DNA from: an uncultured bacterium
Lineage (GTDB): Bacteria; Eisenbacteria; RBG-16-71-46
Length of the DNA stretch: 64,000 nucleotides
Direction of reading: 5' to 3'
NCBI GenBank assembly: GCA_964434945.1
Contig: CAYSWZ010000037.1
Span: forward strand, 13,049-77,048
Under the pieces are notes generated by a model. The model was given only the letters and a program-made list of their open reading frames with translations, did no database searches and was not told the origin of the DNA. Made by a program: the position numbers and the translations under genes. Within the stretch, counting starts at the first letter, position 1, and each line of letters begins with the position of its first letter. This document shows positions 1-64,000 of the stretch, piece by piece.

Positions 1-2
1 AC

Positions 3-518
3 GCCCATTTCCTCCGCTCGTTCCGCGCCACCACGAACGCCGCCGACGTGAAGATGGCGGCGTCGCAGCATCCGGTCTCCGTGCTCGCCAAGGCGGCGCT
101 CGCGGGGCAGAAGGCGAGCGAACAGCACACGGCCGAGGCGGTTGGCCCGGCGGCGCGTTTCGAGCTGGTGCAGCGCGCGATGGACCGTGCCGCCGACGAG
201 GCGGTGAACCAGCTCGAGCGGCACGTGGGATTCCTCGCCACCACGGGGAGCGTGGCGCCGTTTATCGGCCTCATGGGAACGGTGTGGGGCGTGATGGTGT
301 CGTTCGTCAACATCGGCGCCCAGGGGTCCGCGACGCTCGTGGTGGTCGCGCCCGGCATCGCCGAGGCGCTCATCGCCACCATCGCCGGTCTCGCCGCCGC
401 GATCCCGTCGGTGATCGGCTACAACCACTGCCTCGGCAAGCTGCGCGAGATCGGCCACAACGCGGCGCAGTTCACGAGCGAGTACGTCGACCGGCGGCTC
501 GGGGCGCGCCACTCGTGA
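3..518 (+). CDS. tolQ: MotA/TolQ/ExbB proton channel protein (5' truncated by window edge)
   Basis: Frame open from the window start. Contains [20 protein letters not shown] and [14 protein letters not shown], the TolQ/ExbB TM motifs. First gene of a tol-pal cluster. Confidence 0.9.
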
Positions 519-916
519 AGCTCCAGGCGCAGCGCGGCCCGATGGCGGAGATCAACGTGACGCCGCTCGTGGACGTGGTGCTCGTCCTGCTCATCATCTT
601 CATGGTCACCGCGCCGTTCCTCCAGGGCGGGCTCGAGGTCGACCTGCCGAAAGTCGCCGCCCACAGTCTCGACGTGCACGAGGGATTGATCGTGAGCGTG
701 CGCCGCGGCGGCGAGATTGCGGTGGGCGAGCGGGTCGTGCCCTCGGGCCAGTTCGAGGATGCGCTCCGTCGCGCGCACGCCGCCTCGCGGCCGGTGTACC
801 TGAAGGCGGACCGGAGCGTGCCGTACGGCGAGATCGTCACGCTCATCGCGCGCCTGCGCCGTGCGGGCATCGCCTCGCTCGGACTCGTGACGCAGCCGGC
901 CGAGGAGTCGCAGTAG
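515..916 (+). CDS. tolR: TolR/ExbD biopolymer transport protein
   Basis: [23 protein letters not shown] signature and [13 protein letters not shown] start overlaps the tolQ stop (GTGA). Confidence 0.9.
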
Positions 917-1591
917 GTGAAGGGCACGATCGTGGGATCGGCCGCGATCCACATCGCGCTCCTCGCGGGGCTGCTCGTCCTGCCGCCGAGTCGCACGATC
1001 GTGTTGCCGGGGCCGGACGTCGTCCAGGTCGCGCTCGTCGGCGAGCCGGCGCCCGAGCCTCCGCCGGCGCCGGTCGTGAAGCCGACCGACACGGTGACGC
1101 CCGACGAGACGAAGGGCATCCAGATCCAGAAGCCGCGTGCAAAGCCGAAGCCGGTCGTGAAGCAGGCGCCGAAGCCGGTCGAGCCCGTCGCGAAGGCGCC
1201 GCCGCCGGCGGAGCCGGCGCCCCCGCGCCCGACGACGGCCCGCACCGTCCTGCCCTACACCCCGGTCGCGAACGGTCTCTCGGGACAGGTCGCGGTGGAC
1301 GACGTCAACTTCGAGTTCGCCTACTACCTGCAGATGGTCCGCACGCAGATCGCCGCCAACTGGACGCCGCCGGCCGGAGCCACCGCCGGCATGCGGGCCG
1401 AGGTGTACTTCCGCGTCGCGCGCTCCGGCGCGGTCTCGGGACTCCGCCTCGACGTCGGGAGCGGCAACGGGGTGTTCGACGAGTCCGCGCTCCGCGCCGT
1501 GGTCATCACGGAACAACTGCCGCCCTTGCCGCTCGGATACCCCGGCGCGGACCTCGGCATCCACTTCGGGTTCGAATACACGGGGCCATGA
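917..1591 (+). CDS. tolA: TolA/TonB-family energy transducer
   Basis: N-terminal TM with SxxxH (SAAIH), Pro/Lys-rich linker, TonB_C-like domain (NWTPP...FDESALRAV). Lies between tolR and tolB. Confidence 0.75.
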   Translation: MKGTIVGSAAIHIALLAGLLVLPPSRTIVLPGPDVVQVALVGEPAPEPPPAPVVKPTDTVTPDETKGIQIQKPRAKPKPVVKQAPKPVEPVAKAPPPAEPAPPRPTTARTVLPYTPVANGLSGQVAVDDVNFEFAYYLQMVRTQIAANWTPPAGATAGMRAEVYFRVARSGAVSGLRLDVGSGNGVFDESALRAVVITEQLPPLPLGYPGADLGIHFGFEYTGP

Positions 1592-2874
1592 TGCGACGCT
1601 GGCTGCGGAGACGGCTGCTCGACGGCGGGGTGGGGCTGGGCGTGCTCGCGGGCGCGGCGTGCCTCGCTCGCGCACAAGGCACCGACGTGCGCATCAACGT
1701 CCAGAGCGGGGCGGTCGCGCGCCTGCCGCTCCAGTGCGAGGCGCTGGCGGGCCCCGCGGCGCCTCCCGTGCGCGCGCGCGACGCCGACGAGGTGCTCGCG
1801 AACGATCTCCAGACCTCGGCGGTGTTCGCCGTGAACCGGATGTGGGCCGCCGATCCATCGGCGGCGGCGCCGCAGTTCGTGTCCTCCGGCACGTGGAGCG
1901 TGTCCGGTTCCTCGATCCGCCTGCACGGCGAGCTGCGCGACTTTCCCGCGCGCCGCCCGATCCTGGTGCGGGACTACGACGGCACGGTCGGCGAGTGGCG
2001 GCGCGTGCTGCACCGGTTCAGCGACGACTGCGTGCAGCAGATCACCGGCGAGCGGGGCGTGGCCGACACGCGCATCGCGTTCGTGTCGCCCGAGGGGCAC
2101 GACAAGGAACTGTGGCTCATGGACGCGGACGGGTTCGGTGCGCACGCGCTCACCGCCGACCACTCGATCGCGCAGTCGCCGTCGTGGTCTCCCGAGGGTT
2201 CGCTGCTGCTGTTCACGTCGTGGCGCGGCGGGAGCGGCCCGCAGATCTGGGTGATGTCGCCGGAGCAGCGCAAGCCGTTCCTCGTCTCGGGCCGGCCCGG
2301 GCTCAATACCAGCGCGTCGTACGCCCCCGATGGCCAGCACATCGTGTGCACGCTGTCGCAGGACGGGAACGCGGAGCTCTACTCCCTCGACGCGCGCGGC
2401 GGGAGCCCGCTCCGGCTCACGAACCATCGCTCCATCGACACCTCGCCGAGCTGGTCGCCGACCGGGCGCGAGATCGCGTTCACCTCGGACCGCTCCGGCA
2501 ATCCGCAGGTCTACGTCATGGACTCCGACGGCAGCACCGTACGCCGGCTCACGTTCGACGTGGACTACACCGATTCGCCGGCATGGTCGCCGAAAGGGGA
2601 CCGGCTTTCGTTCGTGACCCGCGTCGGCGGCGGGTTCGACATCTGGACCTGCCGGGCCGACGGGACCGGCGCAAAGCCGGTCGTGACCGGCGGCAACAAC
2701 GAGAACCCCCGCTGGTCCGCCGACGGCCGCCACATCGTGTTCGCTTCGAACCGCGATGGGGCGTACGGTCTGTGGGTCACGGACCTGGACGGGATGCTGC
2801 CCCGGAAGCTGGACACCGGCGGTCGCCGCGCGCTGTCCCCGGCCTGGTCCCCTCGTCGCTCGACCGGGCCCTGA
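1588..2874 (+). CDS. tolB: Tol-Pal beta-propeller protein TolB
   Basis: TolB N-domain followed by repeated PD40 motifs (SPSWSPEG, SPSWSPTG, SPAWSPKG, NPRWSADG). Confidence 0.9.
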   Translation: MMRRWLRRRLLDGGVGLGVLAGAACLARAQGTDVRINVQSGAVARLPLQCEALAGPAAPPVRARDADEVLANDLQTSAVFAVNRMWAADPSAAAPQFVSSGTWSVSGSSIRLHGELRDFPARRPILVRDYDGTVGEWRRVLHRFSDDCVQQITGERGVADTRIAFVSPEGHDKELWLMDADGFGAHALTADHSIAQSPSWSPEGSLLLFTSWRGGSGPQIWVMSPEQRKPFLVSGRPGLNTSASYAPDGQHIVCTLSQDGNAELYSLDARGGSPLRLTNHRSIDTSPSWSPTGREIAFTSDRSGNPQVYVMDSDGSTVRRLTFDVDYTDSPAWSPKGDRLSFVTRVGGGFDIWTCRADGTGAKPVVTGGNNENPRWSADGRHIVFASNRDGAYGLWVTDLDGMLPRKLDTGGRRALSPAWSPRRSTGP

Positions 2875-2928
2875 ACCTCGTCATCGCTCGATTCAAGAGT
2901 CCCAGCCCGCTAACAAGGAGGTTTCATC

Positions 2929-3465
2929 ATGAGAATGCGCCCCCGCCACATCGCGGTCGCGCTCGTCGCGCTGCTCGCGATCGCAGCCTCCGGCTGCGCC
3001 AAGAAGCCCGCGAAGACGCCGCCGGTGCCGGCTGCGTCGACCGAGACCCCGACGCCGACGCCCACGCCCACGCCGACGCCACCTCCCACGCCTCCCCCGC
3101 CGGCGCCGGAGCCGCCCAAGCCCCAGGTGACCGCTCACGATCTCCAGATCGTCTACTTCGCCTACGACTCCTTCACGCTCGACGATGCGGCGCGCGCGGT
3201 GCTCGACAGCAACGCGAAGCTGCTCCGGGACAACTCCGGGCTCAACGTCTCGCTGGACGGGCACACGGACGAACGCGGCACGGTCGAATACAACCAGGCG
3301 CTCGGGCAGAAGCGCGCCGAGGCCGTGCAGCAGTACCTGACCGACGCCGGCATCCCCGCCGCGCGCTTCCGCGTCATCTCGTACGGCAAGGAGCGGCCGG
3401 CCGACGAGGGCCACGACGAGGCGGCGTGGGCCAAGAACCGCCGCGTGGAGTTCACCGCGCGATGA
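2929..3465 (+). CDS. pal: Peptidoglycan-associated lipoprotein Pal
   Basis: SD AAGGAGG, lipobox ASGC, Thr-Pro linker, OmpA-like domain (GHTDERGTVEYNQALGQKRA, SYGKERP, NRRVE). Confidence 0.95.
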   Translation: MRMRPRHIAVALVALLAIAASGCAKKPAKTPPVPAASTETPTPTPTPTPTPPPTPPPPAPEPPKPQVTAHDLQIVYFAYDSFTLDDAARAVLDSNAKLLRDNSGLNVSLDGHTDERGTVEYNQALGQKRAEAVQQYLTDAGIPAARFRVISYGKERPADEGHDEAAWAKNRRVEFTAR

Positions 3466-4325
3466 GGGGGCCACGGCGCGTGCCCGGCGACCCCCGGGCC
3501 GGCGGAATGCGGGCGGGACGCACAGCGGCCGTGGCAGGCCTGCTGCTCGTCTCGAGCCTCGGCACGCCGGGCTGCTACACCACGCAGATGACGCTGCTCA
3601 AGTCCGGGCTCGACAGCCTGCGCGTGCAGGTGGATCGAATGGAGGTGCGCGATTCGGTGAGTGCCGCGACGCTCGAGGACACGCGCCGCGAACTGGCCGA
3701 GCAGAGGGACGTGCTGCTCGCCACGCGCGCCACGTCGTCCAGCGCCTCGCGGGAGACCGGAGAGACGCTCGGGCGGCTCGAGGGCAAGCTCGACGACATC
3801 ATGGCGCGCTTCCGCATCCAGTCCGAGCGGGCGCCGGCGCCGCGCTCGGGCGATTCGGCGCCCGCCGGGACGCCGCCGGCGGGCAGCAGCACCGGTTCCA
3901 TCGCGAAGGGAGGCGCTGCCGCGACGACGGGCGGCGCCGCCGCCGCCGGACCGGATCCCAACCAGCTCTACGACCAGGCCACCCAGGACCTGACGTCGGG
4001 CCGCTATGCGCTCGCGCTCGGGAGCTACCGCGACTACCTGCGGCGCTTTCCCGACACCGACCTCGCCGACAACGCACAGTACGGCGCGGGCGAGTGTTTC
4101 TTCGCCCAGTCCCAGTTCGACAGCGCGCTCGTCGAATACAACCGCGTCGGTGCACGCTGGCCGGCGGGGGATCGGGCACCGGCGGCACTGTACAAGGTGG
4201 GGCTGTGCCAGGATCGCCTCGGCCGCGCCGCGGACGCCAAGAAGACGTTCGAGAACCTGGTGAAGCGGTTCCCGCAGAGCGGCGAATCGCAACTGGCTCG
4301 TGATCGTCTCGCCACGAAGCCCTGA
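3462..4325 (+). CDS. cpoB: Tol-Pal system protein CpoB/YbgF (coiled coil + TPR)
   Basis: ATGA overlap with pal (alternative ATG at 3507). Lipoprotein-like PGC, coiled coil, TPRs (DNAQYGAGECFF, ALYKVGLC, LVKRFPQS). Confidence 0.85.
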   Translation: MRGPRRVPGDPRAGGMRAGRTAAVAGLLLVSSLGTPGCYTTQMTLLKSGLDSLRVQVDRMEVRDSVSAATLEDTRRELAEQRDVLLATRATSSSASRETGETLGRLEGKLDDIMARFRIQSERAPAPRSGDSAPAGTPPAGSSTGSIAKGGAAATTGGAAAAGPDPNQLYDQATQDLTSGRYALALGSYRDYLRRFPDTDLADNAQYGAGECFFAQSQFDSALVEYNRVGARWPAGDRAPAALYKVGLCQDRLGRAADAKKTFENLVKRFPQSGESQLARDRLATKP

Positions 4326-4362
4326 CGGGGGACCCAGAGCAGCCGTCGACCGGAGCGCGAGG

Positions 4363-6063
4363 GTGAGGCTTGCCCTCGCGCTCGTCCTGTCTGCGGGGCT
4401 CTGCCCGGTCACGGCGGCCCGCGCACAGGGGATTCCCGACAGCGTGCGAACCACGCCGCCGGACCCCGCGGACGGGTCCGCCCGGGTCCGGGCGGAAATG
4501 GCGTTCGGGCCCGCCGACGACAGCACGGTGCGCGCGCGCTGCGAGGGCGCCGTGATCCGGCAGGTCGATGTCCAGTGCCTCGACATCTTCGACCCCGTGC
4601 CGGTGGGACGGTTCTCCGGGATCTACAGCGGCATGAACAAGCTGCACATTCGCACCCGTTCGAGCACGGTGCGCTCGCTCGTGCTCGTCGAGCCCGGGCA
4701 GGTCTGGAATTCCGACCGCATCCTCGAGACCGAGCGGCTGCTGCGCCAGGTCGAGTACCTCGAGCCCGCGGTCATCCGCTCGCGGCTCGTGAACGACTCG
4801 GTCGACGTCCAGGTGGTCACGCACGACCAGTGGACGACGCAACCCGAGCTGAACCTCGAGCGCGGCGGCGGCGTCACGTACGGCTCGGTGGGATTCAGCG
4901 AGCGGAACCTGCTCGGGATGGGCCTCGGGCTGTCGCTGGCCTACCGCAACGAGCCCACCGGTCACACGCGGTCGGCGGAGCTCTCCAGCCGGCGGCTGTT
5001 CGGATCGCAGCTCGAGGGCCAGCTCAAGGCCGCCAGCGGCACGACCGGCACTTCCGACGCCGTCGCGCTGGGTGAACCCTTCCGCTCGCTCGACGACCCG
5101 CGGTCATGGTCGGCCTCGTGGTGGCGGACGAACGCGGAGCAGCTCCTGTTCAGCAGCGGGTCCGTGGTCGCGAGCTTCCCGTTCCGGTTCGAACAGGCCA
5201 CGGCCGAGCGCGGCTTCGGACATGTCTTCCCCGACGGACAGGTGCGCCGGTACACGCTGGGGATGGCGCTCTACGATCGCAATTACGGCCCGACCGTCGC
5301 CTCACCCAACGTGCCCGTCACGTTCCCCGGAGGCGAGGAGGAGCTGAAGATGCGCTGGGCGTTCGGGCGCGCGACGTTCTGGACGCCGCACTGGATCGAG
5401 CGCCGGGGCATCGAGATGTTCGACCAGGTCGAGGACTTCGACGTGGGCTCCCTGGTGAGCCTGGAGGGCGGGATGGTGATGCGCATGCTCGGCAGCACCG
5501 CCGACGAGGCCATCGCCAAGCTGCGCTTCGAGACCGGGACCGAGACCCGGCGCTTCGGCTTCGGCTACGCGCACGCGTTGATGTCCACGCGCATCCGCGG
5601 CGGCCCGCTTGAGACGCTCGCGCACATCGACTCGCGCTGGATCCAGCAGCCTTCGCAGAGCGTGACGCTGGTGGTGGCGGCGCTGGGGGAATCCGCCGAC
5701 CGCGCCCCGCGCGAGGTGCAGTACATCATCGGGGGCTTGAACGGCCTGCGCGCCTACCCGGTGCAGGCGCTCGCCGGCACCCAGGTCTGGCGCTTGAACG
5801 GCGAGACACGCTGGGTCGCAGCCCGGGACGTCCTGAGCCTGGTGAGCTTGGGCGGAGCCGCGTTCGTGGACGCGGCGCGGGCGTGGGGGCCGGGCAGCAA
5901 CGGGGAGCCCTGGCACCACGACGCGGGCTTCGGTCTGCGGCTGTCGTTCCCGCACGCGGCGATGCACCAGGTGGCCCGCTTCGACGTCGCGTTCCCCCTG
6001 TCGCCGACGCGCGACGGACGCCGCGAAGCGGTATTCTCGTTCGGCTCGTCGCAGGCCTTCTGA
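4363..6063 (+). CDS. Omp85/BamA-TamA family outer-membrane beta-barrel with POTRA-like N-terminus
   Basis: Signal peptide, POTRA-like segment (ILETERLLRQVEYL...DVQVVTHDQW), loop-6-like GLRAYP, DAGFGLRL, terminal Phe. Start inferred at GTG 4363. Confidence 0.75.
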   Translation: MRLALALVLSAGLCPVTAARAQGIPDSVRTTPPDPADGSARVRAEMAFGPADDSTVRARCEGAVIRQVDVQCLDIFDPVPVGRFSGIYSGMNKLHIRTRSSTVRSLVLVEPGQVWNSDRILETERLLRQVEYLEPAVIRSRLVNDSVDVQVVTHDQWTTQPELNLERGGGVTYGSVGFSERNLLGMGLGLSLAYRNEPTGHTRSAELSSRRLFGSQLEGQLKAASGTTGTSDAVALGEPFRSLDDPRSWSASWWRTNAEQLLFSSGSVVASFPFRFEQATAERGFGHVFPDGQVRRYTLGMALYDRNYGPTVASPNVPVTFPGGEEELKMRWAFGRATFWTPHWIERRGIEMFDQVEDFDVGSLVSLEGGMVMRMLGSTADEAIAKLRFETGTETRRFGFGYAHALMSTRIRGGPLETLAHIDSRWIQQPSQSVTLVVAALGESADRAPREVQYIIGGLNGLRAYPVQALAGTQVWRLNGETRWVAARDVLSLVSLGGAAFVDAARAWGPGSNGEPWHHDAGFGLRLSFPHAAMHQVARFDVAFPLSPTRDGRREAVFSFGSSQAF

Positions 6064-6136
6064 GCGCGCGCGGCCGATCGGGCCGTGGCCGCTCCGCCGC
6101 TCACCGAACGCACCCGATCGATGTCCGGAGACCGCC

Positions 6137-6619
6137 ATGGAACTCACCGCCGTGCCGTTGGTGTTCCCCACCGACTGCAACGTGATCGTGGGACAGTCGC
6201 ACTTCATCAAGACCGTCGAGGACCTGGCCGAGATCGTGGCGACCACCGTGCCGACGGCGCGATTCGGGCTCGCGTTCTGCGAGGCCTCCGGTCCGTGCCT
6301 GGTGCGCACCGAGGGCAACAACCTCGAGCTGACCGCGATCGCGGCGGCGCAGGCCATGGCGGTCGGCGCCGGGCATGCGTTCTTCCTGGTGCTGCGCGGC
6401 GCGTACCCCATCAACGTGCTGCCCGCGATCAAGCAGTGCCAGGAGGTGTGCCGCGTGTTCTGCGCCACCGCGAATCCCGTGCAGGTGCTGGTGGCGGCCA
6501 CCGAGCAGGGGCGGGGGGTCGTCGGGGTGGTGGATGGTTCGCCGCCGACCGGGATCGAGGACGACGCGGCGAAGGCCCAGCGCCACGCGTTCCTGCGCAC
6601 CATCGGCTACAAGCGGTGA
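6137..6619 (+). CDS. Adenosine-specific kinase family protein (DUF355)
   Basis: GQSHFIKTVEDL, FGLAFCEASG, GHAFF, PINVL, CATANP, GVVDG: family-typical motifs. Confidence 0.85.
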   Translation: MELTAVPLVFPTDCNVIVGQSHFIKTVEDLAEIVATTVPTARFGLAFCEASGPCLVRTEGNNLELTAIAAAQAMAVGAGHAFFLVLRGAYPINVLPAIKQCQEVCRVFCATANPVQVLVAATEQGRGVVGVVDGSPPTGIEDDAAKAQRHAFLRTIGYKR

Positions 6620-7446
6620 GCCTGCTCCGGTTCGGCACCTCGGGCATCCCGCGCAGCAGTGCCCGGCCCGGGACCGTGCACGGGATCCGGCGTGCGCGCG
6701 AGCTGGGGCTCGATCACCTCGAGATGGCCTGGGTCAACGGCGTGCGCATGTCGGACGCCTCGGCCGACGCGATCGCCGCCGCCGCCCGCGAGCACGACCT
6801 GACGCTCACCGCGCACGCGCCGTACTACGTGAACCTGTGCGGCGAGCCGGACGTGGTCGAGCGGAGCCGCGCGCGCCTCGTGGAGGCCGGCCGGCTCGGC
6901 GTCCGCTGTGGCGCGGCCTCGTTCTGCTTCCACGCCGGCTTCTACGGCAAGCTCGGAGCGGCGGAGGCGAACCGTCGCGTCCAGCGCGAGCTGGTGCGCG
7001 TCACGGGCGCGCTGCGCAAGCGCGGTCTCGGGATCGACGTGCGGGCCGAGCTGACGGGCAAGGCCTCGCAGGTGGGGGCACTCGAGGAGGTGCTCGAATG
7101 GAGCGCGCGCGTGCCCGGGGTGCTACCCTGCGTGGACTTCTCGCACCGCTACGCGCGGGATGTCGGCCGGCACAATCGCTACGCTGATTTTGCGGCCACG
7201 CTCGCCGCGATCGAGGCGAAGCTCGGGCGCGCGGCGCTCGACCGGCTGCACGTCCACATCTCGGGCATCCAGTTCGGCCCCAAGGGGGAGCGGAGGCACG
7301 AGCCGCTGCGCGAGACGAAGTTCCGCTGGAAGGAGCTGCTGAGGGCACTGCGGGACATGCGCGTGGGCGGCTGGGTCGTGTGCGAGAGCCCGTGCATGGA
7401 GGACGACGCGCTGCTGCTGCAGAAGACCTACAAGCGACTGAGGTGA
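6616..7446 (+). CDS. AP endonuclease 2 / endonuclease IV-like TIM-barrel protein
   Basis: Metal-ligand pattern HAPYYVNL, FHAG, ELTGK, DFSH, HVHISG, ERRH, CESP. GTGA-coupled to the upstream gene. Confidence 0.8.
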   Translation: MSLLRFGTSGIPRSSARPGTVHGIRRARELGLDHLEMAWVNGVRMSDASADAIAAAAREHDLTLTAHAPYYVNLCGEPDVVERSRARLVEAGRLGVRCGAASFCFHAGFYGKLGAAEANRRVQRELVRVTGALRKRGLGIDVRAELTGKASQVGALEEVLEWSARVPGVLPCVDFSHRYARDVGRHNRYADFAATLAAIEAKLGRAALDRLHVHISGIQFGPKGERRHEPLRETKFRWKELLRALRDMRVGGWVVCESPCMEDDALLLQKTYKRLR

Positions 7447-7526
7447 GCCCGGCGCCGCCGTGCGCCCGGGAGGCGGCCCCTGGGCCGCGACACCCACAGG
7501 AGGCGGCCCCCGGCCGCAAAGCGCAG

Positions 7527-8174
7527 ATGCCGCTCGAAAACCGTACGTTTCACGACGTGGGACCGTTCGGCAACAACGTCTACCTGATCAGCGACCCGGC
7601 GACGCGCGAGACCGCGGTGGTCGACGTGGGCTTTGAGCCCGAGCGCATCCTCGAGCGGCTGGCGCGCGAGCGACTGCGCGTGCGCTGGCTGCTCGCCACG
7701 CATGCCCACTACGATCACGTCGCGGCGATGCTGCCGGTGCAGCGCGCGGTCGGAGGGGAGTTCGCACTGCATGCGGAAGACCGGCCGCTGCTTGCGGCGA
7801 TCGCGATGCAGGGCTCGATGTTCGGCCTCCCGCCCGTGGACGTGCCCGAGGTTGCGCTGGAGCTGGCGGGTGGCATGCTGCTCCCGCTCGGCGAGCAAAC
7901 GCTCGAAGTCCTGCACACGCCCGGGCACTCGCCGGGGCACGTCACGTTCCGGCACGGCGACACGGTCTGGTCGGGCGACGTGCTGTTCGCCGGCTCGGTC
8001 GGGCGCACGGACCTGCCCGGCTGCTCGTGGGAAGCGCTCGAGCGCAGCATCAAGGAGGTGTTGTTCCCGCTCGGCGACGCGGTGAGGGTGCTGCCCGGGC
8101 ACGGGCCCGCGACCACGATCGGGGTCGAGCGGCGAAGCAATCCGTTCGTGGGCGAAGCGGCGGGGTTCCGTTGA
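7527..8174 (+). CDS. MBL-fold metallo-hydrolase (glyoxalase II/YcbL-like)
   Basis: THAHYDH, HTPGHSPGH, SGDVLF, PGHG. An in-frame GTG at 7443 overlapping the upstream stop could add an N-terminal extension. Confidence 0.88.
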   Translation: MPLENRTFHDVGPFGNNVYLISDPATRETAVVDVGFEPERILERLARERLRVRWLLATHAHYDHVAAMLPVQRAVGGEFALHAEDRPLLAAIAMQGSMFGLPPVDVPEVALELAGGMLLPLGEQTLEVLHTPGHSPGHVTFRHGDTVWSGDVLFAGSVGRTDLPGCSWEALERSIKEVLFPLGDAVRVLPGHGPATTIGVERRSNPFVGEAAGFR

Positions 8175-9214
8175 CCGACCGCCACCTGGACTGGCCGGCG
8201 CGCCTCGCGCTCCACCCGAGCGCGTTCGTGGCGCCGGGCGCGACCGTGGTCGGAGAGGTCTCGCTCGGCGAGCGGTCGAGCGTGTGGTTCGGGAGCGTGC
8301 TGCGCGGCGACGGCGCGCCGATCACCATTGGCGCGTTCACGAACATCCAGGACCTGACGCTCGTCCACGTCGATGCCGACGCACCCACGATCGTCGGCGA
8401 CCGCGTCACCGTTGGGCACCGCGCCATCGTCCACGGCTGTACGATCGGCGACGACTGCCTGGTCGGCATGGGCGCGATCGTGCTGTCGAAGGCGAGCGTC
8501 GGGGCGGGTTCGCTGGTGGGCGCGGGCGCGCTCGTGACCGAGGGCCAGCACATCCCGCCCGGCTCGCTGGTGCTGGGTTCGCCCGCGCGCGTGCTGGGCC
8601 CGGTGAAGGATTCCCACCGCGCCGCGATCGCCGAGGGTGCGAAGCACTATGCGGAACTCGCGGAGACCTACCGCGCGCGTGGGTTCGCGCGGCCGTTCCC
8701 GCCCGCGGGGAGCGTCACCGGCATCACCGCGGTCGGCCGCGGTCCGATGTCCTGGTCCGAGTGGGGCGCCTGCCTCGCGGCGCTGGCCGAGAGCCCGGAC
8801 TGGGTCACCGAGCGGCTCGCGGCATCGCCCGCGCGGGTCTCGGTGCGCACGGCGCCCGGGCGCTGGAGCGCACTCGAGGTGCTGGCGCACCTGCGCGACG
8901 GCGACCGCGACGTCTACCTGCCGCGACTGGAGACCCTGCTCACGCACCCGATGCCTGCGATCGCCGACGTGGACCTGCTCGGCCGGGCGCGGATCGCGGG
9001 CTACGCCGGGCTCGAAGCCGGCCCGCTCCTCGGCGAGTGGCGGGAGCTCCGGAAGCGGCTCGTGGCCCGGCTCGCGCCGCTCGGCCGCGAGGATTGGGCG
9101 CGCGTGGGCGTTCACTCTCTGCGCGGTGCGTTCCCGCTCGGCGACATGGTGCGGAGCTGGGTGGAGCACGACCTGTCGCATCGCCGGCAGCTCTCGCTGG
9201 GGCTCGCGCCGTGA
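8171..9214 (+). CDS. Gamma-carbonic anhydrase family domain fused to C-terminal DinB_2/S-transferase-like domain
   Basis: N-half: hexapeptide repeats, NIQD, VHVD, VGHRAIVHG. C-half: WSALEVLAHLRD ... VEHDLSHRRQL (DinB His triad). TTG start overlaps the upstream stop. Confidence 0.8.
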   Translation: MTDRHLDWPARLALHPSAFVAPGATVVGEVSLGERSSVWFGSVLRGDGAPITIGAFTNIQDLTLVHVDADAPTIVGDRVTVGHRAIVHGCTIGDDCLVGMGAIVLSKASVGAGSLVGAGALVTEGQHIPPGSLVLGSPARVLGPVKDSHRAAIAEGAKHYAELAETYRARGFARPFPPAGSVTGITAVGRGPMSWSEWGACLAALAESPDWVTERLAASPARVSVRTAPGRWSALEVLAHLRDGDRDVYLPRLETLLTHPMPAIADVDLLGRARIAGYAGLEAGPLLGEWRELRKRLVARLAPLGREDWARVGVHSLRGAFPLGDMVRSWVEHDLSHRRQLSLGLAP

Positions 9215-9900
9215 TTCTCCTCAAGCCAGGGCCGCTCGCCCCGCCCGCGGACCGGCTCCTCGCCGGGCTCGCCGCCCGCGGGCACGATGTCGTCGCGGAC
9301 GCGGCCCACCTGCCCGCGGCGGAGAGCACCGTGACGCTGGCGATCTCGGATGGATCGTTCGTGTTCGACTTCCTCGGTCTCGTCCGTTCGCTCGGGGAGC
9401 GGAGTTTCCGGGTGCTGATGTTGTCGCGACTCGGCGCGCACCCGGATGCGCGCGCGAGCACGCTGCAACGCCTGTGGCGGCTGGAGGAGCACGTCCGCGC
9501 CGGCAACGCACCCACGCTGACGCTCCGCTTCGCACCGGTCGTCGGGCCCGCGACGCCGCTGTGGCAGAAGCTCCGGTCGCGGCCCGCGCTCGCGACACAC
9601 GGCCGAAAGCTCCTGAACCCGGTCGCCGAGGCCGATGCGGTGGAGACGCTCGCGGCCGCGCTCGACGGGCGGGCGCTGTGGCGCGGCTGGTACGAGGTCG
9701 CGGGTCCGGACACCGTGACGCTGGCGGAGTTGCGCGACATCGCCGCACTCACGCCGGGAGCGACGGCGGGCGGCGCGTGGGAGCCGCCGCTGGACGAGAT
9801 CGCCGAGCATCGGCTGGCCGAGAGCGAACCCTGGGCGTCCGACTTCGGGGTCACGCCCACGCCGCTCGCGGCGTGGACCGGGGCAGGGGCGCCGCGATGA
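9211..9900 (+). CDS. Degenerate atypical SDR/NAD(P)-binding (NDUFA9/YbjT-like) protein
   Basis: LSRLGA, LTLRFAPVVGP, NPVAEADAV, YEVAGPDTVT match atypical SDR architecture. No Gly-rich NAD motif and no YxxxK. Confidence 0.55.
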   Translation: MILLKPGPLAPPADRLLAGLAARGHDVVADAAHLPAAESTVTLAISDGSFVFDFLGLVRSLGERSFRVLMLSRLGAHPDARASTLQRLWRLEEHVRAGNAPTLTLRFAPVVGPATPLWQKLRSRPALATHGRKLLNPVAEADAVETLAAALDGRALWRGWYEVAGPDTVTLAELRDIAALTPGATAGGAWEPPLDEIAEHRLAESEPWASDFGVTPTPLAAWTGAGAPR

Positions 9901-9919
9901 GCAAAGCGAACAGTCACTC

Positions 9920-10486
9920 ATGACGAAGCCGAACCGGCCCGTGCCCCGCCGCACGGCGGCCGCGCGCCCACCCGCGCGCACGCGCGAGCACGCCCGGGCC
10001 CAGCGCGCGCCGCGTCCGGTGGGGGTCGCCGTCGTCACCGTGAGCGACACGCGCCGCGGCGGCGACGACACGAGCGGCGCGCTCGCGGAGAAGCTCCTCG
10101 CGGCCGCGGGCTGCGCGCCGGTCGCGCGCGCCTGGGTGCGTGACGAGGTCGCCGCGATCCGGGCGGCGCTCCGAGCGCAGCTCCGGAAGCGCGGCGTGGA
10201 CGCCGTCGTCCTCACCGGCGGCACGGGCGTGGCGCCACGGGACGTCACGCCCGATGCCGTGGAGCCGCTCCTCGACCGGCCGCTGCCGGGGTTCGGCGAG
10301 CGCTTCCGGGCGCTGTCGTGGGAGACGGTCGGCTCTGCGGCGTGGTTGTCGCGCGCCGGGGCGGGTGTCGCGCGCGGCCGCCTGGTCGTCTACCTTCCCG
10401 GATCCGCCGGCGCCGTCCGGCAGGCCCTCGAATCGCTGCTCATTCCCGAGCTCGTGCACGTGGTGCGCCTGCTCGGTCGTTTCTAG
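9920..10486 (+). CDS. moaB: Molybdenum cofactor biosynthesis protein MoaB/MogA
   Basis: [33 protein letters not shown]. Confidence 0.9.
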
Positions 10487-10509
10487 CCTCTCCAGCCCCG
10501 GGAGCGCGC

Positions 10510-11064
10510 ATGTCCATCCGTCCGGATCACTGGATCCGCAAGATGTGCCGGGAACACGGCATGATCGAACCCTACGAGGAGAAGCAGGTCCGCGAGGGCG
10601 TCATCTCGTACGGCGTCTCGAGCTATGGCTACGACATCCGCGTCGCCGACGAGTTCAAGATCTTCACGAACGTCATGAGCACGGTGGTGGACCCCAAGAA
10701 CGTCGACCCCGCCTCCATGGTCGACTTCAAGGGCCCGGTCTGCATCGTGCCCCCGAACTCGTTCGCGCTCGCGCGAACGGTGGAATACTTCCGCATACCG
10801 CGGGACGTGCTCACGATCACCATGGGCAAATCCACCTATGCGCGCTGTGGCATCCTCACCAACGTCACGCCGTTCGAGCCCGAGTGGGAGGGTCACGTGA
10901 CGCTGGAGATCAGCAACACCACGCCGCTCCCGGCGAAGATCTACGCGCACGAAGGCATCGCGCAGGTGGTATTCTTCCAGGCGGACGATGTCTGCGAAGT
11001 ATCGTATAAGGACAAGGGCGGGAAGTACCAGAATCAGCGCGGGATCACACTGCCGAGAATGTGA
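10510..11064 (+). CDS. dcd: dCTP deaminase
   Basis: [48 protein letters not shown]. Confidence 0.95.
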
Positions 11065-11100
11065 TCCTCCCCGCGCCCGCGTCCCCGTTCGAGGTGCCGC

Positions 11101-12279
11101 ATGCGGACCGTGACCCGTGCAATGCCCGCGCTGGCGATGCTCATCGCGCTCCTCACGGCGCAAGCGGCCGGAGCGCAGGGCACCGCGCGCTCGCTCGACT
11201 TCGACACCTCGATCCGCGCGGCCGGCATGGGTAGTGCGAGCGCGGGCGTGTGGTGGGGCGAGCCGGGCGTGTGGGGGAACCCCGCCTCGCTCGCGGAGGT
11301 GCGCGGCGTGGGCTGGGTGGACGGACGTACGCAGCTCGTGCCGGGACTCGCGTCGGATGTCTGGCTCAAGTCGAGCCGGCTGCTCCTCGGGGGGGCGGGT
11401 GTCGGACTCTCGCTCATGGGCGAGCCGCTCGATGGGATCGGCGGGATGCGGCTCGACTATGGCGCCAGCGAGGGCACGGATCCGTTCGGCAATCCCACCG
11501 GCACATTCGATTCGTTCGAGGAGACCCAGGCGTGGGGGATCGGTGTCGCCCCGATCCAATTGTTCGACGCAATCCGCGGCGCGGGGACCGATCCCGTCGC
11601 TTCGGGCCCGAGACGGGTGGACCTCGCCGGCGGTTACCAGCACAAGCACACGGTCGTCTCGCTCGCACCCGCGGACGTGGGCGGCTACGCGGAGGCCGAT
11701 TGCCTGGACTGGGGTGTCTCCGGGCGCGTGACGCTGACGCCTGACCTGTCTCCGCAGGCTCCCTGGCGCCTCGAGCTCTCCGGAGGCTACGCGGTGTTGA
11801 ACGCGAACGATGCCCAGTTCTTATTCCTCGCCGAGTCGGCGCCGCCGTCGCGCATCCGTCGGGAGGGACTCGCGGTGCACGCGTCGGTGCTGTCGCCGTG
11901 GAGCGAGCCGGGGGCAGCGCCCCCGAACTGGATGCTCACCGGGATGCCGCGCGCCATCGAATTCGGCGTGGCGAGGGACTGGGAGCAGGTCAGTGCCGGC
12001 GCGGGCCCCACCGATTTCTCGGTCGACCGGTTCGGCATCGAAGGCACGCTGCTCGGCGTGCTCACCGGCCGGTTCGGTCACGTGAGCGACCGTGTGGGCG
12101 AGATCGTCGGCGACACGTGGGGGTACGGCGTGCGGATCCCGGTCGGCCCGTGGGGGAGCGTCGCCTACGACCGTGCGAGGGTGCCGCAGTCGAGCGGGCT
12201 GCCGGACGTCACGCGACAGGGCTGGTCGGCGTGGGTGGATCCGCTCCGGATCATGTCGGACCTCGGCCCGAAGCACTGA
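11101..12279 (+). CDS. Outer-membrane beta-barrel protein, PorV/FadL-like
   Basis: Signal peptide (AAGA/Q), N-terminal IRAAGMGxA...WGNPASL motif typical of PorV/FadL barrels, amphipathic strands, C-terminal GRFGH...TWGYG...YD. Confidence 0.55.
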   Translation: MRTVTRAMPALAMLIALLTAQAAGAQGTARSLDFDTSIRAAGMGSASAGVWWGEPGVWGNPASLAEVRGVGWVDGRTQLVPGLASDVWLKSSRLLLGGAGVGLSLMGEPLDGIGGMRLDYGASEGTDPFGNPTGTFDSFEETQAWGIGVAPIQLFDAIRGAGTDPVASGPRRVDLAGGYQHKHTVVSLAPADVGGYAEADCLDWGVSGRVTLTPDLSPQAPWRLELSGGYAVLNANDAQFLFLAESAPPSRIRREGLAVHASVLSPWSEPGAAPPNWMLTGMPRAIEFGVARDWEQVSAGAGPTDFSVDRFGIEGTLLGVLTGRFGHVSDRVGEIVGDTWGYGVRIPVGPWGSVAYDRARVPQSSGLPDVTRQGWSAWVDPLRIMSDLGPKH

Positions 12280-12420
12280 GGCCGCGTGCCGCCGTCGGCG
12301 TCGCGGGCGGTCGCACGCATGCGGAGCGCGCCGCTTGCGCCCCCCGGAGCCCGCGGATAACCTGCGATCTCTCACCCGGCCGGGTCCGGCCGGGCTTGTG
12401 CGTCTCAAGAGGACCACTCG

Positions 12421-12867
12421 ATGATCAAGGAACTCGCGACCGGTCTCGGCGTCACGCTCGAGAACCTGTTCAGGAAGCCGTTCACCGTCCAGTATCCGGA
12501 AGAGAAGCTCGAGATGTTCCCGCGCTTTCGCGGGCTGCACATCCTCGCGCGGCACGCGGACGGACTGGAGCGCTGTGTCGGCTGTGAACTGTGCGCGGTG
12601 GCCTGCCCCGCGGACGCCATTTTCGTGAAGGCGGCGGAGAACGACCCGGCGCACCCGGTCTCACACGGCGAACGCTATGCCGAGCGCTACGAGATCAACA
12701 TGCTGCGCTGCATCTTCTGCGGCATGTGCGAGGAGGCCTGTCCCGAGGACGCGATCTTCCTCGAGAAGGATTACGAGCTCTCGGACTACAACCGCGATGC
12801 CTTCATCTACACGAAGGACGAGCTCGTGGTGCCGATGGAGAAGTCGGGCTACCTGCCGGCGCGCTGA
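12421..12867 (+). CDS. nuoI: NADH-quinone oxidoreductase subunit I (2x[4Fe-4S])
   Basis: TVQYPEEK, RFRGLH, CVGCELCAVACP, YEINMLRCIFCGMCEEACP. No other nuo gene adjacent. Confidence 0.9.
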   Translation: MIKELATGLGVTLENLFRKPFTVQYPEEKLEMFPRFRGLHILARHADGLERCVGCELCAVACPADAIFVKAAENDPAHPVSHGERYAERYEINMLRCIFCGMCEEACPEDAIFLEKDYELSDYNRDAFIYTKDELVVPMEKSGYLPAR

Positions 12868-13009
12868 GCTCCCGCGCCCGGCGGGCCGGATGCGCATGGT
12901 GGCGGGGTCTGGCGCGCCGGACTCGAACGCGGGTCCGTGGCGGCAACCTGCCGGGCGTGAGCGAGGACTCCCGGCGCGGGGGCTCAACGACCCGGAGATC
13001 GATCTTCCA

Positions 13010-13837
13010 ATGAGCGTCTCGCCCGCTGTCGCGCTCGTGGTCGCGGTCCACCAGCGACCGCGGATCCTCGAACTGGTCCTCCGGAGCCTCGAGAACCAGA
13101 CCTGGACGGACTTCGAGGTGGTGCTGGCCGATGACGGCTCCGACGACGCCGTGCGCGACGTCGTCCGAGCGTGGACCGGACGCTTCCGCCACCCGATCCG
13201 GCACGTGTGGCAGGAGAATCGAGGATTCCGGAAGACCATGATCGTCAACCGCGCGGTCGCGGGTACCGCTGCGACGTACCTCGTGTTCATCGACGGGGAC
13301 TGCATCCTTCACCATCGCTTCGTCGATCGTCACCACGCGCGCCGCCGGCCCCGCCAGGTGCTGTCCGGGCGCCGCGTGATGCTGGACCCGGAGCTCACGG
13401 CCCGCCTCACGCTCGCGGACGTCGAGTCCAGGCGCATCGAGCAACCGACGTTCTGGTGGCGCCATGCCAAGGCGCACGATCGACGCAACGGGATCTACGC
13501 CCCCGCGGCCTACGGCTGGCGTGGCGGCTGGGCCCGCGACTACGCGATCCTCGGCAGCAACTTCTCGCTGTTCCGCGACGACTTCGCGGCGGTGAACGGC
13601 TACGACGAGGCGATCGTCGGGCGCGGCATGGAGGACATCAACCTGCGAACGCGCCTGCTGAACGCCGGCTGCGTCGTCCGCAGCATCTCGCAGGAAGCCC
13701 TCCAGTATCACTGTCACCACGACGCGGCGCCCATGCCGCACGATGCCGAGACGACGGAGCGTTGGCGTTCGACCACCGAGTCGTGGACGCCGCGAGGACT
13801 CGTGAAGGGCGGGCGCGAGGCCGATCCGCGACCGTGA
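13010..13837 (+). CDS. Glycosyltransferase family 2
   Basis: LADDGS, GFRK, FIDGDC, GSNFS, NGYDE, GMED. Confidence 0.85.
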   Translation: MSVSPAVALVVAVHQRPRILELVLRSLENQTWTDFEVVLADDGSDDAVRDVVRAWTGRFRHPIRHVWQENRGFRKTMIVNRAVAGTAATYLVFIDGDCILHHRFVDRHHARRRPRQVLSGRRVMLDPELTARLTLADVESRRIEQPTFWWRHAKAHDRRNGIYAPAAYGWRGGWARDYAILGSNFSLFRDDFAAVNGYDEAIVGRGMEDINLRTRLLNAGCVVRSISQEALQYHCHHDAAPMPHDAETTERWRSTTESWTPRGLVKGGREADPRP

Positions 13838-14346
13838 GGGAGTGATCCCGCGCGCAGCACACCACCCGCGCGCGGGGACGCTGCGCCGGCATTCGACGTC
13901 GCAGCAGCGACCGAGACATCGCTCTCAACGAATTCACATTGCGTGAATACCCCGCACGACTTCGCCACCCGCTCGGTGAGAGGCGTCACTCAGCGCGCAC
14001 CTCGACTCCGTGAACACCGCGCCGTGTTCTCCGCGATCGGGCGACCTGCCGGCGCCCGATGCGGCTTCGCCAATGCTGGCGCGGTGATTCGCGCGTGAGT
14101 GAGGCCGCTCTCGCTGCCGCGCGAGCCTGGGGATGCGTTCGACCGTGCGTCGCGCCCACGCATGAGTGGACGTCAATGACTCACGTTCAGGACCGTCCGC
14201 GCAGCAGATGGAACGCTGGAACCCGCGCCTCCGTCAGGAGTACTCCTATGGTGGGACGGCAATCCGCCGGTCGCGGGAGATACTCTCGGGCGCGAACGGC
14301 GTGACGCGAACACGATTGCGAGCCCGCGAACAGGGAAGGCCGAGCC

Positions 14347-16230
14347 ATGTGTGGAATCGCGGGAATTTTCCGCTTCGCGGGCCAAGGAAACGACATGGAG
14401 GTCGTCGAGCGAATGCTCACGAAGCTCCGCCGGCGCGGTCCCGACGATGCCGGCACGGAGCGTGCGGGCCCGGTCGTCCTCGGCCATCGGCGGCTCGCGG
14501 TCCTCGATCGGACGTCCGCGGCGCACCAGCCCATGACCAGTGCCAGCGGTCACCTGGTCGTCACGTTCAACGGCGAGATCTACAACTATCGCGAGCTGTG
14601 TCGCGAGCTCGAGGTGGATCCCGGGTCGCTGCGATCGAGCAGCGACACGGAGGTGCTGCTCCTGGCCTGGGAGCGCTGGGGCCCGGAGGCGCTGCGACGC
14701 TGCGTCGGCCAGTGGGCGTTCGCGCTGTACGACAAGCTCGAGCGACGGCTGTGGCTCGCGAGGGATCGCTTCGGCGAGAAGCCGCTCTATCTGCACGGGT
14801 CGAGTGAGCGCCTCGCGTTCGCTTCCAGCCTCGAGTCGCTCCTCGCGGTGCCCGGCGTGCCACGGGATCTGGACGCGCGCGGGATTTCCGAATACCTGGC
14901 ATTGCGCTACGTCGTGGCTCCGCGAACGGTGCTGCGTGACGTCCACAAGCTTCCGCCGGGGCACCTGCTCGAGATCGGGGCCCGTGGCCCGATCCGCGAG
15001 CACGAGTGGTACGGACCCCGCTTTCGCCCGGCGCGATCGGGACCCCCACGATCGCGCGCGGCGCTCGACGAGCAGTTCGACGCGCTATTCAAGCAGGCCT
15101 GCGCGCGCTGCCTCGTCAGCGACGTGCCCGTGGGGCTTCTCCTGAGTGACGGGATCGACAGCAACAGCATCCGCGCGGCCCTCGCCAGCACGGGGCACTT
15201 TCCACCCTCGTTCACGTTCCGGCTCGAGAACCGCAGCACGCGCACCCAGCCGGAGGCGATCCAGGGCGCCGGAGGCGAGGTGCTGGACGTCGAAACGAAT
15301 GCCGCGGAGCGGTGCGCCGCGTTCGACGAGGCATTCGCAAGCCTGACCGAGCCGGTCGGCGATGGCGCGTCCCTCGCGACCTGGCTGCTGATCCGGGGCG
15401 CACGCGCACGCGCCACCGTGCTCCTCTGCGGGCATGGCGGCGACGAGGTGTTCGGAGGCTACCGATTGAGCCAGGACCGGTTCCGGCTCGCGGTGCTCCG
15501 CAGGCTCACGTGGATCCACGTCCCGGCCCTGGACCGGACGTTCGACCGATTCCTGTTCGGCGACGGGTCGGTCGCGGAGCGAAGGGCTGCGTTCGCGGCG
15601 AAGCCCGTCCGCGAGGCTCCTTCCGCGGCGCAGTATCTCGTCGATCGACCTCTGCCACGAGCGCAGGTTCGGGAGCTGCTCGGGGGTTCGTTCCCGGCGG
15701 GCGAGTGCTACATGAGCACGATCGAGCGCCTGTACGGCGAATGCGGGCCCGGTGCGGCGGATCTCGACCGCATCCAGGAGGTGCTCATGCGCACGTTCCT
15801 GTCCGCCAACATCCTGTCGTTCGCCGACTCGGTGGCGATGGACTCGTCCGTCGAGGCGCGGATGCCGTTCCTGGACCGGGACCTCGTGGAGTTCGCGCTG
15901 ACCCTCCGTCCGGGCGAGCGGGTCAGCCGCTGGCCGGGCCGGGCGAATACCAAGGTCGTGCTCCGCAACTGGGCGCGTGGGCGCGTCGCGGTCGACGTCG
16001 TGAAGCGCCCGAAGCGAGGCTTCCAGTCCGGAGACATCTCGGAGCTGCTGCGGCATGACGGCCCGGGGATTCGCCGCCGCATCCTCGAGGCGAAGGCCGT
16101 GCGCCGGCTCGTGCCGGGTGTCGAGGCATGGATGAGCCGGATCGAGGACGGTTACGGCGGGCCGTGGGGGGGAACGCTGTGGGCGCTGCTCGTGCTGAGT
16201 GTCTGGTCGGAGGCGGTCGGGGCCCGGTGA
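14347..16230 (+). CDS. asnB: Asparagine synthase (glutamine-hydrolysing)-like amidotransferase
   Basis: MCGIAG Ntn start, GHRRL, FNGEIYNY, SDTEV, RDRFGEKPLY, EARMPFLD, KRPKRGF. The PP-loop is atypical (SDGIDS). Confidence 0.85.
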   Translation: MCGIAGIFRFAGQGNDMEVVERMLTKLRRRGPDDAGTERAGPVVLGHRRLAVLDRTSAAHQPMTSASGHLVVTFNGEIYNYRELCRELEVDPGSLRSSSDTEVLLLAWERWGPEALRRCVGQWAFALYDKLERRLWLARDRFGEKPLYLHGSSERLAFASSLESLLAVPGVPRDLDARGISEYLALRYVVAPRTVLRDVHKLPPGHLLEIGARGPIREHEWYGPRFRPARSGPPRSRAALDEQFDALFKQACARCLVSDVPVGLLLSDGIDSNSIRAALASTGHFPPSFTFRLENRSTRTQPEAIQGAGGEVLDVETNAAERCAAFDEAFASLTEPVGDGASLATWLLIRGARARATVLLCGHGGDEVFGGYRLSQDRFRLAVLRRLTWIHVPALDRTFDRFLFGDGSVAERRAAFAAKPVREAPSAAQYLVDRPLPRAQVRELLGGSFPAGECYMSTIERLYGECGPGAADLDRIQEVLMRTFLSANILSFADSVAMDSSVEARMPFLDRDLVEFALTLRPGERVSRWPGRANTKVVLRNWARGRVAVDVVKRPKRGFQSGDISELLRHDGPGIRRRILEAKAVRRLVPGVEAWMSRIEDGYGGPWGGTLWALLVLSVWSEAVGAR

Positions 16231-16247
16231 GTCCGATGCGGGCGCGC

Positions 16248-17225
16248 TCAGGCGCCCGGCAACTGGGCGAGGATGCGCCGCGCCAGGATCGGCCACGACC
16301 ATGGCGCGGCGCTCGCCGGCCCCGCAGCGGACAACCGCCCGCGCAGCCGTGAGTCGAGCAGCAACCTGCGGATGGCGCGACGCAGGAACCAGGGGTGGCG
16401 GAGGCTCACGAGCGCGTTCTCGCCGTCACGCGCGAAGTCCGTGGTGCCGCTCCGGGTGCACACGAGCGCGCAGCCGGAGGCGAGCGCCTCGAGCGCGGTA
16501 TTGCACCAGCCGGCCCGCTTCTCGGCGGCCACGAACACGTGACTCGATTGATAGAGCTTCACGAGCTCGTCCTGCGTCGGGTTCAGCACGAAGCGGGCGT
16601 TCGGCGGCAGCGGCGCGGCGTCGCGGGGATCCTGGCGGTTGGTGGCGGGGTCGAGCGCGTCGAACAGCACGGTCTCGAACCCGGGATTCCTCCCCGCGAG
16701 GCCACGAAGCGCCCGGAGCACCAGGTCGGTGCCCTTCCTCGGGCGCGAGCGGCGCCCGTTCACGAGCACGCGCAGGGGGGATTCGGGGCGCCCTCCGCCC
16801 GCCGGATGAAACCGCTCCGGGCGGATGCCGCCCGCGCCATCGAGGACCTCGCGCCGGGACATTCGCTCGAGCTGGCGTCGCAATGGGCCGGAGTTGGCCA
16901 TGAGAATCACGGCCGGTTCGGCCAGCGCCAGGCGGAGCCCGGGGTCACGTTCGAGCACGCAGTAGTAAAGGTGGCGGGTCGCACGATGGGACCGGAATGC
17001 CGGGTAGGTGTCACGGTCGCCACCGATGGCGAGGTCCGACGCCTCTCCGGATGCCGACGCGAGCGGTGCGGTCCGGCCCATGAACGGCAGCCACGTCGGC
17101 GCCGTACCTTCCGGGTGGTAGAGCGTCACCGGGTGGCCGAGCGCCGTCCACTCGTTCCCGAGCTCGAGGTAGCGGCGCACACCCCCGAACACGCCCACGT
17201 GCGGCAGGAAGAGTCCGATGCGCAT
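16248..17225 (-). CDS. Glycosyltransferase family 4 (GT-B)
   Basis: FGGVRR N-terminus, RKGTDL, LYQSSHVFV, GWCNTALEALASGC, DGENAL. Confidence 0.8.
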   Translation of the reverse strand: MRIGLFLPHVGVFGGVRRYLELGNEWTALGHPVTLYHPEGTAPTWLPFMGRTAPLASASGEASDLAIGGDRDTYPAFRSHRATRHLYYCVLERDPGLRLALAEPAVILMANSGPLRRQLERMSRREVLDGAGGIRPERFHPAGGGRPESPLRVLVNGRRSRPRKGTDLVLRALRGLAGRNPGFETVLFDALDPATNRQDPRDAAPLPPNARFVLNPTQDELVKLYQSSHVFVAAEKRAGWCNTALEALASGCALVCTRSGTTDFARDGENALVSLRHPWFLRRAIRRLLLDSRLRGRLSAAGPASAAPWSWPILARRILAQLPGA

Positions 17226-17406
17226 GGACGCGGCACGCTAGCAGAGGCCATGGAGGCCTCCAAGCTCGGGCGTTCACGGCTGAACCGGCGAGCGTTTCGC
17301 CACGGAACGGTGGAGCGTCTCATCCCGGAACGGCCGTGGGTGCCGCGAAGGCCGGGGTCACGCCGATCGCGTTGTCATCCTGCGCGTTCCCCGAACGCCC
17401 GGTGCG

Positions 17407-17422
17407 TGGCACGCCGGGTGCA
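17407..17422 (+). promoter_or_regulatory. Putative sigma54 -24/-12 promoter of hsp20
   Basis: TGGCAC-GCCGG-GTGCA. GG and GC are separated by exactly 10 nt. Confidence 0.55.
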
Positions 17423-17516
17423 ATGGAAGATGGTCACGGGTTGCCGCGCAACGGCCCATGAGAGTCGTCGCGCGGACCATGAAATCCCATACAGACCCCA
17501 TCGAGGAGGAAACACC

Positions 17517-17966
17517 ATGTCACTCATCCGTTGGACGCCGCGCCGCACCGGGCTCGTCGCGGGCCCGTTCGATACCGATCTCAACCGCCTGTTCGAGGGC
17601 TTCTTCGCACCGGTCGCGCTCCGGCAGGACGCGGTTGCCGTCACTCCGCCGATCGACGTCGAGGAGACGCCGGAAGCGTATGTGTTCCATGCGGACCTTC
17701 CGGGCGTGAACACCAAGGACGTCAAGATCACGGTCAACGGCGACACGCTCACCGTCCGCGGCGAGCGCAAGCGCGAGGAGCTGAAGACCGAAGGGTCGCT
17801 TTACCGGACCGAGCGCCTGTACGGTGCGTTCGAGCGGACGTTCACGCTCGGGACGCCGGTTCGGCCCGACCAGGTCAAGGCCGCCTACCGGGACGGCGTC
17901 CTCGAGATCCGCGTGCCCAAGGCCGAAGAGGCCCGCGCGCGTGAGATCGAGGTGCAGGTCGGGTAA
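17517..17966 (+). CDS. Hsp20/alpha-crystallin small heat shock protein
   Basis: SD GAGGAGG. PIDVEET, ADLPG, LTVRGER, ERLYGAFERTF, AAYRDGVLEIRVPK. Confidence 0.93.
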   Translation: MSLIRWTPRRTGLVAGPFDTDLNRLFEGFFAPVALRQDAVAVTPPIDVEETPEAYVFHADLPGVNTKDVKITVNGDTLTVRGERKREELKTEGSLYRTERLYGAFERTFTLGTPVRPDQVKAAYRDGVLEIRVPKAEEARAREIEVQVG

Positions 17967-18025
17967 GGTTGCCGGCACGAACCCCCGCAGCACTCACGGC
18001 CACGCCCGGCGCGATCCGCCGGGCG

Positions 18026-18041
18026 TGGCACTCCGATAGCA
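18026..18041 (+). promoter_or_regulatory. Putative sigma54 -24/-12 promoter of dnaK
   Basis: TGGCAC-TCCGA-TAGCA with GG-N10-GC spacing, about 30 nt upstream of the dnaK ATG. Confidence 0.55.
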
Positions 18042-18071
18042 GGGCGCAGTCAGGCGAAAGAAGGCACGTTC

Positions 18072-19985
18072 ATGGGTAAGGTCATCGGCATCGATCTCGG
18101 CACCACCAACTCGTGCGTCTCGGTCATGGAGGGCGGAGAGCCCAAGGTGATCGCGAACGCGGAGGGCTTCCGCACCACGCCGTCGGTGGTGGCGTTCGCC
18201 AAGAACGGCGAGCGCCTGGTGGGTCTGGTCGCGCGCCGGCAGGCGGTGACCAATCCCACGAACACGGTGTATTCGATCAAGCGCTTCATGGGCCGGCGTT
18301 TCGACGAGGTCGGGAGCGAGATGAAGCTCGTGCCCTACCAGGTCATCAAGGGCCCCAACGGGGACGTGCGCGTGAAGACCGGCGGCCAGGAGTTCTCGCC
18401 GCCCGAGATCTCCGCCATGATCCTCACCAAGATGAAGCAGACCGCGGAGGAGTACCTGGGCGAGAAGGTCTCCGAGGCGGTGGTCACCGTGCCGGCGTAC
18501 TTCAACGACAGCCAGCGCCAGGCCACCAAGGATGCCGGTCGCATCGCCGGGCTCGACGTCAAGCGCATCGTGAACGAGCCGACGGCCGCCGCACTCGCCT
18601 ACGGCCTCGACAAGAAGAAGGACGAGAAGGTCGCTGTCTTCGATCTCGGTGGCGGCACGTTCGACATCTCGATCCTCGAGATCGGCGACGGCGTGTTCGA
18701 AGTCCGCTCCACGAACGGCGACACCCACCTGGGCGGTGACGACTTCGACCAGAAGATCATCGACTGGCTCGCGGACGAGTTCAAGAAGCAGGAGGGCATC
18801 GACCTGCGCAAGGACGCGATGGCGCTGCAGCGTCTGAAGGAAGCCGCGGAGAAGGCCAAGTGCGAGCTGTCCGGCACGCTGTCGACCGACGTCAACCTGC
18901 CGTTCATCACCGCCGACCAGAACGGGCCCAAGCACCTCAACATCACGCTGTCGCGCGCGAAACTCGAGCAGATCGTCGGCGACCTGGTCGAGCGCTGCCG
19001 TGGCCCGGTGGTGCAGGCGTTGAAGGATGCCAACCTGACCGCGTCGCAGATCGACGAGGTCGTGCTGGTGGGCGGCTCGACCCGCATGCCGCGCGTGCAG
19101 GAGCTGGTGAAGGAGCTGTTCGGCAAGGAGCCGCACAAGGGCGTCAACCCCGACGAGGTGGTCGCCGTCGGCGCCGCGATCCAGGGCGCGGTGCTGGCCG
19201 GCGACGTGAAGGACGTGGTGCTGCTCGACGTCACGCCGCTGTCCCTCGGCATCGAGACGCTGGGTGGCGTGATGACGCCGCTCATCACCCGCAACACCAC
19301 CATCCCGACGCGGAAGAGCGAGACGTTCTCGACCGCGGGCGACATGCAGCCGTCGGTCGAGGTGCACGTTCTCCAGGGCGAACGCCCGATGGCGGCCGGC
19401 AACCGGAGCCTGGGCAAGTTCCACCTCGACGGCATCCGGCCGGCGCCGCGCGGCACGCCGAAGATCGAGGTCACGTTCGACATCGATGCGAACGGCATCC
19501 TGCACGTCTCGGCCCGCGACCAGGACACCGGCAAGGAGCAGAGCATCCGGATCGAGGCGTCGAGCGGGCTGAAGGAGAACGAGATCAAGAGCATGGTCGA
19601 GGACGCCGCGGCGCACGCCGAGGACGACCTGAAGCGGAAGGCGCTGGCCGAGGCACGCAACACCGCGGACGCGAAGGCGTACGAGGTGGAGAAGGGCATC
19701 GCCGACCACGGCGCCAAGCTCGACGACTCGGTCAAGGCCTCGCTGCAGGACAAGATCAAGGCCACGCGCGAGACGGTGAAGTCCGAGGACGTGAAGACCA
19801 TCGAAACGGCGACGGACGAGCTGGCGAGGGCGTGGATGCAGGCGGCGCAGGCGCTCTACCAGCAGGCGACGCCTCCCCCGGGCGGCACGCCGGGACCGGG
19901 CGGCCCGGAGGGTGACGCGGGTCACGAGCCGAAGCGGAAGCCGGGCGATGGCCCGGTGGACGCGGACTTCGAGGTCGTCAACTAA
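18072..19985 (+). CDS. dnaK: Molecular chaperone DnaK (Hsp70)
   Basis: [56 protein letters not shown]. Confidence 0.98.
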
Positions 19986-20008
19986 CTGACCGCACGCGAG
20001 AACCGAGG

Positions 20009-20049
20009 CGGCGGCGGGGACCCGAGAGCCCCCGCCGCCGTCGCGTTTT
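20009..20049 (+). terminator. Probable intrinsic terminator after dnaK
   Basis: 11-bp stem CGGCGGCGGGG/CCCCGCCGCCG with a 10-nt loop, followed by TCGCGTTTT. Confidence 0.6.
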
Positions 20050-20097
20050 CCGGCGCCCGCTGCAAGTCCGGGCGATCTCCACTAGATTGCCTCGGAC

Positions 20098-21657
20098 ATG
20101 AGCCCGACTCCCGAGATCCCGGCGAGCCTGCAGGGTATCGCCGTGGCGCTCTACGCCGCCTGCCAGGCTGGCCTGGTGGGCTACTCGGCGCATCGCTGGC
20201 GGATGCTGCGCGGAGGAGGTCCGCCATCGCCGTCGCCGGCGTGCTGGTGGTCGGCGGAGACCGCTCCGCGCGTGCTCGTTCAGCTTCCCGTCCGTGACGA
20301 GCCGGCTGTTGTCGCGCGGCTCGTGGCCGCCGCGGCGGCGCTCGACTGGCCGCGCGACCGCCTCGAACTCCAGCTCCTCGACGACTCGGGCGATGCCGCG
20401 GCCGCGCTCGGGGCCGAGGCCGTGGCGCGTGCGCGCGCGGCCGGCGTGAACGCCGTCCACCTGCGCCGGGGGCACCGGCACGGTTACAAGGCGGGTGCGC
20501 TCGCCGCGGGGCTCCGCGCGAGCACCGCCGAGTTCGTGGTGGTGTTCGATTCCGACTTCGTGCCGGCGCCGGACTTCCTGGTGCGGACGCTCACCTGGTT
20601 CGTGGAGCCGCGGGTCGGGCTGGTGCAGGCCCGCTGGGGGCACTTGAACCGTGACGCGAATCTCCTCACACGCGCGCAGGCGGTGATGCTCGACGCGCAT
20701 CTCCTCGTCGAGCACGCGTGGCGGCAGCGAGCCGGGCGCTACCTCAACTTCAACGGCACCGCCGGCGTCTGGCGCCGGGCCTGTATCGAGTCGGCGGGCG
20801 GTTGGTCGCACGACACACTCACCGAGGACCTGGACCTGAGCTACCGCGCGCAGCTCGCCGGCTGGCGCTTCGTGTTCGATCCCGCCGTGATCGTTCCGGC
20901 GGAGCTGCCCGAAACAATGTCGGCGTTCCGGACGCAGCAGCACCGCTGGGCCAAGGGCGCGCTGCAGACCGCCCGAAAACTGCTGCCCCGTGTGTTCCGC
21001 GCGCCACTGCCGTGGCCCATCAAACAAGAAGCGTTCGTCCACCTGACCGCGAACGCCACCTACCCGCTGCTCCTCGCGCTCGCGACGCTGCTCCTGCCGT
21101 TGCTGTTCGGGGCCCGTTCGCCGGCCGGCGCGTGGGTGATCGCGCTGCACGTCGCGGTCGTGGCCGCCGGCACGTTGCCGGTGGCGCTGTTCCTGCTTCG
21201 CGGCCAGCGCTTGGCCGGCCGGCGCGGCACGCAGGCGAGCGTGGACGTGGGCGCGGCGCTGATCCTGTGTGCCGGGCTGTCGTGGCACCTGGCGCGGGCC
21301 GTGATCGAGGGGTTGTGGGGCGCAACCGGGGAGTTCGTGCGCACTCCAAAAACCGGCGCGGGCCTGCGCCGGCCGCCGGCGCACGGCGCCGCCGCGCCGG
21401 CCTCGGTCCGAGCCGAGGGCCGCGCCGCGGGGCTCCCCGAGCTGGCGCTCGCCGCGATCTTCACGCTCGCGGCGGTGTGGGCGGTGCGCTCGGACCGGCC
21501 GGTGGTGATGCCCTTCCTCGTCGCGCTGTCCACGGGGCTCGTCTGGGTCGGCCTCGCGACCCGGCGCGGCTCGCGCGGGGCGAAGGCGCCGCGCGCCATG
21601 GCGCCGCGGACGCTTCGCGCGGGCATCCCGCGGGTGGGGACGGGCGCGGGCGGCTGA
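20098..21657 (+). CDS. Membrane-bound processive GT2 (cellulose synthase-like)
   Basis: LLDDS, GYKAGAL, FDSDF, TEDLDLS, QQHRWAKG (D,D,D,QxxRW set) plus N- and C-terminal TM helices. Confidence 0.85.
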   Translation: MSPTPEIPASLQGIAVALYAACQAGLVGYSAHRWRMLRGGGPPSPSPACWWSAETAPRVLVQLPVRDEPAVVARLVAAAAALDWPRDRLELQLLDDSGDAAAALGAEAVARARAAGVNAVHLRRGHRHGYKAGALAAGLRASTAEFVVVFDSDFVPAPDFLVRTLTWFVEPRVGLVQARWGHLNRDANLLTRAQAVMLDAHLLVEHAWRQRAGRYLNFNGTAGVWRRACIESAGGWSHDTLTEDLDLSYRAQLAGWRFVFDPAVIVPAELPETMSAFRTQQHRWAKGALQTARKLLPRVFRAPLPWPIKQEAFVHLTANATYPLLLALATLLLPLLFGARSPAGAWVIALHVAVVAAGTLPVALFLLRGQRLAGRRGTQASVDVGAALILCAGLSWHLARAVIEGLWGATGEFVRTPKTGAGLRRPPAHGAAAPASVRAEGRAAGLPELALAAIFTLAAVWAVRSDRPVVMPFLVALSTGLVWVGLATRRGSRGAKAPRAMAPRTLRAGIPRVGTGAGG

Positions 21658-21681
21658 AACGCGGCGCACGCCCGACGGGCG

Positions 21682-23019
21682 TCAGAGGCGTACGATCTTG
21701 GGCGAGTGCTTCCCGACCAGGGCGTTCCGCGTGTCCACGACGGCCTTCGACCACTTGAGCAGGGCGGCGTAGTCGATGCTCTTGTGCGCGGTGGCGATGA
21801 CCGCGCAATCGAATCGCTTCAACTGGGCCGCGGTGAACGGCACGCTCTTCATGACCGCGCCTGCGAACCGGATGCTCGGCACGTACGGATCGGTGTATTC
21901 GATCCTGGCGCCGCGCTCGCGGAGCTTCTCCATGATGTCGAGCGACGGGCTCTCGCGCACGTCGTCGATGTCGGCCTTGTATGCCACCCCCAGCACCAGG
22001 ACCCGCGAGCCGCGCACGGACTTGCCCCGGCGATTCAGCGCCTCGCCGACCAGGTCCACGACGTAGTCGGGCATGTGGCCGTTCACGTGCCCGGCCAGTT
22101 CGATGAAGCGGGCCTCGAATCCGCTCGCGCGCGCCTTCCACGACAGGTAGAACGGGTCGATCGGGATGCAGTGCCCGCCCAGCCCCGGCCCGGGGTAGAA
22201 CGGCATGAACCCGAACGGCTTCGTGGCCGCGGCGCGGATCACCTCCCACACGTCGATCTTCAGCCGCGCGCACATCAGGGCCAGCTCGTTCACCAGTCCG
22301 ATGTTGACGCTGCGGAACGTGTTCTCGAGCAGCTTGACCATCTCCGCGACCTGCGGCGAACTCACCGCCACCACGTGTTCCAGCCGCTGCCGGTAGAGCT
22401 GCACCGCCGCGCGCGTGCAGGCCTCGGTCACGCCGCCCACGACCTTGGGGATGTTGCGCGTGTTGAAGTCCGGGTTGCCCGGGTCCACCCGCTCGGGGGA
22501 GAACGCGAGGAAGAAGTCCTTGCCCACCTGCAACCCCGACTCGGCGAGCATCGGCAGCACCAGCTCGTCCGTGGTGCCGGGGTAGGTCGTGCTCTCGAGG
22601 ATCACCAGCTGGCCCTTGTGGAGATGGCGGGCCACCTCGGTCGCCGCCGCGACGATGAACGACACGTCGGGGTCGCGCTGCTTGCTGAGCGGCGTCGGCA
22701 CGCAGATGTTGACGGTGTCGCAGCGCTTGAGCACGGAGAAGTCGGTGGTGGCGACGAACCGCTTCTGGCGGACGAGCGCGCGCACGTCGGAGGTGGACAC
22801 GTCCTGGACGTAGGAGTGGCCCTGGTTCAGCTGTTGCACGCGCTTCCCGTCGATGTCGATGCCGAAAACCTCGAACCCGGCCTGCGCCAGTTCGATCGCG
22901 AGCGGCAAGCCGACGTAGCCGAGCCCGATGACGGCGAGCTTGGCGGTGCGATCGTGGAGGCGTTTCTCGAGCGTCTGGGCGGTGGATCCTGCGCGAGACG
23001 CCTTGCGTGGGGTGGGCAT
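21682..23019 (-). CDS. UDP-N-acetylhexosamine/nucleotide-sugar 6-dehydrogenase (WecC/WbpA/TviB family)
   Basis: GLGYVG, ICVPTP, ESTTYPG, SPER, KLLENTFR, GGHCIPID, AYKADIDDVRES. Confidence 0.9.
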   Translation of the reverse strand: MPTPRKASRAGSTAQTLEKRLHDRTAKLAVIGLGYVGLPLAIELAQAGFEVFGIDIDGKRVQQLNQGHSYVQDVSTSDVRALVRQKRFVATTDFSVLKRCDTVNICVPTPLSKQRDPDVSFIVAAATEVARHLHKGQLVILESTTYPGTTDELVLPMLAESGLQVGKDFFLAFSPERVDPGNPDFNTRNIPKVVGGVTEACTRAAVQLYRQRLEHVVAVSSPQVAEMVKLLENTFRSVNIGLVNELALMCARLKIDVWEVIRAAATKPFGFMPFYPGPGLGGHCIPIDPFYLSWKARASGFEARFIELAGHVNGHMPDYVVDLVGEALNRRGKSVRGSRVLVLGVAYKADIDDVRESPSLDIMEKLRERGARIEYTDPYVPSIRFAGAVMKSVPFTAAQLKRFDCAVIATAHKSIDYAALLKWSKAVVDTRNALVGKHSPKIVRL

Positions 23020-23372
23020 GAGCGGGGAACCGTAACAAAGCGCCGGAACGAGCGCCAATGCAGCGGGGCTCGCGCGCGGCGCGTGCGGTCCGTTCCCGCC
23101 CGGATGCGCCCGCGGGCGGGCAGGTGATCGGGAGGATTCACGCGGAGTGGGCGTTCGAGTGCTCGCGCCGGCGCGCGATTGAGCTTGAATCCGGGCAGGT
23201 GTTTCGGGAGAATTCGTACGCGAGGCTTCCTGTCATCGATCGTGCACTGCACGCCGAACTCCCCCGCAAGCGACCGGGACGTGCCGTCGCGAGCAGGGAC
23301 TCCCCGGCGAGCATCACGCGAGGATGGGTGCCTCCAATTCTTGGCCGGCCGACTTTGCGCTAGTCTCCCGGC

Positions 23373-24173
23373 GTGAACGCCGCCCCGCCCCCGGACCGTC
23401 TGGTCCGCTACGTCGCCGAGGGAGCCCCGCGCTATGGGCTCGACCGCAGCGACCACTTCGCCCGGCTCTCCGCCGCGCCGTGGCAGGGCGGCGCGCCGGT
23501 CGGCGCGCGCGACGATCCCGCGAGCACGCGGCTCGCCCCGAGCGAGCCGAGCAAGATCCTGTGCATCGGACTCAACTATGCGGAGCACGTCCGCGAGAGT
23601 CTCACCGTGACCCCGGGCGCCACGGCGCCGCCCGCCGAGCCCCTGTTCTTCTTCAAGCCGCCGAGCGCCGTCCTCGCGCCCGGCGCCGCGATCGTGAAGC
23701 CCGCCGGGCTCGAGCGCCTGGATCCGGAAGGGGAGATGGCGCTGGTGATCGGTCGCCGGGCGCGGCGCGTGAGCGAGGCCGACGCGCTCGCCTGTGTCGC
23801 CGGCGTGACCTGCTTCAACGACGTGAGCGCGCGCGACTGGCAGAAGCGCGACAGCCAGTGGTCGCGCGCGAAGGGCAGCGACACGTTCGCGCCTTTCGGT
23901 CCATGCGTCGCGCTGGGACTCGACCCGCGTGACCTCTCGCTCGAACTCGCCGTGAACGGCGAGACCCGCCAGCGCACGCGCACCTCGGGCATGCACTTCG
24001 GTCCGGCGTTCCTGGTGAGCTGGCTCTCGGGTTTCGTCACGCTCGAGCCCGGTGACCTGATCGCCACCGGAACGCCCGCCGGCATCGCGCCGATCGAGCC
24101 GGGCGACGTCGTGTCCGTGACGATCGAAGGGGTCGGGACGCTGTCGAACCCCGTCGCCGCGGGGAGCGCATGA
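23373..24173 (+). CDS. Fumarylacetoacetate hydrolase family protein
   Basis: KILCIGLNYAEH, FFKPPS, EGEMALVIG, NDVSARD, KGSDTFAPFGP, GDLIATGTP. Confidence 0.9.
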   Translation: MNAAPPPDRLVRYVAEGAPRYGLDRSDHFARLSAAPWQGGAPVGARDDPASTRLAPSEPSKILCIGLNYAEHVRESLTVTPGATAPPAEPLFFFKPPSAVLAPGAAIVKPAGLERLDPEGEMALVIGRRARRVSEADALACVAGVTCFNDVSARDWQKRDSQWSRAKGSDTFAPFGPCVALGLDPRDLSLELAVNGETRQRTRTSGMHFGPAFLVSWLSGFVTLEPGDLIATGTPAGIAPIEPGDVVSVTIEGVGTLSNPVAAGSA

Positions 24174-25819
24174 GCACGCCGCTCCTGATCGTCAACGGGC
24201 GCCTGTGGTCAGGCGTGCCGCTCGCCCACGATGCCGTGCTGGTGCGGAACGCCCGCATCGTGGCGCTCGGACGGGCCGCCGAGCTGTTGGACGTGGGCCC
24301 CGGCGCGCGCGTCGTGGACGCGGCCGGCGGCACCGTGACCCCGGGGCTGATCGACGCGCACATCCACTTCGTGCCGTGGGCGCGCGCGCGGCGCCAGCCC
24401 GACCTGGCCGGTGCGCGCACGCGGGCGGAGGCGCTGGCGAGGGTGGCCGCGGCACTCGCGACCACGCCCGCCGGCCGCTCCCCGGTCGTGGGGCGTGGCT
24501 GGGACGAGAGCGGGTGGGAGGCCGCGCCGGAGCGCGCCGCACTCGACACGCTCGCGCCGGAGCGGCCGCTGATCCTGCACCGGCACGACTTCCATGCGCT
24601 CTGGGTCAACTCGACCGCGCTCGCCGCGGCCGGCGTGACGCGCGCCACGCCCGACCCGGAAGGCGGCCGCTTCGAGCGCGATGGCAGCGGCGAGCCGACC
24701 GGGCTCGTGCGCGAGCACGCCGTGAGTGCGTTCCGCGCGCTGGAGGAAGAGGCGGCCCCGCCGATCGACGATGCGCTGCTGGCCGATGCCGCCGCCGCGC
24801 TGCACGCGGAGGGCATCACCGCGGTCCACGACTTCCAGCGCGAGCAGCCGGACTGGCGGCGCACGCGGGCGCTCGCCCGCCAGGGTCGCCTGCGCGTCCT
24901 GCAGCAGATCGGACTCGAGCAATTGCGACAGCGCACCGCGCTCGGGCTCGCCGCGGGCGGGGGAGACGACTGGTTCCGCACCGGCTCGCTCAAGCTCTTC
25001 GCGGACGGCACGCTCGGCTCGCGCACGGCCGCGATGCTCGAACCCTACGCCGACCACGGCGGCCGGGGCATGGCGATGCTGTCGCCGGGTGAGCTCGCCG
25101 GTTCGGTCGGCGAGGCCGCGGCGGCCGGATTCTCGGTGGCGATCCACGCCATCGGCGACGCGGCCGTGCGCCACGCGCTCGACGCCATCGCCACCCATCG
25201 CGCGGCGCTCGCCCGCCTGGCGCTCGCCCCGCGGATCGAGCACGTGCAGCTCCTCGCGGACGCCGACCTCCCGCGGTTCGCGGAGCTCGGTGTGGCGGCC
25301 AGCATGCAGCCGCAGCACGCCACCACCGACGCGCCCGTCGCGCGCGCCGCGTGGGGCTCGCGTTGCCGGATGTCCTACCCGTGGCGGTCGCTCCTCGCCG
25401 CGGGCGCACGGCTGGCGTTCGGCTCCGATGCGCCGGTCGAGCCCCCGCTCCCGCGTCTGGGCCTGGCCGCCGCGGTCGAGCGGGTGGGCACGGACGGACG
25501 GCCGTTCGAGCCGGCGCAGGCGATCGCGCTCGACGCCGCTCTCGCGGCCTACACGCATGTGCCGGCCGGGCTCGCGGGTGGGCACCTGGGTCCGGGAACG
25601 CTCGAGGTCGGCGCCCCCGCCGATCTCGTCGTCTGGGACCGGGATCTCCACGCCACCCCGTCCGGGCGCCTCGCCGAGGTGCGGCCCCGGCTCACGGCGC
25701 TCGCGGGGGAAATCGTGTATGACTCACGGCTCGAAGAGACGGGCCGGGGAGCCGGGGGAGCCCGGAGGCCCGGGGCGGCGCGCGGGCTCGCGCCCCGAGG
25801 GCAGGCGAGCGAGGGCTGA
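24170..25819 (+). CDS. Amidohydrolase 3 family (YtcJ-like)
   Basis: PGLIDAHIH, HDFHALWVNS, KLFADGTLGSRTA, HAIGD, RIEHVQ, GSDAPV, ADLVV. Confidence 0.88.
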   Translation: MSTPLLIVNGRLWSGVPLAHDAVLVRNARIVALGRAAELLDVGPGARVVDAAGGTVTPGLIDAHIHFVPWARARRQPDLAGARTRAEALARVAAALATTPAGRSPVVGRGWDESGWEAAPERAALDTLAPERPLILHRHDFHALWVNSTALAAAGVTRATPDPEGGRFERDGSGEPTGLVREHAVSAFRALEEEAAPPIDDALLADAAAALHAEGITAVHDFQREQPDWRRTRALARQGRLRVLQQIGLEQLRQRTALGLAAGGGDDWFRTGSLKLFADGTLGSRTAAMLEPYADHGGRGMAMLSPGELAGSVGEAAAAGFSVAIHAIGDAAVRHALDAIATHRAALARLALAPRIEHVQLLADADLPRFAELGVAASMQPQHATTDAPVARAAWGSRCRMSYPWRSLLAAGARLAFGSDAPVEPPLPRLGLAAAVERVGTDGRPFEPAQAIALDAALAAYTHVPAGLAGGHLGPGTLEVGAPADLVVWDRDLHATPSGRLAEVRPRLTALAGEIVYDSRLEETGRGAGGARRPGAARGLAPRGQASEG

Positions 25820-25821
25820 AC

Positions 25822-26430
25822 GTGGATTACACGGCACGCACGGACGCCGAACTGGTCGCGATCACGAACGCGGGCGACAACCGCGGCTTCGATGAGCTCG
25901 TGCGCCGTTACCGCGACCGCGTCTACCGCCTGTGCACGAAGATCCTGCGCCAGGAGGACGACGCGGCCGAAGCGCTCCAGGATGCGTTCCTGTCGGCGTA
26001 CCGCGGGCTGCCGCGGTTCAAGAGCGAATCCACGTTCTCCACCTGGCTCTACCGCATCGCCACGAACGCCAGCCTGATGAAGCTGCGGCGGCGCCGCCCG
26101 GGACACGTCTCGTACGAACAGTCCCAGAGCCCGACGCCGGACGCGGAGCCGCTGGCGCTCCCGGACTGGTCGGCGCAGCCGCTCGACGAGCTGCTGGACA
26201 GCGAGACGCGCGAGGTGCTCGGCCGCGAAGTGGAGACGCTGCCGGCCAGCGAGCGCGAAGTGTTCGTGCTGCGCGACATGATGGAGCAGTCGAACTCGGA
26301 CGTGGCGCAGGAGCTGGGTCTCAGCGTCGCGGCGGTCAAATCGCGACTGCACCGGGCGCGGCTCCACCTGCGGGACCGGATGAACCGCTACTTCCGCGAC
26401 CGGGTCATTCGGCCGCCCGGCAGCGCCTAG
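25822..26430 (+). CDS. ECF-type sigma-70 family RNA polymerase sigma factor
   Basis: Region 2 (FDELVRRY...QDAFL...FSTWLYRIATN) and region 4 (LPASEREVFVL...VKSRLHRAR). Confidence 0.9.
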   Translation: MDYTARTDAELVAITNAGDNRGFDELVRRYRDRVYRLCTKILRQEDDAAEALQDAFLSAYRGLPRFKSESTFSTWLYRIATNASLMKLRRRRPGHVSYEQSQSPTPDAEPLALPDWSAQPLDELLDSETREVLGREVETLPASEREVFVLRDMMEQSNSDVAQELGLSVAAVKSRLHRARLHLRDRMNRYFRDRVIRPPGSA

Positions 26431-26433
26431 GGG

Positions 26434-27264
26434 TCAGTGGCGAAACGCCCACATGAAAAGCGCGAGCGCCAGGATGACGCGATACGCCGCAAAGCCGCCA
26501 AAGCCGGCCTTCCGCAGCAGGCTCAGCATGAACCGGATGGCGATGAAGCCGAAGAAGGCCGAGCTCACCACGCCGATCGCGAGCGTCGTCACCGGCACCT
26601 CGGCGACCAGGTTCCGCGACTTGAGCAGCAGCTCGTACATCACCGCCGCGAGCGTGATGGGGATGGACACCATGAACGAGAAGCGCGCGCACGCGAGCCG
26701 GGACAGTCCGGCCGCTCGGCCCGCGGTCATGGTGATGCCCGAACGCGACACGCCCGGCACGAGCGCGAGGCACTGTGCGAATCCGACGCCGAGCGCCGTG
26801 CCCCAGCCGGGCGCACGCCCGTCGCGGCCGCGCCCCGCGAGCTTGTCGGCCAGCCACATCAGGATGCCGAACACCAGCAGCAGGGTCGCCTGCAGCGGCA
26901 CCGAGCGCAGCTTGTCCTCGAGATCGCCCAGCATCTTCCCGGCGATGAGCCCCGGAATCGTGGCGACGACGATCATGCCGAACGCGTTGCGCGCATCGGT
27001 GCGCAACGCCAGGTCCTTGCCGAACATGTCGCGCGCGAGCTGGAGCCAGTCGCCGAGGAACGCCGCCACGAGGGCGACGAGCGTGCCCGCGTGCAGCGCC
27101 ACGTCGAACGCCACGCCAACGTACGGCCAGCCGAGCAACGTCGGCACGATGAACAGGTGGGCGCTGCTCGAGACCGGAAGCAGCTCGGTGAGTCCCTGGA
27201 CGGCGCCGAGCACGAATGCCTGGAACGGCGACAGCACGGGTTCGGCGGCCACGAGCAGGAGCAT
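26434..27264 (-). CDS. uppP: Undecaprenyl-diphosphate phosphatase
   Basis: QGLTELLPVSSSAH, LHAGT, ATIPG, ALVPGVSRSG, ARFSF. Confidence 0.9.
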   Translation of the reverse strand: MLLLVAAEPVLSPFQAFVLGAVQGLTELLPVSSSAHLFIVPTLLGWPYVGVAFDVALHAGTLVALVAAFLGDWLQLARDMFGKDLALRTDARNAFGMIVVATIPGLIAGKMLGDLEDKLRSVPLQATLLLVFGILMWLADKLAGRGRDGRAPGWGTALGVGFAQCLALVPGVSRSGITMTAGRAAGLSRLACARFSFMVSIPITLAAVMYELLLKSRNLVAEVPVTTLAIGVVSSAFFGFIAIRFMLSLLRKAGFGGFAAYRVILALALFMWAFRH

Positions 27265-27318
27265 GGGCGCGCACGCTAACACGCCGGCCACCGTCGAGCG
27301 AAGCGGGAATCCCGTTTC

Positions 27319-28989
27319 ATGATCGAGCGGACGGGTCAGGAGCGTTCCGCCCCGGCGGCGACGGCGGCCGGACCGGCGCTCGTCGGCGATTCAGCCGCGA
27401 GCGTCACCCGGAACGTCGGAAAGGTGAGCGCCGCCACGTTCCTGTCGCGCGTGCTCGGCCTGCTGCGCGACCAGGTGTTCGCGGCGCTGTTCGGGGCGGG
27501 CACGGCCGCGGACGCGTTCAACATGGCGTTCCGTGTCCCGAATCTCCTCCGCGACCTGTTCGCGGAGGGCGCGATGAGCGCGTCGTTCGTGCCGACGTTC
27601 ACGCAGTGGCGGGAGCGGGAGGGGGACGAGGCCGCCTGGGGGCTCGGGCGCCAGCTGATGGCCACGCTGTTCACGGTCCTGCTCGGCCTGTGCGCGCTCG
27701 GCTGGGTGTTCGCGCCCCAGTTGATCGGCCTGCTCGCCGGCGGCTTTGGCGCCGTGCCCGGAAAGCTCGAGCTGACGGTCACGCTCACCCGCATCATGCT
27801 CCCTTTCCTGCCCGCCGTGGCGCTGGCGGCGGCGGCCATGGGCATGCTGAACGCTCGGGGCGTGTTCTTCCTGCCGGCGCTCGCGCCCGCGCTCCTCAAC
27901 CTGGGCATGATCGTGTTCGGCCTGGCGCTCATCCCCGTGTGTCGCGCGGTCGGCCTGCCCATCATCACCGCGATGGCATTCGGCGTGCTGCTGGGTGGCG
28001 TGCTGCAGTTCGCCTGCCAGCTGCCGTCGCTCCACCGGATCGGGTTCCGGCTGCGGCCGGAGATTCCCAACTGGCACCCGGGCGTGCGGCGCGTCGCCGC
28101 GCTCATGCTCCCGGCCACGGTCGGGCTGGCCGCGACCCAGCTCAACATCTTCGTCAGCCAGGCCATCGCCGCCAGCTTTCGCGAGGGCAGCGTGTCGTGG
28201 CTCCAGTACGCGTTCCGCCTGATGCAGCTGCCGATCGGCCTGTTCGGCGTGGCGGTGGGGACGGTGAGCCTGCCGGCGCTGTCGCGTGCCGCGGTGCGCC
28301 GGGACCTGCCGGCGGTCCGCGCGACGCTGTCCGAGTCGGTGCGGCTCGTGCTCCTCCTGACGGTGCCGTCGGCGCTGTTCCTCGCCGTCATGGCGCGGCC
28401 GATCCTGGCGCTCCTCTTCCAGCACGGCCGGTTCCACGCCGCCGACACCATCGCCACGGGTGACGCCCTGGTCATGTACTGCGTCGGCCTGCCGGCGTTC
28501 GCCGCGGTTGGAGTCTTCACGCGCGCGTTCTACGCGCTCGGCGACACGCGCACCCCGGTGCGCGCCACGTTCGTGGCGGTGGGAGTGAACCTGGTGCTCA
28601 ACCTGCTGTTCGTGGGCCCGCTCCGGGGCCTCGGCCTCGCGCACCGCGGGCTCGCGCTCGCCACCTCGGCGACGGCGCTCATGAACCTCGCCCAGCTGTC
28701 GTTCGCGCTGCGCGCGCGCCTCGGGGGCATCGACGGCCGCCGCATGTCGGGCTCGCTCGTGCGCATCCTCGCCGCGAGTGCCGCGACGGCGGCACTGCTC
28801 GCGCTGGCGCTGCGCGCGCTCGGAGACATCACCGCGCGCGGCGTGCTGTTCCGCGCGGGCGTGGTGGCGGGCGGCGGGCTCGTGTCGCTCGGCGTGCTGC
28901 TGCTCGGCCTGCGACTCCTGCGTGTGGGCGAGCTCGCGATGGTCGCGGAACTCGGCCGCTCGCTGCGCGGCCGCTTCGGGCGGAATTAG
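27319..28989 (+). CDS. murJ: Lipid II flippase MurJ (MviN)
   Basis: SRVLGLLRD, AFRVPNLLRDLFAEGA, RLMQLPIGLFG, FYALGDTRTP; multi-TM. Confidence 0.93.
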   Translation: MIERTGQERSAPAATAAGPALVGDSAASVTRNVGKVSAATFLSRVLGLLRDQVFAALFGAGTAADAFNMAFRVPNLLRDLFAEGAMSASFVPTFTQWREREGDEAAWGLGRQLMATLFTVLLGLCALGWVFAPQLIGLLAGGFGAVPGKLELTVTLTRIMLPFLPAVALAAAAMGMLNARGVFFLPALAPALLNLGMIVFGLALIPVCRAVGLPIITAMAFGVLLGGVLQFACQLPSLHRIGFRLRPEIPNWHPGVRRVAALMLPATVGLAATQLNIFVSQAIAASFREGSVSWLQYAFRLMQLPIGLFGVAVGTVSLPALSRAAVRRDLPAVRATLSESVRLVLLLTVPSALFLAVMARPILALLFQHGRFHAADTIATGDALVMYCVGLPAFAAVGVFTRAFYALGDTRTPVRATFVAVGVNLVLNLLFVGPLRGLGLAHRGLALATSATALMNLAQLSFALRARLGGIDGRRMSGSLVRILAASAATAALLALALRALGDITARGVLFRAGVVAGGGLVSLGVLLLGLRLLRVGELAMVAELGRSLRGRFGRN

Positions 28990-30149
28990 AGCAGACGACC
29001 CCGTCCCCGCCAGAGTCGCGGAAAGACCGCGAATGCGCGCAGGCGTCCCGGGCGCCAGGCCGCCGACAGGAGTTCGAACGCGAGCCAGCCGCCGTAGGCC
29101 CAGCACATGGCCCCGCGCGAGTCCGGCACCGCGAACTGCACGCCCCAGAACAACAGCAGCCCGAGCGCTTCGTACGCGTGGAAGACGAAGTTCGCGAGCA
29201 GCACCACGCCGAGCGCACCCTGCAGGAGCGTCAGCAGCACCTCGGTGCGATGCGGCCCGAGCGGCACGCTGGTCGGGGCCCCGATCGACCACGAGTACAC
29301 GATCGGGATCATCGCCGCGAGCACCGTCCACTGGTTGATGTTGCTCGAGGCCATGTTCATGAGCGCCATGCCGCCCTTGCCCCGGCTGCGCGCCCAGTAG
29401 GACGTGGTGACGAACTCGGGAAACTCCGACAGGAACGGCGCCACCCACTGGACGAACACGAACTGCGAGACGCCGGCGACGGTCGCGAGCCCGATCATGC
29501 TCTTCAGGAACGGATGCGCAGTGAGATAGAGCATGGCGCCGCCGACCAGGAACAGTCCCACCACGCTGAGCGGCCGCCAGGGCGAGGGCAGCGCCATCAC
29601 CGCGCGCGGGACGGCGCCGGCATCCTCGACCTCCTCGTGTTCCTTGGGTGGGATGCGCTGCAGCACCCAGAGATAGGCCGCGTAGATGCAGAGCAGCACA
29701 CCGGAATCCACGAGCCCGAGCGTGCCCTTCCACACGATCCACGCGAAGTAGACGAGCGCCGGGGTCAGTCCCACGATCTCGACGGCGTGCTCGGGGTCGA
29801 GCGCGATCGGCCGCCACAACTGCTCCTCGCCGCGCCCGCGCCGCGCGATCACGCTCACCACCCAGATCGCGGGCCAGCCGAGCCCGGTGAGGAGCCGCAG
29901 CGCACCGGTGAAATTGGCGGTCATGAGCGGCACGTTCTGGTGCCACGCGATCACCGCTTCGACCGCGAACTCGGGCAGGACCTGGATCCACGCCAGCAGC
30001 GCCAGGGCGAGGCCCTGGGAAATGTAGAACTGGGCGCACTCCGCGCCCCACGCGACGACGAACGACGACAGCAGGATGGTGGGGAACGTCCACAACGCCG
30101 AGTGCGCCACGCGGCGCACTTCCTCGGGCGGGAGATCGCTGCCGATCAT
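28986..30149 (-). CDS. Na+/Ca2+ exchanger-like cation antiporter
   Basis: Two alpha-repeat-like motifs (VLPEFAV...ANFTG; SEFPEF...ASSNINQ); about 10 TM segments. Confidence 0.7.
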   Translation of the reverse strand: MIGSDLPPEEVRRVAHSALWTFPTILLSSFVVAWGAECAQFYISQGLALALLAWIQVLPEFAVEAVIAWHQNVPLMTANFTGALRLLTGLGWPAIWVVSVIARRGRGEEQLWRPIALDPEHAVEIVGLTPALVYFAWIVWKGTLGLVDSGVLLCIYAAYLWVLQRIPPKEHEEVEDAGAVPRAVMALPSPWRPLSVVGLFLVGGAMLYLTAHPFLKSMIGLATVAGVSQFVFVQWVAPFLSEFPEFVTTSYWARSRGKGGMALMNMASSNINQWTVLAAMIPIVYSWSIGAPTSVPLGPHRTEVLLTLLQGALGVVLLANFVFHAYEALGLLLFWGVQFAVPDSRGAMCWAYGGWLAFELLSAAWRPGRLRAFAVFPRLWRGRGRLL

Positions 30150-30224
30150 GAGTCCCTTCGGAGGGCTGGGAGGTGCGCGCGCGGCTTGCGGGCGCAGTCG
30201 ACGAGCCGATACTGTCCCGCGTCC

Positions 30225-30902
30225 ATGACAGCGTCAAGAACACGCCGCCCGGTCCGCGTGCGCGTCGCTCGGACGCGACCGCTCGCCGCCGGCACGCGCG
30301 CCCTGTGCGCATTCGCGGCCGCGATGACGCGCGGGAACGAGCCCGAGGCCCGGGTCGCGCTGGCTGCAGCGCGCACCGCGGGTGTGCGCCGCAGGGCGGC
30401 GGAGGAGACGGCGCTCATGCTCATGTTGTACGCCGGGTATCCGAGCGCGCTCGAGAGCCTGCGCGTGCTGAACACGGCGTGGCCGGGCCGCGCACTCCGG
30501 ACGCGCGAGGGCGGGACGGCGCGCTGGCGGGCGCGCGGCGAGGCGTTGTGCCGCGAGGTCTACGGCACCGCATACGGCAAGCTCCTGCCGGCGGTGCGTG
30601 CGCTGCATCCCGATCTCGCGGTGTGGATGGTGGAGCACGGCTATGGCCGCGTGCTGGCGCGGAAGGGTCTCGCCGTCGTCGAGCGCGAACTCGTCACCGT
30701 TGCCGCGCTGGCGTCGCTGGGCTGGGAGCGCCAGCTGGTGAGCCACGTGCTCGGGGCCCTGAGGGTGGGCGCGGGTGAGGTCGCGACGCACGCCGCGCTC
30801 GAGGTGGGGGCGGGCCTCGCCGACGCGCGCGGCCGAGGCATCGCGTCGCGCACGTGGCGGCGCGCGGTCCGGGCGAACGCCGCGCTCGGCGCCGGCCGCT
30901 GA
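30225..30902 (+). CDS. Carboxymuconolactone decarboxylase/AhpD-like protein (tandem CMD domains)
   Basis: EETALMLMLYAGYP, YGRVLAR...ERELVTVAALA...SHVLGALRVG. No CxxC. Confidence 0.75.
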   Translation: MTASRTRRPVRVRVARTRPLAAGTRALCAFAAAMTRGNEPEARVALAAARTAGVRRRAAEETALMLMLYAGYPSALESLRVLNTAWPGRALRTREGGTARWRARGEALCREVYGTAYGKLLPAVRALHPDLAVWMVEHGYGRVLARKGLAVVERELVTVAALASLGWERQLVSHVLGALRVGAGEVATHAALEVGAGLADARGRGIASRTWRRAVRANAALGAGR

Positions 30903-30966
30903 GGCGGGAGATCGCCGGAGCCCGTTTCGAGCCGCCCGGCCGCTTCGCGCATCCAAACCGGGCACT

Positions 30967-30996
30967 TTGACCGTCCGCTCCCCGGCCCACTAGGAT
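30967..30996 (+). promoter_or_regulatory. Putative sigma70 promoter of the bsh operon
   Basis: TTGACC-N18-TAGGAT in the short gap before bshC. Confidence 0.5.
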
Positions 30997-31006
30997 GTCC
31001 GCTCGC

Positions 31007-31075
31007 ATGTCCCTGTCCTGCCGTGACTTCCACCATCGGTGCCATCCGACCTGCCGGTCGGGGCGATGTCGGTGA
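31007..31075 (+). CDS. Candidate Cys-rich leader peptide (MSLSCRDFHHRCHPTCRSGRCR)
   Basis: ATG 10 nt after the -10 box. 4 Cys codons in 22. Its TGA overlaps an in-frame GTG of bshC (GTGA). Not in the ORF track because it is short. Confidence 0.35.
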   Translation: MSLSCRDFHHRCHPTCRSGRCR

Positions 31076-32685
31076 CCCCGCGCGTGCTCGCCGTTCGCGC
31101 ACGGGTCGCGGCCACCGCCAACCGCGGCCCCCTGGGCGACACGCTCTCGCTCGACCTCCTGGCGGGCGGCCCCATCGCGCGCGAGCGCGTGCCCGTCCAG
31201 TGGCGGGACACCGCGCGGCTCCGTGCGCTCGCCGAGGCGAAGCGGGCGCCGCTTCCGGCCGCACTCGCGGGCGAGCTCACGGCCTACCACCGCCGACTCG
31301 GCGCCTCGCCCGCGTCGCTCGCCAACCTTGCGCGGCTCGCCCGCGGTGACGCGGTCGCGACCGTCGCGGGTCAACAGCCCGCACCGCTCGGTGGACCGCT
31401 CTACTCGCTCCACAAGACGGCCGGCGCGGTAGGGATGGCGGCGGACGTTTCGCGGCGCACGGGGGCCGCGTGCGTGCCGCTCTTCTGGATGCACGGCGAG
31501 GACTCCGATTTCGCCGAGATCCGCGGCGTGACCGTGGCGGACATGGAGCTGATGCTGCACGAGTCGCAGCTGCCGGACGACGCGCACTCGGACGGAGAGC
31601 TGGTGGGCGGGATCCGACTCGACGCCGTGCGCGAGACGGGAGCGCGGGCGATCGAGAAGTGGCGCGGGCTGCCCGGCCATGCCGGCGTGCAGGCGCTGTG
31701 GACCCGCTCGCTCGCGCAGGCGCAGGACCTGGGCGAGGCGATGAGCGCGCTCTGGCTCACGCTGTTCGCCGAGCAGGGCCTGGTGGTGGTGGATCCGCGG
31801 CTCCCCGCGTTCCGCGCCGCGGCACGGCCCATCGTCGAGCGCTACCTCGCGGGTGCGGACGGACTTCACGCCGCCGCGCGCGCCGCGGGCGCGCGCATGG
31901 AAGCGCTCACCGGCCGGCGCGCGCTCGCCGATGCGGCGCTCGACTCGTTCGTGTTCGAGGTGCGCGACGGCCGCCGCTACAAAGTCTCGGCGGCCGATGC
32001 GCTCGCGCGCGGCGCGTCGGCGGTGCTCTCCCCGAGCGTGGCGCTGCGGGCCGCCGTCCAGGATGGCGTGTTCCCGACCGTGGCCATGGCCTGCGGGCCC
32101 GGCGAGATCGCGTACCTGATGCAGCTCACGGAAGTGTTCGCGGGCGTGGGCGTGAAGCAGGCCGCGCCGGCGCTCCGCTTCGGGGCCACCTGGCTGCCTC
32201 CGGCGGCGGTCGCGCTGGCGGACGCCGCCGGGGGCGATGCGTGGGACGTGGTGACCCACACCGATGCCGTACTGGCGCGCGTCGCGGAGACGCGCGTCCC
32301 GACCGAGTTGCAGCAGGCGCTCGCCGCGGCGCGCGCCGCGGTGGACCAGTCCCTGGCGCGGCTCGCGGACGCCTCGCGCCCGTTCGATGCGAGCCTGCCG
32401 CAGATGGTCGAATCGGCGCGCGGGAAGATGGACTTCCAGGTGTCGCGGCTCGCCGAGGGCGTGCTCGGGAAGGCGCGCGGCCAGCTGGACCGCGAGCAGC
32501 CGCTGTGGCGCCGATTGCGCTACGTGCTGCTGCCGGGTGACAAGCTTCAGGAGCGCCGCCTCGCGTCGCTCGAGCCCGTGGCCCGCCTCGGGACGGGCGT
32601 GGTGACGGAACTGTGCGATCTCGCCGCCGAGCACGCGGCTCGAACGGCGGATGGCGTGCACGAACATCACCTGCTGGAGGCCTGA
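31066..32685 (+). CDS. bshC: Bacillithiol biosynthesis cysteine-adding enzyme BshC
   Basis: AGQQP...GGPLYSLHK, PLFWMHGEDSDFAEI, GPGEIAY, LQER. Start uncertain (GTG 31039, ATG 31066 or GTG 31072). Confidence 0.85.
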   Translation: MSVTPRVLAVRARVAATANRGPLGDTLSLDLLAGGPIARERVPVQWRDTARLRALAEAKRAPLPAALAGELTAYHRRLGASPASLANLARLARGDAVATVAGQQPAPLGGPLYSLHKTAGAVGMAADVSRRTGAACVPLFWMHGEDSDFAEIRGVTVADMELMLHESQLPDDAHSDGELVGGIRLDAVRETGARAIEKWRGLPGHAGVQALWTRSLAQAQDLGEAMSALWLTLFAEQGLVVVDPRLPAFRAAARPIVERYLAGADGLHAAARAAGARMEALTGRRALADAALDSFVFEVRDGRRYKVSAADALARGASAVLSPSVALRAAVQDGVFPTVAMACGPGEIAYLMQLTEVFAGVGVKQAAPALRFGATWLPPAAVALADAAGGDAWDVVTHTDAVLARVAETRVPTELQQALAAARAAVDQSLARLADASRPFDASLPQMVESARGKMDFQVSRLAEGVLGKARGQLDREQPLWRRLRYVLLPGDKLQERRLASLEPVARLGTGVVTELCDLAAEHAARTADGVHEHHLLEA

Positions 32686-32763
32686 TGCCGCTCGTGATGG
32701 CGTGCGCGTGATGGCACGCACGAGAGGTCGCTCGTGACTGCACGCTCGAGAACCGACCGGTGA
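32682..32763 (+). repeat. Degenerate 26-nt tandem repeat forming three stop/start-coupled mini-ORFs
   Basis: TGA at 32683, 32709, 32735 and 32761. Units 2 and 3 share GTGA-nn-GCACGC-n-CGAGA (16/26 identical). Confidence 0.55.
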
Positions 32764-33485
32764 CTCCACTCGACGCGCTGTGCTTCGGGGCGCATCCGGA
32801 CGACGTCGAGCTCACGTCGGGCGGGCTTGCCGCGCGGCTCGCGGCGCACGGGCACGCGGTCGGGATCGTCGACCTCACGCGCGGCGAGCTCGGCACGCGG
32901 GGTGACGTGGCCACGCGCGCGCGCGAGGCCGAGGCCGCGGCGCAGGCGCTCGGTGTTGCGGCGCGCATGACCCTCGCGCTGCCGGACGGCGGGCTCGACC
33001 GCCGCGACCCGGCCCAGATGAAGACGGTGGTCGAGTGCCTGCGCGAGCACCGCCCGCGGCTGGTGATCGCCCCCGACCGCCACGACGAGCACCCGGACCA
33101 CGTCGAGGCCTCCCACCTCGTGGCGCGCGCGTGCTACCTCGCCGGCCTCGCGCGCTACCCGGCCGCGGGCGAGCGCTTCCGCCCCGGCCGGCTGCTGTTC
33201 GCGCTCTATCGCTCGGGCACGGCGCCGCACCTGGTCGTGGACGTGAGTGCGGTGTGGCCGCGGCGCGTGGCGGCGCTCCGCGCGCACGCGAGCCAGTTGG
33301 ATCCGGGGGCCGGGCCGGGCACGTACCTCACCGCCGCCGGATTCGTGGAATCGGTCGAGGCGCGCGCGCGCGCATGGGGCGCACTGGCGGGGGTGGAGTA
33401 CGCCGAGGGCTATCGCGTGCGCGGACCCCTGCCCGTCCTCGATGCGCGCACGCTGCTCGCCGCACGCGGGAGCGACCATGGTTGA
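32760..33485 (+). CDS. bshB1: N-acetylglucosaminyl-malate deacetylase BshB1
   Basis: GAHPDDVEL, DLTRGELGTRG, DRHDEHPDH, YAEG (PIG-L family). Lies between bshC and bshA. Confidence 0.88.
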   Translation: MTPLDALCFGAHPDDVELTSGGLAARLAAHGHAVGIVDLTRGELGTRGDVATRAREAEAAAQALGVAARMTLALPDGGLDRRDPAQMKTVVECLREHRPRLVIAPDRHDEHPDHVEASHLVARACYLAGLARYPAAGERFRPGRLLFALYRSGTAPHLVVDVSAVWPRRVAALRAHASQLDPGAGPGTYLTAAGFVESVEARARAWGALAGVEYAEGYRVRGPLPVLDARTLLAARGSDHG

Positions 33486-34692
33486 GCGGAAGCCGGCGCG
33501 ATCGCGCACCGAGTCCCGGCCGCGGCGCCCCGCCGCCGCGGGGAGGGTCGCGCCCCCGGCACGCGGCCGGGCCGGCAAGAAGCTCAAGATCGGCATCAGC
33601 TGCTACGCGCACTTCGGCGGCAGCGGCGTGGTGGCGTCCGAGCTCGGGCGCGAGCTGGCGCGGCGCGGTCACGAGGTCCACCTCATCGCCAGCCACCTGC
33701 CGTTTCGGTTGCGGAGCTTCGAGCCCAACATCTTCTTTCACGAGGCGACGCCGGCCGCCTACCCGGTGTTCGAGGAGGCGCCGAGCAACCTCGCGCTCGC
33801 CACCAAGATGGTCGAGGTGACCGAGAACTACATGCTGGACGTGCTGCACGTGCACTACGCGATGCCGTTCGCGACCAGCGCCTACCTGGCGAAGCAGATC
33901 ATGCTGCCGCGCGCGCTCGGCGTGGTCACGACGCTTCACGGCACGGACATCACCGTGCTCGGCGCGGAGCCCTCGTTCTTCCGGATCACCCAGTTCAGCA
34001 TGCAGTCCAGCGACCGGCTGACCGCCGTGTCCCGCTTCCTCAAGGAGCGCGCCGAGGCCACGTTCGGGTTCACCCGGCCGATCGAGGTGATCTACAACTT
34101 CGTGGATCCGCACGTCTTCGCACCCAAGCGCGACAGCCGCATCCGCCTCGCGGCCCCTGGGACGAAGGTCCTCATGCATGCTTCCAACTTTCGTCCGGTC
34201 AAGAACATACCGGTCGTTATTCAAGTATTTGCCGAAGTTCGGAAGCAGCTTCAGGCCAAGCTGGTGATGGTCGGGGACGGTCCGGAGAAGGCGGCCTCGG
34301 AGCAGCTCGCCCGCGAACTGGGGGTGCACCGGGACGTTCTCTTCCTCGGAAACCAGGACTGCATGGAGGAAATGCTGCCACTTGCCGATGTATTCCTCCT
34401 GCCGAGCTCCTCCGAGAGCTTCGGCCTCGTGGCGCTTGAAGCCATGAGTGCCGAGGTGCCGGTCGTCTGCTCCAATGCGGGTGGCCTGCCGGAGGTGGTC
34501 GAGCACGGGTTCACGGGTTTCCTGCACGAGCCGGCCCACGTGGCCGGCTACACGGCGTCGGTGCTCAAGCTGCTCACGAACGACACGCTCCGGCGTACCA
34601 TGGGCCGCCGTGGGCGGCGGGTGGCGATGGAGCGCTTCAGCGCCGAGGAGATGGTCGAACGTTACGTTAAGGTGTACGAGTCCCTGCGGTGA
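33478..34692 (+). CDS. bshA: N-acetyl-alpha-D-glucosaminyl L-malate synthase BshA
   Basis: IGISCY...GGSGVVASELG, HVHYAMP, TTLHGTDIT, SNFRPVK, ESFGLVALEAM. Confidence 0.92.
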   Translation: MVERKPARSRTESRPRRPAAAGRVAPPARGRAGKKLKIGISCYAHFGGSGVVASELGRELARRGHEVHLIASHLPFRLRSFEPNIFFHEATPAAYPVFEEAPSNLALATKMVEVTENYMLDVLHVHYAMPFATSAYLAKQIMLPRALGVVTTLHGTDITVLGAEPSFFRITQFSMQSSDRLTAVSRFLKERAEATFGFTRPIEVIYNFVDPHVFAPKRDSRIRLAAPGTKVLMHASNFRPVKNIPVVIQVFAEVRKQLQAKLVMVGDGPEKAASEQLARELGVHRDVLFLGNQDCMEEMLPLADVFLLPSSSESFGLVALEAMSAEVPVVCSNAGGLPEVVEHGFTGFLHEPAHVAGYTASVLKLLTNDTLRRTMGRRGRRVAMERFSAEEMVERYVKVYESLR

Positions 34693-34776
34693 TGGCGGAG
34701 CGCCGCTCGCCGCGGGTGTCAACGTCAGCCGACCGGCGGGCATGCCGGCGGACCCAGTAGCGGAACGAGGGACCCG

Positions 34777-35859
34777 ATGCTCGGGAAGAAGCGACGCGTG
34801 GTGATCATGGCGGAGGGAAGCTTCACGCCCCTCGATGCCAAGACCGCGCTGGGAGTGATCCGGTATCGCCCCGGCGAGGTCGTGGCGGTGATCGATTCCG
34901 TGCGTGCGGGGCGGACGAGCGAGGACTGCGTCGGCGTGGGCGGCGACATCCCGGTCGTGGCGGGCCTGGAGGGCGCGGCCCGCCACGACCCGGATTCGCT
35001 GCTGCTCGGCACCGCGCCGCAGGGCGGCGGGCTGCCGGAGTCGTGGCGGCACGTCGTGGCCGAGGCGCTCATGCGCGGCTGGGACGTGCTGTCGGGACTG
35101 CACGTGTTCCTGAACGACGATCCCGAGCTGGCCGCGCTCGCCCGCTCCAAGGGATGCACGATGTACGACGTCCGGCGGCCCCCGGCATCGCGGGCTATCG
35201 CGGCGCGCCGCGTGGCGAATACCGATGCCCTCGTCGTACTCACGGTCGGCAGCGACTGCAACGTCGGCAAGATGACCACCGCGTTGGAGGTGAACGCCGA
35301 GCTCCAGAGCCGGGGTGCGCGCTCCGCGTTCGTGGCCACCGGGCAGACCGGGATCCTGATCGCCGACCGCGGCGCCGCGGTGGACGCCGTGCCTGCGGAT
35401 TTCGTCGCCGGCGTTGTGGAGAAGCTCGTGCTCGAGGCCGCACGCGAGGCCGACATCGTCCTCGTCGAGGGGCAGGGTGCGATCCACCATCCGGCCTACT
35501 CGGGGGTGACGCTGTCGCTCATGCACGGCGCCTGCCCGGAAGCGCTCATCCTCTGCCACGAGGCCGGCCGCACGCACTTGAAGCTGGCGGACGCGGGGCC
35601 CACGCCGCGCCTCCGCTCGCTGTCCGAGATCATCCGCGACAACGAGCGCGCGGCGGGATGGATCCGTCCCGCGCCGGTGCTGGCGCTGTCCCTCAACACC
35701 ATGATGATGGACGATCTCGAGGCCCGGCGCGCGCTCGAGAATGCGACGCAACTCACCCGGCTGCCGGCGGTGGACCCGGTGCGCTTCGGCACCGAGGTGG
35801 TGGCCACCGAACTCCTGCGCCGGCTCGACGCACGCAAGCGCCGGGCCTCGAACGAGTAG
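34777..35859 (+). CDS. DUF1611 family protein (DgcN-like N-acetyltransferase with P-loop domain)
   Basis: AKTALGVIRY, SGLH, VGSDCNVGKMTT, ATGQTG, DAVPADF, EGQG, HPAYSGV. Confidence 0.85.
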   Translation: MLGKKRRVVIMAEGSFTPLDAKTALGVIRYRPGEVVAVIDSVRAGRTSEDCVGVGGDIPVVAGLEGAARHDPDSLLLGTAPQGGGLPESWRHVVAEALMRGWDVLSGLHVFLNDDPELAALARSKGCTMYDVRRPPASRAIAARRVANTDALVVLTVGSDCNVGKMTTALEVNAELQSRGARSAFVATGQTGILIADRGAAVDAVPADFVAGVVEKLVLEAAREADIVLVEGQGAIHHPAYSGVTLSLMHGACPEALILCHEAGRTHLKLADAGPTPRLRSLSEIIRDNERAAGWIRPAPVLALSLNTMMMDDLEARRALENATQLTRLPAVDPVRFGTEVVATELLRRLDARKRRASNE

Positions 35860-35956
35860 GAATCCGCCGGACGGCGTAAGCTCGGCCCGGCGGGAGGCCG
35901 GCCACGCGACAGCGGCCGGGATCGATCGTCTCACCCATCCGCGAGGCTCCGTCCCG

Positions 35957-36982
35957 ATGCAACTCCGCAGCGAACCGCTCGACCTGCACACCGTGTTCGA
36001 GTTCCGCATCGCGCATGGCGCACGGCGCGCGCACCGGAACACGCTGGTGCGCGTCACGCACGACGGGATCGAGGGGCTGGGCGAGGCGGCGCCATCGCAC
36101 TACTACGGCGAGACGCCGGCCACCGTCGAGGCGGCGCTGGCCGAGTGGGCGCCCGTGCTCGGGGAGGACCCGTTCGCGCTGGACGCGCTCGAGCAGCGGC
36201 TCGACTCCGCACTCCAGGGGAACGCTGCGGCGCGCGCGGGACTGGAGATGGCGCTGCACGACTGGATCGGAAAGAAACTCGGCGTGCCCACCTGGCGGCT
36301 GCTCGGGCTCGACCCGGCGCGGACGCCGCGTTCGTGCGTCACGCTCGGCATGGCGAGCCCCGAGGAGATGGACCGGAAGCTCGAAACGGTGAAGGACTTC
36401 CCGCTCATCAAGGTCAAGCTCGGGGGACCGGGCGACGTCGACAACCTGCGGCGGATCCGCGCCCGCTACAGGGGCAAGCTGCAGGTGGACGCGAACACCG
36501 CGTGGAACGCCGCCGACGCCGTGAAGGTGCTGCGCCTGATCGAGCCGCTCGAGATCGAGCTGGTCGAGCAGCCCGTCCCGCGCGGCGACCTGGACGGCCT
36601 GCGCTGGGTCCGCGAGCGGAGCCCGATTCCGGTGTTCGCGGACGAGAGCGCGCACACGCTCGCCGACATCGGACTCCTCGCCGGGCGCGTCGACGGCGTC
36701 AATCTCAAGCTCATGAAGACGGGCGGCATCCGCGAGATGCAGCGCATGATCCACGCCGCGCGCGCGCACGGCATGAAGGTGATGCTCGGATCCATGGTCG
36801 AGTCCAGCCTGGCGCTGTCGGCCGCGGCGCAGCTCGCGCCGCTCGTGGACTACCTCGATCTCGACGGCCACTGGCTGCTGAAGGACGACCCATTCGACGG
36901 CGCGCCGCGCGAGCGTGGCGAGATCCGGCTCGGGAGCCGCGCCGGACTCGGCGTGGTGCCCGCGGGAGCCCCGGTCCGGTGA
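35957..36982 (+). CDS. Dipeptide epimerase / DgcA-like racemase (enolase superfamily)
   Basis: IKVKLG (KxK), VDAN, EQP, ADES, NLKLMKTGG, DLDG. Confidence 0.88.
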   Translation: MQLRSEPLDLHTVFEFRIAHGARRAHRNTLVRVTHDGIEGLGEAAPSHYYGETPATVEAALAEWAPVLGEDPFALDALEQRLDSALQGNAAARAGLEMALHDWIGKKLGVPTWRLLGLDPARTPRSCVTLGMASPEEMDRKLETVKDFPLIKVKLGGPGDVDNLRRIRARYRGKLQVDANTAWNAADAVKVLRLIEPLEIELVEQPVPRGDLDGLRWVRERSPIPVFADESAHTLADIGLLAGRVDGVNLKLMKTGGIREMQRMIHAARAHGMKVMLGSMVESSLALSAAAQLAPLVDYLDLDGHWLLKDDPFDGAPRERGEIRLGSRAGLGVVPAGAPVR

Positions 36983-38406
36983 GCCGGAGACTGTGGGCGT
37001 ACGTCGTCCTCACCACCCTCTCCGCCGCGGTGCTGCTCGCGTTCGGGTGGCCGCCGTCGTTCGCGCGGGACTGGGGGCACTACCTGGCGTGGGTGGTGAT
37101 CTGCCTCGTCTCCGAAACGATGTGGAGCAACACCATGTCGGGCTCCGCCACCTGGAGCCTGTCTGCGACCGCCGGGCTGTCGAGCGCGGTGCTGTGGGGT
37201 CCCGGCGCCGGGATGTGGATCTCGGCGCTCTCGACGCTGATCGCCGACCTGTTCGTGCTGCGGAAACCGGCCGTGCGCGTCGCATTCAACGCCGGCCAGA
37301 TCGCGGTCGCGACCTGGGTCGGGGCGACGCTGTTCGGATTGCTCGGCGGACGCGCCGCGCTGCCCGAGCTGCCGGGCGGAAGCCTGCTCGACCGCACGCA
37401 CGCCACCACGCTCATGCTCCCGTTCGTGGGGCTGGCGGTCGGCTACTACATCGTCAACCGCGCCATGGTGGCGCTCGCGGTGGCGTGGTCCACCGGGCGC
37501 GGCTGGTGGCGGACGCTGACCGAGGACTGGCTCTACAGCGCGCGCCTCGAGGTGGACGCCGCGTCGTTCCTCCTCACGCCGCTCATGGTCATTTCCTTCA
37601 CGACCGTCGGCTACCCGGGGGTGCTGCTGTTCTACGCGCCGCTGTTCATGCTGTTCCAGTCCGACAAGCGGTTCATCGAGCTCAAGCGCGCCGAGGAAGT
37701 GAACCTGCGCAATGCGCGGTTCGCGGCCAAGGGCGAGCTCGCGGCGGGCATCGGGCACGAGCTCAACAACCAGCTGGTGGCGATCAGCGGCCGCGCACAG
37801 ATGCTGCTGCGCGACGCCGAGAAACAGACGTTCGAGAAAGCGCCGCACCACGCACAGATCATCCTCGACCAGAGCAAGCGCATGGGCGTGCTCGCGAAGG
37901 GCCTCATGGACTACACCCGCAGCAACGTGAACCTGGAGCCCATGGACCTGAACGGCATGCTCACGAGCACGATCGACTTCGTGAAGAGCGACAAGCGGTT
38001 CCGCGGCGTGGAGTGGGACCTGCAGCTGGATCCCGAGCTGCCCCAGGTCCGCGCCGACGCGGGCCAGATCCAGGGCGTGTTCATCAACCTGTTCGTGAAC
38101 GCCGCCGACGCGATGGGCGCGCAGGAGAGCCGGCGGGCGATCCGCGTCAGCACGAAGCTCGACCCGCGCACCCAGGCCGCGGAGATCGAGGTGCAGGACA
38201 CCGGCCCCGGCATCCGGCGTGAGCACCTCGGGCGCATGTTCGAGTTCATGTTCACCACCAAGCCGGACGGTCACGGCTTCGGGCTGTCCACGTCGCACCG
38301 CACCATCGAGAACCACGGCGGTCGCATCACGGTGGACAGCGAACCCGGCAACGGGGCGCGATTCCACATCGAGCTGCCGCTGTCGGGTCCGGGGAGCCGG
38401 CGCTGA
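36979..38406 (+). CDS. Sensor histidine kinase with polytopic membrane N-terminal domain
   Basis: Multiple TM helices, H-box GHELNNQL, N-box NLFVNAADAM, DTGPGI, FTTK...GFGLS. Confidence 0.88.
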   Translation: MSRRLWAYVVLTTLSAAVLLAFGWPPSFARDWGHYLAWVVICLVSETMWSNTMSGSATWSLSATAGLSSAVLWGPGAGMWISALSTLIADLFVLRKPAVRVAFNAGQIAVATWVGATLFGLLGGRAALPELPGGSLLDRTHATTLMLPFVGLAVGYYIVNRAMVALAVAWSTGRGWWRTLTEDWLYSARLEVDAASFLLTPLMVISFTTVGYPGVLLFYAPLFMLFQSDKRFIELKRAEEVNLRNARFAAKGELAAGIGHELNNQLVAISGRAQMLLRDAEKQTFEKAPHHAQIILDQSKRMGVLAKGLMDYTRSNVNLEPMDLNGMLTSTIDFVKSDKRFRGVEWDLQLDPELPQVRADAGQIQGVFINLFVNAADAMGAQESRRAIRVSTKLDPRTQAAEIEVQDTGPGIRREHLGRMFEFMFTTKPDGHGFGLSTSHRTIENHGGRITVDSEPGNGARFHIELPLSGPGSRR

Positions 38407-38465
38407 CGGAGCCGGGAGGCGGCGGCGCTCCCATCCTCGGGACGGGCCCGGCCGCGCGCCCCACG

Positions 38466-39371
38466 GTGGCGACGGTGTCGCGCATCGATTTCGGCGGCCT
38501 GCGCCTCATCGCCGACGACGGCCGCGACTTCGAGGGGAGCGTCCCGGCCAGGCTGCGCGGCGTGAAGAAGTCGCTCGGCAACGCCGTCGTGACCGGCGAC
38601 CGCGTCGCGCTCGCCTGGGATCACGAGCGCGCGCTGGTCGAGCGGATCGAGCCACGGCGCAACCTGTTCTCCCGGCGCGCGGCGGGTGAGCGCGACGAGG
38701 AGCAGGTCGTCGCCGCGAACCTGGACCAGGTGGCGATCGTGGCGGCGCTCCAGCGCCCCGAGTTCAGCCCCGGGCTCATGGACCGGGTGCTCGTGCAATG
38801 CGAGCGCGCGGAACTCCCGAGCGTCCTCGTGCTCAACAAGACCGACCTCGACTCGCGCCGGGAGACCGACGCGCTGCTCGCCGAATACGCGCGCGCCGGC
38901 GTGCGCGGGCTCGCGACCTGCGCGGTGAGCGGACAGGGCATCGACGCCGTGCGCGCCGCCTGCGCCGGGCGGCGGACGCTGTTCGTGGGCCACTCGGGCG
39001 TCGGCAAGAGCACGTTGCTCGGCCGGCTGATGCCGCACGTCGCGATCTCCGAGGGCGAGGTGAACCGGGTGACCGGGAAGGGCCGGCACACGACCAGCGC
39101 GGCCGTGCTCTACCGGCCCGCGCCGGACACCGAGCTCGTGGACACACCGGGAGTCCGTGCATTCGCGCTGTGGGGCGTCGAGGCCGGCGAGTTGGTAGAG
39201 TACTACCCGGAACTGCGGCCGCTCGTCGGCGGCTGCCGGTTCAGCGACTGCCGCCACGATCGCGAGCCCGGCTGCGCACTGCGCGCCGCCGTGGCGGACG
39301 GACGGGTCGGCGAGCGGCGCTTCGCATCCTACTGCAAGCTGCGCGACGAGCTCGCGGAAGGGTTCCACTAG
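38466..39371 (+). CDS. rsgA: Ribosome small subunit-dependent GTPase A
   Basis: NKTD, GHSGVGKSTL, GKGRHTT, DTPG, C-terminal Zn site CRFSDCRHDREPGC. Confidence 0.93.
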   Translation: MATVSRIDFGGLRLIADDGRDFEGSVPARLRGVKKSLGNAVVTGDRVALAWDHERALVERIEPRRNLFSRRAAGERDEEQVVAANLDQVAIVAALQRPEFSPGLMDRVLVQCERAELPSVLVLNKTDLDSRRETDALLAEYARAGVRGLATCAVSGQGIDAVRAACAGRRTLFVGHSGVGKSTLLGRLMPHVAISEGEVNRVTGKGRHTTSAAVLYRPAPDTELVDTPGVRAFALWGVEAGELVEYYPELRPLVGGCRFSDCRHDREPGCALRAAVADGRVGERRFASYCKLRDELAEGFH

Positions 39372-39419
39372 GCGCGCTCCGCGCCACGGACCCGGCGCGA
39401 GCCCCGCGAAGGAGCCCGC

Positions 39420-40658
39420 CTGGTTTCCGAGCCGACGTCCTCGCCATTCAATCCCGCGCTCACGCACCTCGAGTGCTTCGACTGCCACGCGCACTGCGAC
39501 CTCGCGCGCCCGCGGAGCGTTTGCCCCGAGTGCGCGCGGCCGCTGGTGGCGCGTTACGATCTCGCGAGCGTCCGCGGGCGCGTCCCGCGCGAGAGCCTGA
39601 ACCGCTTCGGCACCGACCTGTGGCGCTACCGCGCGGTCCTGCCGTTCGCGCCGGCATTTCCCGCGGTGCGGCTCGGCGAGGGCGGCACGCCGCTCCTGCC
39701 GCTGCCGCGCGTGGCCGAGCGGCTGGGGGTCGCGGGCCTGTGGATGAAGGAGGAGAGCCCGAACCCGACCCAGTCGTTCAAGGCGCGCGGGCTCGCGCTC
39801 GCGGTGAACGGCGCGGTCGCGTGGGGCCTGCGGGGCATCGCGCTGCCGTCCGCGGGCAACGCGGGCAGCGCCGCCGCCGCGTATGCCGCAGCCGCGGGGC
39901 TGCCCTGCCGCGTCGCGATCCCGGAGGACACGCCCGAGGCGTTCGCGCTGGAGCTGGCGGCGTTCGGCGCCGAGGTGCGACTCGTGCCCGGCACGATCGC
40001 CGACTGCGGCCGGGTCGTGGCCGAATGGGCGCCGGCGCCCGAGTGGTGGAACGTGTCCACGTTCAAGGAGCCGTTCCGGCTCGAGGGGAAGAAGACGCTC
40101 GGCTACGAGATCGCCGAGCAGATGGCCTGGGAGCTGCCCGACATGATCCTCTACCCGACCGGGGGCGGGACCGGCCTCGTGGGGATGGCGAAGGCGTTCC
40201 GCGAGATGCAGGAACTGGGCTGGCTCGGCGCGAAGCTGCCCCGGCTCGTGGCCGTCCAGGTGACCGGCTGCGCGCCGGTCGTGCGCGCGTTCGATGCCGG
40301 CGCCGCGCGCACGACCCCGTGGCCCGATGCCCACACCGTCGCGAGCGGGCTGCGCGTACCGTCGCCGTTCGCGGACACGCTCATCCTCGATGCGGTGCGG
40401 AGCACGAACGGCACCGCGGTGGCGGTGAGCGAGGAGGAGATGTTCGATTCCATGATCGAGCTGGCCTCGGCCGAGGGCTGCTTCGTCTGCCCCGAGGGCG
40501 CCGCGACGCTCGCGGCGCTGCAGCAGCTGCTCGCGAGCGGCGAGCTGCGGCGGGCCGGAGCGCGTGTCGTCATCTACGACACCGGCAGCGGCCTCAAGTA
40601 CCCGGAAGCATGGCGCGCGGCGTTGTCGCGCCGGCAGGCCGCGCGGGTGGGCGCGTGA
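39420..40658 (+). CDS. thrC: Threonine synthase-like PLP enzyme
   Basis: N-terminal Zn ribbon (CFDC...CPEC) upstream of the tracked ORF, LGEGGTP, NPTQSFKARG, SAGNAG, PTGGG. CTG start inferred from SD AAGGAG. Confidence 0.8.
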   Translation: MVSEPTSSPFNPALTHLECFDCHAHCDLARPRSVCPECARPLVARYDLASVRGRVPRESLNRFGTDLWRYRAVLPFAPAFPAVRLGEGGTPLLPLPRVAERLGVAGLWMKEESPNPTQSFKARGLALAVNGAVAWGLRGIALPSAGNAGSAAAAYAAAAGLPCRVAIPEDTPEAFALELAAFGAEVRLVPGTIADCGRVVAEWAPAPEWWNVSTFKEPFRLEGKKTLGYEIAEQMAWELPDMILYPTGGGTGLVGMAKAFREMQELGWLGAKLPRLVAVQVTGCAPVVRAFDAGAARTTPWPDAHTVASGLRVPSPFADTLILDAVRSTNGTAVAVSEEEMFDSMIELASAEGCFVCPEGAATLAALQQLLASGELRRAGARVVIYDTGSGLKYPEAWRAALSRRQAARVGA

Positions 40659-41974
40659 GGCTCCGGCGGTCGTGCGCGCTGCTCGTGGCCTGCGGTGTGT
40701 TCCTCGCGGCGGGACACGGGAGCGCGGCCGCGCCCGATGCGGCCCACGCGGCAAGGGGAATGCCACGCGTGCTCGCGGTGCGGCTCACCGGCGTGGTGTC
40801 GCCGGTCATGGACGACGTGCTGGGGGAGGCGATCGCACGGGCGAAGGCCGGCGGCTACCAGGCGCTGCTCGTGGAGCTCGACACGCCGGGCGGGCTCGAG
40901 AGCAGCATGCGCGACATGGTGGAGCGCGAGCTGGCGAGCCCGGTGCCGGTGATCGTCTGGGTCACGCCCGGCGGCGCACACGCCGCATCGGCGGGCGTGT
41001 TCGTGACCATGGCGGCCGACGTTGCGGCGATGTCTCCCGGCACGAACATCGGCGCCGCCACGCCCATCAGCATGCAGGGTCCGATGGACTCGACGCTCGC
41101 CCGCAAGGCGACCAACGACGCGGCGGCGTTCGCGCGAACCGTGGCGCAGCAGCGGCGGAGGAGCGTGGCGTGGGCCGAGCGCGCGGTGCGCGAGGCCGTG
41201 GCGGCCACGGACGCCGAGGCCGTCGAGCAGCACATCGTCGATTTCATTGCGGGCTCGCAGGAGGAGCTCCTCCGCAAGGCGGACGGCCGCATGATGCGGC
41301 GCGGCGCCGACAGCACCGCGATCCGGGTCGCGGGCGCGAACGTCGAGCGCATGGAGCTGTCCCTGCGCCAGCGCGTGCTCGGCCACCTGGTGGATCCCAA
41401 CATCGCCTACCTGCTCCTCATGCTCGGGTTCTACGGCATCCTGTTCGAGCTGCAGAACCCGGGCGCGATCCTGCCCGGCGTCGCCGGGGCGATCTTCCTC
41501 GTGCTGGCGTTCCTGTCGCTGTCCGCGCTGCCGGTGAACGTGGCCGGCGTGGCGCTGCTCGTGCTGGGCGTGGGCTTCCTGCTCGCCGAGATCAAGGTCC
41601 ACAGCCACGGCGTGCTGGCGGTGGGCGGCGCGCTCGCGCTCGCGGTGGGCGGGCTGATCATGTTCGACGACCGCGCGGTGCGCGTGGCGGTGCCGCTCGT
41701 GCTCGCGGTGACCGCGATGACGACGGCCTTCATCCTGGTCGTGGTCACGTTCGCGGTGCGCTCGCGGCGCGGTCCGCGCGTGACGGGTGCGCAGGCGATG
41801 CTCGGCCGCCGGGCGATCGTGGTGGACGGCCTGCACCCGCGCGGGCGCGTGCGACTGGACGGCGAGGTGTGGAACGCGGAAGCTGCCCGGCATGTGGAGG
41901 TGGGCGCCGAGGTCGTGGTGATCGGCGTCGAGGGACTCACGCTGCGGGTCCGGCCCGCGGCCATGGAGGCGTGA
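40655..41974 (+). CDS. nfeD: NfeD family membrane-bound serine protease
   Basis: [27 protein letters not shown]-terminal OB-fold ([12 protein letters not shown]). Precedes an SPFH gene. Confidence 0.88.
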
Positions 41975-41975
41975 A

Positions 41976-42749
41976 ATGCCTGGCTTGGGTACCTTGCTCG
42001 TTCCGTTCCTGTTGTTCCTGGGTTTCGTCGTCCTGCTGGTGCTGGTCAACTCGATCAAGGTCGTGCGCGAGTACGAACGGCTCGTGGTGTTCCGGCTCGG
42101 CCTGCTCGTGGGCGAGCGGGGACCCGGCCTCATCATCCTGATCCCGGGCATCGAGCGCGCCGTCAAGGTCGGGCTGCGCACGGTGACCATGGACGTTCCG
42201 TCGCAGGACGTGATCACCAAGGACAACGTCTCGGTGAAGGTGAACGCCGTCATCTACTTCCGGGTCATCGACTCGTCGCGCGCCATCGTGCAGGTGGAGA
42301 ACTTCCTTTACGCCACGAGCCAGATCGCGCAGACGACGCTGCGCTCGATCCTCGGCGAACAGGAGCTGGACGAACTGCTGTCCGAGCGCGAACGCCTGAA
42401 CCAGGCGCTGCAGCAGGTCATCGACCGGCAGACCGAGCCGTGGGGCGTGAAGGTGAGCACGGTCGAGGTGAAGAACGTGGACCTGCCGCAGGAGATGCAG
42501 CGCGCCATGGCGCGACAGGCCGAGGCGGAGCGCGAGCGCCGCGCCAAGGTGATCGCGGCCGAGGGCGAGTACCAGGCCTCCGCGCGTCTCGCCGAGGCGG
42601 CGGCGATCATCGGTCGCGAGCCGGCGGCGATGACGCTGCGCTATCTCCAGACCCTGGCGGAGATCGCCACCGAGAACAACAGCACCACGATCTTCCCGGT
42701 GCCGATCGACCTGATCGCCGCGTTCACGGGGTCGTTCAAGAAGGCCTGA
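41976..42749 (+). CDS. SPFH/stomatin (slipin) family protein
   Basis: [46 protein letters not shown]. Confidence 0.93.
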
Positions 42750-42840
42750 GGAGAGCCCGGGACGGGGCATTTTCCGGGTGCGGGCGGGCGGGCAGGGGAG
42801 TAGCATCCGGGAGAGCCAGCGACCGCTGGAGGATACGTCC

Positions 42841-45318
42841 GTGCTCGCTCGCCTGCGTGCCCCCGCCGCCTCGTGCGGAATCCGATTCGCCTTCGTCCTC
42901 GCCGCGCCGCTGCTCGCGGCGCCCGCGGCCGCCACGCCGCCGCGGTTCGCGGCGCCGTTCATCGCCTATCCGGTCGCGTTCGGGCCTTCGGCCGTGATCG
43001 CCTGCGACGTGAACGGAGACGGCCGCCCGGACGTGATCACCGTGGGCGACGTCGGCGCCCAGGTGAGACTCGGGCTCGGCGACGGCACGCTCGGCCCCAT
43101 TGCCACGTTCCCGGGTGGCGGGGGTCCGTTCCTCGTGGCGGGGGACTTGAACAACGACGGCCACCCCGACCTCGTGATGGGCGGCGACTCGATCTCGGTC
43201 GCGGTCGAGCTCGGCCTCGGCGACGGCACGTTCGGGCCGGCGGCGAGGTTCGCGGTGACGAAGGCCCCGGAGGCGGTGGTGCTCGCGGACTTCGACGGCG
43301 ACGGCAATCTCGACCTGGCGAGCCTGAGCACGAGGGCCGGCACGTTGACCGTGCGGCGCGGGCTCGGCGACGGCACGTTCGCACCGGGCGCGGACATCGT
43401 CGTCGGGGGCTCGCCCGTCGGTCTCGCGGTGGGACCACTCGACGGCGACGCCCACCCGGACCTGCTCGTGACCCAGACCTCACCCGCCCAGGTGACCCCG
43501 CTGATCGGCGATGGCGCCGGGGGGTTCCACGCCGCGGCCCCGGTCGCGCTCCCCGAACCCGGCGGGCGCGTGTTGCTCGCCGATCTCGATGGCGACACCC
43601 GGCTCGACGCGGTCGTCGTCGCGTCGTACACGCACCACGCGTTCATCCTCCGTGGACTCGGCGGGGGCGGTTTCGACGTGCCGGCGACGCTGGCGCTGCC
43701 GGGCTCGTGCACCGCCGTCGCGGTCGGCGACTTGAACGGCGATCAGGTCCCCGACCTGGTCTTCAATGGTTACGATCGCAACAGTGTCGTCGCGCTCCTC
43801 GGGCACGGGGATGCGACCTTCGGCGCGCCGCAGGAGTTCATCGCCCCCCGCTCGCCGATCGGCGTGGCGCTCGCCGACCTGAACGGCGGCGGCAAGACCG
43901 ACCTCGTGGTGGTGAGCAACTTCAGCACGGTCTCGGTCCACATGGGAAACGGGGACGGCACGTTCGGCGGAACACGGGATGTCGCGACGGGCCTGTACCC
44001 GTCGGCGATCGCGACCGGGGATCTCAACCGCGACGGCCACGTGGACGTGGTCACCGCGAACGCGGGGGACGGAACGCTGTCGGTGCTGTTCGGGCACGGC
44101 GACGGCACATTCGAGCCGAGGCACGACCTTGCCGCCGGCATCGATCCCGACGGCGTGACGCTGGCGGACGTGAACCTCGACGGCAAGCTCGACATCGTGT
44201 GCGCGAACGCCGGGCCGGGCACGCAGACATCCTCCACCGTTTCGGTGTTCCTCGGGGATGGGGCGGGCGCGTTCGCACCGCGGCTCGACATCCCGGTGGG
44301 TCGCTGGCCCGGCGCGGTGGCGGTCGGCGACCTGGACGGCGACGGCCTGCCCGACCTGGCAGTCGCCGAGAACGACTTCAACGAGACGCTCAGCCTCCTG
44401 CATGGCCTCGGCAACGGCGGCTTCACGAATCGACAGGGATTCCTGTTCGGGAGCAACGCCACGTCGGTGCGGATCGGTGACGCCACGGGCGACGGGCACG
44501 CCGACGTCGTGCTCGCGACGTCGTGGCCGAGCGGCAAGGTGTTCGTGCTACCGGGGCACTCCGATGGCACCTATGGGACGGTGGTCGAGCTGGACACACC
44601 CCAGTCCCCCCTGGGTGTGGGACTCGCGGACGTCACCGGCGACGGCCGGATCGACGTCGTGGCGGGAAACACGGGCCTGTCGGTCTTCCCCGGCACCGCG
44701 GGTGGCGGTTTCGGGCCACGCGTGGACTTCGGGGCGGGGGGCGGCCCGCTCGCGCTCGGGGACCTCGATGCCGACGGCATCCCCGACGCCGTGACCGCGA
44801 ACGACTGGCAGAGCAACTCGCTCTCGGTGCTGAGCAGCGCGCCGGGCAGTGCGTTCTCGAATCGCGTGGATTACGGCGCGGGAGATCGACCGGTCGCGGT
44901 GGCGATGGCCGACCTCAACGGTGACGGCCTCACCGACCTGGTCGCGGCGAACACCCAGTCGAACACGGTCTCGATCCTGCTCAACACGGGCGGCCTGGCC
45001 TGGCTGCCGTGGCTCGGCGTGCCGCCGGCTGCCGCCCGCGGCGTCTCGCTCGCGCTCCGCGCGCACCCGAATCCCGCGCGCGAAGCGCTCCTCCTCGAGT
45101 TCACGCTGCCGCATGCGAGCGCAGCCACGCTGCGCGTGTACGACGTCGCCGGCCGGCAGCTCGGCCCGCCCGTCTCGGGCACCTACGGCGCGGGGACGAA
45201 TCGCGTGCGCTGGGAGCAGCCACTCGCTGCCGCGCACCGCGCGTGGGCCGGCGTCTGCTTCGCCGAGATCTCGGCCGCGGGCGAGCGCGCCGTCTGCCGC
45301 GTCGTGCTGCTGCCCTAG
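42841..45318 (+). CDS. Secreted FG-GAP/VCBS repeat protein with T9SS-type/FlgD-like C-terminal domain
   Basis: SD GGAGG, signal peptide, 14 counted D-x-[ND]-x-D-G-x-x-D-type repeats, C-terminal HPNP...FTLP...LRVYDVAGR...W...GVCF. Confidence 0.85.
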   Translation: MLARLRAPAASCGIRFAFVLAAPLLAAPAAATPPRFAAPFIAYPVAFGPSAVIACDVNGDGRPDVITVGDVGAQVRLGLGDGTLGPIATFPGGGGPFLVAGDLNNDGHPDLVMGGDSISVAVELGLGDGTFGPAARFAVTKAPEAVVLADFDGDGNLDLASLSTRAGTLTVRRGLGDGTFAPGADIVVGGSPVGLAVGPLDGDAHPDLLVTQTSPAQVTPLIGDGAGGFHAAAPVALPEPGGRVLLADLDGDTRLDAVVVASYTHHAFILRGLGGGGFDVPATLALPGSCTAVAVGDLNGDQVPDLVFNGYDRNSVVALLGHGDATFGAPQEFIAPRSPIGVALADLNGGGKTDLVVVSNFSTVSVHMGNGDGTFGGTRDVATGLYPSAIATGDLNRDGHVDVVTANAGDGTLSVLFGHGDGTFEPRHDLAAGIDPDGVTLADVNLDGKLDIVCANAGPGTQTSSTVSVFLGDGAGAFAPRLDIPVGRWPGAVAVGDLDGDGLPDLAVAENDFNETLSLLHGLGNGGFTNRQGFLFGSNATSVRIGDATGDGHADVVLATSWPSGKVFVLPGHSDGTYGTVVELDTPQSPLGVGLADVTGDGRIDVVAGNTGLSVFPGTAGGGFGPRVDFGAGGGPLALGDLDADGIPDAVTANDWQSNSLSVLSSAPGSAFSNRVDYGAGDRPVAVAMADLNGDGLTDLVAANTQSNTVSILLNTGGLAWLPWLGVPPAAARGVSLALRAHPNPAREALLLEFTLPHASAATLRVYDVAGRQLGPPVSGTYGAGTNRVRWEQPLAAAHRAWAGVCFAEISAAGERAVCRVVLLP

Positions 45319-45347
45319 CTTCACCGCTTCGCGCTCGCGCGCGACCG

Positions 45348-46088
45348 TCAGCTGGGCAGCGCGCTCGCCGCGGGCGGATCGAGCAGCACGTGCGCGTCGG
45401 CGGCGAGCCGCAGGAGGCGCGCGGCCGGGAGCTGCGAGCCGTGGTCGCGAAGGACCGTGCGGACGATCTCGGCCTTGCCCGCGCCGAAGACCGCGACGAC
45501 CACGGTGCGGGCGGCGGCGAGGAGCGGGAGCGAGAGCGTGAGCCGGATCGGCGGCGGCTTCGGCGAATCGCGCTCGACCAGCACCAGCGTCGAGCGCTCG
45601 GCTGCTGCGGGCCGCCCGGGGAAGAGCGATGCCACGTGGCCGTCCTCGCCGACGCCGAGGAGCGCGAGGTCGAACACCGGTTCCGGGCCGAGGATCGCGA
45701 CCAGCTCTGCGCCGTAGCGCCGCGCCGCGGCTTCCGGCGCGTCGGGTGCCGGTGCGACGCCGGTGGCGTCATCGCCGACCATCGCGTGCAGCCTGGGGCC
45801 CACGAGTCCGAGCGAGTCGAACAGCAGGCGCCCCGCCGCCGCCGCGCTCGAGGCGGGATCCGAGCGCGGGACGAACCGTTCGTCGGAGAAGAAGACATCG
45901 GTCCGCGGCCAATCCAGCTTCGCGCGCGCGAGTCGCGGCAGCAGGTTCTCGGCGGCCGAGCCGCCCGGGATGACGAACGCGAACCGCCGCCGCGCCGCGA
46001 TCGAGCGCAGCGCCGCACGCTCGCAGGTGGCGGCGAACCGTTCCGCCAGCGCGTCGGCGGGCTCGACCACCACGACCGGCTGCGGCAC
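45348..46088 (-). CDS. pgl: 6-phosphogluconolactonase
   Basis: PGGS, FSDERFVP, LLGVGEDGHVASLFPG, PKPPPIRLTL. SD GAGGAGG. Confidence 0.88.
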   Translation of the reverse strand: MPQPVVVVEPADALAERFAATCERAALRSIAARRRFAFVIPGGSAAENLLPRLARAKLDWPRTDVFFSDERFVPRSDPASSAAAAGRLLFDSLGLVGPRLHAMVGDDATGVAPAPDAPEAAARRYGAELVAILGPEPVFDLALLGVGEDGHVASLFPGRPAAAERSTLVLVERDSPKPPPIRLTLSLPLLAAARTVVVAVFGAGKAEIVRTVLRDHGSQLPAARLLRLAADAHVLLDPPAASALPS

Positions 46089-46204
46089 GCTCGGCCTCCT
46101 CAGGGGTGTGCGTGCGCCCGCGCGCGGGCGCCATGCTAAGGTGGCGCTCCGTCGCGCCGGACCCTGCAGCGCAGCATAGCGCGCGCCGCGCGAACCGCAC
46201 AGGG

Positions 46205-46250
46205 TCGGGCGAAGGCTCGGGCGATGGTTCGGGCGATGGTTCGGGCGAAC
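46205..46250. repeat. Four TCGGGCGA units on a 12-nt period in the pgl/gnd divergent gap
   Basis: TCGGGCGA at 46205, 46217, 46229 and 46241. The middle two units are identical (TCGGGCGATGGT). Confidence 0.7.
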
Positions 46251-46279
46251 GAGGCGGCGGCGGCGGCGAAGGAGGCTTC

Positions 46280-47296
46280 GTGGAACTGGGCATGATCGGT
46301 CTCGGCCGCATGGGTGCGAACATGGTCCGCCGCGTCATGCGCGCGGGGGTGCGCGGAGTGGTGCACGACCGCGCGCGCGACGCGGTCGCGACACTCGCGC
46401 GCGAGGGCGCGACCGGCGCGGGATCGCTCCGCGAGCTGGTCGCCGCGCTCGCCGCCCCCCGGCACGTGTGGCTCATGGTCCCCGCCGGGGTCGTGGACGC
46501 GACCATCGACGAGCTGGCCCCGCTCCTCGCGCCCGGGGACGCGATCATCGACGGCGGGAACTCGCTCTTCCAGGACGACCTGGCGCGCGCGGCGCGCCTC
46601 GCGAAGCGCGGCGTGCGCTACCTCGACTGCGGCGTGAGCGGCGGCGTGTTCGGGCTCGAGCGCGGCTACTGCCTCATGATCGGTGGCGAGGCCGAAGTGG
46701 TCGCGCGGCTCCGGCCGGTGTTCGAGGCGCTCGCGCCCGGCGAGGGCGCGGTGCCGGCGACCCCGGGGCGAAAGCCGGGCCCGTCCACGGCGACGCACGG
46801 CTGGCTCCACTGCGGGCCGCACGGCGCGGGCCACTTCGTGAAGATGGTCCACAACGCCATCGAGTACGGGATCATGGCCGCGTACGCCGAGGGATTCAAC
46901 CTGCTGCAGCACGCGGGCGCCGGCCGGCAGCAGCGCGAGACGGACGCCGAAACCACGCCGCTCCGGAACCCCGAGTACTACCGGTACGATTTCCCGCTCG
47001 CGGACATCGCCGAGCTGTGGCGGCGCGGGAGCGTCATCCCGAGCTGGCTCCTCGACCTCACCGCCCAGGCGCTCGCGAGCGACGAGAAGCTCGCCGGGTT
47101 CTCCGGCCGCGTCTCGGACTCGGGCGAAGGACGCTGGTCGCTCGCGGCTGCGAACGATCTCGGCGTGCCGGTCTACGTGCTCGCGGCGTCTCTGTTCGAG
47201 CGTTTCGCCTCGCGGGGCGAGAACCTGTTCCAGGACCAGCTGCTGTCGGCGCTGCGACTGCAGTTCGGAGGACACGCGGAGAAGCCCCACGCATGA
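46280..47296 (+). CDS. gnd: Decarboxylating 6-phosphogluconate dehydrogenase (short type)
   Basis: [49 protein letters not shown]. Confidence 0.92.
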
Positions 47297-48669
47297 GTCG
47301 CGACCGCTCCGACGCGCTGGTGTTCTTCGGCATCACCGGTGACCTCGCCTACAAGAAGATCTTTCCCGCGCTGCACGCGATGGCGCGCCGCGGCATGCTG
47401 GACCTGCCGGTCGTGGGCGTGGCGTCCAGCCCCCTCACGCAGGAGGGGCTGATCGCCCGCGCGCACGCCAGCGTCATGGAGTACGGCGGCGGCGTGGACG
47501 AGCCGGCGTTCGCCTCGCTGGCTGCGGCGCTCCGCTACGTCCAGGGGAACTATCGCGAGGCGAACACCTACTCGGCGCTGCGCGAGGCGATCGGCGGCGC
47601 CCGCTATCCGCTCCACTATCTCGCCATCCCGCCTTCGCTGTTCGCGACCGTGGTCGAGGGGCTGGCCTCCGCGGACTGCACCCGGAACGCGCGGGTCGTG
47701 CTCGAGAAGCCGTTCGGTCGCGACCTCGAGTCCGCGCGCGCGCTCAACGCGACGCTGCACCAGCGCTTCGACGAGAAGTCGATCTTCCGGATCGATCACT
47801 ACCTCGGTAAGGAGGCGGTGCAGAACATCCTCTACTTTCGTTTCGCGAACGCGTTCCTGGAGCCGGTCTGGAACCGGAATTTCGTGGACAGCGTGCAGAT
47901 CACCATGGCCGAGCAGTTCGGCGTCGAGGGGCGCGGCAAGTTCTACGAGGAGACCGGCGTGATCCGCGACGTCATCCAGAATCACCTGTTGCAGGTCGTG
48001 GGCTTCCTCGCCATGGAGCCGCCGTCCGGCGCCTATGCCGAGGCGATCCGCGACGAGCAGGCGAAGGTGCTGCGCAGCATCGACCCCATGACGCCCGACC
48101 GGCTGGTGCTCGGGCAGTTCGACGGCTATCGCGCCGAGGAGGGCGTCGCCGGGGACTCGTGCGTGCCGACCTACGCGGCGCTCGAGCTGCGCGTGGAGTC
48201 GTGGCGCTGGGCGGGCGTGCCGTTCTACGTGCGCGCCGGCAAGCGGCTCTCGATCACCGCCACCGAGGTCCGCGTGAAGCTCAAGGCGCCGCCCCAGGTG
48301 GTCTTCCACGACGCGTTGCCGTCGATGGGGAACCACGTGCGGTTCCGGCTCGGGCCCGACGTCGCGATCGCGCTCGGCGCCTCGGCGAAGCGTCCGGGGG
48401 AGGGCATGGTGGGCCAGGCCACGGAACTGTCGGTCGCGCGCATGCACACGAGCGACGAGATGGACGCCTACGAGCGACTGCTCGGCGACGCGATGGATGG
48501 CGACGCGACGCTGTTCGCGCGCCAGGACGCCGTCGAGGCGGCGTGGGGCATCGTCGATCCGATCCTGCACTGTGACACGCAGCCGGAGCCGTACGCGTGC
48601 GGCACGTGGGGGCCGGCCGCCGCCGACCAGCTCACGCGCGCGGCGGGCGGCTGGGCGAATCCCTCATGA
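47293..48669 (+). CDS. zwf: Glucose-6-phosphate dehydrogenase
   Basis: [44 protein letters not shown]. Confidence 0.95.
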
Positions 48670-49322
48670 AGGTGCTGGTGGTGGACATCGGCGGCACGCA
48701 CGTCAAGCTGCTCGCCACCGGGCGCCGCGTTCCGGTGAAGGTGGACTCGGGCCCCGACCTGACGCCGCGGCTGATGCTGCAGCGCGTGCGCGAGGCGACC
48801 GCCGGCTGGCGGTACGATGCGGTCACGCTCGGCTATCCGGGACCCGTGGTGCGCGGCCGGCGCCTCGCCAACCCGGTCAATCTCGGGCCCGGCTGGCAGC
48901 GCTTCGACTTCGCACGGGCGTTCGGCTGCCCGGTGCGGATCCTGAACGACGCCGCCATGCAGGCGCTCGGAAGTTACGACGGTGGCCGCATGCTGTTCCT
49001 GGGACTGGGCACGGGCCTCGGCAGCGCGCTCGTGGACGACGGCGTGCTGCTGCCGCTCGAACTCGCCCACCTGCCGTACCGGGAAGGGAAATCGTTCGAG
49101 GACTACCTCGGCGTCCGCGGCCTGGAGCGGCTCGGCCATCCCAAGTGGCAGAGGCACGTCGCGCTCGTCTCGGAGATCCTTCGTCGCGCGCTCGTGGCCG
49201 ACCACGTCGTGCTGGGCGGCGGCAACGTGAAGAAGTTGAAGCGCCTGCCGCCGCACGCCCGGCGCGGCGACAACGTCAACGCGTTCCGCGGCGGATTCCG
49301 CGTCTGGGCCGGGGCGCGCTGA
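48666..49322 (+). CDS. ROK family (polyphosphate) glucokinase-like protein
   Basis: [34 protein letters not shown]. Confidence 0.8.
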
Positions 49323-50311
49323 CGGCCGCCCGGCCGCTCGCCGTCGGCGTGACGGGAGCGAGCGGCTTTCTCGGGCGGGCGCTGTGCGCCGCGCTCCCGG
49401 CGCAGGGCCACCGCGTGGTGCGGTTCGTTCGCGCGCGCGATTCCGCCGGAGCGGGCCCGGCGAGCCCCCCGGCCTCGCCGCCCTCGGAAGCGATCGCGTG
49501 GGACCCCGCGCGCGGCGTGCTCGATCCGGCGCTCCTCGCGGGGCTCGACGCGGTCGTGAACCTGGCGGGCGCCGGGCTCGCCGACCGGCCATGGACGGCC
49601 GGGCGTAAGCGAGAGCTGATCGCAAGCCGCGTTCGCTCCACGGAGTTGTTGGCGACGGCCCTCGCACGCGCGCGCGAATCGGCCGGTCCTGCCCGTGGGC
49701 CGCGTGTCTTCGTCTCCGCATCCGCGGTGGGCTGGTACGGCGACCGCGGCGACGAGTCCTTGAGCGAATCGAGCGCCCCCGGCACCGGGTTCCTCGCCGA
49801 GCTGGCGCGCGACTGGGAGGGCGCGGCCGAGGCCGCGCGCCGGGCCGGCCTGCGCGTCGTCCATCCGCGGACGGGCCTCGTGCTCTCGCCGCGGGCTGGC
49901 GTGCTGGCCCGGCTGGAGACGCCCTTCCGTCTCGGCGCCGGCGGCCCGCTCGGATCCGGCCGGGCGTGGTGGAGCTGGATCACGCTCCGCGACTGGATTC
50001 GAGTCGTCGGATTCGCGCTCGAGCACGACGCGCTCGCGGGCCCGGTGAACGCGGTCTCGCCGCAGCCGGTGCGCCAGCGCGTGATGGCCCGCGCGCTCGG
50101 CCGCGCGCTCGGCCGTCCCGCGGTGCTGCCCGCGCCCGCGTTCGCGCTCCGGGCCGTGCTCGGGCGCGAGCTCGCGGACGAGATGCTGCTCGCGAGCCAG
50201 CGCGTTCTTCCCACGGCATTGCTCGCGGCGGGATTCGTGTTCGACGACCCGGAGCTGGCTCCGGCGCTCGAGCGGATGTATCGAGTCACGCCGGGCGCCG
50301 GGACGCGATGA
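49319..50311 (+). CDS. TIGR01777 family NAD-dependent epimerase-like protein
   Basis: VTGASGFLG, VVNLAG, SASAVGWYG, RTGLVL, GSGRAWWSWI, GPVNAV, SQRVLP. Start inferred at CTG (CTGA overlap). Confidence 0.85.
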   Translation: MTAARPLAVGVTGASGFLGRALCAALPAQGHRVVRFVRARDSAGAGPASPPASPPSEAIAWDPARGVLDPALLAGLDAVVNLAGAGLADRPWTAGRKRELIASRVRSTELLATALARARESAGPARGPRVFVSASAVGWYGDRGDESLSESSAPGTGFLAELARDWEGAAEAARRAGLRVVHPRTGLVLSPRAGVLARLETPFRLGAGGPLGSGRAWWSWITLRDWIRVVGFALEHDALAGPVNAVSPQPVRQRVMARALGRALGRPAVLPAPAFALRAVLGRELADEMLLASQRVLPTALLAAGFVFDDPELAPALERMYRVTPGAGTR

Positions 50312-50380
50312 GGATTCGCTCGGGGCGGCAGTCCAGGTCCGCCTGACGGTCCCGCCGGCCTGGTGCATAGTCGCGGCACC

Positions 50381-51093
<713 letters not shown>

Positions 51094-51094
<1 letters not shown>

Positions 51095-53712
51095 TGAACT
51101 CACTCTGGCTCCTTCGCTGGCTCCTCCTCCGTCGCTGGCGCCGCGAGCGGGGACGGGTGCTGCTCACCGTGCTCGGGGTGGCGCTCGGAGTGTCCGTGTT
51201 CGTGGCGGTGCGGCTCGCCAGCCGTTCCGCCATGGCGTCGTTCTCGGACACCGTGGACGCGGTGAGCGGACGCGCGAACCTGCAAGTCTCGGCCGTGGCG
51301 GACGGGTTCGACGAGCGGCTCTACGCGCGCATCCGGCGCGAGCCGGGCGTCCGGGCGGCGGCGCCGGTCGTGGAGGTGAACACGCTGGCCCGCGCCGGTG
51401 TGCCTCCGGCCGCTGCGGCCGGTCAAGCCGTCGACGTGGGCGCGCGCGCCGGCTACGACGAGACGCTGCTGGTGCTGGGACTGGACCCGTTCGTCGAGGG
51501 GCCGTTCGCACGGATGGCCGAGGTCCCCGACTCGCTCGACGCCAACGCCGCCCTCACGCTGCTCGTCCGCCCGAGGAGCATCGCCATCACGCGCACGCTC
51601 GCCGCGCGTCACCGACTTCAGGTGGGCGACACGCTCACCGTACTCGCCTCGGGTGCGCCGGTGCCGCTCACCGTCGTCGCGCTCCTCGGCAGCGAAGCAT
51701 TGCAGCAGGCCATGGGCGGGAACGTGGTGATCGCCGACATCGCGACGGTGCAGGAGGTGTTCGCGCGTCGCGGCCGGCTCGACCGGGTGGACCTGATCGT
51801 CGCCGCCCGCGAGCGCGAGCGGGTGGCCGCCCGGCTCGCGGCTTGGCTGCCGTCGGACGCACGCCCCGAGCGGCCCCAGGCGCGGACGCGACAGGTCGAG
51901 AACCTGGTGCGGTCGTTCTCGCTCAATCTCCTCGCCCTCTCGTTCATCGCCATCTTCGTGAGCACGTTCCTCATCTTCAATGCCGTCGCGCTGGCGGTGG
52001 TGCGCCAGCGCCGCGACATCGGTGTGCTGCGCGCGCTCGGGCTCACCCGGCGCCAGGTCGTGACGCTGTTCCTCGCGGAGGGCCTCCTGCTGGGTGCGAG
52101 CGGCGGCCTCGCGGGCAGCGCGCTCGGGGCGCTGGCGGCGAACCTGGCGCTCCACCAGGTCGGCCGGACGCTCACCGTCCTCTACCTGGTCGGGCAGGCG
52201 ACGCGGCTCTGGCTCGACCCGGCCACGCTGGCCGCGGGCTTCCTGATCGGCGTGTGCTCGGCCCTCGGCTCGGCGCTCGCGCCGGCCCTCGAAGCGGCCC
52301 GGACGCCACCCGGCGCGACGCTGCGCGAGGGCTCGCGGATCGAGGCCGGGCGCATGCACTACGGCCGGCTGGGCGCCGCGGGCGTGCTCGCGCTGCTGGC
52401 GGCAGGCGGCGTCGCGGCCTGGACCATCGCCGCCCGACAGCCGCTCGGCGGGTTCGGGTCGGCATTCCTGCTGCTCGTGGGGTTCTCGCTCCTGGCGCCG
52501 CTCTGGACGCTCGCGGCCGCGCGCCTCGCCTCGCCGGCCGCGCGCCGATTCGGGATCGCGGCGACGCTCGGCGCACGCGCCGTGCGCGAGACCGCCGCAA
52601 GGGCCAGCGTCGTGATCGCGGCGATCATGGTGGCGGTGGGCATGCTGGTGGCGCTCACGATCATGGTCGGCAGCTTCCGCAACACGGTGGACACGTGGAT
52701 CACGCAGTCGCTGCGGGGCGACCTCTACGTGGAGCCGGTCGGCCACCGCGCGAGCCAGCGCGCCACCTCGCTGCCGCCGGAACTGGTGACGGGTGCACGC
52801 GGCCTCAGCGGCGTCGCCGCCGTGGACACCTACCGGGCCAGCTCGTGCGTGCTCGACGGGCTCCTCGCCAACGTCGTGGGCATCGAGTTCGCGGTGCAAC
52901 GGGCGTACGGTCGGCTCCAATTCGTGGCGGGCGAGGACGCACGCACGGTGCTCGGCCGCGCGCTCGCAGAGCGCGGCGTGATCGTGACCGAGAGCTTCGC
53001 GCACCGCCACCGGACGAGAACCGGCGGGTGGATCGCGCTCCCCACCCCGGCGGGTCCGGTCCGGCTCCGGGTCGAGGGAGTGTTCTACGACTACAGCACG
53101 GACGCCGGCGCGGTTCTCATGGACCGCGCCCTCTACGCCCGGCTCTGGCGCGACGACCGCACCGAGAGCCTCGCGCTCTATCTCCTCCCTGGAGTGCGCA
53201 GCGATTCCGTGCGCGCGGCGTTCGTACGACTGGCCGGGCCCGGACGCCTGCTGCACGTGACGCCCAACCAGGCGCTCCGAAAGCGTGTACTGTCGGTGTT
53301 CGACGAGACGTTCCGGATCACCTGGGCGCTCCAGATCATCGCGGCGGCCGTCTCGGTGCTGGGCGTGATCAGCACGCTCACGACGCTGGTGCTGCAGCGA
53401 CGCCGCGAGCTGGCGGTGCTGCGCGCCGCAGGGGCGCTGCGCGCCCAGGTGCGAACGCTGGTGCTGGTGGAGAGCGGTGTGCTGGGCGCCGCGGGTTCGC
53501 TGCTCGGCTGCCTCGCGGGATTCATCCTGGCGCTGCTGTTGGTGCACGTGATCAACCGTCAGTTCTTCGGGTGGAGCATCCGCATGACCGTGGACCCCTG
53601 GGTGTTCGTGCGCGCGGTGGGACTCATGACGGCCACCGCGACGCTCGCCGGGCTGGCGCCGGCGCGGCTCGCCGCCGGGCGTGCCACCGCCGGCGCGCTG
53701 AGGGTCGAGTGA
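51094..53712 (+). CDS. FtsX-like/MacB-type ABC permease (duplicated)
   Basis: Two periplasmic/FtsX modules (RRDIGVLRALG; RRELAVLRAAG). TGATG overlap with the ATPase gene. Confidence 0.88.
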
Positions 53713-54878
53713 GGGCGCCGCGCGGCTTCTCCGGCGCCCGGCTCCTCGCCGGCGCTTGCCTCGCGTGCGCTGCCGCGGCGCCGGCCGCGCCACCCGCGAG
53801 CTCGTCGCCGGCCGCGCCGCCGGCTCCCGCCGTCCTCACCGACCGCGACGGGTTCCGCCTCGCCGTCGCGTCCTACGAGTTCGTGTTCCCGTTCGACCAT
53901 GCGGCGCACCCGACGTTTCGCACCGAATGGTGGTACTACACCGGTCACCTCGAGGCGGGGACGCGCTCGTTCGGCTACGAGCTCACGTTCTTCCGGGTCG
54001 GCGTGCCGTCCACCGACCCGGCCGACAGCGGCTCGGCGTGGCGCGCCCACCAGCTGCTGTTCCGGCACGTCGCGCTCACCGACGAGCAGGGGAACCACTT
54101 CCTGTTCGACGACCGCGGCGAGCGCGATGCGCTCGACCTCGCCGGCGCGGACAGCACGCGCTACCTGGTCTGGGTCGGCGACGACTATGCCGGGCTCGAG
54201 CCGGATCGCCGGACGCACCGGCTGGTCGCGAAGCCGGAGGCATTCACACTCGACCTCCACCTCACGCCGGAGAAGCCGCCGGTCGTGCACGGTGAGAACG
54301 GCGTGAGCCGGAAGGCCGAGGGACAGGGGAACGCGTCGCACTACTACTCGTTCACGCGGCTCCGCACCCGCGGCCGTCTCCGGCTCGGCCGGGACACGCT
54401 GGCGGTGGACGGGCTGTCGTGGATGGACCACGAGTTCGCGAGCAACCACCTCGGGGACACGCACGCGGGCTGGGACTGGTTCAGCGTCCAGCTCGCGGAC
54501 GGCCGCGATCTCATGCTCTACCGGCTCCGCTTGAAGGACGGCGGGCTCGAGCCGTTCTCCTCCGGCACGCTCGTGGACTCGAGCGGCGGCGCGCGGCACA
54601 TCCGCTACGACGAGTTCGACACCGGTCCGACCGGCGAATGGGTGAGCCCGCACACGGGGGCGCACTATCCGAGCGGCTGGATCGTGCGGCTCCCGGGACT
54701 CGGACTCGAGCTCCACCTCACGCCCAGCGTGCTCGACCAGGAGCTGGTCGCCCGCAGCATGGGCGGGCTCGCGTACTGGGAGGGGAGCGTGCGCGTGACC
54801 GGCACCAGCAAGGGCAGGCCCGTGACCGGGCAGGGCTACGTGGAGTTGACGGGATATGCGGGCAAGTCGCCGTTCTGA
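53709..54878 (+). CDS. Lipocalin-like AttH/carotenoid 1,2-hydratase family protein
   Basis: FPFDHAAHP...EWWYYTG, YELTFFR, YYSFTRL, WMDHEF, WDWFSVQL, YPSGW, YWEG, GYVELTGY. Confidence 0.85.
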   Translation: MRAPRGFSGARLLAGACLACAAAAPAAPPASSSPAAPPAPAVLTDRDGFRLAVASYEFVFPFDHAAHPTFRTEWWYYTGHLEAGTRSFGYELTFFRVGVPSTDPADSGSAWRAHQLLFRHVALTDEQGNHFLFDDRGERDALDLAGADSTRYLVWVGDDYAGLEPDRRTHRLVAKPEAFTLDLHLTPEKPPVVHGENGVSRKAEGQGNASHYYSFTRLRTRGRLRLGRDTLAVDGLSWMDHEFASNHLGDTHAGWDWFSVQLADGRDLMLYRLRLKDGGLEPFSSGTLVDSSGGARHIRYDEFDTGPTGEWVSPHTGAHYPSGWIVRLPGLGLELHLTPSVLDQELVARSMGGLAYWEGSVRVTGTSKGRPVTGQGYVELTGYAGKSPF

Positions 54879-54924
54879 CCGGCCGCGTTGGACGGGCCGC
54901 TCGGGCTTGGCTAGGCTGTCCTCC

Positions 54925-55578
54925 GTGGCCCGCACCCCTCTCGCCTGCGTGATGTTCGTGGCCGCCGCGGTCGCGGCGGGCTGCGGTGGCGCGCCGTCGC
55001 CCGGGGGGGCTCCGCCGCCACGGCAGTCGACGCTCGCGCCCTCGAACGCCGTGTCCTCGGCCAGCGACTCGGTGGGCGCGTTGCCGGGCTCGGCGAACGC
55101 CCTGTTCGTCTACCGGTTCCGCCAGCTCTCGCCGCCGAGCACCGGCACGTTCTCGTACAAGGACCGCGACCTGTCGTTCTCGTTCCGGCCGTCGCCGAAC
55201 GTGCTCTACTTCGGCGTCGAGAACCTGCAGGGCCGGCCGGTGACGATCGATTGGGATCGCTCGGTGTTCTACGATCCGGCCGGCCGCACCAGCAAGGTGG
55301 GGCACACGAGCACGCGCTGGCGCGACCGCTTCTCGACCCAGACGCCCGCGCAGGTGCTGCCGCAGCAGCGATACACCGACTACGTGTTCTCGCTCGACGA
55401 CCTGCTCGACCCGGGCGCGGACGAGGACACGCAGCTGCGCCGCCCGCTGCTGCCGGAGGACACCAGTGCGCCCACCTACACGGGCAAGCAGTTCGGCGTG
55501 GACCTCGTCGTGATGGTCGAGAACCAGCCACGGACGTACACCATCCGGTTCCAGGTCCAGAGCGTGATCCCGCGCTGA
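54925..55578 (+). CDS. Hypothetical lipoprotein
   Basis: Hydrophobic signal ending in lipobox AAGC, beta-rich body, coding-like codon use. Start uncertain. Confidence 0.6.
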   Translation: MARTPLACVMFVAAAVAAGCGGAPSPGGAPPPRQSTLAPSNAVSSASDSVGALPGSANALFVYRFRQLSPPSTGTFSYKDRDLSFSFRPSPNVLYFGVENLQGRPVTIDWDRSVFYDPAGRTSKVGHTSTRWRDRFSTQTPAQVLPQQRYTDYVFSLDDLLDPGADEDTQLRRPLLPEDTSAPTYTGKQFGVDLVVMVENQPRTYTIRFQVQSVIPR

Positions 55579-55595
55579 GCCCGCTGAGCCCCCTG

Positions 55596-57998
55596 ATGGT
55601 CCCGCGGCTCGCGAGCCCTGCCCGGCGTCTCGTCCGGCTCGTCGCGGCCGCGTGCGTCGCGATCGCGGCCGCGGTCCCGCTCGCCGCCGGCGGCGCCGAG
55701 CTGCAACCGCCCCGCTTCACGCGCGAGCAGATGGAGGCCGCGCTCACCGACGCGCCGCCGTTCCGGTTCGTCTATGGCACGCGCGATCCCGCCTCGGCGC
55801 AGATCCTCCGCGCGCGCGCGCTGCTGCTCGCGCAGCGCGCGTTCGGCGCGGACTCGAGCCGCGTCGTGGCGGACCGGAACGTGGACGAAGCCGGGTTCGC
55901 CTCCGGGCCGATGTTCCTGCTCGGAGGTCCCGACGAGAACGAATGGACGCGGCGCCTGGCGGGCGCGCTGCCGGTGCAGTTCGAGCGTCACGCGTTCCGC
56001 TGGCAGGGCCGGCTCTACGACCAGCCGCTCGATGCGCTCCAGCTCGCGTGGCCGAATCCGCTCGCTCCGAACCGCTTCCTGATCCTGTCCGTGGGGAACT
56101 CGCCCGAGGCGACGGCGCGGCGCGGCGGGTTCGCGTTCGGGGACGAGGACTGGCGCATCGTGCGGGCCGGCGAGCTGGTGCGGAGCGGGACGTTCGCCCA
56201 GGACCCGGCGCACCCGTGGCGCTACGACGCCGCGCGCGACCACGATCGCGAGAGCGAACGGGAACGGTACGCGGCGGGCCTCCGCTCGCTCTCCGACCGC
56301 ACGCTGTTGGTGCGCACGCCCGCCGGTCTCGCGACGGCTCCGGGTGTGTTCGCCTCCGCCACCGCACTGCTCGCGAGCATGTCGCGCGACGGGCTCGCGG
56401 CTCCGGCAGGCGCGCCGCCGCTCGTGCTCACGCTCTATCGCTCGCTCGAGCAGAAGGGCGAGCTCACCCGCGACACGCACCCGGAGCACTGGGTCGCCGC
56501 CGGCGCCGCCCCCGCCGCGCACGCGGCGCTCCCGTTCGGGCGCGAGACGCTCGACCTGTGGAGCGTGGCCGCCCTGCGGCTTGTGCAGCTCGGCGGCGTC
56601 GCGCCGTCGCGTTTCCTCGTGCCCGCCGCGGCGGAGTTCGCCGGGCGCTGGCAGGGCGAGCCGCTCGAGCACGCACTGTCCCGCCTCTACTTCGGGGGCG
56701 TGCTCCCCACCGCGTCCGAGGCCGCCACGCGCACGACGGACTGGCGCTCGCCGCTGGTGTGGACGCCGGCGCGGGCGTTGCTCGTGCGCGCCGTCTGGGA
56801 GTGCGCGCCGGCGGCCTCCCGCCGCGCCGCGCTCCTCGCGCTCGTCCGCCGCGACCCGCCCGGCCAGCTCGACAGCCTGTGCCGGCTCGCCGGGCCGCCC
56901 GCTGCGAGCGTCGAGCGGCGGTACCGCGTGCTCGCGGATTCGCTGGCGCGCGCGGGCCGCTCGGGATTCGAGCTGGCGCACCGTGAACCGTGGCGGCCGG
57001 AGCAGGGCTTCCAGCGCGGCGTCTGCCTCGCGCACCGCGTCGGCCTGAGCCGCGGGTATCTCTCGGCGGAGTGCGCGCAGCAGCTGCGGGTGCTGCACGA
57101 CGCCGGCGCCGGCTGGGTGTCGCTCACGCCGTTCGCATGGCTCTCGGACCCGGCGGCGCCGGAGCTCTCCAACAGCAGCGACAGCGGGCCGGATGGCGAG
57201 AGCGACGAGGCGGTGTGCGAGGCGGCCGCGCGCGCGCACGCGCTCGGTCTCCGCGTGTGGCTCAAGCCGCACGTGTGGACGCGCGGCTGGGCTGGCAATC
57301 TCCAGTTCACCCCCGCCGGCTGGCAGCGCTTCTTCGACGGCTACGGCGAGCTGGCGCTCCACTGGGCGCTGCTGGCGGAACGCGAGGGGATCGAGGGGCT
57401 GTTCGTGGGCCACGAGCTCGCGAGCAGCACCGCGCTCGCGCCGGACCGCTGGCGCACGTTGATCGGCGTGATCCGGCGCGTCTACACGGGAACGCTCTCC
57501 TACAGCGCCAACTGGGACGAGGTCGCGCACGTGCCGTTCTGGGACGCGCTCGACCTGATCGGCGTGTCGTTCTACGCGCCGCTCGCCGAGAAGCCTACAC
57601 GCGACCCGGCCACACTCCGCGCGGGCGCGGCGCGCACGCTCTCCGGCCTGCACGCGGTCTCCCGGCGCTTCGGCCGGCCGGTCGTCATCTCCGAGCTGGG
57701 ATACACGCCGAGCCCCGACGCTCCACTTCGACCGTGGGAGGCGGCGCGGGTCGGCGCCGATCCCGACCTGCAGCGCGCCTGCTACGAGGCGGCGCTCGCC
57801 GCGATCGAGCCCTGTGACTGGCTCGCCGGCGCCTACTTCTGGAAGTGGGGCAGCAGCGCCCGGGCGGGCGACGACGCGTTCGATCCGCGCGGCCAGCCCG
57901 CGGAGTCCGTGCTCGTCCAGGCGCTCCGGTCGTGGCAGGGACGGCCGGTGCGCGTGCCCAGGCGCGAAGCGGGCGCCGGGCTCACCGGGGAGCCGTGA
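55596..57998 (+). CDS. Secreted multidomain protein with C-terminal GH113-like (beta-mannanase-type) TIM barrel
   Basis: Signal peptide. C-terminal LKPHVW...W...GHEL...YTGTLSYSANWDE...FWDALDLIGVSFYAPL...ISELGY. N-terminal ~450 aa unassigned. Confidence 0.7.
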   Translation: MVPRLASPARRLVRLVAAACVAIAAAVPLAAGGAELQPPRFTREQMEAALTDAPPFRFVYGTRDPASAQILRARALLLAQRAFGADSSRVVADRNVDEAGFASGPMFLLGGPDENEWTRRLAGALPVQFERHAFRWQGRLYDQPLDALQLAWPNPLAPNRFLILSVGNSPEATARRGGFAFGDEDWRIVRAGELVRSGTFAQDPAHPWRYDAARDHDRESERERYAAGLRSLSDRTLLVRTPAGLATAPGVFASATALLASMSRDGLAAPAGAPPLVLTLYRSLEQKGELTRDTHPEHWVAAGAAPAAHAALPFGRETLDLWSVAALRLVQLGGVAPSRFLVPAAAEFAGRWQGEPLEHALSRLYFGGVLPTASEAATRTTDWRSPLVWTPARALLVRAVWECAPAASRRAALLALVRRDPPGQLDSLCRLAGPPAASVERRYRVLADSLARAGRSGFELAHREPWRPEQGFQRGVCLAHRVGLSRGYLSAECAQQLRVLHDAGAGWVSLTPFAWLSDPAAPELSNSSDSGPDGESDEAVCEAAARAHALGLRVWLKPHVWTRGWAGNLQFTPAGWQRFFDGYGELALHWALLAEREGIEGLFVGHELASSTALAPDRWRTLIGVIRRVYTGTLSYSANWDEVAHVPFWDALDLIGVSFYAPLAEKPTRDPATLRAGAARTLSGLHAVSRRFGRPVVISELGYTPSPDAPLRPWEAARVGADPDLQRACYEAALAAIEPCDWLAGAYFWKWGSSARAGDDAFDPRGQPAESVLVQALRSWQGRPVRVPRREAGAGLTGEP

Positions 57999-58044
57999 GC
58001 CCTCGCCACACCGCCTCCGCCCGCGCCGCAGCGGCGCGGCCCCG

Positions 58045-58734
58045 CTAACGGTAGTGCACCTTCACGGCGCCCCAGGTGGTGTTGCGCGTCGGGGTGGACT
58101 TGCAGCAGTGGTCGTCGCTGTCGAACGTCGCCGACGCGAGGATCACTTCGTCCCCGTTCCGGAGGATCAGGTGGAGCGCGTCGTGCTCGACGTCGTCGTC
58201 ATCGCAACCGGCGTGGGAGCCGCGCCGGACCTCGTTCAGGATCAGCGTCGCCTGGCCCGGGAGGATGAAGGTCTGGTTCTCCTGGCCGGTGACCACCACG
58301 CGGCGACCACCGAACGTGAGGCCCGCGATCACCGACTGCAGATCATGGGGGCCGGGCGGCTTGCAGCACGCATCGTCCTCGTCGGACTCGATGTGCGTCC
58401 ACCTGACCTCGGCGCGTGTGCCCTTCAGGAGCCAACCCGAGCCGAGCTGGGTGTGGGTGTGTCCCTTGCAGTGGTCGCCGTGCGACTCGCTCTCCACGGA
58501 GTCGATGTGCAGCACGTCGCCGTAGGAGAGGCCGCCGCTCGCGCTCGAGCGCGACCCGCCGGAGAGAAGGCTCATCCGGCCGCTGTCGCCGTGCGTCATG
58601 GAAGCGAGCCCGAAGCTCGAGAGGTTGGCGTAGCAACCGAGCGCCCGCCCGATCACGTCGGCCGACGCGGGAGGACTCGCGGTCACCAGCAGGAGAACGA
58701 CAACGGCATGGCACAGCCCAGGGCGACGATGCAT
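58045..58734 (-). CDS. Secreted choice-of-anchor-P-like protein ending in TTWGAVKVHYR
   Basis: SD GGAGG, signal peptide (ASA/D), segment LTFGGRRVVV...NQTFILPG...LILNE...DALHL...VILASA resembling choice-of-anchor P. Confidence 0.65.
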   Translation of the reverse strand: MHRRPGLCHAVVVLLLVTASPPASADVIGRALGCYANLSSFGLASMTHGDSGRMSLLSGGSRSSASGGLSYGDVLHIDSVESESHGDHCKGHTHTQLGSGWLLKGTRAEVRWTHIESDEDDACCKPPGPHDLQSVIAGLTFGGRRVVVTGQENQTFILPGQATLILNEVRRGSHAGCDDDDVEHDALHLILRNGDEVILASATFDSDDHCCKSTPTRNTTWGAVKVHYR

Positions 58735-59017
58735 GACGACCTCCGTGGCGAGCGGCAAGGGGGGGAATTCGCACCGCCCGGATGTTGTTCTCGTCCCGAC
58801 ACTTGAACCGGGAGCGCGACTGCGCTCACGCTGGGCGTGCGGGCGAGGCTTCTGTCACCCCGTGGGGGAGGGCGCGTGGAATTCTGCCCATTTCCCGCGG
58901 CCGGAACAAGCCCCATCTCCTGATATCAAAGGATTATTGCCGCTCCCGCCGCTCGGGGCCGTGGAGCGAACGCTCCCGGCAGCACCCGGGCCCTTCCCGT
59001 GCCGGGAATGGCGAGGA

Positions 59018-59043
59018 AGCCCCGGGGGTGGTCCCCCGGGGCT
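59018..59043. terminator. Strong hairpin downstream of the metalloprotease gene (probable terminator)
   Basis: AGCCCCGGGGG-TGGT-CCCCCGGGGCT: perfect 11-bp stem, but only a weak U tract. Confidence 0.45.
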
Positions 59044-59083
59044 CCGCGCGCTCCTGCCGGGTTGTGCTCGACCCCGGCCGTGA

Positions 59084-61834
59084 CTAGGGCGTCACCGCGC
59101 CTCCCGGCGGCCCTCCCGGGCGCCCGGCGGCGGCCGCGTCGGTCTGGCGCCCGGCGTCGAGCGCCCGCTTGATGCGAGCGCGCGTCTCGAGCAGGTGCGC
59201 TCGCGTGTCGTCCCCCATCGGCGTCGCGGCCGCGAGCGCGCGGGCACAGCGGGAATCCACCCGCGTCAGCGTCAGGCGCGCGAGTGCGCGGGCATCGTCC
59301 GGGGCGGCCGGCGGAGGGTCGGCGACCAGGTTCGCCATCCGGTCCACGAACGCCCGCTGCAGTTCCCGGCGCGTGTGCGGCCCCTCGAGCGATTTGATCC
59401 CCGCCGGGTTCGCGCTCCCCACCTCGCCCCAGATCGCCTTCGTCAGCCGGTCGAAGTGCTCGGCGAGCTTGTAGCTGTCGGCCGAGCGCGACTCCTGCTC
59501 GCGCAGCCGGGCGAGGAGCGGGCCCGAGGTGACCCCGTTCAGGAGCACGGTCTGGATCGCGAGCACCCGGTCGTTCCACGCGTAGTCCTGTCGCCCGGCG
59601 AACGTGCCACCCGGGCCCATGCCCCAGTGCGACCAGCGATTGGGCGCCATGCGCTCGAGCAGCTTGCCCGGGGCGCTCATGGCGTCGGCCGCCCACACCC
59701 GCTGGGCGAGGAAGTCCACCGCCTCGCGCTGCTTCGCCGCGGGCACCGGGTCCACCGGGTTCTTCTCGCCCGGCTGGCCGCGTTCCACGCGCGACATGTA
59801 CGAGCCGCCCACGTACTTGACGGCCATGCCGGCGGCGATCGCGTACTGCTGTGCCATCGTGTCCATCGCCCGGCGCAGCGCGGTCAGGTCGCCCGACTTG
59901 CCCACGATGCGCTCCTCGAAGCCCGGCTCGCGCCACAGCTTCGCCAGGTACGCCGTCCGATCCTTCGCGAACTGCAGCGGGTCGCTGCCGAGATCGTAGA
60001 TGTTCGAGCGCGGGTCCGGCGCGTCGCTCGGATACGTATCCTCGTCCGTCGAGTACTCGTGGCCGGGGGCGAGCGACTCGTCCGCGATCTTCCGGGCGAA
60101 GGCGTAGTCCGCATCCGGGGTCGCGGCGCCGCTCGGCGTGTAGCCGTAGCGGATCGCCCACAGGTCGCACGTCCCGGGCGTGGTCGTGTACCAGTCGCCC
60201 TGCTTCTGGTGCCCGTAGTCGAAGTTCGGGGTCGGGTAGTCCATGACCGACGAGTAGAGCCCGTGCGTCGAGGTGAAGCTCGCATCCTGGAGCTGGTCGT
60301 AGGGCGTGCTGGTGCTCGAGCGGAAGTTGTGACGCAGGCCGAGCGCGTGCCCGACCTCGTGCATCACCGCCCACTCCACCGCGGTCTTGAGGAACGCGTC
60401 GGGCACCGGGCTGCCGGGCTCGAGCGTGCCCCCCATCAGGAGCGCGATGTGCTGCATCGCGCCTGCGGAGGCCAGAGCGTCACCCGCCATGCACAGGCGG
60501 TCGAGCCTCGTTCCCGGGGGCAGGCCCTCGAGCGCGAACTCGGGCAACGCGCTCTTCGCGATGGCCTCGGGTCCTGCGAACCGCCGGTAGGCGTTCGAGT
60601 AGTTCTGGAAGATGCTCGCCTCGAACAGGATGTCCGAGTCGAAGATCTCGCCCGTGCGCGGGTCCACGCGGGAGGGTCCGATCGCGCCGAAGCTCGGCTC
60701 GTTCGAGGTGATCCAGCGGATCGTGCTGTAGCGGACGTCCTCCGGATCCCAGTCGGGATCGTCCCTGGGGGGGTCCTTCGCGAGGATGGCGTTCTTGAAG
60801 CCGGCGGCTTCGAACGCCTTCTGCCACTTCTCGATCCCCTCCTTCACCCAGGGCCGGAACTTGTCCGGCACCGTCCAGTCCACGTAGTACACGATCGGCT
60901 TGACCGGCTCCGACACCGCGGCGGACGGGTCCTTCTTCTCCAGCCGCCAGCGGTGGATCCCGCGCAGCCAGAAGCTCTCCTTGTCGTCGCGGCCGAAGTC
61001 CTTGGTCGCGTCGAGGAAATAGCCGACCCGGTTGTCCGCGTAGCGCACCGGCATCGGCGTCGCCGGCAGGCGGGTGAACGAGTAGTGCACGCCGATCGGG
61101 ATGTAGCGGTTGTCCGGGACCGCGTCGAGGGACAGGTGCGAGCGGTCGAGCGGCGAAAACGTGAGCGTGGCCTCGAGCTCGGTGTTGTCGGGGAACGTCT
61201 TCAAGCTCCCGAGCACCGAGCGCTCCTTGTCGAAGCGCACCGCGACGTTGCCGAATGCGCCCTTCAGGCTCTCGGTGAGGTCGGTGACGTCGGACAGCAG
61301 CAGCGCGCCGAGGTCGATGAGCACCGCCTTCGAGGAATCCTGTTCGCTCTCGATCTTGAACGCCTGCACGATGGAATTCGGGATCGACAACTCGCGCGCC
61401 TTGTCGATGGGAGAGCCCTTGGGCGCCGTGAACTGCGTGTTCACCTGCACCAGCAGGATGCGGTCGCCGTGGCGCTCCCACTGCAGCATGCGGTCGTCGA
61501 TCGGCAGACCGCCGAGCGTGAAGTTGGAGCCGATGCCGCGCGCCATGCTGACGACGTAGAGGAACGGCTGGTCCAGCTGGGCCTTGCCGAGCTCGAGATA
61601 GAGGTTGTCGCGCTTCTTCCACAGCGTGAAGAAGCCCTTCTTCTGCTCGGCATCCTTGGTGAGCTTGGACCACTCGGCGAACGGCTTCTCGGGGGCGCCC
61701 GCGGCGGCGGACGCGGCACCGCCGGCCGGGGCACTCGACTTGCCCTTGCCCTTCTTGTCGGCGGCGCTCGGTGTGGCGGCCAGCGCAAGGAGCAGCAGGC
61801 TCGCGAGCAGCCGATTCGGGACTCGGAATCGCAT
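59084..61834 (-). CDS. Secreted zinc-dependent metalloprotease (DUF5117/DUF4953-type metzincin)
   Basis: Signal peptide, RYADNRVGYF, RWRLEKKD, KPIVYY, WQKAFEAAGF, HEVGHALGLRHNF, Met-turn SSVMDY. Confidence 0.88.
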   Translation of the reverse strand: MRFRVPNRLLASLLLLALAATPSAADKKGKGKSSAPAGGAASAAAGAPEKPFAEWSKLTKDAEQKKGFFTLWKKRDNLYLELGKAQLDQPFLYVVSMARGIGSNFTLGGLPIDDRMLQWERHGDRILLVQVNTQFTAPKGSPIDKARELSIPNSIVQAFKIESEQDSSKAVLIDLGALLLSDVTDLTESLKGAFGNVAVRFDKERSVLGSLKTFPDNTELEATLTFSPLDRSHLSLDAVPDNRYIPIGVHYSFTRLPATPMPVRYADNRVGYFLDATKDFGRDDKESFWLRGIHRWRLEKKDPSAAVSEPVKPIVYYVDWTVPDKFRPWVKEGIEKWQKAFEAAGFKNAILAKDPPRDDPDWDPEDVRYSTIRWITSNEPSFGAIGPSRVDPRTGEIFDSDILFEASIFQNYSNAYRRFAGPEAIAKSALPEFALEGLPPGTRLDRLCMAGDALASAGAMQHIALLMGGTLEPGSPVPDAFLKTAVEWAVMHEVGHALGLRHNFRSSTSTPYDQLQDASFTSTHGLYSSVMDYPTPNFDYGHQKQGDWYTTTPGTCDLWAIRYGYTPSGAATPDADYAFARKIADESLAPGHEYSTDEDTYPSDAPDPRSNIYDLGSDPLQFAKDRTAYLAKLWREPGFEERIVGKSGDLTALRRAMDTMAQQYAIAAGMAVKYVGGSYMSRVERGQPGEKNPVDPVPAAKQREAVDFLAQRVWAADAMSAPGKLLERMAPNRWSHWGMGPGGTFAGRQDYAWNDRVLAIQTVLLNGVTSGPLLARLREQESRSADSYKLAEHFDRLTKAIWGEVGSANPAGIKSLEGPHTRRELQRAFVDRMANLVADPPPAAPDDARALARLTLTRVDSRCARALAAATPMGDDTRAHLLETRARIKRALDAGRQTDAAAAGRPGGPPGGAVTP

Positions 61835-62089
61835 GGGGAGAACTCCTCGGCGCGGCGGGAAGCGTCCCGCCGCAGGATGACGGCGCGCCGCGGGCCCGGG
61901 GACGGGATGCGCGGCGGGGGACAGGCGCGCGCGACCGCGCGCCGATGCGACCGGACACGCTAGGGGAGTGTCGGGGTGCGCCCAATGCGGCCGAGACCGG
62001 CGCGGCAATCACCCGGACCGGCGCTCGCCCCGCTCCGCGAGCGCGGCGCGGCGAGCGGCCGGCCCGCTGGCCCGGTTGCGATCCCGCGA

Positions 62090-62590
62090 CTACCCGAGTT
62101 CCAGCCTGTTCGGGCGCTTCATCCGGTAGACCCGGCTCGGCCTGCCGTCGAACTCGCCTTCGAACTCGAGTTGCATCCCGAGCCGCTCGAGCACGCGGCA
62201 CGACGCGGGATTGTCGGGGTCGGTCACCGCCCAGGCGCCCGTGATCTCCGGCGAAGCGGCGAAGAGCCGCGACAGCACCGCCCGTCCCGCCTCGGTGGCG
62301 AGGCCCCTGCCGCGTGCCTCCGGCACCAGGCCGTAGTAAAGCTCCGGCTCGCGCGCGGACTCGCGCGGGCGGACTCCAAAGTAGCCGACGGGCCCGCTCC
62401 GGTCGTGCAGCATCCAGAGCCCGAAGCCGTGCGCCGCGAACTGTTCCGCGTTCCGCTCGACGAGCGCGCGCACACGCGCGTCGCGCGCGGGGTCGGGTGG
62501 CCCGTCGGCGCGCATCGCGAGAAGTGCCGGGAGGTCGTGGTCCGCGGCCGGCGTCAGCGTCAGCCGGCCGCTCGTGAGCGCACCGGTCAC
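62090..62590 (-). CDS. GNAT family N-acetyltransferase (RimJ/RimL-like)
   Basis: RLTLTP, GFGLW, PELYYGL...RGRGLATEA, NPASCRVLERLGM. GTGA-coupled to the upstream gene. Confidence 0.88.
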   Translation of the reverse strand: MTGALTSGRLTLTPAADHDLPALLAMRADGPPDPARDARVRALVERNAEQFAAHGFGLWMLHDRSGPVGYFGVRPRESAREPELYYGLVPEARGRGLATEAGRAVLSRLFAASPEITGAWAVTDPDNPASCRVLERLGMQLEFEGEFDGRPSRVYRMKRPNRLELG

Positions 62591-63954
62591 GGCTCGCGAT
62601 GCCGCTGGGCCGTGAGCAGTGCGAGGCCGATCCGCCGGGCGCGCGCGCGCCACAGCACGTCGCTCACCCCGACGCCCGCATAGAGCACGACGAGCGGCTC
62701 CACGGGCACGCGCAGGCGGAGCGCTCCCCAGTAGAGGACGGCGCCCAGGCTGAAGGCGGCCAGCACCCAGAGTGGCAGGAGCTGGAAGTAGCGCCGCGAG
62801 CCGCGCAGCGTTCGCACGAGGCCCCACGCCGCGAGCGGGAAGAGGCCGAGCGACCAGAGCAGCAGCGGGTCGACGGCGGCGAGCGCGCGGGCCAGCCACG
62901 AGCGCCCGGTGAACCACCGTCCGGTGGAAGGAGTCGCGGAGTTCCACCTCCAGAAGCGTGCGAGCTTGGCGAGGGCCATGCGCGGCCAGTCCCCGACGTG
63001 CGAGCCGAGAAACGCGACCGCCTCTCGCCCCGCGCGCCGGTCCACCTCCACCTCGGAGAGCCCGCGGAAGCGGGTCGCCCACGGCTCGGTGGTGAGGATG
63101 CCGGTGGCGCCGCCGCGCAGGTCCGGATCGTTCCAGACCACGGCGTTGTTGGCATCGAGGAGCGAGCGCCCCCCGCCGGTGGTGATGGGAACGAACGCGT
63201 GCAGGCTCACGGCATTGCGGAGCGTCCACGGCAGCACCACGAGCCCCACGCCGGTGAGCAGCAACCCCACCTGGCGCAGCCGCTCGCGCGGGGCGAGCAG
63301 CAACCCGAGCGGGATCCAGGCCCAGAACGTGACCACGAGCGGCAGCGGCAATGCCGTGGGCCGGGTGAGCGCCGCGGCGCCCCACACGAGGCCGGCGCCG
63401 AGCGCGCGGCCGGCCCGCGGCTGCTTCAGCCAGGACACGCTCGCGAGGAGAGACGCGAGGAGCATCACCGAGAACAAGGGCTCGGTGAGCACGTAGCCCG
63501 AGAAGAAGACGAGGAGGGGATGCACGACCGCGATCCAGCCCGCGGTCCGGCCGACCATCGCCCCGAACATCATCGTTCCGAGCTGGCGGAGGAGCGGAGG
63601 GACGAGCGCGCCGAACACGCACATGAGCAGGACCGCCGCGACCGGCGAGTGCCCGACGACGCGATAGAGCATGCTGAGCGCGAACGGCAGCCCGGGCGGC
63701 ACGAACGCGGTGGGATAGGACCCGCCCGAGCCGACGAGCCGGAATCCCATGCCGCGGGCGAGGTTCCATGCCACCGTGTCGTAGGTGACGGAGTCGGACG
63801 ACGGGGCCGCCCGCGGGCCGTAGATCACCCACGCGTACCCGACCCGCAGCACGAGTGCCGCCGCGAACATCGCGAGCGCCTCGCCCGATGGTGTGGGGAA
63901 GCGGCGAAGGGCCGGTGTGCGGCGGGGTGGTCGGTCGTCGGCGCGCTGCACCAT
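62587..63954 (-). CDS. ArnT/PMT-like (GT-C) integral membrane glycosyltransferase
   Basis: SDSVTYD (DxxxY), PPGLP, LTEPLF, ALTRP, PWTLRN, many TM helices. Confidence 0.8.
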   Translation of the reverse strand: MVQRADDRPPRRTPALRRFPTPSGEALAMFAAALVLRVGYAWVIYGPRAAPSSDSVTYDTVAWNLARGMGFRLVGSGGSYPTAFVPPGLPFALSMLYRVVGHSPVAAVLLMCVFGALVPPLLRQLGTMMFGAMVGRTAGWIAVVHPLLVFFSGYVLTEPLFSVMLLASLLASVSWLKQPRAGRALGAGLVWGAAALTRPTALPLPLVVTFWAWIPLGLLLAPRERLRQVGLLLTGVGLVVLPWTLRNAVSLHAFVPITTGGGRSLLDANNAVVWNDPDLRGGATGILTTEPWATRFRGLSEVEVDRRAGREAVAFLGSHVGDWPRMALAKLARFWRWNSATPSTGRWFTGRSWLARALAAVDPLLLWSLGLFPLAAWGLVRTLRGSRRYFQLLPLWVLAAFSLGAVLYWGALRLRVPVEPLVVLYAGVGVSDVLWRARARRIGLALLTAQRHREP

Positions 63955-64000
63955 GGGCCAATCGTAGCAGGTGGCGCGGGCCGCAATCGTCAGGGAATCC

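Follow-up and report, generated by a model that had tools for sequence, protein, structure and literature searches.

The bshC-bshB-bshA operon of the window (the whole 64 kb stretch of DNA that was analysed, 72% G+C) is preceded by a short upstream open reading frame (uORF) that, judging from related loci, is very probably translated, with its start, its frame and its overlap with bshC very probably under selection across Eisenbacteria, an uncultured phylum of soil and sediment. We consider it probable that this near-leaderless uORF passes ribosomes on to bshC-bshB-bshA by termination-reinitiation. The original prediction for this DNA had gone further, proposing that the Cys codons of the uORF act as a cysteine sensor; the start, frame and overlap on which that proposal depended do appear to be under selection, and a Cys at codon 5 is recurrent, but the Cys codons as such are not established as a selected feature. 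To our knowledge, almost nothing is known about the control of bacillithiol synthesis outside Firmicutes, and nothing in Eisenbacteria. A literature search found no paper linking bshC to a uORF, and none linking Eisenbacteria to bacillithiol.

Operon, promoter and comparison set

By its BshC homologues, the window belongs to Candidatus Eisenbacteria. The comparison drew on BshC-homologue loci from genomes (45) and metagenomes (60), together with the closest relative, P0002 (loci L106/L107), whose BshC is 89% identical to that of the window. Upstream DNA was usable in ~94 loci, spanning 54-100% BshC identity, and loci were grouped by BshC identity into 36 clades (at 75%) or 17 clades (at 68%). 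All relatives in the comparison are Eisenbacteria, and ~90 related bshC loci (54-89% BshC identity) have a common layout. The features of the window are as follows.

30949..30957, + strand: GCATCCAAA motif, a possible regulator site, conserved 10-14 nt upstream of the -35 hexamer
30967..30972, + strand: -35 hexamer TTGACC, which is TTGACC in 68 of 75 non-redundant loci and TTGCCC or ATGCCC in the rest
30991..30996, + strand: -10 hexamer TAGGAT, with a conserved G after it; TAGGAT, TACGAT or TAAGAT in nearly all loci
31007..31075, + strand: uORF of 22 codons plus TGA, encoding MSLSCRDFHHRCHPTCRSGRCR; start, frame and stop position conserved
31019..31021, + strand: codon for Cys5 (TGC), the one Cys position outside the uORF tail that recurs broadly
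31060..31063, + strand: GGGG, a Shine-Dalgarno-like tract within the uORF, 8 nt before GTG 31072
31072..31075, + strand: GTGA overlap of the uORF TGA (31073-31075) with a bshC-frame GTG (31072-31074)
31066 (or 31072)..32685, + strand: bshC, the cysteine-adding enzyme of bacillithiol synthesis, from Pfam/TIGRFAM profile matches
32685..32763, + strand: relay of three mini-ORFs (8, 9 and 9 codons) with overlapping stops and starts, bridging bshC to bshB
32760..33485, + strand: bshB, PIG-L family deacetylase (PF02585, 7e-27), found after bshC in 65 loci
33478..34692, + strand: bshA, glycosyltransferase (TIGR03999, 1e-145), conserved in 53 loci

Two Pfam profiles identify BshC above cut-off (PF10079, 4e-48, 165 bits; PF24850, 3e-8, 34 bits), and a match to TIGR03998 (3e-75, 254.1 bits) falls slightly under the equivalog cut-off of 265.8. 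Homologues of the 539-aa BshC span the whole query, and the protein combines the Rossmann-like domain and C-terminal coiled coil of the family with a bshA/bshB gene context. Further along the operon, the bshA ATG overlaps the bshB stop (ATGGTTGA, 33478-33485), with GGGAG 6 nt upstream of that ATG. Direct overlap of bshC and bshB is seen in 42 of 55 other loci; in the sub-clade of the window the two genes are separated by an insertion of 48-74 nt, bridged by two or three mini-ORFs of 8-10 codons that are chained through GTGA or TGATG. Intact relays also occur in the closest gap-bearing relatives (L106/L107 and L001), and dinucleotide shuffles of the bshC-bshB gap kept a relay in 3.7% of trials. 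The operon would accordingly be wired as a continuous chain of overlapping stops and starts, including mini-ORFs carried across an insertion.

Each element of the predicted leader can be read in the sequence: a TTGACC-N18-TAGGAT promoter, an ATG 10 nt further on, and a 22-codon uORF with four Cys. The spacer between -35 and -10, 18 nt in the window, is 17-18 nt across loci. This promoter is the sole match of a promoter scan in 30000-33500 (0.0 expected from shuffles), and the pattern TTGACN-N16-19-TANN[AT]T has it as its single occurrence on both strands of the whole window. When TTGACN-N17/18-TANNNT was sought in 0.52 Mb of Eisenbacteria sequence, just two further sites appeared, both of them bshC promoters, and the same geometry of promoter plus ATG was found before no non-bshC gene in that 0.52 Mb.

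Conservation extends beyond the promoter on both sides. Where BshC identity is at least 66%, nearly every locus has the GCATCCAAA motif, which is unique in the window, and variants of it (GCATCGCAA, GCATCGAAA and GCGTCAAGG) stand at variable distance in more distant clades. Read 5' to 3', the alignment of the nearest 15 loci runs from GCATCCAAA through an invariant TTGACC, a variable spacer of 17-18 nt, CTA[G/C]GATG and a few variable bases to tCGCATGTCCnTGTCCTGyC, in which the ATG is invariant. Within the near clade, conservation over the first 18 nt of the uORF extends to the nucleotides themselves, third positions being invariant in codons 2-4 and 8, and this 5' conservation may partly serve transcription or a DNA-binding protein. 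Upstream of the promoter, at 30902, is the end of a carboxymuconolactone-decarboxylase/AhpD-like gene.

The leader reading frame and its junction with bshC

The uORF start codon follows the -10 hexamer by 7-11 nt across loci and by exactly 10 nt in 63 of 83, which is also the position of ATG 31007 in the window; it is ATG in 69 of 75 loci and GTG in 6. From this spacing we predict a 5' UTR of 0-4 nt. Strictly leaderless mRNAs usually have 6-7 nt between the -10 element and the start codon, and since the gap here is wider, a leader of 2-4 nt is likelier than a strictly leaderless transcript, leaving the mode of initiation uncertain. The uORF frame of the window is formally open from ATG 30995 as well, but that ATG falls within the -10 hexamer.

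The uORF is 15-33 codons long across loci (64 in one, L047), and its 15 distinct lengths share a single common frame relative to bshC (frame 2), which is used exclusively in 34 of the 36 BshC clades; frame 1 was never found. The 22-codon form shared by the window, L001, L090 and L106 differs from the common 18-codon form by a 12-nt indel. By our own estimate, in which the events are assumed to be independent, ~14 successive frame-preserving changes of length would have a probability near 1e-6 if indels were neutral. One clade of eight loci has its promoter-proximal ATG in frame with bshC, and hence has no separate uORF. In four of these eight members the junction GTG has turned into CTG, a decay suggesting that the promoter-proximal ATG is a working start codon.

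The overlap of the uORF TGA with a bshC-frame GTG, which had been noted from the window alone, recurs as an NTGA junction in nearly all of 66 distinct junctions (mostly GTGA, also TTGA and ATGA), and is kept even where the leader sequence can no longer be aligned. Several loci (e.g. L022, L056, L028, L075, L037 and L054) have the junction NTG as their sole possible bshC start. It had also been claimed that bshC is without a clear Shine-Dalgarno sequence, and this we revise: GTG 31072 is preceded at 8 nt by the GGGG of 31060-31063, and a G-tract is conserved at this place. Across the 66 loci, purines make up 73-79% at positions -13 to -10 from the uORF stop, between C-rich flanks, with GGGG, GGGA and GGAG as the tetramers; Shine-Dalgarno-like 4-mers lie 10-12 nt before the junction start codon in 36 of the 66 and between -17 and -5 in 40.

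Gene callers place the start of bshC at ATG 31066 (P0001, 539 aa), which is also in the bshC frame and lies just 2 nt past the GGGG tract, whereas the spacing of the tract suits GTG 31072. Because the junction NTG is the sole start in several loci and the G-tract is spaced for it, we favour GTG 31072 over the annotated ATG 31066, so that the family comparison agrees with the coupled start originally put forward and corrects the likely beginning of bshC. Relatives with CTG or TTG in place of ATG 31066 still have the junction and the G-tract. ATG 31066 is within reach of a terminating ribosome and could also serve. A start at GTG 31039, which had been named as an outcome that would undo the coupled arrangement, was rejected together with the notion that the leader extends BshC at its N terminus: in the window the bshC frame has a TGA at 31024, GTG 31039 is confined to the closest relatives, and elsewhere this frame has stops or no starts (in L003 and L038, nine open codons and no start). 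A programmed frameshift from the uORF into bshC was rejected by inspection; the junction has no slippery heptamer, and CGG-TGA makes an implausible site for a -1 shift.

Under the termination-reinitiation that we propose, the operon would be transcribed from an unusually consensus-like sigma-70 promoter, with the transcript starting 0-4 nt before an AUG that opens a short translated ORF, the peptide having no function of its own. The ribosome on the uORF would terminate on the UGA that overlaps the bshC start (GUGA), and the G-rich Shine-Dalgarno-like tract inside the uORF, 8 nt upstream, would help it to re-initiate on bshC. The uORF would in this way form the first link of an unbroken chain of overlapping stops and starts (uORF, bshC, three mini-ORFs, bshB, bshA), and the output of bshC would be tied to ribosome traffic through the leader. 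We infer the transcription start, the translation of the uORF, the re-initiation and the dependence of bshC on the uORF from conservation. It could also be that the uORF is neutral or even inhibitory and that bshC initiates independently, for which the presence of a Shine-Dalgarno-like tract and an unstructured leader would speak.

The leader peptide, its RNA and its cysteine codons

Substitutions counted by parsimony fall equally on the three codon positions of the uORF body (42/43/43), as against 26/76/28 in the next 20 codons of bshC (p 9e-9). GC content per codon position is 0.70/0.71/0.76 in the uORF, a weak GC3 periodicity, and 0.81/0.56/0.90 in bshC. Past the first six codons the uORF peptides are unrelated between clades, and the peptide of the 89%-identity relative differs from that of the window at four residues. 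The equal substitution at the three codon positions suggests that the act of translation is kept and not the peptide, which would make this a clean, phylum-wide case of a leader ORF retained for being translated.

A functional small protein was rejected on the same grounds, as substitutions show no bias among codon positions and GC3 periodicity is weak. That the 22-residue Cys-rich peptide itself functions, say by serving BshC as a metal- or redox-active partner, is accordingly extremely unlikely. It is encoded directly ahead of bshC and carries Cys, and BshC, whose reaction was still unreconstituted in vitro according to a 2018 review, may depend on a cofactor, substrate or protein yet to be found (PMC5790435); however, the 42/43/43 counts betray no purifying selection, the peptides range from 15 to 33 codons (64 once) with unrelated sequences, some of them have no Cys, and one clade has no such peptide at all.

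The lack of codon periodicity in the substitutions would also suit a leader that is not translated, where conservation would come from the promoter with the first transcribed bases, or from an operator bound by a regulator, and GC-rich DNA would yield the ORF by chance. The nucleotide-level conservation of CGCATGTCCnTGTCCTG, with third positions invariant in the near clade, fits this as well, and the conserved upstream GCATCCAAA hints at a regulator. It seems improbable all the same, since an untranslated leader leaves unexplained why 15 lengths share one frame and frame 1 never occurs, why the 12-nt indel is in frame, and why the NTGA junction is kept where the leader is unalignable.

Stable leader RNA structure was absent from the 66 leaders when these were compared with dinucleotide shuffles (mean z +0.41; window +0.92). 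The fold z falls below -2 in 4.5% of loci, and most of the nearest relatives lie between +0.25 and +2.6. An RNA no more stable than its shuffles fits an open, ribosome-accessible leader, and on these folding energies we rejected both a hairpin sequestering the ribosome-binding site and a conserved RNA structure. As originally proposed, no terminator seems to be involved: 30000-33500 contains no terminator-like site. An Rfam 15 scan of 30500-31500 at a permissive threshold returned no leader family, its only hit being a sub-threshold miRNA inside bshC (19.7 bits vs a gathering score of 83). Separately, a C-G skew of ~+0.15 over the first 45 nt is seen across loci, which brings to mind Rut-like sites and Rho polarity; the skew of the window leader is at the 87th percentile of 60-nt windows.

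These folding results bear on an attenuator of the mycobacterial type, in which a ribosome stalled on Cys codons would open a duplex hiding the bshC ribosome-binding site and the operon would go up at low cysteine. Attenuators of this kind are known from cysteine and thiol genes, the mshA operon among them (10.1101/834739), and the general layout is similar, with a 5'-terminal small ORF (sORF) ahead of a Cys-related operon. With a leader that has no conserved or unusually stable structure (the mean z of +0.41), no consecutive Cys in the window, and a stop/start overlap that together with an exposed Shine-Dalgarno-like tract points to positive coupling, we regard it as very unlikely.

The Cys codons of the window uORF are at 31019, 31040, 31052 and 31067, that is, at codons 5, 12, 16 and 21; none are consecutive, as was cautioned originally, and all four are retained in the closest relative, L106. 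The window contains 59 ORFs of 15-33 codons that begin with ATG, and of these the uORF alone has at least four Cys; Cys accounts for 8.7% of residues in uORFs vs 3.5% in the window's other short ORFs. In-frame TGY codons number 127 in 65 distinct peptides, vs 36 and 21 in the other two phases; with each clade represented once, they are 66.8 vs 18.7 and 9.7 (36 clades) or 28.2 vs 8.9 and 6.2 (17 clades, p 2e-5). About 90% of the uORFs carry at least one Cys, 22 of the 65 having one and 6 none, and CC pairs occur in 7 of the 65 peptides. For comparison, Cys codons make up 0.8% of bshC itself.

We nevertheless rejected this whole-uORF enrichment as proof of sensing, for it splits into three parts. 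The first is Cys5, present in 28 of the 65 distinct peptides and about half of clades, and encoded by the rare codon TGT in 22 and by TGC in 6. It belongs to a 5' block, M-x-x-[S/P]-C-R, that is conserved in general and no less at codons 4 and 6 than at codon 5, and it has been replaced repeatedly, in several lineages, by Arg, His, Leu or Ser without a compensating Cys. The second part is the tail, where 12-13% of the last eight codons encode Cys and every such TGY is a bshC-frame NTG followed by a pyrimidine; these Cys codons arise because NTG codons (ATG/GTG/TTG/CTG) of the bshC frame meet a pyrimidine. The NTG codons of the tail include many ATGs (6% of codons), which are candidate bshC starts. 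In the window, C12 is GTG 31039 plus C, C16 is CTG 31051 plus C, and C21 is ATG 31066 plus T. After a tail NTG, a pyrimidine is found over G in 74% against 54% expected, a modest excess. The third part is the middle of the uORF, with 2.9-4.2% Cys, no higher than the 5.3% that bshC coding DNA gives when read in the same shifted frame; enrichment here is not significant at 17 clades (p 0.45). This is the caveat that came with the original prediction, that off-frame reading of GC-rich DNA yields Cys by chance.

How far can the uORF still be read as a gauge of cysteine? In that reading the Cys codons, especially Cys5 and those over the Shine-Dalgarno-like tract and the bshC start, would make transit of the uORF depend on Cys-tRNA(Cys); at low Cys, ribosomes would stall and miss or block the GUGA junction, and bacillithiol synthesis would fall. 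The enrichment of TGY in the uORF frame, with at least one Cys in ~90% of uORFs, is consistent with this, as are the recurrence of Cys5 in about half of clades while the remaining peptide drifts, the seven peptides with CC pairs, the preference for a pyrimidine after a tail NTG and the four Cys kept in L106. There is also a functional fit in that BshC adds Cys, and the mycobacterial mshA operon has a polycysteine leaderless sORF (10.1101/834739). Against it, mid-ORF Cys is at background and tail Cys are by-products of bshC-frame NTG; codons 4 and 6 are conserved like Cys5, so the constraint on the 5' block may have other causes; Cys is missing from 6 of 65 uORFs and occurs once in 22, and where Cys5 was lost it went uncompensated. 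One whole clade does without a separate uORF, and the Cys codons of the window are not consecutive. Moreover, bshC has Cys codons of its own, so a sensor in which stalling reduces output would add little unless early stalling has an extra effect, as might a stall at codon 5 that blocked further ribosome loading.

Aligning the upstream regions of relatives, as had been suggested, thus found the stop/start overlap conserved and the conservation of Cys codons partial. We regard as possible but doubtful that Cys5 and the codons over the junction tie uORF transit to Cys-tRNA(Cys) supply, and put at about the same low likelihood the fuller picture of a structure-free, coupling-based gauge of inverted logic, with the uORF as entry gate of an operon-wide ribosome relay. 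Should the Cys codons matter, ribosome-based cysteine sensing would extend from the mycothiol and cysteine operons of mycobacteria to a second thiol system, with a mechanism and a sign different from the mycobacterial case.

Comparison with known systems

Translational coupling by uORFs with termination-reinitiation is a known kind of mechanism (e.g. PMC13285730). Like those uORFs, the one described here is short, has a stop that overlaps the start of the main ORF and requires no terminator or riboswitch, and translation of the main ORF would be tied to its own translation, as far as sequence conservation can tell. Unlike them, it lacks its own Shine-Dalgarno sequence, has its start codon 0-4 nt from where the transcript is predicted to begin, and is conserved phylum-wide before one specific operon.

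Mycobacterial polycysteine leaderless sORFs (the 'Cys ribulon' of Canestrari et al.) have at least two consecutive Cys codons; in the case studied, Ms5788A, the downstream ribosome-binding site is masked by an RNA duplex and low Cys raises expression, and the Cys-responsive regulon includes the mycothiol mshA operon (10.1101/834739). The bshC uORF resembles these in being an unannotated, 5'-terminal, Cys-bearing sORF with a poorly conserved peptide, placed before an operon for cysteine or a low-molecular-weight thiol. It shares with the polycysteine attenuators the location upstream of cysteine-related genes (bshC-bshB-bshA), and neither consecutive Cys in the window nor a duplex hiding the ribosome-binding site was found. 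Its Cys are scattered, its leader has no RNA structure, its stop overlaps the next start, and the sign expected of any cysteine response would be opposite.

Leader peptides also operate in classical transcription attenuators such as trpL, hisL and the predicted actinobacterial Cys leaders. The likeness to trpL and hisL is that of a short leader ORF in which only codons for the amino acid of the pathway would recur as a coding feature. It ends there, in that the bshC leader has neither terminator/antiterminator hairpins nor a run of regulatory codons, and in that the bacillithiol pathway consumes the amino acid and does not make it.

In Bacillus subtilis, the bsh genes are under Spx-dependent transcriptional control, which is specific to Firmicutes (PMC5790435). 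The arrangement there also differs in that bshC lies away from the other two genes, bshA and bshB, with no uORF described, whereas in the window all three genes form a single operon behind a leader uORF.

The bshC promoter and its upstream neighbourhood

The consensus-like promoter of the bacillithiol synthesis operon bshC-bshB-bshA, TTGACC-N17/18-TA[G/C]GAT, has a single copy in the 64 kb window, at 30967-30996, and across 0.52 Mb of sequence from Eisenbacteria was found solely before bshC. Either the ordinary promoters of the phylum differ from this consensus, or the bshC promoter is exceptionally strong and conserved. Two further features lie upstream of the promoter:

~30200-30902: carboxymuconolactone decarboxylase/AhpD-like gene (PF02627)
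30949-30957, forward strand: GCATCCAAA motif, 10-14 nt upstream of the -35, kept in the near clade (the loci most similar to the window in BshC)

The motif occurs once in the window; in distant clades it is represented by the variants GCATCGCAA, GCATCGAAA and GCGTCAAGG, at varying distance. A regulator of the bsh operon may bind this motif. The AhpD-like gene occupies the same position in 16 related loci, and this retention makes it a possible redox-related neighbour of the bacillithiol operon.

Mini-ORFs between bshC and bshB

A chain of mini-ORFs with overlapping stops and starts fills the 74 nt that separate bshC from bshB:

32685-32763, forward strand: relay of three mini-ORFs of 8, 9 and 9 codons

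In the window the relay is entered at ATG 32685, which follows the bshC TGA, and is passed on at GTG 32708 (overlapped by TGA 32709-11) and GTG 32734 (overlapped by TGA 32735-37), before exiting at the bshB GTG 32760, itself overlapped by TGA 32761-63. Unbroken relays are also present in the nearest gap-bearing relatives, namely L106/L107, the closest relative of the window (9+9 codons), and L001 (8+10); in most other Eisenbacteria bshC and bshB overlap directly. A relay was retained in 3.7% of dinucleotide shuffles of the gap.

Leader variants and the start of bshC

The short leader ORF ahead of bshC (uORF, 31007-31075) is not uniform across the phylum. In one related locus (L047:132-340) the same promoter is followed 10 nt downstream by an ATG that opens a far longer leader ORF of 64 codons, still ending at about the bshC start. 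In one Eisenbacteria clade (L021, L027, L063, L073, L080, L087, L099 and L101) the promoter-proximal ATG lies in the bshC frame, giving a 12-codon N-terminal extension (MALLTxGDxGRPSEPAR...), and CTG has replaced the GTG of the junction in four of the eight members; here the first, (near-)leaderless ORF appears to be bshC itself. A second ATG (30995-30997) arises where the -10 runs into the conserved G after it, its A and T being the final two bases of the hexamer (TAGGATG). It shares the uORF frame whenever the -10-to-ATG spacing is 10 nt, and would be relevant only on transcripts reading through from the AhpD-like gene.

Gene callers place the bshC start of the window at ATG 31066; in relatives they place it at an ATG that lies another five codons upstream (MVPGALSVT...). 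Conservation of the NTGA junction, where the uORF stop overlaps a start candidate in the bshC frame, together with the SD-like spacing, instead suggests initiation at GTG 31072, in which case many database BshC N-termini of the phylum may be 2-7 residues too long.

Follow-up and report, generated by a model that had tools for sequence, protein, structure and literature searches.

How a ribosome that has finished bshC reaches bshB1 is the question raised by an operon of bacillithiol genes within a 64-kb stretch of DNA from an uncultured bacterium (64,000 nt, hereafter the window). Stop and start codons that overlap as ATGA or TGATG couple the translation of adjacent genes by termination-reinitiation (Huber et al. 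2019, PMC6728339; 2023, PMC10666635), and in reporter work this coupling collapses at a stop-start distance of ~20 nt (PMC10666635). In the window the gap between bshC and bshB1 is 74 nt. It is fully tiled by three open reading frames of 8-9 codons, and the stop of each of these mini-ORFs overlaps the next start. A preliminary description of the locus took the arrangement for one stage of a continuous ribosome hand-off chain that could attenuate or tune the ratio of the three Bsh proteins, an interpretation that is partly supported by the analysis reported here.

All features of the operon lie on the forward strand. A promoter-like site (TTGACC-18 nt-TAGGAT, 30967..30996), recognized by consensus match alone, lies upstream and is likewise found in relatives. 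Next is a short upstream ORF (uORF; MSLSCRDFHHRCHPTCRSGRCR, then stop; 31007..31075) with four Cys in 22 codons, whose TGA joins the bshC-frame start GTG 31072 in a GTGA overlap. The uORF peptide and this junction (TTGA in L001) are kept in 10 of 10 loci examined, insertion-free relatives included. The product of bshC (31072..32685) matches TIGR03998 with E = 3e-75 and 254 bits, just below the curated cut-off of 266 bits; the earliest possible start of the frame is 31039, and the coupled GTG 31072 is the conserved one. The bshB1 gene (32760..33485; TIGR04001, E = 4e-72, with profile position 2 at residue 4) begins with GTG 32760; from the in-frame stop TGA 32709 as far as the conserved ALCFGAHPDD motif, its frame offers no other start. 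The ATG of bshA (33478..34692; TIGR03999), which has a GGGAG Shine-Dalgarno (SD) sequence, opens an 8-nt overlap with the end of bshB1 (ATGGTTGA) that relatives keep. A terminator scan found no terminator-like site. The operon does read as the hand-off chain of the preliminary description, which extends over the uORF junction and the bshB1/bshA overlap. It stops short of a 22-codon ORF 3' of bshA (34692..34760), which has the TGATG start attributed to it and ends in TAG, its stop being uncoupled to the next gene. This ORF lies outside the conserved system, as it occurs only in the window, L163 and L166, whereas L170 and the insertion-free relatives have lost both its start and its stop.

The TGA codons in and around the gap fall at 32683, 32709, 32735 and 32761, so that three 26-nt repeat units, each running from a TGA to the base preceding the next, can be drawn at 32683..32708 (unit 0), 32709..32734 (unit 1) and 32735..32760 (unit 2). 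Mini-ORF1 (MPLVMACA, 32685..32711) begins with the ancestral bshB1 ATG. Mini-ORF2, (V)MARTRGRS at 32708..32737, has two same-frame starts, GTG 32708 and ATG 32711, both overlapping TGA 32709, and is without an SD (-1.9 kcal/mol). Mini-ORF3 (VTARSRTDR, 32734..32763) has GAGG upstream at 32724-32727 (-6.5 kcal/mol), and its TGA overlaps the bshB1 GTG. The four TGAs, the three tiling ORFs and their overlaps with both flanking genes are all in the sequence as originally described. Numbering the units 1 to 3, recomputation returned the reported 16/26 identity for units 2 and 3, along with 15/26 for units 1 and 2 and 11/26 for units 1 and 3. Tandem Repeats Finder did not detect the units because they are too diverged; the 26-nt periodicity follows instead from the register of the TGAs and from comparison with relatives. 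Shuffling the gap 300,000 times gave 152 complete chains, and 120,000 genomic 74-mers taken at random gave 31, a chance expectation of about 3-5 per 10,000 trials, and no second chain of at least three overlapped mini-ORFs is present on either strand of the 64-kb window.

Roughly ten more distant relatives, with 72-85% BshB1 identity (L001, L002, L081, L082, L168/169, L175/176, L177, L178-181 and L182), have no gap at all: the bshC stop directly overlaps the bshB1 start, as TGATG or, in one, GTGA. Among the matches listed, the insertion is found in all loci whose BshB1 is at least 88% identical to that of the window, and a neighbour-joining tree of bshB1 groups the insertion-bearing loci as a single clade. 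Since the relatives at 72-85% have direct overlap, the insertion is, judging from this distribution, a derived state with a single origin. Six distinct versions are represented. Three units are present in the window and in L164/165 (26, 26, 26 nt in both), and two in L163, L166/167 and L174 (26, 26) and in L170-172 (26, 29). The prediction that spacers would vary in 3n+2 steps was borne out: spacers differ from one another by entire 26-nt units, the gap being 48 or 51 nt in relatives against 74 nt in the window, with the overlaps kept in all six versions.

The units resemble the ancestral junction together with bshB1 codons 1-8, from which their origin is, on sequence grounds, apparently a tandem duplication of that segment. 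Compared with the ancestral 26-mer TGATGGCGCTCGACGCGCTGTGCTTC, they match at a mean of 11.2 of 23 positions (shuffles, 7.05 +/- 2.2), a modest match that leaves the duplication boundaries uncertain; unit 0 of the window is identical to the ancestral junction at 16 of 26. In L164, units 1 and 2 are 23/26 identical and open with the first 11 nt of the L164 bshB1, which points to a recent 26-nt duplication. The origin is best explained by the alternative raised in the preliminary description, namely junction duplications that were tolerated for keeping the coupling. A duplication of another length has had a different outcome in L173, where direct overlap is accompanied by an in-frame 12-nt (3n) repeat of the ancestral junction that gives an N-terminal in-frame extension and no relay. 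No unit-number polymorphism was seen within samples in runs X1-X8. One contig in run X8 lacks the insert and belongs to a more distantly related organism.

The SD sequences are distributed in keeping with this history. GGAGG at 32676..32680, in the last bshC codons, was formerly the bshB1 SD and now stands ahead of mini-ORF1. It pairs with the anti-SD at -9.3 kcal/mol wherever the insertion is present, as it also does in L175 and L177, two relatives with a TGATG overlap; the value in L001 is -10.6 kcal/mol, and the 5th percentile of the background is -7.5 kcal/mol. The lack of an SD before bshB1 in the window was confirmed, as its pairing of -3.0 kcal/mol equals the background median, and pairing is likewise at background level in L170 and L174, making three of the six versions. 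In L164, L163 and L166 a moderate GGAG (-5.8 to -6.5 kcal/mol) lies 5-7 nt ahead of the bshB1 start, so independent initiation of bshB1 is possible in these three.

Among the matches listed, none of the six distinct versions has a broken chain, although their spacers are 20-50% diverged. All four junctions of the window and all those of the five further versions are 4-nt (NTGA) or 1-nt (TGATG) overlaps. All 14 units keep the TGA with a G immediately before it, and the final junction varies between GTGA, ATGA and TGATG with the overlap always kept. Unit identity is 46-81% between deep lineages and 85-92% in the close pairs L163/L166 and L170/L174; four-fold sites, at 61-73%, are similar. Unit length is 26 nt and once 29 nt, always 3n+2, the single internal indel being one of 3 nt. 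The lack of 1-2-nt indels is weak evidence alone, as the bshA-DUF1611 spacer is also constant, at 84 nt in the four of four clade loci covering it (window, L163, L166 and L170). In a neutral simulation on the tree, which takes no account of indels, duplication or gene conversion between units and draws on a small sample of four to five deep lineages, all six tips kept the chain with P = 0.0003-0.008 at realistic divergence and in 4-10% of cases at half-scale divergence. A single lineage at 20% change kept it in 14-32% of simulations.

We consider it probable that the gap is crossed by a termination-reinitiation relay, kept in place by a need of bshB1 for coupling. The sequences show the anatomy, a single origin, the varying number of units, an evolution that preserves frame and the distribution of SDs; translation of the mini-ORFs, and the reliance of bshB1 output on them, we infer. 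The ancestor would have had a bshC stop overlapping the bshB1 start (…CTGGAGGCCTGATGGCGCTCGAC…), with GGAGG in the last bshC codons. In one clade, tandem duplication of a 26-nt piece, comprising the overlap and approximately the first eight bshB1 codons, would have created short bshB1 pseudo-starts of 8-9 codons, each terminating on the following start; because 26 is 3n+2, the start of each copy reads into the TGA of the next. Later slippage between units may have added whole 26-nt units, giving two or three. Ribosomes ending bshC are thus predicted to re-initiate at the ancestral SD and ATG (32685), to terminate at 32709 after eight codons and begin again at the GTG or ATG that overlaps this stop, to repeat this at 32735, and finally to start bshB1 at 32761. 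The mini-ORF peptides themselves would be functionless. Having lost its SD to mini-ORF1, bshB1 would rely on the hand-off, and the chain would for that reason be under purifying selection. A further reason for its retention may be that an upstream ORF that did not stop would run over the start of bshB1 in another frame.

The same duplication could have left nothing more than a by-product, with bshB1 initiating independently and the TGATG-derived chain persisting through descent and a short divergence time. Copying a junction automatically copies its stop/start overlap, three versions have the GGAG described above, and retention in the simulations is non-negligible at low divergence. Against this, non-critical spacer sites have diverged like synonymous sites but the critical bases have not changed at all, the junction has switched type without ever losing the overlap, and the sole within-unit indel is of 3 nt. 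Moreover, bshB1 is without an SD in the other three versions, and a frame opened at the strong ancestral SD and ATG would, if it met no stop, traverse the bshB1 start in the wrong register. An inert relic is consequently unlikely in our judgement, if the least so of the rival accounts. A relay maintained for coupling might also act as an evolvable translational rheostat, in which slippage that adds or removes entire 3n+2 units alters the number of re-initiation steps, and so shifts BshB1:BshC, without uncoupling, and unit number is under lineage-specific selection; this extension is speculative and we would not expect it to hold. We also regard as unlikely an adaptive tuner or attenuator, in which the number of steps or the Cys codons of the mini-ORFs were selected to set the BshC:BshB1:BshA ratio, for example by cysteine supply. 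Unit number does vary between lineages (two or three), each re-initiation step is generally expected to fall below full efficiency (PMC6728339), and some mini-ORFs contain Cys codons in an operon already headed by a conserved Cys-rich uORF. Those codons occur in ORF1 of the window, in ORF1 of L164 (two), and in L170 and L174, but both mini-ORFs of L163 and of L166 have none. Where present, they align with the Cys codon of ALCFG in bshB1 and look inherited from the ALC of its N-terminus, and the suggestion that the mini-ORFs sense cysteine is not supported. A conserved Cys in a short ORF, as expected of a Cys-responsive attenuator, is found in the uORF upstream of bshC and not in the mini-ORFs. 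Mini-ORF peptides are not conserved across versions, and some ten relatives do with direct overlap. Nor does RNA structure favour a tuner. The GCGTG/CACGC hairpin noted previously is present in the window (5 bp) but absent in relatives, and the fold of 32670-32790 is less stable than shuffles (z = +1.3) and so not unusually stable. An Rfam scan of 30500-35500 returned no match at E <= 1, and no conserved RNA structure was found in the spacer, which thus shows neither a stable or conserved fold nor a known family.

The closest known system is the mycobacterial interspersed repetitive unit (MIRU), for instance the units of 77 bp and 53 bp that separate senX3 from regX3 (Supply et al. 1997, via PMC12548453, PMC3184786, PMC4213456), and the bshC-bshB1 relay appears to be a natural analogue of these mycobacterial elements. 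In both, short tandem units stand between co-transcribed genes and carry small ORFs that overlap the neighbouring stop and start, turning a two-gene operon into a chain of coupled cistrons. In both, unit length is 3n+2 (77 and 53 against 26 and 29) and copy number varies between strains, with two units here in L163, L166/167, L170-172 and L174 and three in the window and L164/165. MIRUs insert at start codons, their ORFs are coupled to the flanking genes and their tandem copy number varies (PMC12548453, PMC3184786, PMC4213456), and so the relay could have begun when a mobile mini-element of the MIRU kind entered the start codon of bshB1, to be multiplied in tandem later. We find this very unlikely. 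MIRUs of 40-100 bp occur in ~40-50 dispersed, apparently mobile copies per genome (PMC12548453, PMC3184786, PMC4213456), whereas the unit here, of 26 or 29 nt, apparently stems from the local junction and the first bshB1 codons, which the units resemble. A 14-unit nhmmer profile (best outside E = 0.58) and blastn-short yielded only chance-level matches elsewhere in the 64-kb window, which therefore holds no sign of a dispersed or mobile family. The host, too, is an uncultured high-GC soil/wetland bacterium rather than a Mycobacterium, and the named genomes closest to it carry Methylomirabilota or Eisenbacteria labels. Least credible of all is an assembly or sequencing artefact, or read-through of TGA to give an N-terminally extended BshB1. 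In its favour, the window insert of 75 nt keeps the frame of the ancestral ATG, with a single in-frame TGA, but the two-unit inserts of 49 or 52 nt are out of frame, which rules it out as a general mechanism. An artefact is opposed by the recurrence of the same spacer across several independent assemblies and samples: it is identical in L161 and L162 and in contigs from runs X1-X6 that span it in whole or in part.

Other known systems share parts of this arrangement. Every relay junction is a classical -4 or -1 overlap, and the insertion-free relatives have exactly this between bshC and bshB1; the relay differs from ordinary ATGA/TGATG coupling in that the hand-off would pass through two or three non-coding-like mini-cistrons and not from gene to gene. 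Short upstream ORFs can also deliver ribosomes to a coupled gene, a principle used in synthetic bicistronic designs (reviewed in PMC12548453). There, as here, the start codon of an SD-less gene is where a short ORF with its own good SD terminates, but that ORF is a single one in a 5' mRNA leader, and the version between bshC and bshB1 is serial, repeated, intercistronic and apparently born of duplication. Mycobacteria have cysteine-responsive, Cys-rich leader ORFs. These are resembled by the GTGA-coupled uORF upstream of bshC and not by the three mini-ORFs, with their zero to two non-conserved Cys codons.

The locus can be regarded as a natural evolutionary experiment on translational coupling, in which the two sides of a coupled junction came to lie 50-75 nt apart and the form surviving in every descendant is a set of overlapping stop/start stepping stones whose lengths are still 3n+2. 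This pattern agrees with reporter evidence that re-initiation requires overlap or a very short gap (PMC10666635). It suggests that a MIRU-like arrangement can arise by self-duplication of a junction, without a mobile element and in a phylum far from Mycobacterium. If the rheostat did operate, the repeat would be a locally born, non-mobile counterpart to MIRU repeats and a natural demonstration that post-termination ribosomes need stepping stones across 50-75 nt. For annotation, such high-GC 'intergenic' spacers should not be taken as untranslated, and adjacent start-codon calls, such as GTG 32760, can be checked by overlap logic. Elsewhere in the window, a 36-codon candidate coupler ORF at 50984-51094 proved to be the C-terminal end of an ABC-ATPase-like gene in its own frame and not a mini-ORF.

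Three forward-strand genes in the window, which has a G+C content of 72%, are matched by NCBIfam models: bshC (ORF 31039-32685; 254 bits, just under the curated cut-off of 266), bshB1 (ORF 32760-33485) and bshA (ORF 33247-34692). The mini-ORFs described as filling the bshC-bshB1 gap, each stop overlapping the next start, were confirmed base for base, with TGA codons at 32683, 32709, 32735 and 32761 and with ATG 32685 (MPLVMACA), ATG 32711 (MARTRGRS) and GTG 32734 (VTARSRTDR) leading to bshB1 at GTG 32760. The second mini-ORF has another in-frame start at GTG 32708. GTG 32760 is the sole ATG, GTG or TTG in the bshB1 frame downstream of the in-frame TGA 32709, and it is a sensible start, as the BshB1 profile match begins at residue 4. 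Shuffling the gap 300,000 times produced a complete chain in 152 cases, and 31 of 120,000 74-mers drawn at random from the window contained one; on both window strands, the bshC-bshB1 chain was the only one with at least three overlapped mini-ORFs. Two independent Logan assemblies (L161, L162) carry an identical spacer, as do contigs from six wetland metagenome runs (X1-X6) that cover it wholly or partly, which rules out an assembly artefact. Direct stop/start overlaps of 4 nt or 1 nt between long ORFs are frequent across the window. An extra bshC-frame TGA (32695-32697), four codons past the true stop (TGA TGC CGC TCG TGA), shares bases with GTG 32694 and ATG 32697, which offer a side entry to the chain; this probably arose as a by-product of the duplication.

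Relatives with 72-85% BshB1 identity, from genomes and metagenomes (L001, L002, L081, L082, L175/176, L177, L178-181, L182), have a direct overlap of the bshC stop and bshB1 start, …CTGCTGGAGGCCTGATGGCGCTCGACGCG…, translated as LLEA-stop and MALDA; in L168/169 the junction is GTGA instead. Compared with these loci, the window is longer by 75 nt, which lie between ATG 32685, the ancestral one, and CTCGAC of bshB1, so the mini-ORF1 start is the ancestral bshB1 start codon. The order of a carboxymuconolactone decarboxylase-like (CMD-family) gene, a uORF, bshC, bshB1, bshA and a DUF1611/DgcN-like gene is kept in the window (29178-36000), L168, L170, L175 and L177, and the relatives' gene calls place a mandelate racemase/muconate lactonising enzyme-like gene next. 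In run X8 of this wetland study, one contig of 360 nt aligns to window 32455-32827 with about 78% identity on both flanks but bridges with 53 nt a stretch that measures 131 nt in the window, and thus an insert-free organism co-occurs with the insert-bearing population.

Variation of the spacer in steps that preserve coupling had been named beforehand as a test, and it was seen in the six versions of the insertion, where unit lengths are always 3n+2 and each stop overlaps a start. Three 26-nt units in a 74-nt gap occur in the window and in L164/165 (MACVMACS, VTPLIGARS, VTPLLGARS), and two 26-nt units in a 48-nt gap in L163 (MSPARPRP, (V)MAMFPERS) and L166/167 (MSLARSRP, (V)MALFPERS), all with GTGA as the final junction. 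Units of 26 and 29 nt in a 51-nt gap end in ATGA in L170-172 (MPRFTRGS, (V)MPRFAGCSS), and two 26-nt units in a 51-nt gap end in TGATG in L174 (MARFTRCS, (V)MACFAGRS). The six versions, with 83-93% nucleotide identity in bshB1, group as a single clade in that gene's neighbour-joining tree, indicating that the insertion arose once.

The units appear to derive from the ancestral 26-mer TGATGGCGCTCGACGCGCTGTGCTTC, which comprises the overlap and bshB1 codons 1-8; they match it at a mean of 11.2 of 23 positions, compared with 7.05 +/- 2.2 in shuffles, and the best single units at 15 of 23. Its tandem duplication would yield MALDALCF and a stop, followed by bshB1, and would explain both the 26-nt period and the Cys codon of several first mini-ORFs, which would be a relic of ALC in ALCFGAHPDD. 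In L164, units 1 and 2 agree at 23 of 26 positions and both begin with the first 11 nt of bshB1 (TGACCCCACTC), which points to a recent further 26-nt duplication, as would be expected if existing units with a 26-nt spacing slipped against one another. A 72%-identical lineage (L173, 400-480) has four 12-nt units (TGATGGCCGGCG) at the same junction; their 3n period gives an in-frame BshB1 N-terminal extension (MAGVMAGVMGGVTAGVMG…) and no mini-ORF relay, and this repeat arose independently of the 26-nt insertion. The junction seems prone to slippage. The BshB1 homologue P0038, seen as protein sequence alone, starts with MMALDAL, which would fit duplication of three nucleotides (TGATGATGG) at this junction. 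No further unit copies were found elsewhere in the 64-kb window, and a dispersed element was not demonstrated.

Most of the spacer drifts at a roughly neutral rate, since orthologous units are 46-81% identical between deep lineages, resembling four-fold degenerate bshB1 sites (61-73%); the units are 85-92% identical in the two closely related pairs, L163/L166 and L170/L174. Invariant in 14/14 units are the TGA, the G before it (giving GTGA) and C7. When substitutions only were simulated, and neither the bshC stop nor the bshB1 start was allowed to change, a single lineage at 20% change retained the chain 14-32% of the time. On the observed tree, at divergences matching the observed spacer differences, the probability that six of six tips retain it was 0.0003-0.008, in a simulation that ignores both duplication and inter-unit gene conversion; the selection tests draw on only four to five deep lineages. 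Junction type turned over among GTGA, ATGA and TGATG, and the sole indel within any unit is 3 nt, a pattern that fits selection for the overlap itself. The bshA-DUF1611 spacer (window 34692-34777) is exactly 84 nt in 4/4 covering clade loci (window, L163, L166, L170), so missing 1-2-nt indels alone are weak evidence.

We infer that ribosomes finishing bshC would re-initiate at ATG 32685 and then pass the UGA/start overlaps at 32709, 32735 and 32761 into bshB1. In reporter constructs, gaps of about 20 nt nearly abolish coupling of the overlap type (PMC10666635), and a 50-75-nt gap would therefore need stepping stones. The ancestral GGAGG (32676-32680) is retained before mini-ORF1, which pairs with the anti-SD at -9.3 kcal/mol in all insertion-bearing lineages; the second mini-ORF pairs at -1.5 to -5.0 kcal/mol. 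The description of bshB1 as lacking an SD holds in the window, where pairing (-3.0 kcal/mol) equals the background median of -3.0 kcal/mol; values are -3.9 in L170, -3.1 in L174 and -5.8 to -6.5 kcal/mol in L164, L163 and L166. Clear SDs precede bshA and the DUF1611 gene, and the host thus uses SD sequences. In the window, if not elsewhere, bshB1 seems to rely on the hand-off. There is no sign of an RNA element: the 121-nt spacer region is less stably folded than its own shuffles (z = +1.3), no Rfam family matched at E <= 1, no terminator-like site was found, and the 5-bp hairpin pointed out earlier is missing from relatives.

Among known systems, the MIRU family of mycobacteria comes closest: its 53- or 77-bp units are repeated in tandem, as they are between senX3 and regX3, their ORFs overlap the adjoining stop and start, and their copy number varies by strain (PMC12548453, PMC3184786, PMC4213456). 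Tandem coupled ORFs, copy-number variation and 3n+2 unit lengths are shared; dispersal, mobile-like character, size and host are not. By analogy, the bshC-bshB1 array would work like a MIRU array yet lie outside that family. Adaptive tuning through unit number is possible.

The preliminary description saw the operon as one coupled chain, and this is borne out by the mini-ORFs, an 8-nt bshB1/bshA overlap and the GTGA through which the TGA of a Cys-rich uORF (31007-31075, forward strand; MSLSCRDFHHRCHPTCRSGRCR, 4 Cys in 22 codons) overlaps the bshC start, GTG 31072, which lies in that gene's frame. The uORF peptide pattern (MSxSC..F….GRCR-stop) with a GTGA or TTGA junction is kept in 10/10 loci examined, some only about 75% identical. 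The uORF is a candidate leader that would respond to cysteine ahead of the gene for the cysteine-adding enzyme. A promoter-like TTGACC-18-TAGGAT lies upstream of it (from 30967). Cysteine sensing by the mini-ORFs is not supported, the L163 and L166 mini-ORFs having no Cys codons. Nor is there support for counting the 22-codon ORF after bshA as part of the chain: the window, L163 and L166 alone have it, L170 has lost both its start and its stop, insert-free relatives lack it, and it stops 16 nt upstream of a gene with its own SD. Within the bshA-DUF1611 spacer lie a conserved GC-rich stretch (…GCCGGCGGAC…) and, ahead of the following gene, a GAGGGA SD.

Follow-up and report, generated by a model that had tools for sequence, protein, structure and literature searches.

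The gene at 58045..58734 and its product

Within the window (the whole stretch of 64,000 nucleotides analysed here), a single minus-strand gene encodes the protein under study. Its features are as follows:

58045..58734, minus strand: whole gene (open reading frame), a 229-aa secreted protein made up of signal peptide, choice-of-anchor P body, linker and candidate C-terminal tag
58660..58734, minus strand: Sec-type signal peptide, residues 1-25, MHRRPGLCHAVVVLLLVTASPPASA, predicted cleavage between ASA and D (read from the sequence)
58123..58650, minus strand: choice-of-anchor P passenger, residues 29-204, beta-rich with conserved Cys pairs (NF040603)
58099..58107, minus strand: C-C-K, the vicinal cysteines closing the passenger domain, directly 5' of the linker (orthologue alignment)
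58078..58098, minus strand: linker S-T-P-T-R-N-T, the local form of a [PAV]-[VT]-P-[VTA]-[ER]-x-x spacer (tail composition)
58048..58077, minus strand: core tag T-W-G-A-V-K-V-H-Y-R, with the consensus [ST]-W-G-x-[IVL]-K-[SA]-[LMI]-Y-[RK]-COOH (sequence, orthologues and scans)
58045..58047, minus strand: TAG stop codon, adjoining the terminal Arg (sequence)

The start at MHRRPGL is confirmed by the identical 229-aa product having been called on two independent metagenome contigs, one from JGI and one from Logan. The signal peptide was assigned by a heuristic from the sequence and not by SignalP; its position and hydrophobic core are kept in the orthologues, and the AlphaFold model places an N-terminal helix at residues 6-18. 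Translation of the minus strand at 58045-58098 gives S-T-P-T-R-N-T-T-W-G-A-V-K-V-H-Y-R-TAG, so the window bears out the sequence-only reading, which had described a signal-peptide protein ending in C-C-K, this spacer and this short tail. The same reading had likened the body of the protein to choice-of-anchor P. Residues 29-204 indeed score 44.6-44.7 bits against the NCBIfam model NF040603 (choice_anch_P; cut-off 27), which places them in that family. AlphaFold models this passenger as beta strands with mostly high pLDDT, and Foldseek found no significant counterpart to this fold in the PDB (best E 0.05, TM <0.2). The remaining residues, 205-229, match no Pfam or NCBIfam model, the sorting-signal models included, even at E<=10. 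Among 25 relatives of the protein, 24 are full-length orthologues (45-71% identity). In these, C210 and C211 are nearly invariant, the linker is variable, and the W, G, K, Y and R/K at the extreme C-terminus are kept in all 24.

Recurrence, terminal position and distribution of the tail

A codon-level DNA pattern scan of 185,579 species genomes returned at least 129 matches at no fewer than 120 loci in at least 93 assemblies, totals that, like the per-genome numbers, are only rough, the pattern being biased to GC-rich codons. All 129 matches listed end in a true stop codon: TGG, expected by chance in about 25% of cases, occupies the stop slot in none of them. With a relaxed motif, 147 of the 149 occurrences in the genome-scan loci lie directly before the stop (20 of these had not been selected by the scan), two have one extra residue and none is internal. 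The metagenome loci give much the same picture: 110 of 114 are terminal, three have one extra residue and one lies at a contig end. Over 0.84 Mb the relaxed motif is never more than one residue from a C-terminus, and terminal position is a defining property of the tag. The expectation that the motif would prove both frequent and terminal was therefore correct.

A motif this short might be produced by chance, or might be the translated shadow of a conserved DNA repeat or terminator overlapping gene ends, but beyond its shortness nothing speaks for an artefact of either kind, and we give the idea practically no credence. The back-translated motif with its stop occurs once in the window and in none of 100 dinucleotide shuffles, which together with the empty TGG slot disposes of chance. 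A DNA element is at odds with the nucleotide information, which amounts to about 0.3 bit where third codon positions are free and to less than 0.2 bit directly downstream of the stop; moreover, the x positions vary as amino acids and the distribution is concentrated in a few phyla. Selection acts at the protein level, not at the DNA level.

Among the matches listed, 55 of the 61 loci with a taxon name, the labels being the submitters' own, belong to Eisenbacteria (43), Krumholzibacteria (3), Latescibacterota (2), Gemmatimonadota (3) or Fibrobacter(aceae) (4). A low-GC version of the pattern detected the tail in Cloacimonadota as well; the phyla concerned range from 29% to 72% GC. The original genome-scan pattern gave only 6 matches in all of IMG/VR, and a 40-column profile of 114 tails run against a protein index returned nine candidates, all of them short ORF fragments ending in the tail. 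The statement that genomes resembling those of Eisenbacteria and Krumholzibacteria encode many secreted proteins with near-identical tails is borne out by these data. The tail is not limited to those two groups, however, and extends at least to Latescibacterota, to MAGs labelled Gemmatimonadota or Fibrobacter, and to Cloacimonadota. As far as the scans reach, the tag appears limited to T9SS-bearing phyla of the FCB group.

The conserved module

The consensus of the linker was derived from the position-specific composition of 126 tails of unrelated proteins, at positions left free by the scan pattern. Such positions are still conserved as amino acids, while the x positions vary. The tail had originally been described as a short terminal motif, but conservation extends further, over about 20 aa that include a [Cys]-P-[VT]-P-[VT]-[ER] linker; written in full, it comprises an optional Cys, the linker [PAV]-[VT]-P-[VT]-[ER]-x-x and then [ST]WGx[IVL]K[SA][LMI]Y[RK]-COOH. 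A Cys is found at positions -22 to -17 in 56% of the unrelated tail proteins, against a background of 2.4% per position. The Lys at -5 is invariant across the tails, whereas the terminal residue is mostly Arg but interchangeable with Lys, some Cloacimonadota tails ending in ...SIYK. In some relatives one to five residues follow the motif (for example ...LYRD, ...LYRDATR and ...ALYTD), and a free carboxylate on the Arg is accordingly not universally required.

An invariant Lys in a basic terminus calls to mind Braun's lipoprotein Lpp of E. coli, whose C-terminus reads ...K-Y-R-K and which is cross-linked by LdtA/B/C. By analogy, the conserved Lys of the tail, or the terminal Lys of the YK variants, might be cross-linked to meso-diaminopimelate by an L,D-transpeptidase and so tether the protein to peptidoglycan. 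The proteins are Sec-exported, and ...K-x-[LI]-Y-[RK]-COOH does superficially resemble the Lpp terminus ...T-K-Y-R-K-COOH. Still, we find such a tether highly improbable. The terminal residue is unlikely to be a nucleophile, given that it is mostly Arg and swaps with Lys; the types of passenger point to surface or extracellular rather than periplasmic roles; and no YkuD-type gene was seen near the tail genes in the window, on the syntenic contigs or in the Cloacimonadota neighbourhood.

Cargo proteins and the anchor slot

The 103 complete tail proteins among the matches listed fall into 66 passenger clusters unrelated by BLAST. A signal-peptide-like N-terminus follows a Met start in 87 of the 103, and in most of the others it follows a non-ATG start; only 6 of the 87 are lipoprotein-like. 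It had been predicted that nearly all carriers would have signal peptides and that their passenger domains would be diverse, and both predictions are upheld. The tail proteins have a median length of 243 aa, and their domains, which include beta-helix, LTD, NHL, PMP, PD40, CBM20 and phosphoesterase types, are typically extracytoplasmic. The passengers, CBM20, pectate-lyase-like and PMP-repeat domains among them, look extracellular.

In NCBIfam the passengers are related, among others, to the ScyF PEP-CTERM protein, to ExeM-GG, to choice-of-anchor P and Y, and to M36 peptidases dependent on rhombosortase, myxosortase or T9SS. Within the choice-of-anchor P family the tail, PEP-CTERM (proteins P0114 and P0168) and an LPXTG-like signal (P0162) all begin at the same domain boundary. 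Among the best 150 of 206 profile matches to this family, 23 have the strict tail and about 18 a variant of it, 2 are PEP-CTERM-like and 1 is LPXTG-like, and many have either no anchor or an extra domain. The domain thus precedes alternative C-terminal sorting signals in different lineages, as a choice-of-anchor domain should, and the proposal that the tail occupies the anchor slot is sustained, the more so in that other passengers exchange it for the T9SS CTD. That the tail would have no transmembrane helix was likewise foreseen. For tail proteins the highest Kyte-Doolittle mean of any 16-residue stretch within the last 40 aa is generally about 0-1.6 (with one outlier at 2.2), compared with about 2.0-2.3 for the PEP-CTERM- and LPXTG-like relatives and, among these, about 2.2 for PEP-CTERM. 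Without a hydrophobic stretch, the tail falls outside the PEP-CTERM/LPXTG/GlyGly-CTERM definition of a signature motif, a TM helix and a basic cluster.

The relationship to the T9SS CTD is one of mutual exclusion, again as anticipated. Although 47 proteins with a type A CTD share loci with tail proteins, none carries both elements: a CTD was found on 0 of 104 tail proteins with the Pfam/NCBIfam HMMs (TIGR04183/PF18962/PF13860) and on 0 of 106 with a lineage-specific CTD HMM. The neighbouring CTDs are themselves readily detected, 9 of 9 tested scoring above the TIGR04183 cut-off. The passengers of six tail proteins are homologous to those of CTD proteins, and in the Cloacimonadota homologues P0234 and P0236 PF18962 plus PF13860 stand in place of the tail. 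The window also encodes a T9SS CTD cargo, at 42715-45315. Secretion by T9SS is defined by its dependence on SprA/Sov, PorV and PorU; for the tail, the link observed is co-occurrence with CTD cargo in shared loci and in the window. At the level of sequence, then, we regard modularity, strict terminal position, Sec dependence, CTD exclusivity and anchor-slot occupancy as established.

Predicted structure of the tail

AlphaFold models for two unrelated families show the tail standing apart from the fold, at pLDDT <50 in one and 57-64 in the other, and in each it contains a short helix, at residues 223-226 in one family and at 230-238 (SWGKIKSLY) in the other. The linker of the 229-aa protein is modelled with pLDDT <50. 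W, [IVL], [LMI] and Y share one face of a helical wheel, and the mean hydrophobic moment is 0.45-0.53 at 100-110 degrees, compared with 0.49-0.50 at 170-180 degrees. With the beta-periodicity moment as high as this, the measure has no power to separate helix from strand.

These features might suggest that the tail is a self-sufficient membrane anchor, an in-plane amphipathic helix with interfacial Trp/Tyr and snorkelling Lys/Arg that would tether the protein without any receptor. Both modelled helices, the common hydrophobic face with its moment at helical periodicity, and a flexible Pro-rich linker that parts the tail from the body would all suit such an arrangement. However, the ten core residues, with a net hydrophobicity of about -0.1, would make a weak anchor; their amphipathicity does not discriminate, for the reason just given; and passengers of extracellular appearance are not what one would expect to find on it. 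Furthermore, generic lipid anchors need neither invariant W, G, K and Y nor strict terminality across phyla of such different GC content. On balance this explanation seems unlikely.

A further reading is that the tail does not target anything. It might cap the structure of its carriers, mediate oligomerisation or the binding of a partner, or mark the C-terminus for degradation or quality control. In favour of this, no machinery came to light, and the small tail proteins could be subunits that dock on a common scaffold. Against this stand the detachment of the tail from the fold in two unrelated families, its presence on 66 unrelated passengers and the fact that it takes the place of recognised sorting signals on homologous passengers. 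We know of no precedent for a degron borne by about 1-2% of exported proteins and conserved across phyla. We consider a non-targeting role improbable.

Comparison with known C-terminal signals

The tag has much in common with the T9SS type A CTD (TIGR04183/PF18962, with the FlgD-like PF13860 variant). Both are C-terminal elements without a TM helix on Sec-exported proteins of the FCB group, the same genomes employ both, at times on paralogous passengers, and both end in hydrophobic residues followed by Arg/Lys, with a further basic residue 4-5 positions upstream. The T9SS CTD, however, folds into a beta-sandwich of 40-100 aa that bears motifs B, D (GxY) and E (PMC11969387, PMC11285876), whereas the tag has about 20 aa with a core of 10, and the models predict for it a short helix, of low pLDDT, carried by a flexible linker. 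In both length and predicted structure it lies outside the type A definition, which calls for a beta-sandwich of 40 aa or more. The carriers of the tag are also smaller (median 243 aa, as against 681 aa for stop-to-stop T9SS CTD ORFs). No functional T9SS signal described is shorter than 40 aa or lacks motifs B, D and E (PMC11969387), and the Ig-like fold of the CTD is reported to be essential (PMC11285876). The tag is far shorter than any of these. Nor is it a truncated T9SS CTD, as the stop codons are real and the proteins complete. The OMP beta-signal, a C-terminal aromatic that ends the last strand of a barrel, can be set aside too: the tail ends in Arg/Lys and the passengers are soluble domains, while the window's own Omp85 protein ends in ...SSQAF.

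PEP-CTERM/exosortase, LPXTG/sortase, GlyGly-CTERM/rhombosortase and MYXO-CTERM resemble the tag in being short, modular C-terminal signals on many unrelated secreted proteins of one lineage, and in following choice-of-anchor domains in the same slot. There is even a small signature motif before the terminal segment, which in the tag is [VT]-P-[VT]-[ER]. What they have and the tag does not is a TM helix, followed by a basic cluster, and for this reason one would not expect the tag to be cleaved by a sortase-like enzyme that is intramembrane or membrane-embedded.

Very short, strictly C-terminal peptides with invariant residues that are read by a receptor are also well known: PTS1 -SKL and PEX5, the KDEL receptor, and PDZ ligands such as the OMP YxF read by DegS. 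These differ from the tag in operating in other compartments and organisms, and a few variants of the tag tolerate 1-5 extra residues. In C-terminal amphipathic membrane anchors such as those of PBP5/DacA of E. coli and the MTS of MinD, as predicted for the tail proteins, a short terminal helix follows a flexible linker on an otherwise soluble protein, but these helices conserve a hydrophobic pattern and are family-specific, whereas the tag conserves specific residues on dozens of unrelated passengers.

Proposed function

The tail is probably an undescribed sorting or anchoring signal, because it ends many unrelated secreted proteins at a place where their relatives carry known signals. More specifically, we suggest, with a probability of roughly 0.6, that the last 20 or so residues are a portable C-terminal tag for envelope sorting or anchoring. 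The sequence itself implies that the N-terminal signal peptide directs Sec export and that the passenger folds in the periplasm. Borne on the flexible Pro-rich linker, the short Trp/Tyr/Lys/Arg tail, which is probably helical and has a free C-terminus, would then be offered to a dedicated receptor of the envelope, and this putative receptor may either direct the passenger towards the outer membrane or the cell surface or retain it there. The tag would in this way play the role that the T9SS CTD, PEP-CTERM or LPXTG plays on homologous passengers. Counting against this proposal are the failure to find a recurrent neighbouring gene as candidate machinery at the loci covered, the relatives with residues beyond the motif, and a length far below that of the T9SS signals described. 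Whether the reader of the tag is linked to T9SS (a PorV-like shuttle or adaptor) or is an independent receptor or peptidase seems to us about evenly balanced, since the tag is confined to T9SS-bearing FCB phyla and its passengers swap it for a type A CTD. A bolder version, which we offer only tentatively and think rather doubtful, is that the tag defines a separate, hitherto unrecognised sorting pathway in FCB phyla other than Bacteroidota (Eisenbacteria, Krumholzibacteria, Latescibacterota, Cloacimonadota and relatives), running parallel to T9SS with a receptor, and possibly a peptidase or attachment enzyme, of its own. Such a pathway might serve tens of small secreted proteins per genome, and no shorter C-terminal signal for export or anchoring without a TM helix would be known in bacteria.

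For LPXTG, PEP-CTERM, GlyGly-CTERM and the T9SS CTD alike, a recurring tail was noticed first and led on in every case to a dedicated machine. The tail described here shares their signature: it is modular, strictly terminal, borne by signal-peptide proteins with dozens of different passengers, interchangeable with other anchors and confined to certain phyla. Having neither a TM helix nor a folded domain, it should be read in a manner that differs from all the known cases. The tail-bearing phyla have few cultured members or none, but they abound in soils, sediments and anaerobic digesters, and their exoproteome governs the degradation of polymers by them. If an entire class of their exported proteins could be recognised by a usable signature, secretome prediction for these phyla would improve; the signature would also be a concrete handle for phylogenetic profiling toward the cognate receptor, and the tail would supply a very small candidate tag for export or display.

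Prior description and genomic neighbourhood

No published description of the tail was found in the literature on choice-of-anchor domains, Eisenbacteria sorting, the motif, or FCB C-terminal sorting and T9SS, and no Pfam or NCBIfam model covers it, in agreement with the supposition that it belongs to no defined sorting-signal family. No neighbouring gene recurs as candidate machinery at the 120 loci among the matches listed, in the window or on the contigs of syntenic orthologues. The genes around the tail gene in the window (GH113, Met-zincin DUF4953, PMT_2, MacB/FtsX, G6PD/6PGD, FG-GAP and TolQ/TonB/OmpA/Omp85) offer no candidate either. When 640 ORFs from those 120 loci were clustered, the only large clusters other than cargo were T9SS-CTD proteins, two-component regulators, ABC ATPases and TPR proteins. 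A gene for a SurA-like PPIase precedes the tail gene in Cloacimonadota, a pairing that is probably coincidental.

The tail protein of the window and its orthologues

The tail considered here is a C-terminal module of about 20 residues, a Pro-rich linker followed by [ST]WGx[IVL]Kx[LM]Y[RK] and a stop codon. In the window it ends a single secreted-type protein:

58045..58734 (-): tail-protein gene, an ORF of 229 aa
N-terminus of its product: Sec-type signal peptide, MHRRPGLCHAVVVLLLVTASPPASA|D

Gene calls on two independent metagenome contigs give an identical 229-aa product, starting MHRRPGL. The body is beta-rich and has no match in Pfam; its residues 29-204 belong to the choice-of-anchor P family (NCBIfam NF040603, 44.6 bits against a cut-off of 27), the resemblance that the sequence-only reading had suspected. 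Between body and tail there is a vicinal Cys pair, and the protein ends K-STPTRNT-TWGAVKVHYR with TAG directly after. The back-translated motif with its stop has a single match in the 64 kb, 100 shuffles gave no match, and no other ORF of the window carries it. Our search yielded 25 relatives, one of them a frame-shifted match and the other 24 full-length orthologues (45-71% identity), every one of which ends [STNR]W[GT]x[VL]Kx.Y[RK]; the W, G, K, Y and R are each at least 90% conserved in these tails, while the linker is variable. In the choice-of-anchor P body the vicinal pairs C123-C124 and C210-C211 (58363-58368 and 58102-58107, minus strand) are invariant, as are C89 and C177.

Recurrence on unrelated proteins

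A collection of 185,579 species genomes was scanned with the pattern WSN TGG GGN NNN NTN AAG NNN NNN TAC CGN TRR, which is biased to GC-rich codons. This gave at least 120 loci, from 93 assemblies among the matches listed.

Loci among the genome-scan matches listed, by the submitters' own taxon labels
Eisenbacteria / Eiseniibacteriota: 43
Krumholzibacteria: 3
Latescibacterota: 2
Gemmatimonadota: 3
Fibrobacter(aceae): 4
other names: 6
unnamed "bacterium": 59

A true stop codon follows the motif in all 129 genome-scan matches listed, though TGG, too, would satisfy the pattern. Translated in all six frames, the 0.84 Mb of these loci contain a relaxed motif 149 times, 20 of them not selected by the scan; 147 lie directly before a stop, two have one extra residue and none is internal. 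Free third codon positions carry about 0.3 bit of nucleotide information and the DNA immediately past the stop less than 0.2 bit, and thus selection acts on the peptide, not on a DNA element. An artefactual origin of the tail is excluded.

With signal peptides and gene starts assigned by simple heuristics, 87 of the 103 complete ORFs of at least 100 aa among the matches listed have a signal-peptide-like N-terminus from a Met, and most of the remaining complete ones have one after a non-ATG start; only 6 of the 87 are lipoprotein-like. The tail proteins of the listed loci (median length 243 aa), stripped of their last 22 residues, fall into 66 BLAST-unrelated clusters. Their Pfam domains include beta-helix/NosD, lamin-tail, NHL and other propellers, PMP repeats, PD40, phosphoesterase, CBM20, DPP-IV, MAM, PPC and pectate-lyase, with no Pfam family common to all. 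Many strictly terminal motifs on signal-peptide proteins with diverse passengers are what the sequence-only reading had anticipated, and these matches show the tag to be Sec-dependent, by heuristically assigned signal peptides, as well as modular and strictly C-terminal. By rough extrapolation from one tail per 64 kb (the window) and about one unselected tail per 42 kb (the loci), a genome would carry tens of them.

Positions that the scan left unconstrained are also conserved across the unrelated tail proteins.

Conserved positions of the tail outside the scanned motif, counted from the C-terminus
-20 to -18: Cys (56% of tails have a Cys within -22 to -17; background 2.4%)
-17: P/A/V
-16: V/T
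-15: P
-14: V/T/A
-13: E/R
-4: S/A
-3: L/M/I

The short tail first proposed is therefore only the core of a longer module, conserved to about -20 through its Cys, P, V/T, P linker. A minority of tails run 1-5 residues past the motif (...LYRD, ...LYRN, ...LYRDATR, ...ALYTD, ...SRYHH; choice-of-anchor P relatives P0039, P0042, P0051, P0064, P0068, P0082, P0084 and P0098, and loci L200 and L233). These may represent a lineage-specific relaxation or decay of the tag, and they bear on the need for a free carboxylate at the terminal Arg. The locus L061 (1646-7847) has five paralogous tail proteins in tandem; Phe replaces Tyr in four of them (...G[IL]FR or ...CLFR), and one ends ...GLYR. In a sixth paralogue the tail has decayed to ...EEHDEIKDLYR, with loss of the Trp-Gly.

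Breadth across phyla

A low-GC codon version of the pattern (AAA, TAT, TAA) was scanned against metagenome contigs, a sampling rather than a total census. Among the matches listed, at least 88 ORFs, either long or cut by a contig end, have genuine tails (contig GC 29-72%), and about 32 are chance matches in short ORFs. In these loci the motif stands directly before the stop in 110 of 114 cases, is followed by one extra residue in three and is cut by the contig end in one. A low-GC tail family of about 240 aa, ending SWGKIKSLYR or SWGKIKSIYK, belongs by NCBI names to Candidatus Cloacimonadota; JGI calls some of its members "predicted extracellular nuclease". The tag is therefore a feature of several FCB-group phyla, and its earlier attribution to Eisenbacteria- and Krumholzibacteria-like genomes, although borne out by 43 and 3 of the loci listed, was too narrow.

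One of the six other-named loci is a clear chance match, and at least one more, L081, is probably mis-binned, because its contig also encodes a T9SS CTD protein. Genuine-looking tail proteins occur in MAGs with non-FCB labels at L026, L096 (Limnocylindria), L049 (Kerfeldbacteria), L065 (Verrucomicrobiia) and L081 (Anaerolineaceae); mis-binned contigs are a likelier explanation than a wider distribution. The tag is confined, on present matches, to T9SS-bearing FCB phyla. In all of IMG/VR the GC-rich pattern has only six matches, about four of them genuine-looking (L123, L125, L126 and L127, long ORFs with a typical linker and tail); these may come from host DNA on misclassified contigs, be cargo carried by prophages, or be phage proteins using the host tag.

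Exchange with the T9SS CTD and other anchors

Among the products of the same genome-scan loci are 47 proteins with a T9SS type A C-terminal domain (CTD), and all nine tested exceed the TIGR04183 cut-off. CTD and tail were never found on one protein (0 of 104 tail proteins by Pfam and NCBIfam, 0 of 106 by a lineage-specific CTD HMM), the mutual exclusion that had been predicted. Six tail proteins have passengers homologous to those of CTD proteins; at L066 two adjacent paralogues (37% identity over 219 aa) carry one a tail and the other a CTD, and distant homologues of the Cloacimonadota family have PF18962 and PF13860 in place of the tail. The window itself encodes a CTD protein:

42715-45315 (+): FG-GAP protein, 867 aa stop-to-stop, with 14 FG-GAP_3 stretches and a lineage-type T9SS CTD at its C-terminus

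Its residues 784-866 match an HMM built from the CTDs of related loci (E 6.6e-17), and neither TIGR04183 of NCBIfam nor Pfam matches these residues; standard models therefore miss some of the T9SS cargo of this lineage.

An orthologue profile run against 1.84 billion representatives retrieved 206 choice-of-anchor P relatives. Among the best 150 of these, 23 have a strict tail, about 18 a tail variant with 0-5 extra residues (...LYRD, ...LYRDATR, ...ALYTD), two a PEP-CTERM-like end (P0114, P0168) and one an LPXTG-like end (P0162); many others lack an anchor or carry another domain. The tail, PEP-CTERM-like and LPXTG-like ends all begin at one domain boundary, and other tail passengers are related to the ScyF PEP-CTERM protein, ExeM-GG, rhombosortase- and myxosortase-dependent M36 peptidases and choice-of-anchor Y. 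This places the tail in the anchor slot, as first proposed, and these comparisons show that tail and T9SS CTD are mutually exclusive and that the tail is interchangeable with CTD, PEP-CTERM and LPXTG.

Existing C-terminal sorting classes are defined by a TM helix or a folded domain, whereas the tail has neither; that it has no TM helix had been noted at the outset. No model of Pfam-A (2025) or NCBIfam 20.0 (2026) covers it, and a full-text literature search found no description. It is thus of a known kind, the modular C-terminal sorting signal, but of no known family.

Predicted structure and a possible receptor

AlphaFold2 gives the orthologue alignment a confident beta-rich body, with residues 209-229 at pLDDT below 50 and a short helix over 223-226. 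In the model of the unrelated Cloacimonadota family, pLDDT is above 90 in the body and 57-64 in linker and tail, and a tail helix spans 230-238. In the models of both families, then, the tail is predicted to lie outside the fold. The choice-of-anchor P body has no significant Foldseek neighbour in the PDB (best E 0.05).

We envisage that the passenger would be exported and folded first; the Pro-rich linker would then present a short Trp/Tyr/Lys/Arg helix, with its free end, to an envelope receptor that would direct the passenger to, or retain it at, the outer membrane or the cell surface. Drawn as a helix, the tail would be amphipathic, with W, [IVL], [LMI] and Y sharing one face, but its hydrophobic moment at helical periodicity does not exceed that at strand periodicity. 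A self-sufficient amphipathic anchor seems less likely; the invariant residues and terminal position make us favour recognition by a protein receptor over generic lipid binding. Through its conserved Lys the tail might instead be a peptidoglycan tether, resembling the ...KYRK end of Lpp, or it might have no targeting role at all, acting as a cap, docking peptide or degron; we consider both less likely than a receptor-read signal. A T9SS-linked and an independent receptor seem to us about equally likely. Phyletic overlap, passenger swapping and similar end patterns (CTDs in these loci end [KR]-hydrophobic(4)-[RK], the tail K-[SA]-hydrophobic-Y-[RK]) speak for a link; against it stand the requirements described for T9SS signals, namely a length of 40 aa or more, motifs B, D and E, and an Ig-like fold (PMC11969387, PMC11285876).

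Gene neighbourhood

Gene order in the window at 54850-64000 is kept around a 57%-identical orthologue on two other contigs (L249, L250): a PMT_2 glycosyltransferase, a secreted Met-zincin (DUF5118/DUF5117/DUF4953), the tail gene, a convergent GH113 and, further downstream, a MacB/FtsX ABC transporter, with AttH annotated in the orthologue loci only. This neighbourhood may be a functional unit for mannan or glycoprotein processing. No machinery candidate recurs beside tail genes in the listed genome-scan loci, the window, or the orthologue and Cloacimonadota contigs. In two independent Cloacimonadota assemblies (L251, 8126-10717, and L252) the gene for a 238-aa tail protein lies directly downstream of one for a SurA-like periplasmic PPIase chaperone, on the same strand.

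The GH113 gene (55251-57998, plus strand) is 915 aa stop-to-stop, with the GH113 domain only at residues 603-875; the gene models on a JGI contig (539 aa) and an ENA contig (816 aa) differ, its start is ambiguous, and a separate 242-aa ORF of high GC3 (54850-55578) overlaps its 5' part. At 3-6060 (plus strand) the window has an envelope cluster of TolQ/ExbB, a TonB C-terminal domain protein, an OmpA/Pal-like protein and an Omp85-family barrel; since the barrel ends ...SSQAF, the OMP beta-signal of the lineage is the ordinary aromatic one and differs from the YR tail.
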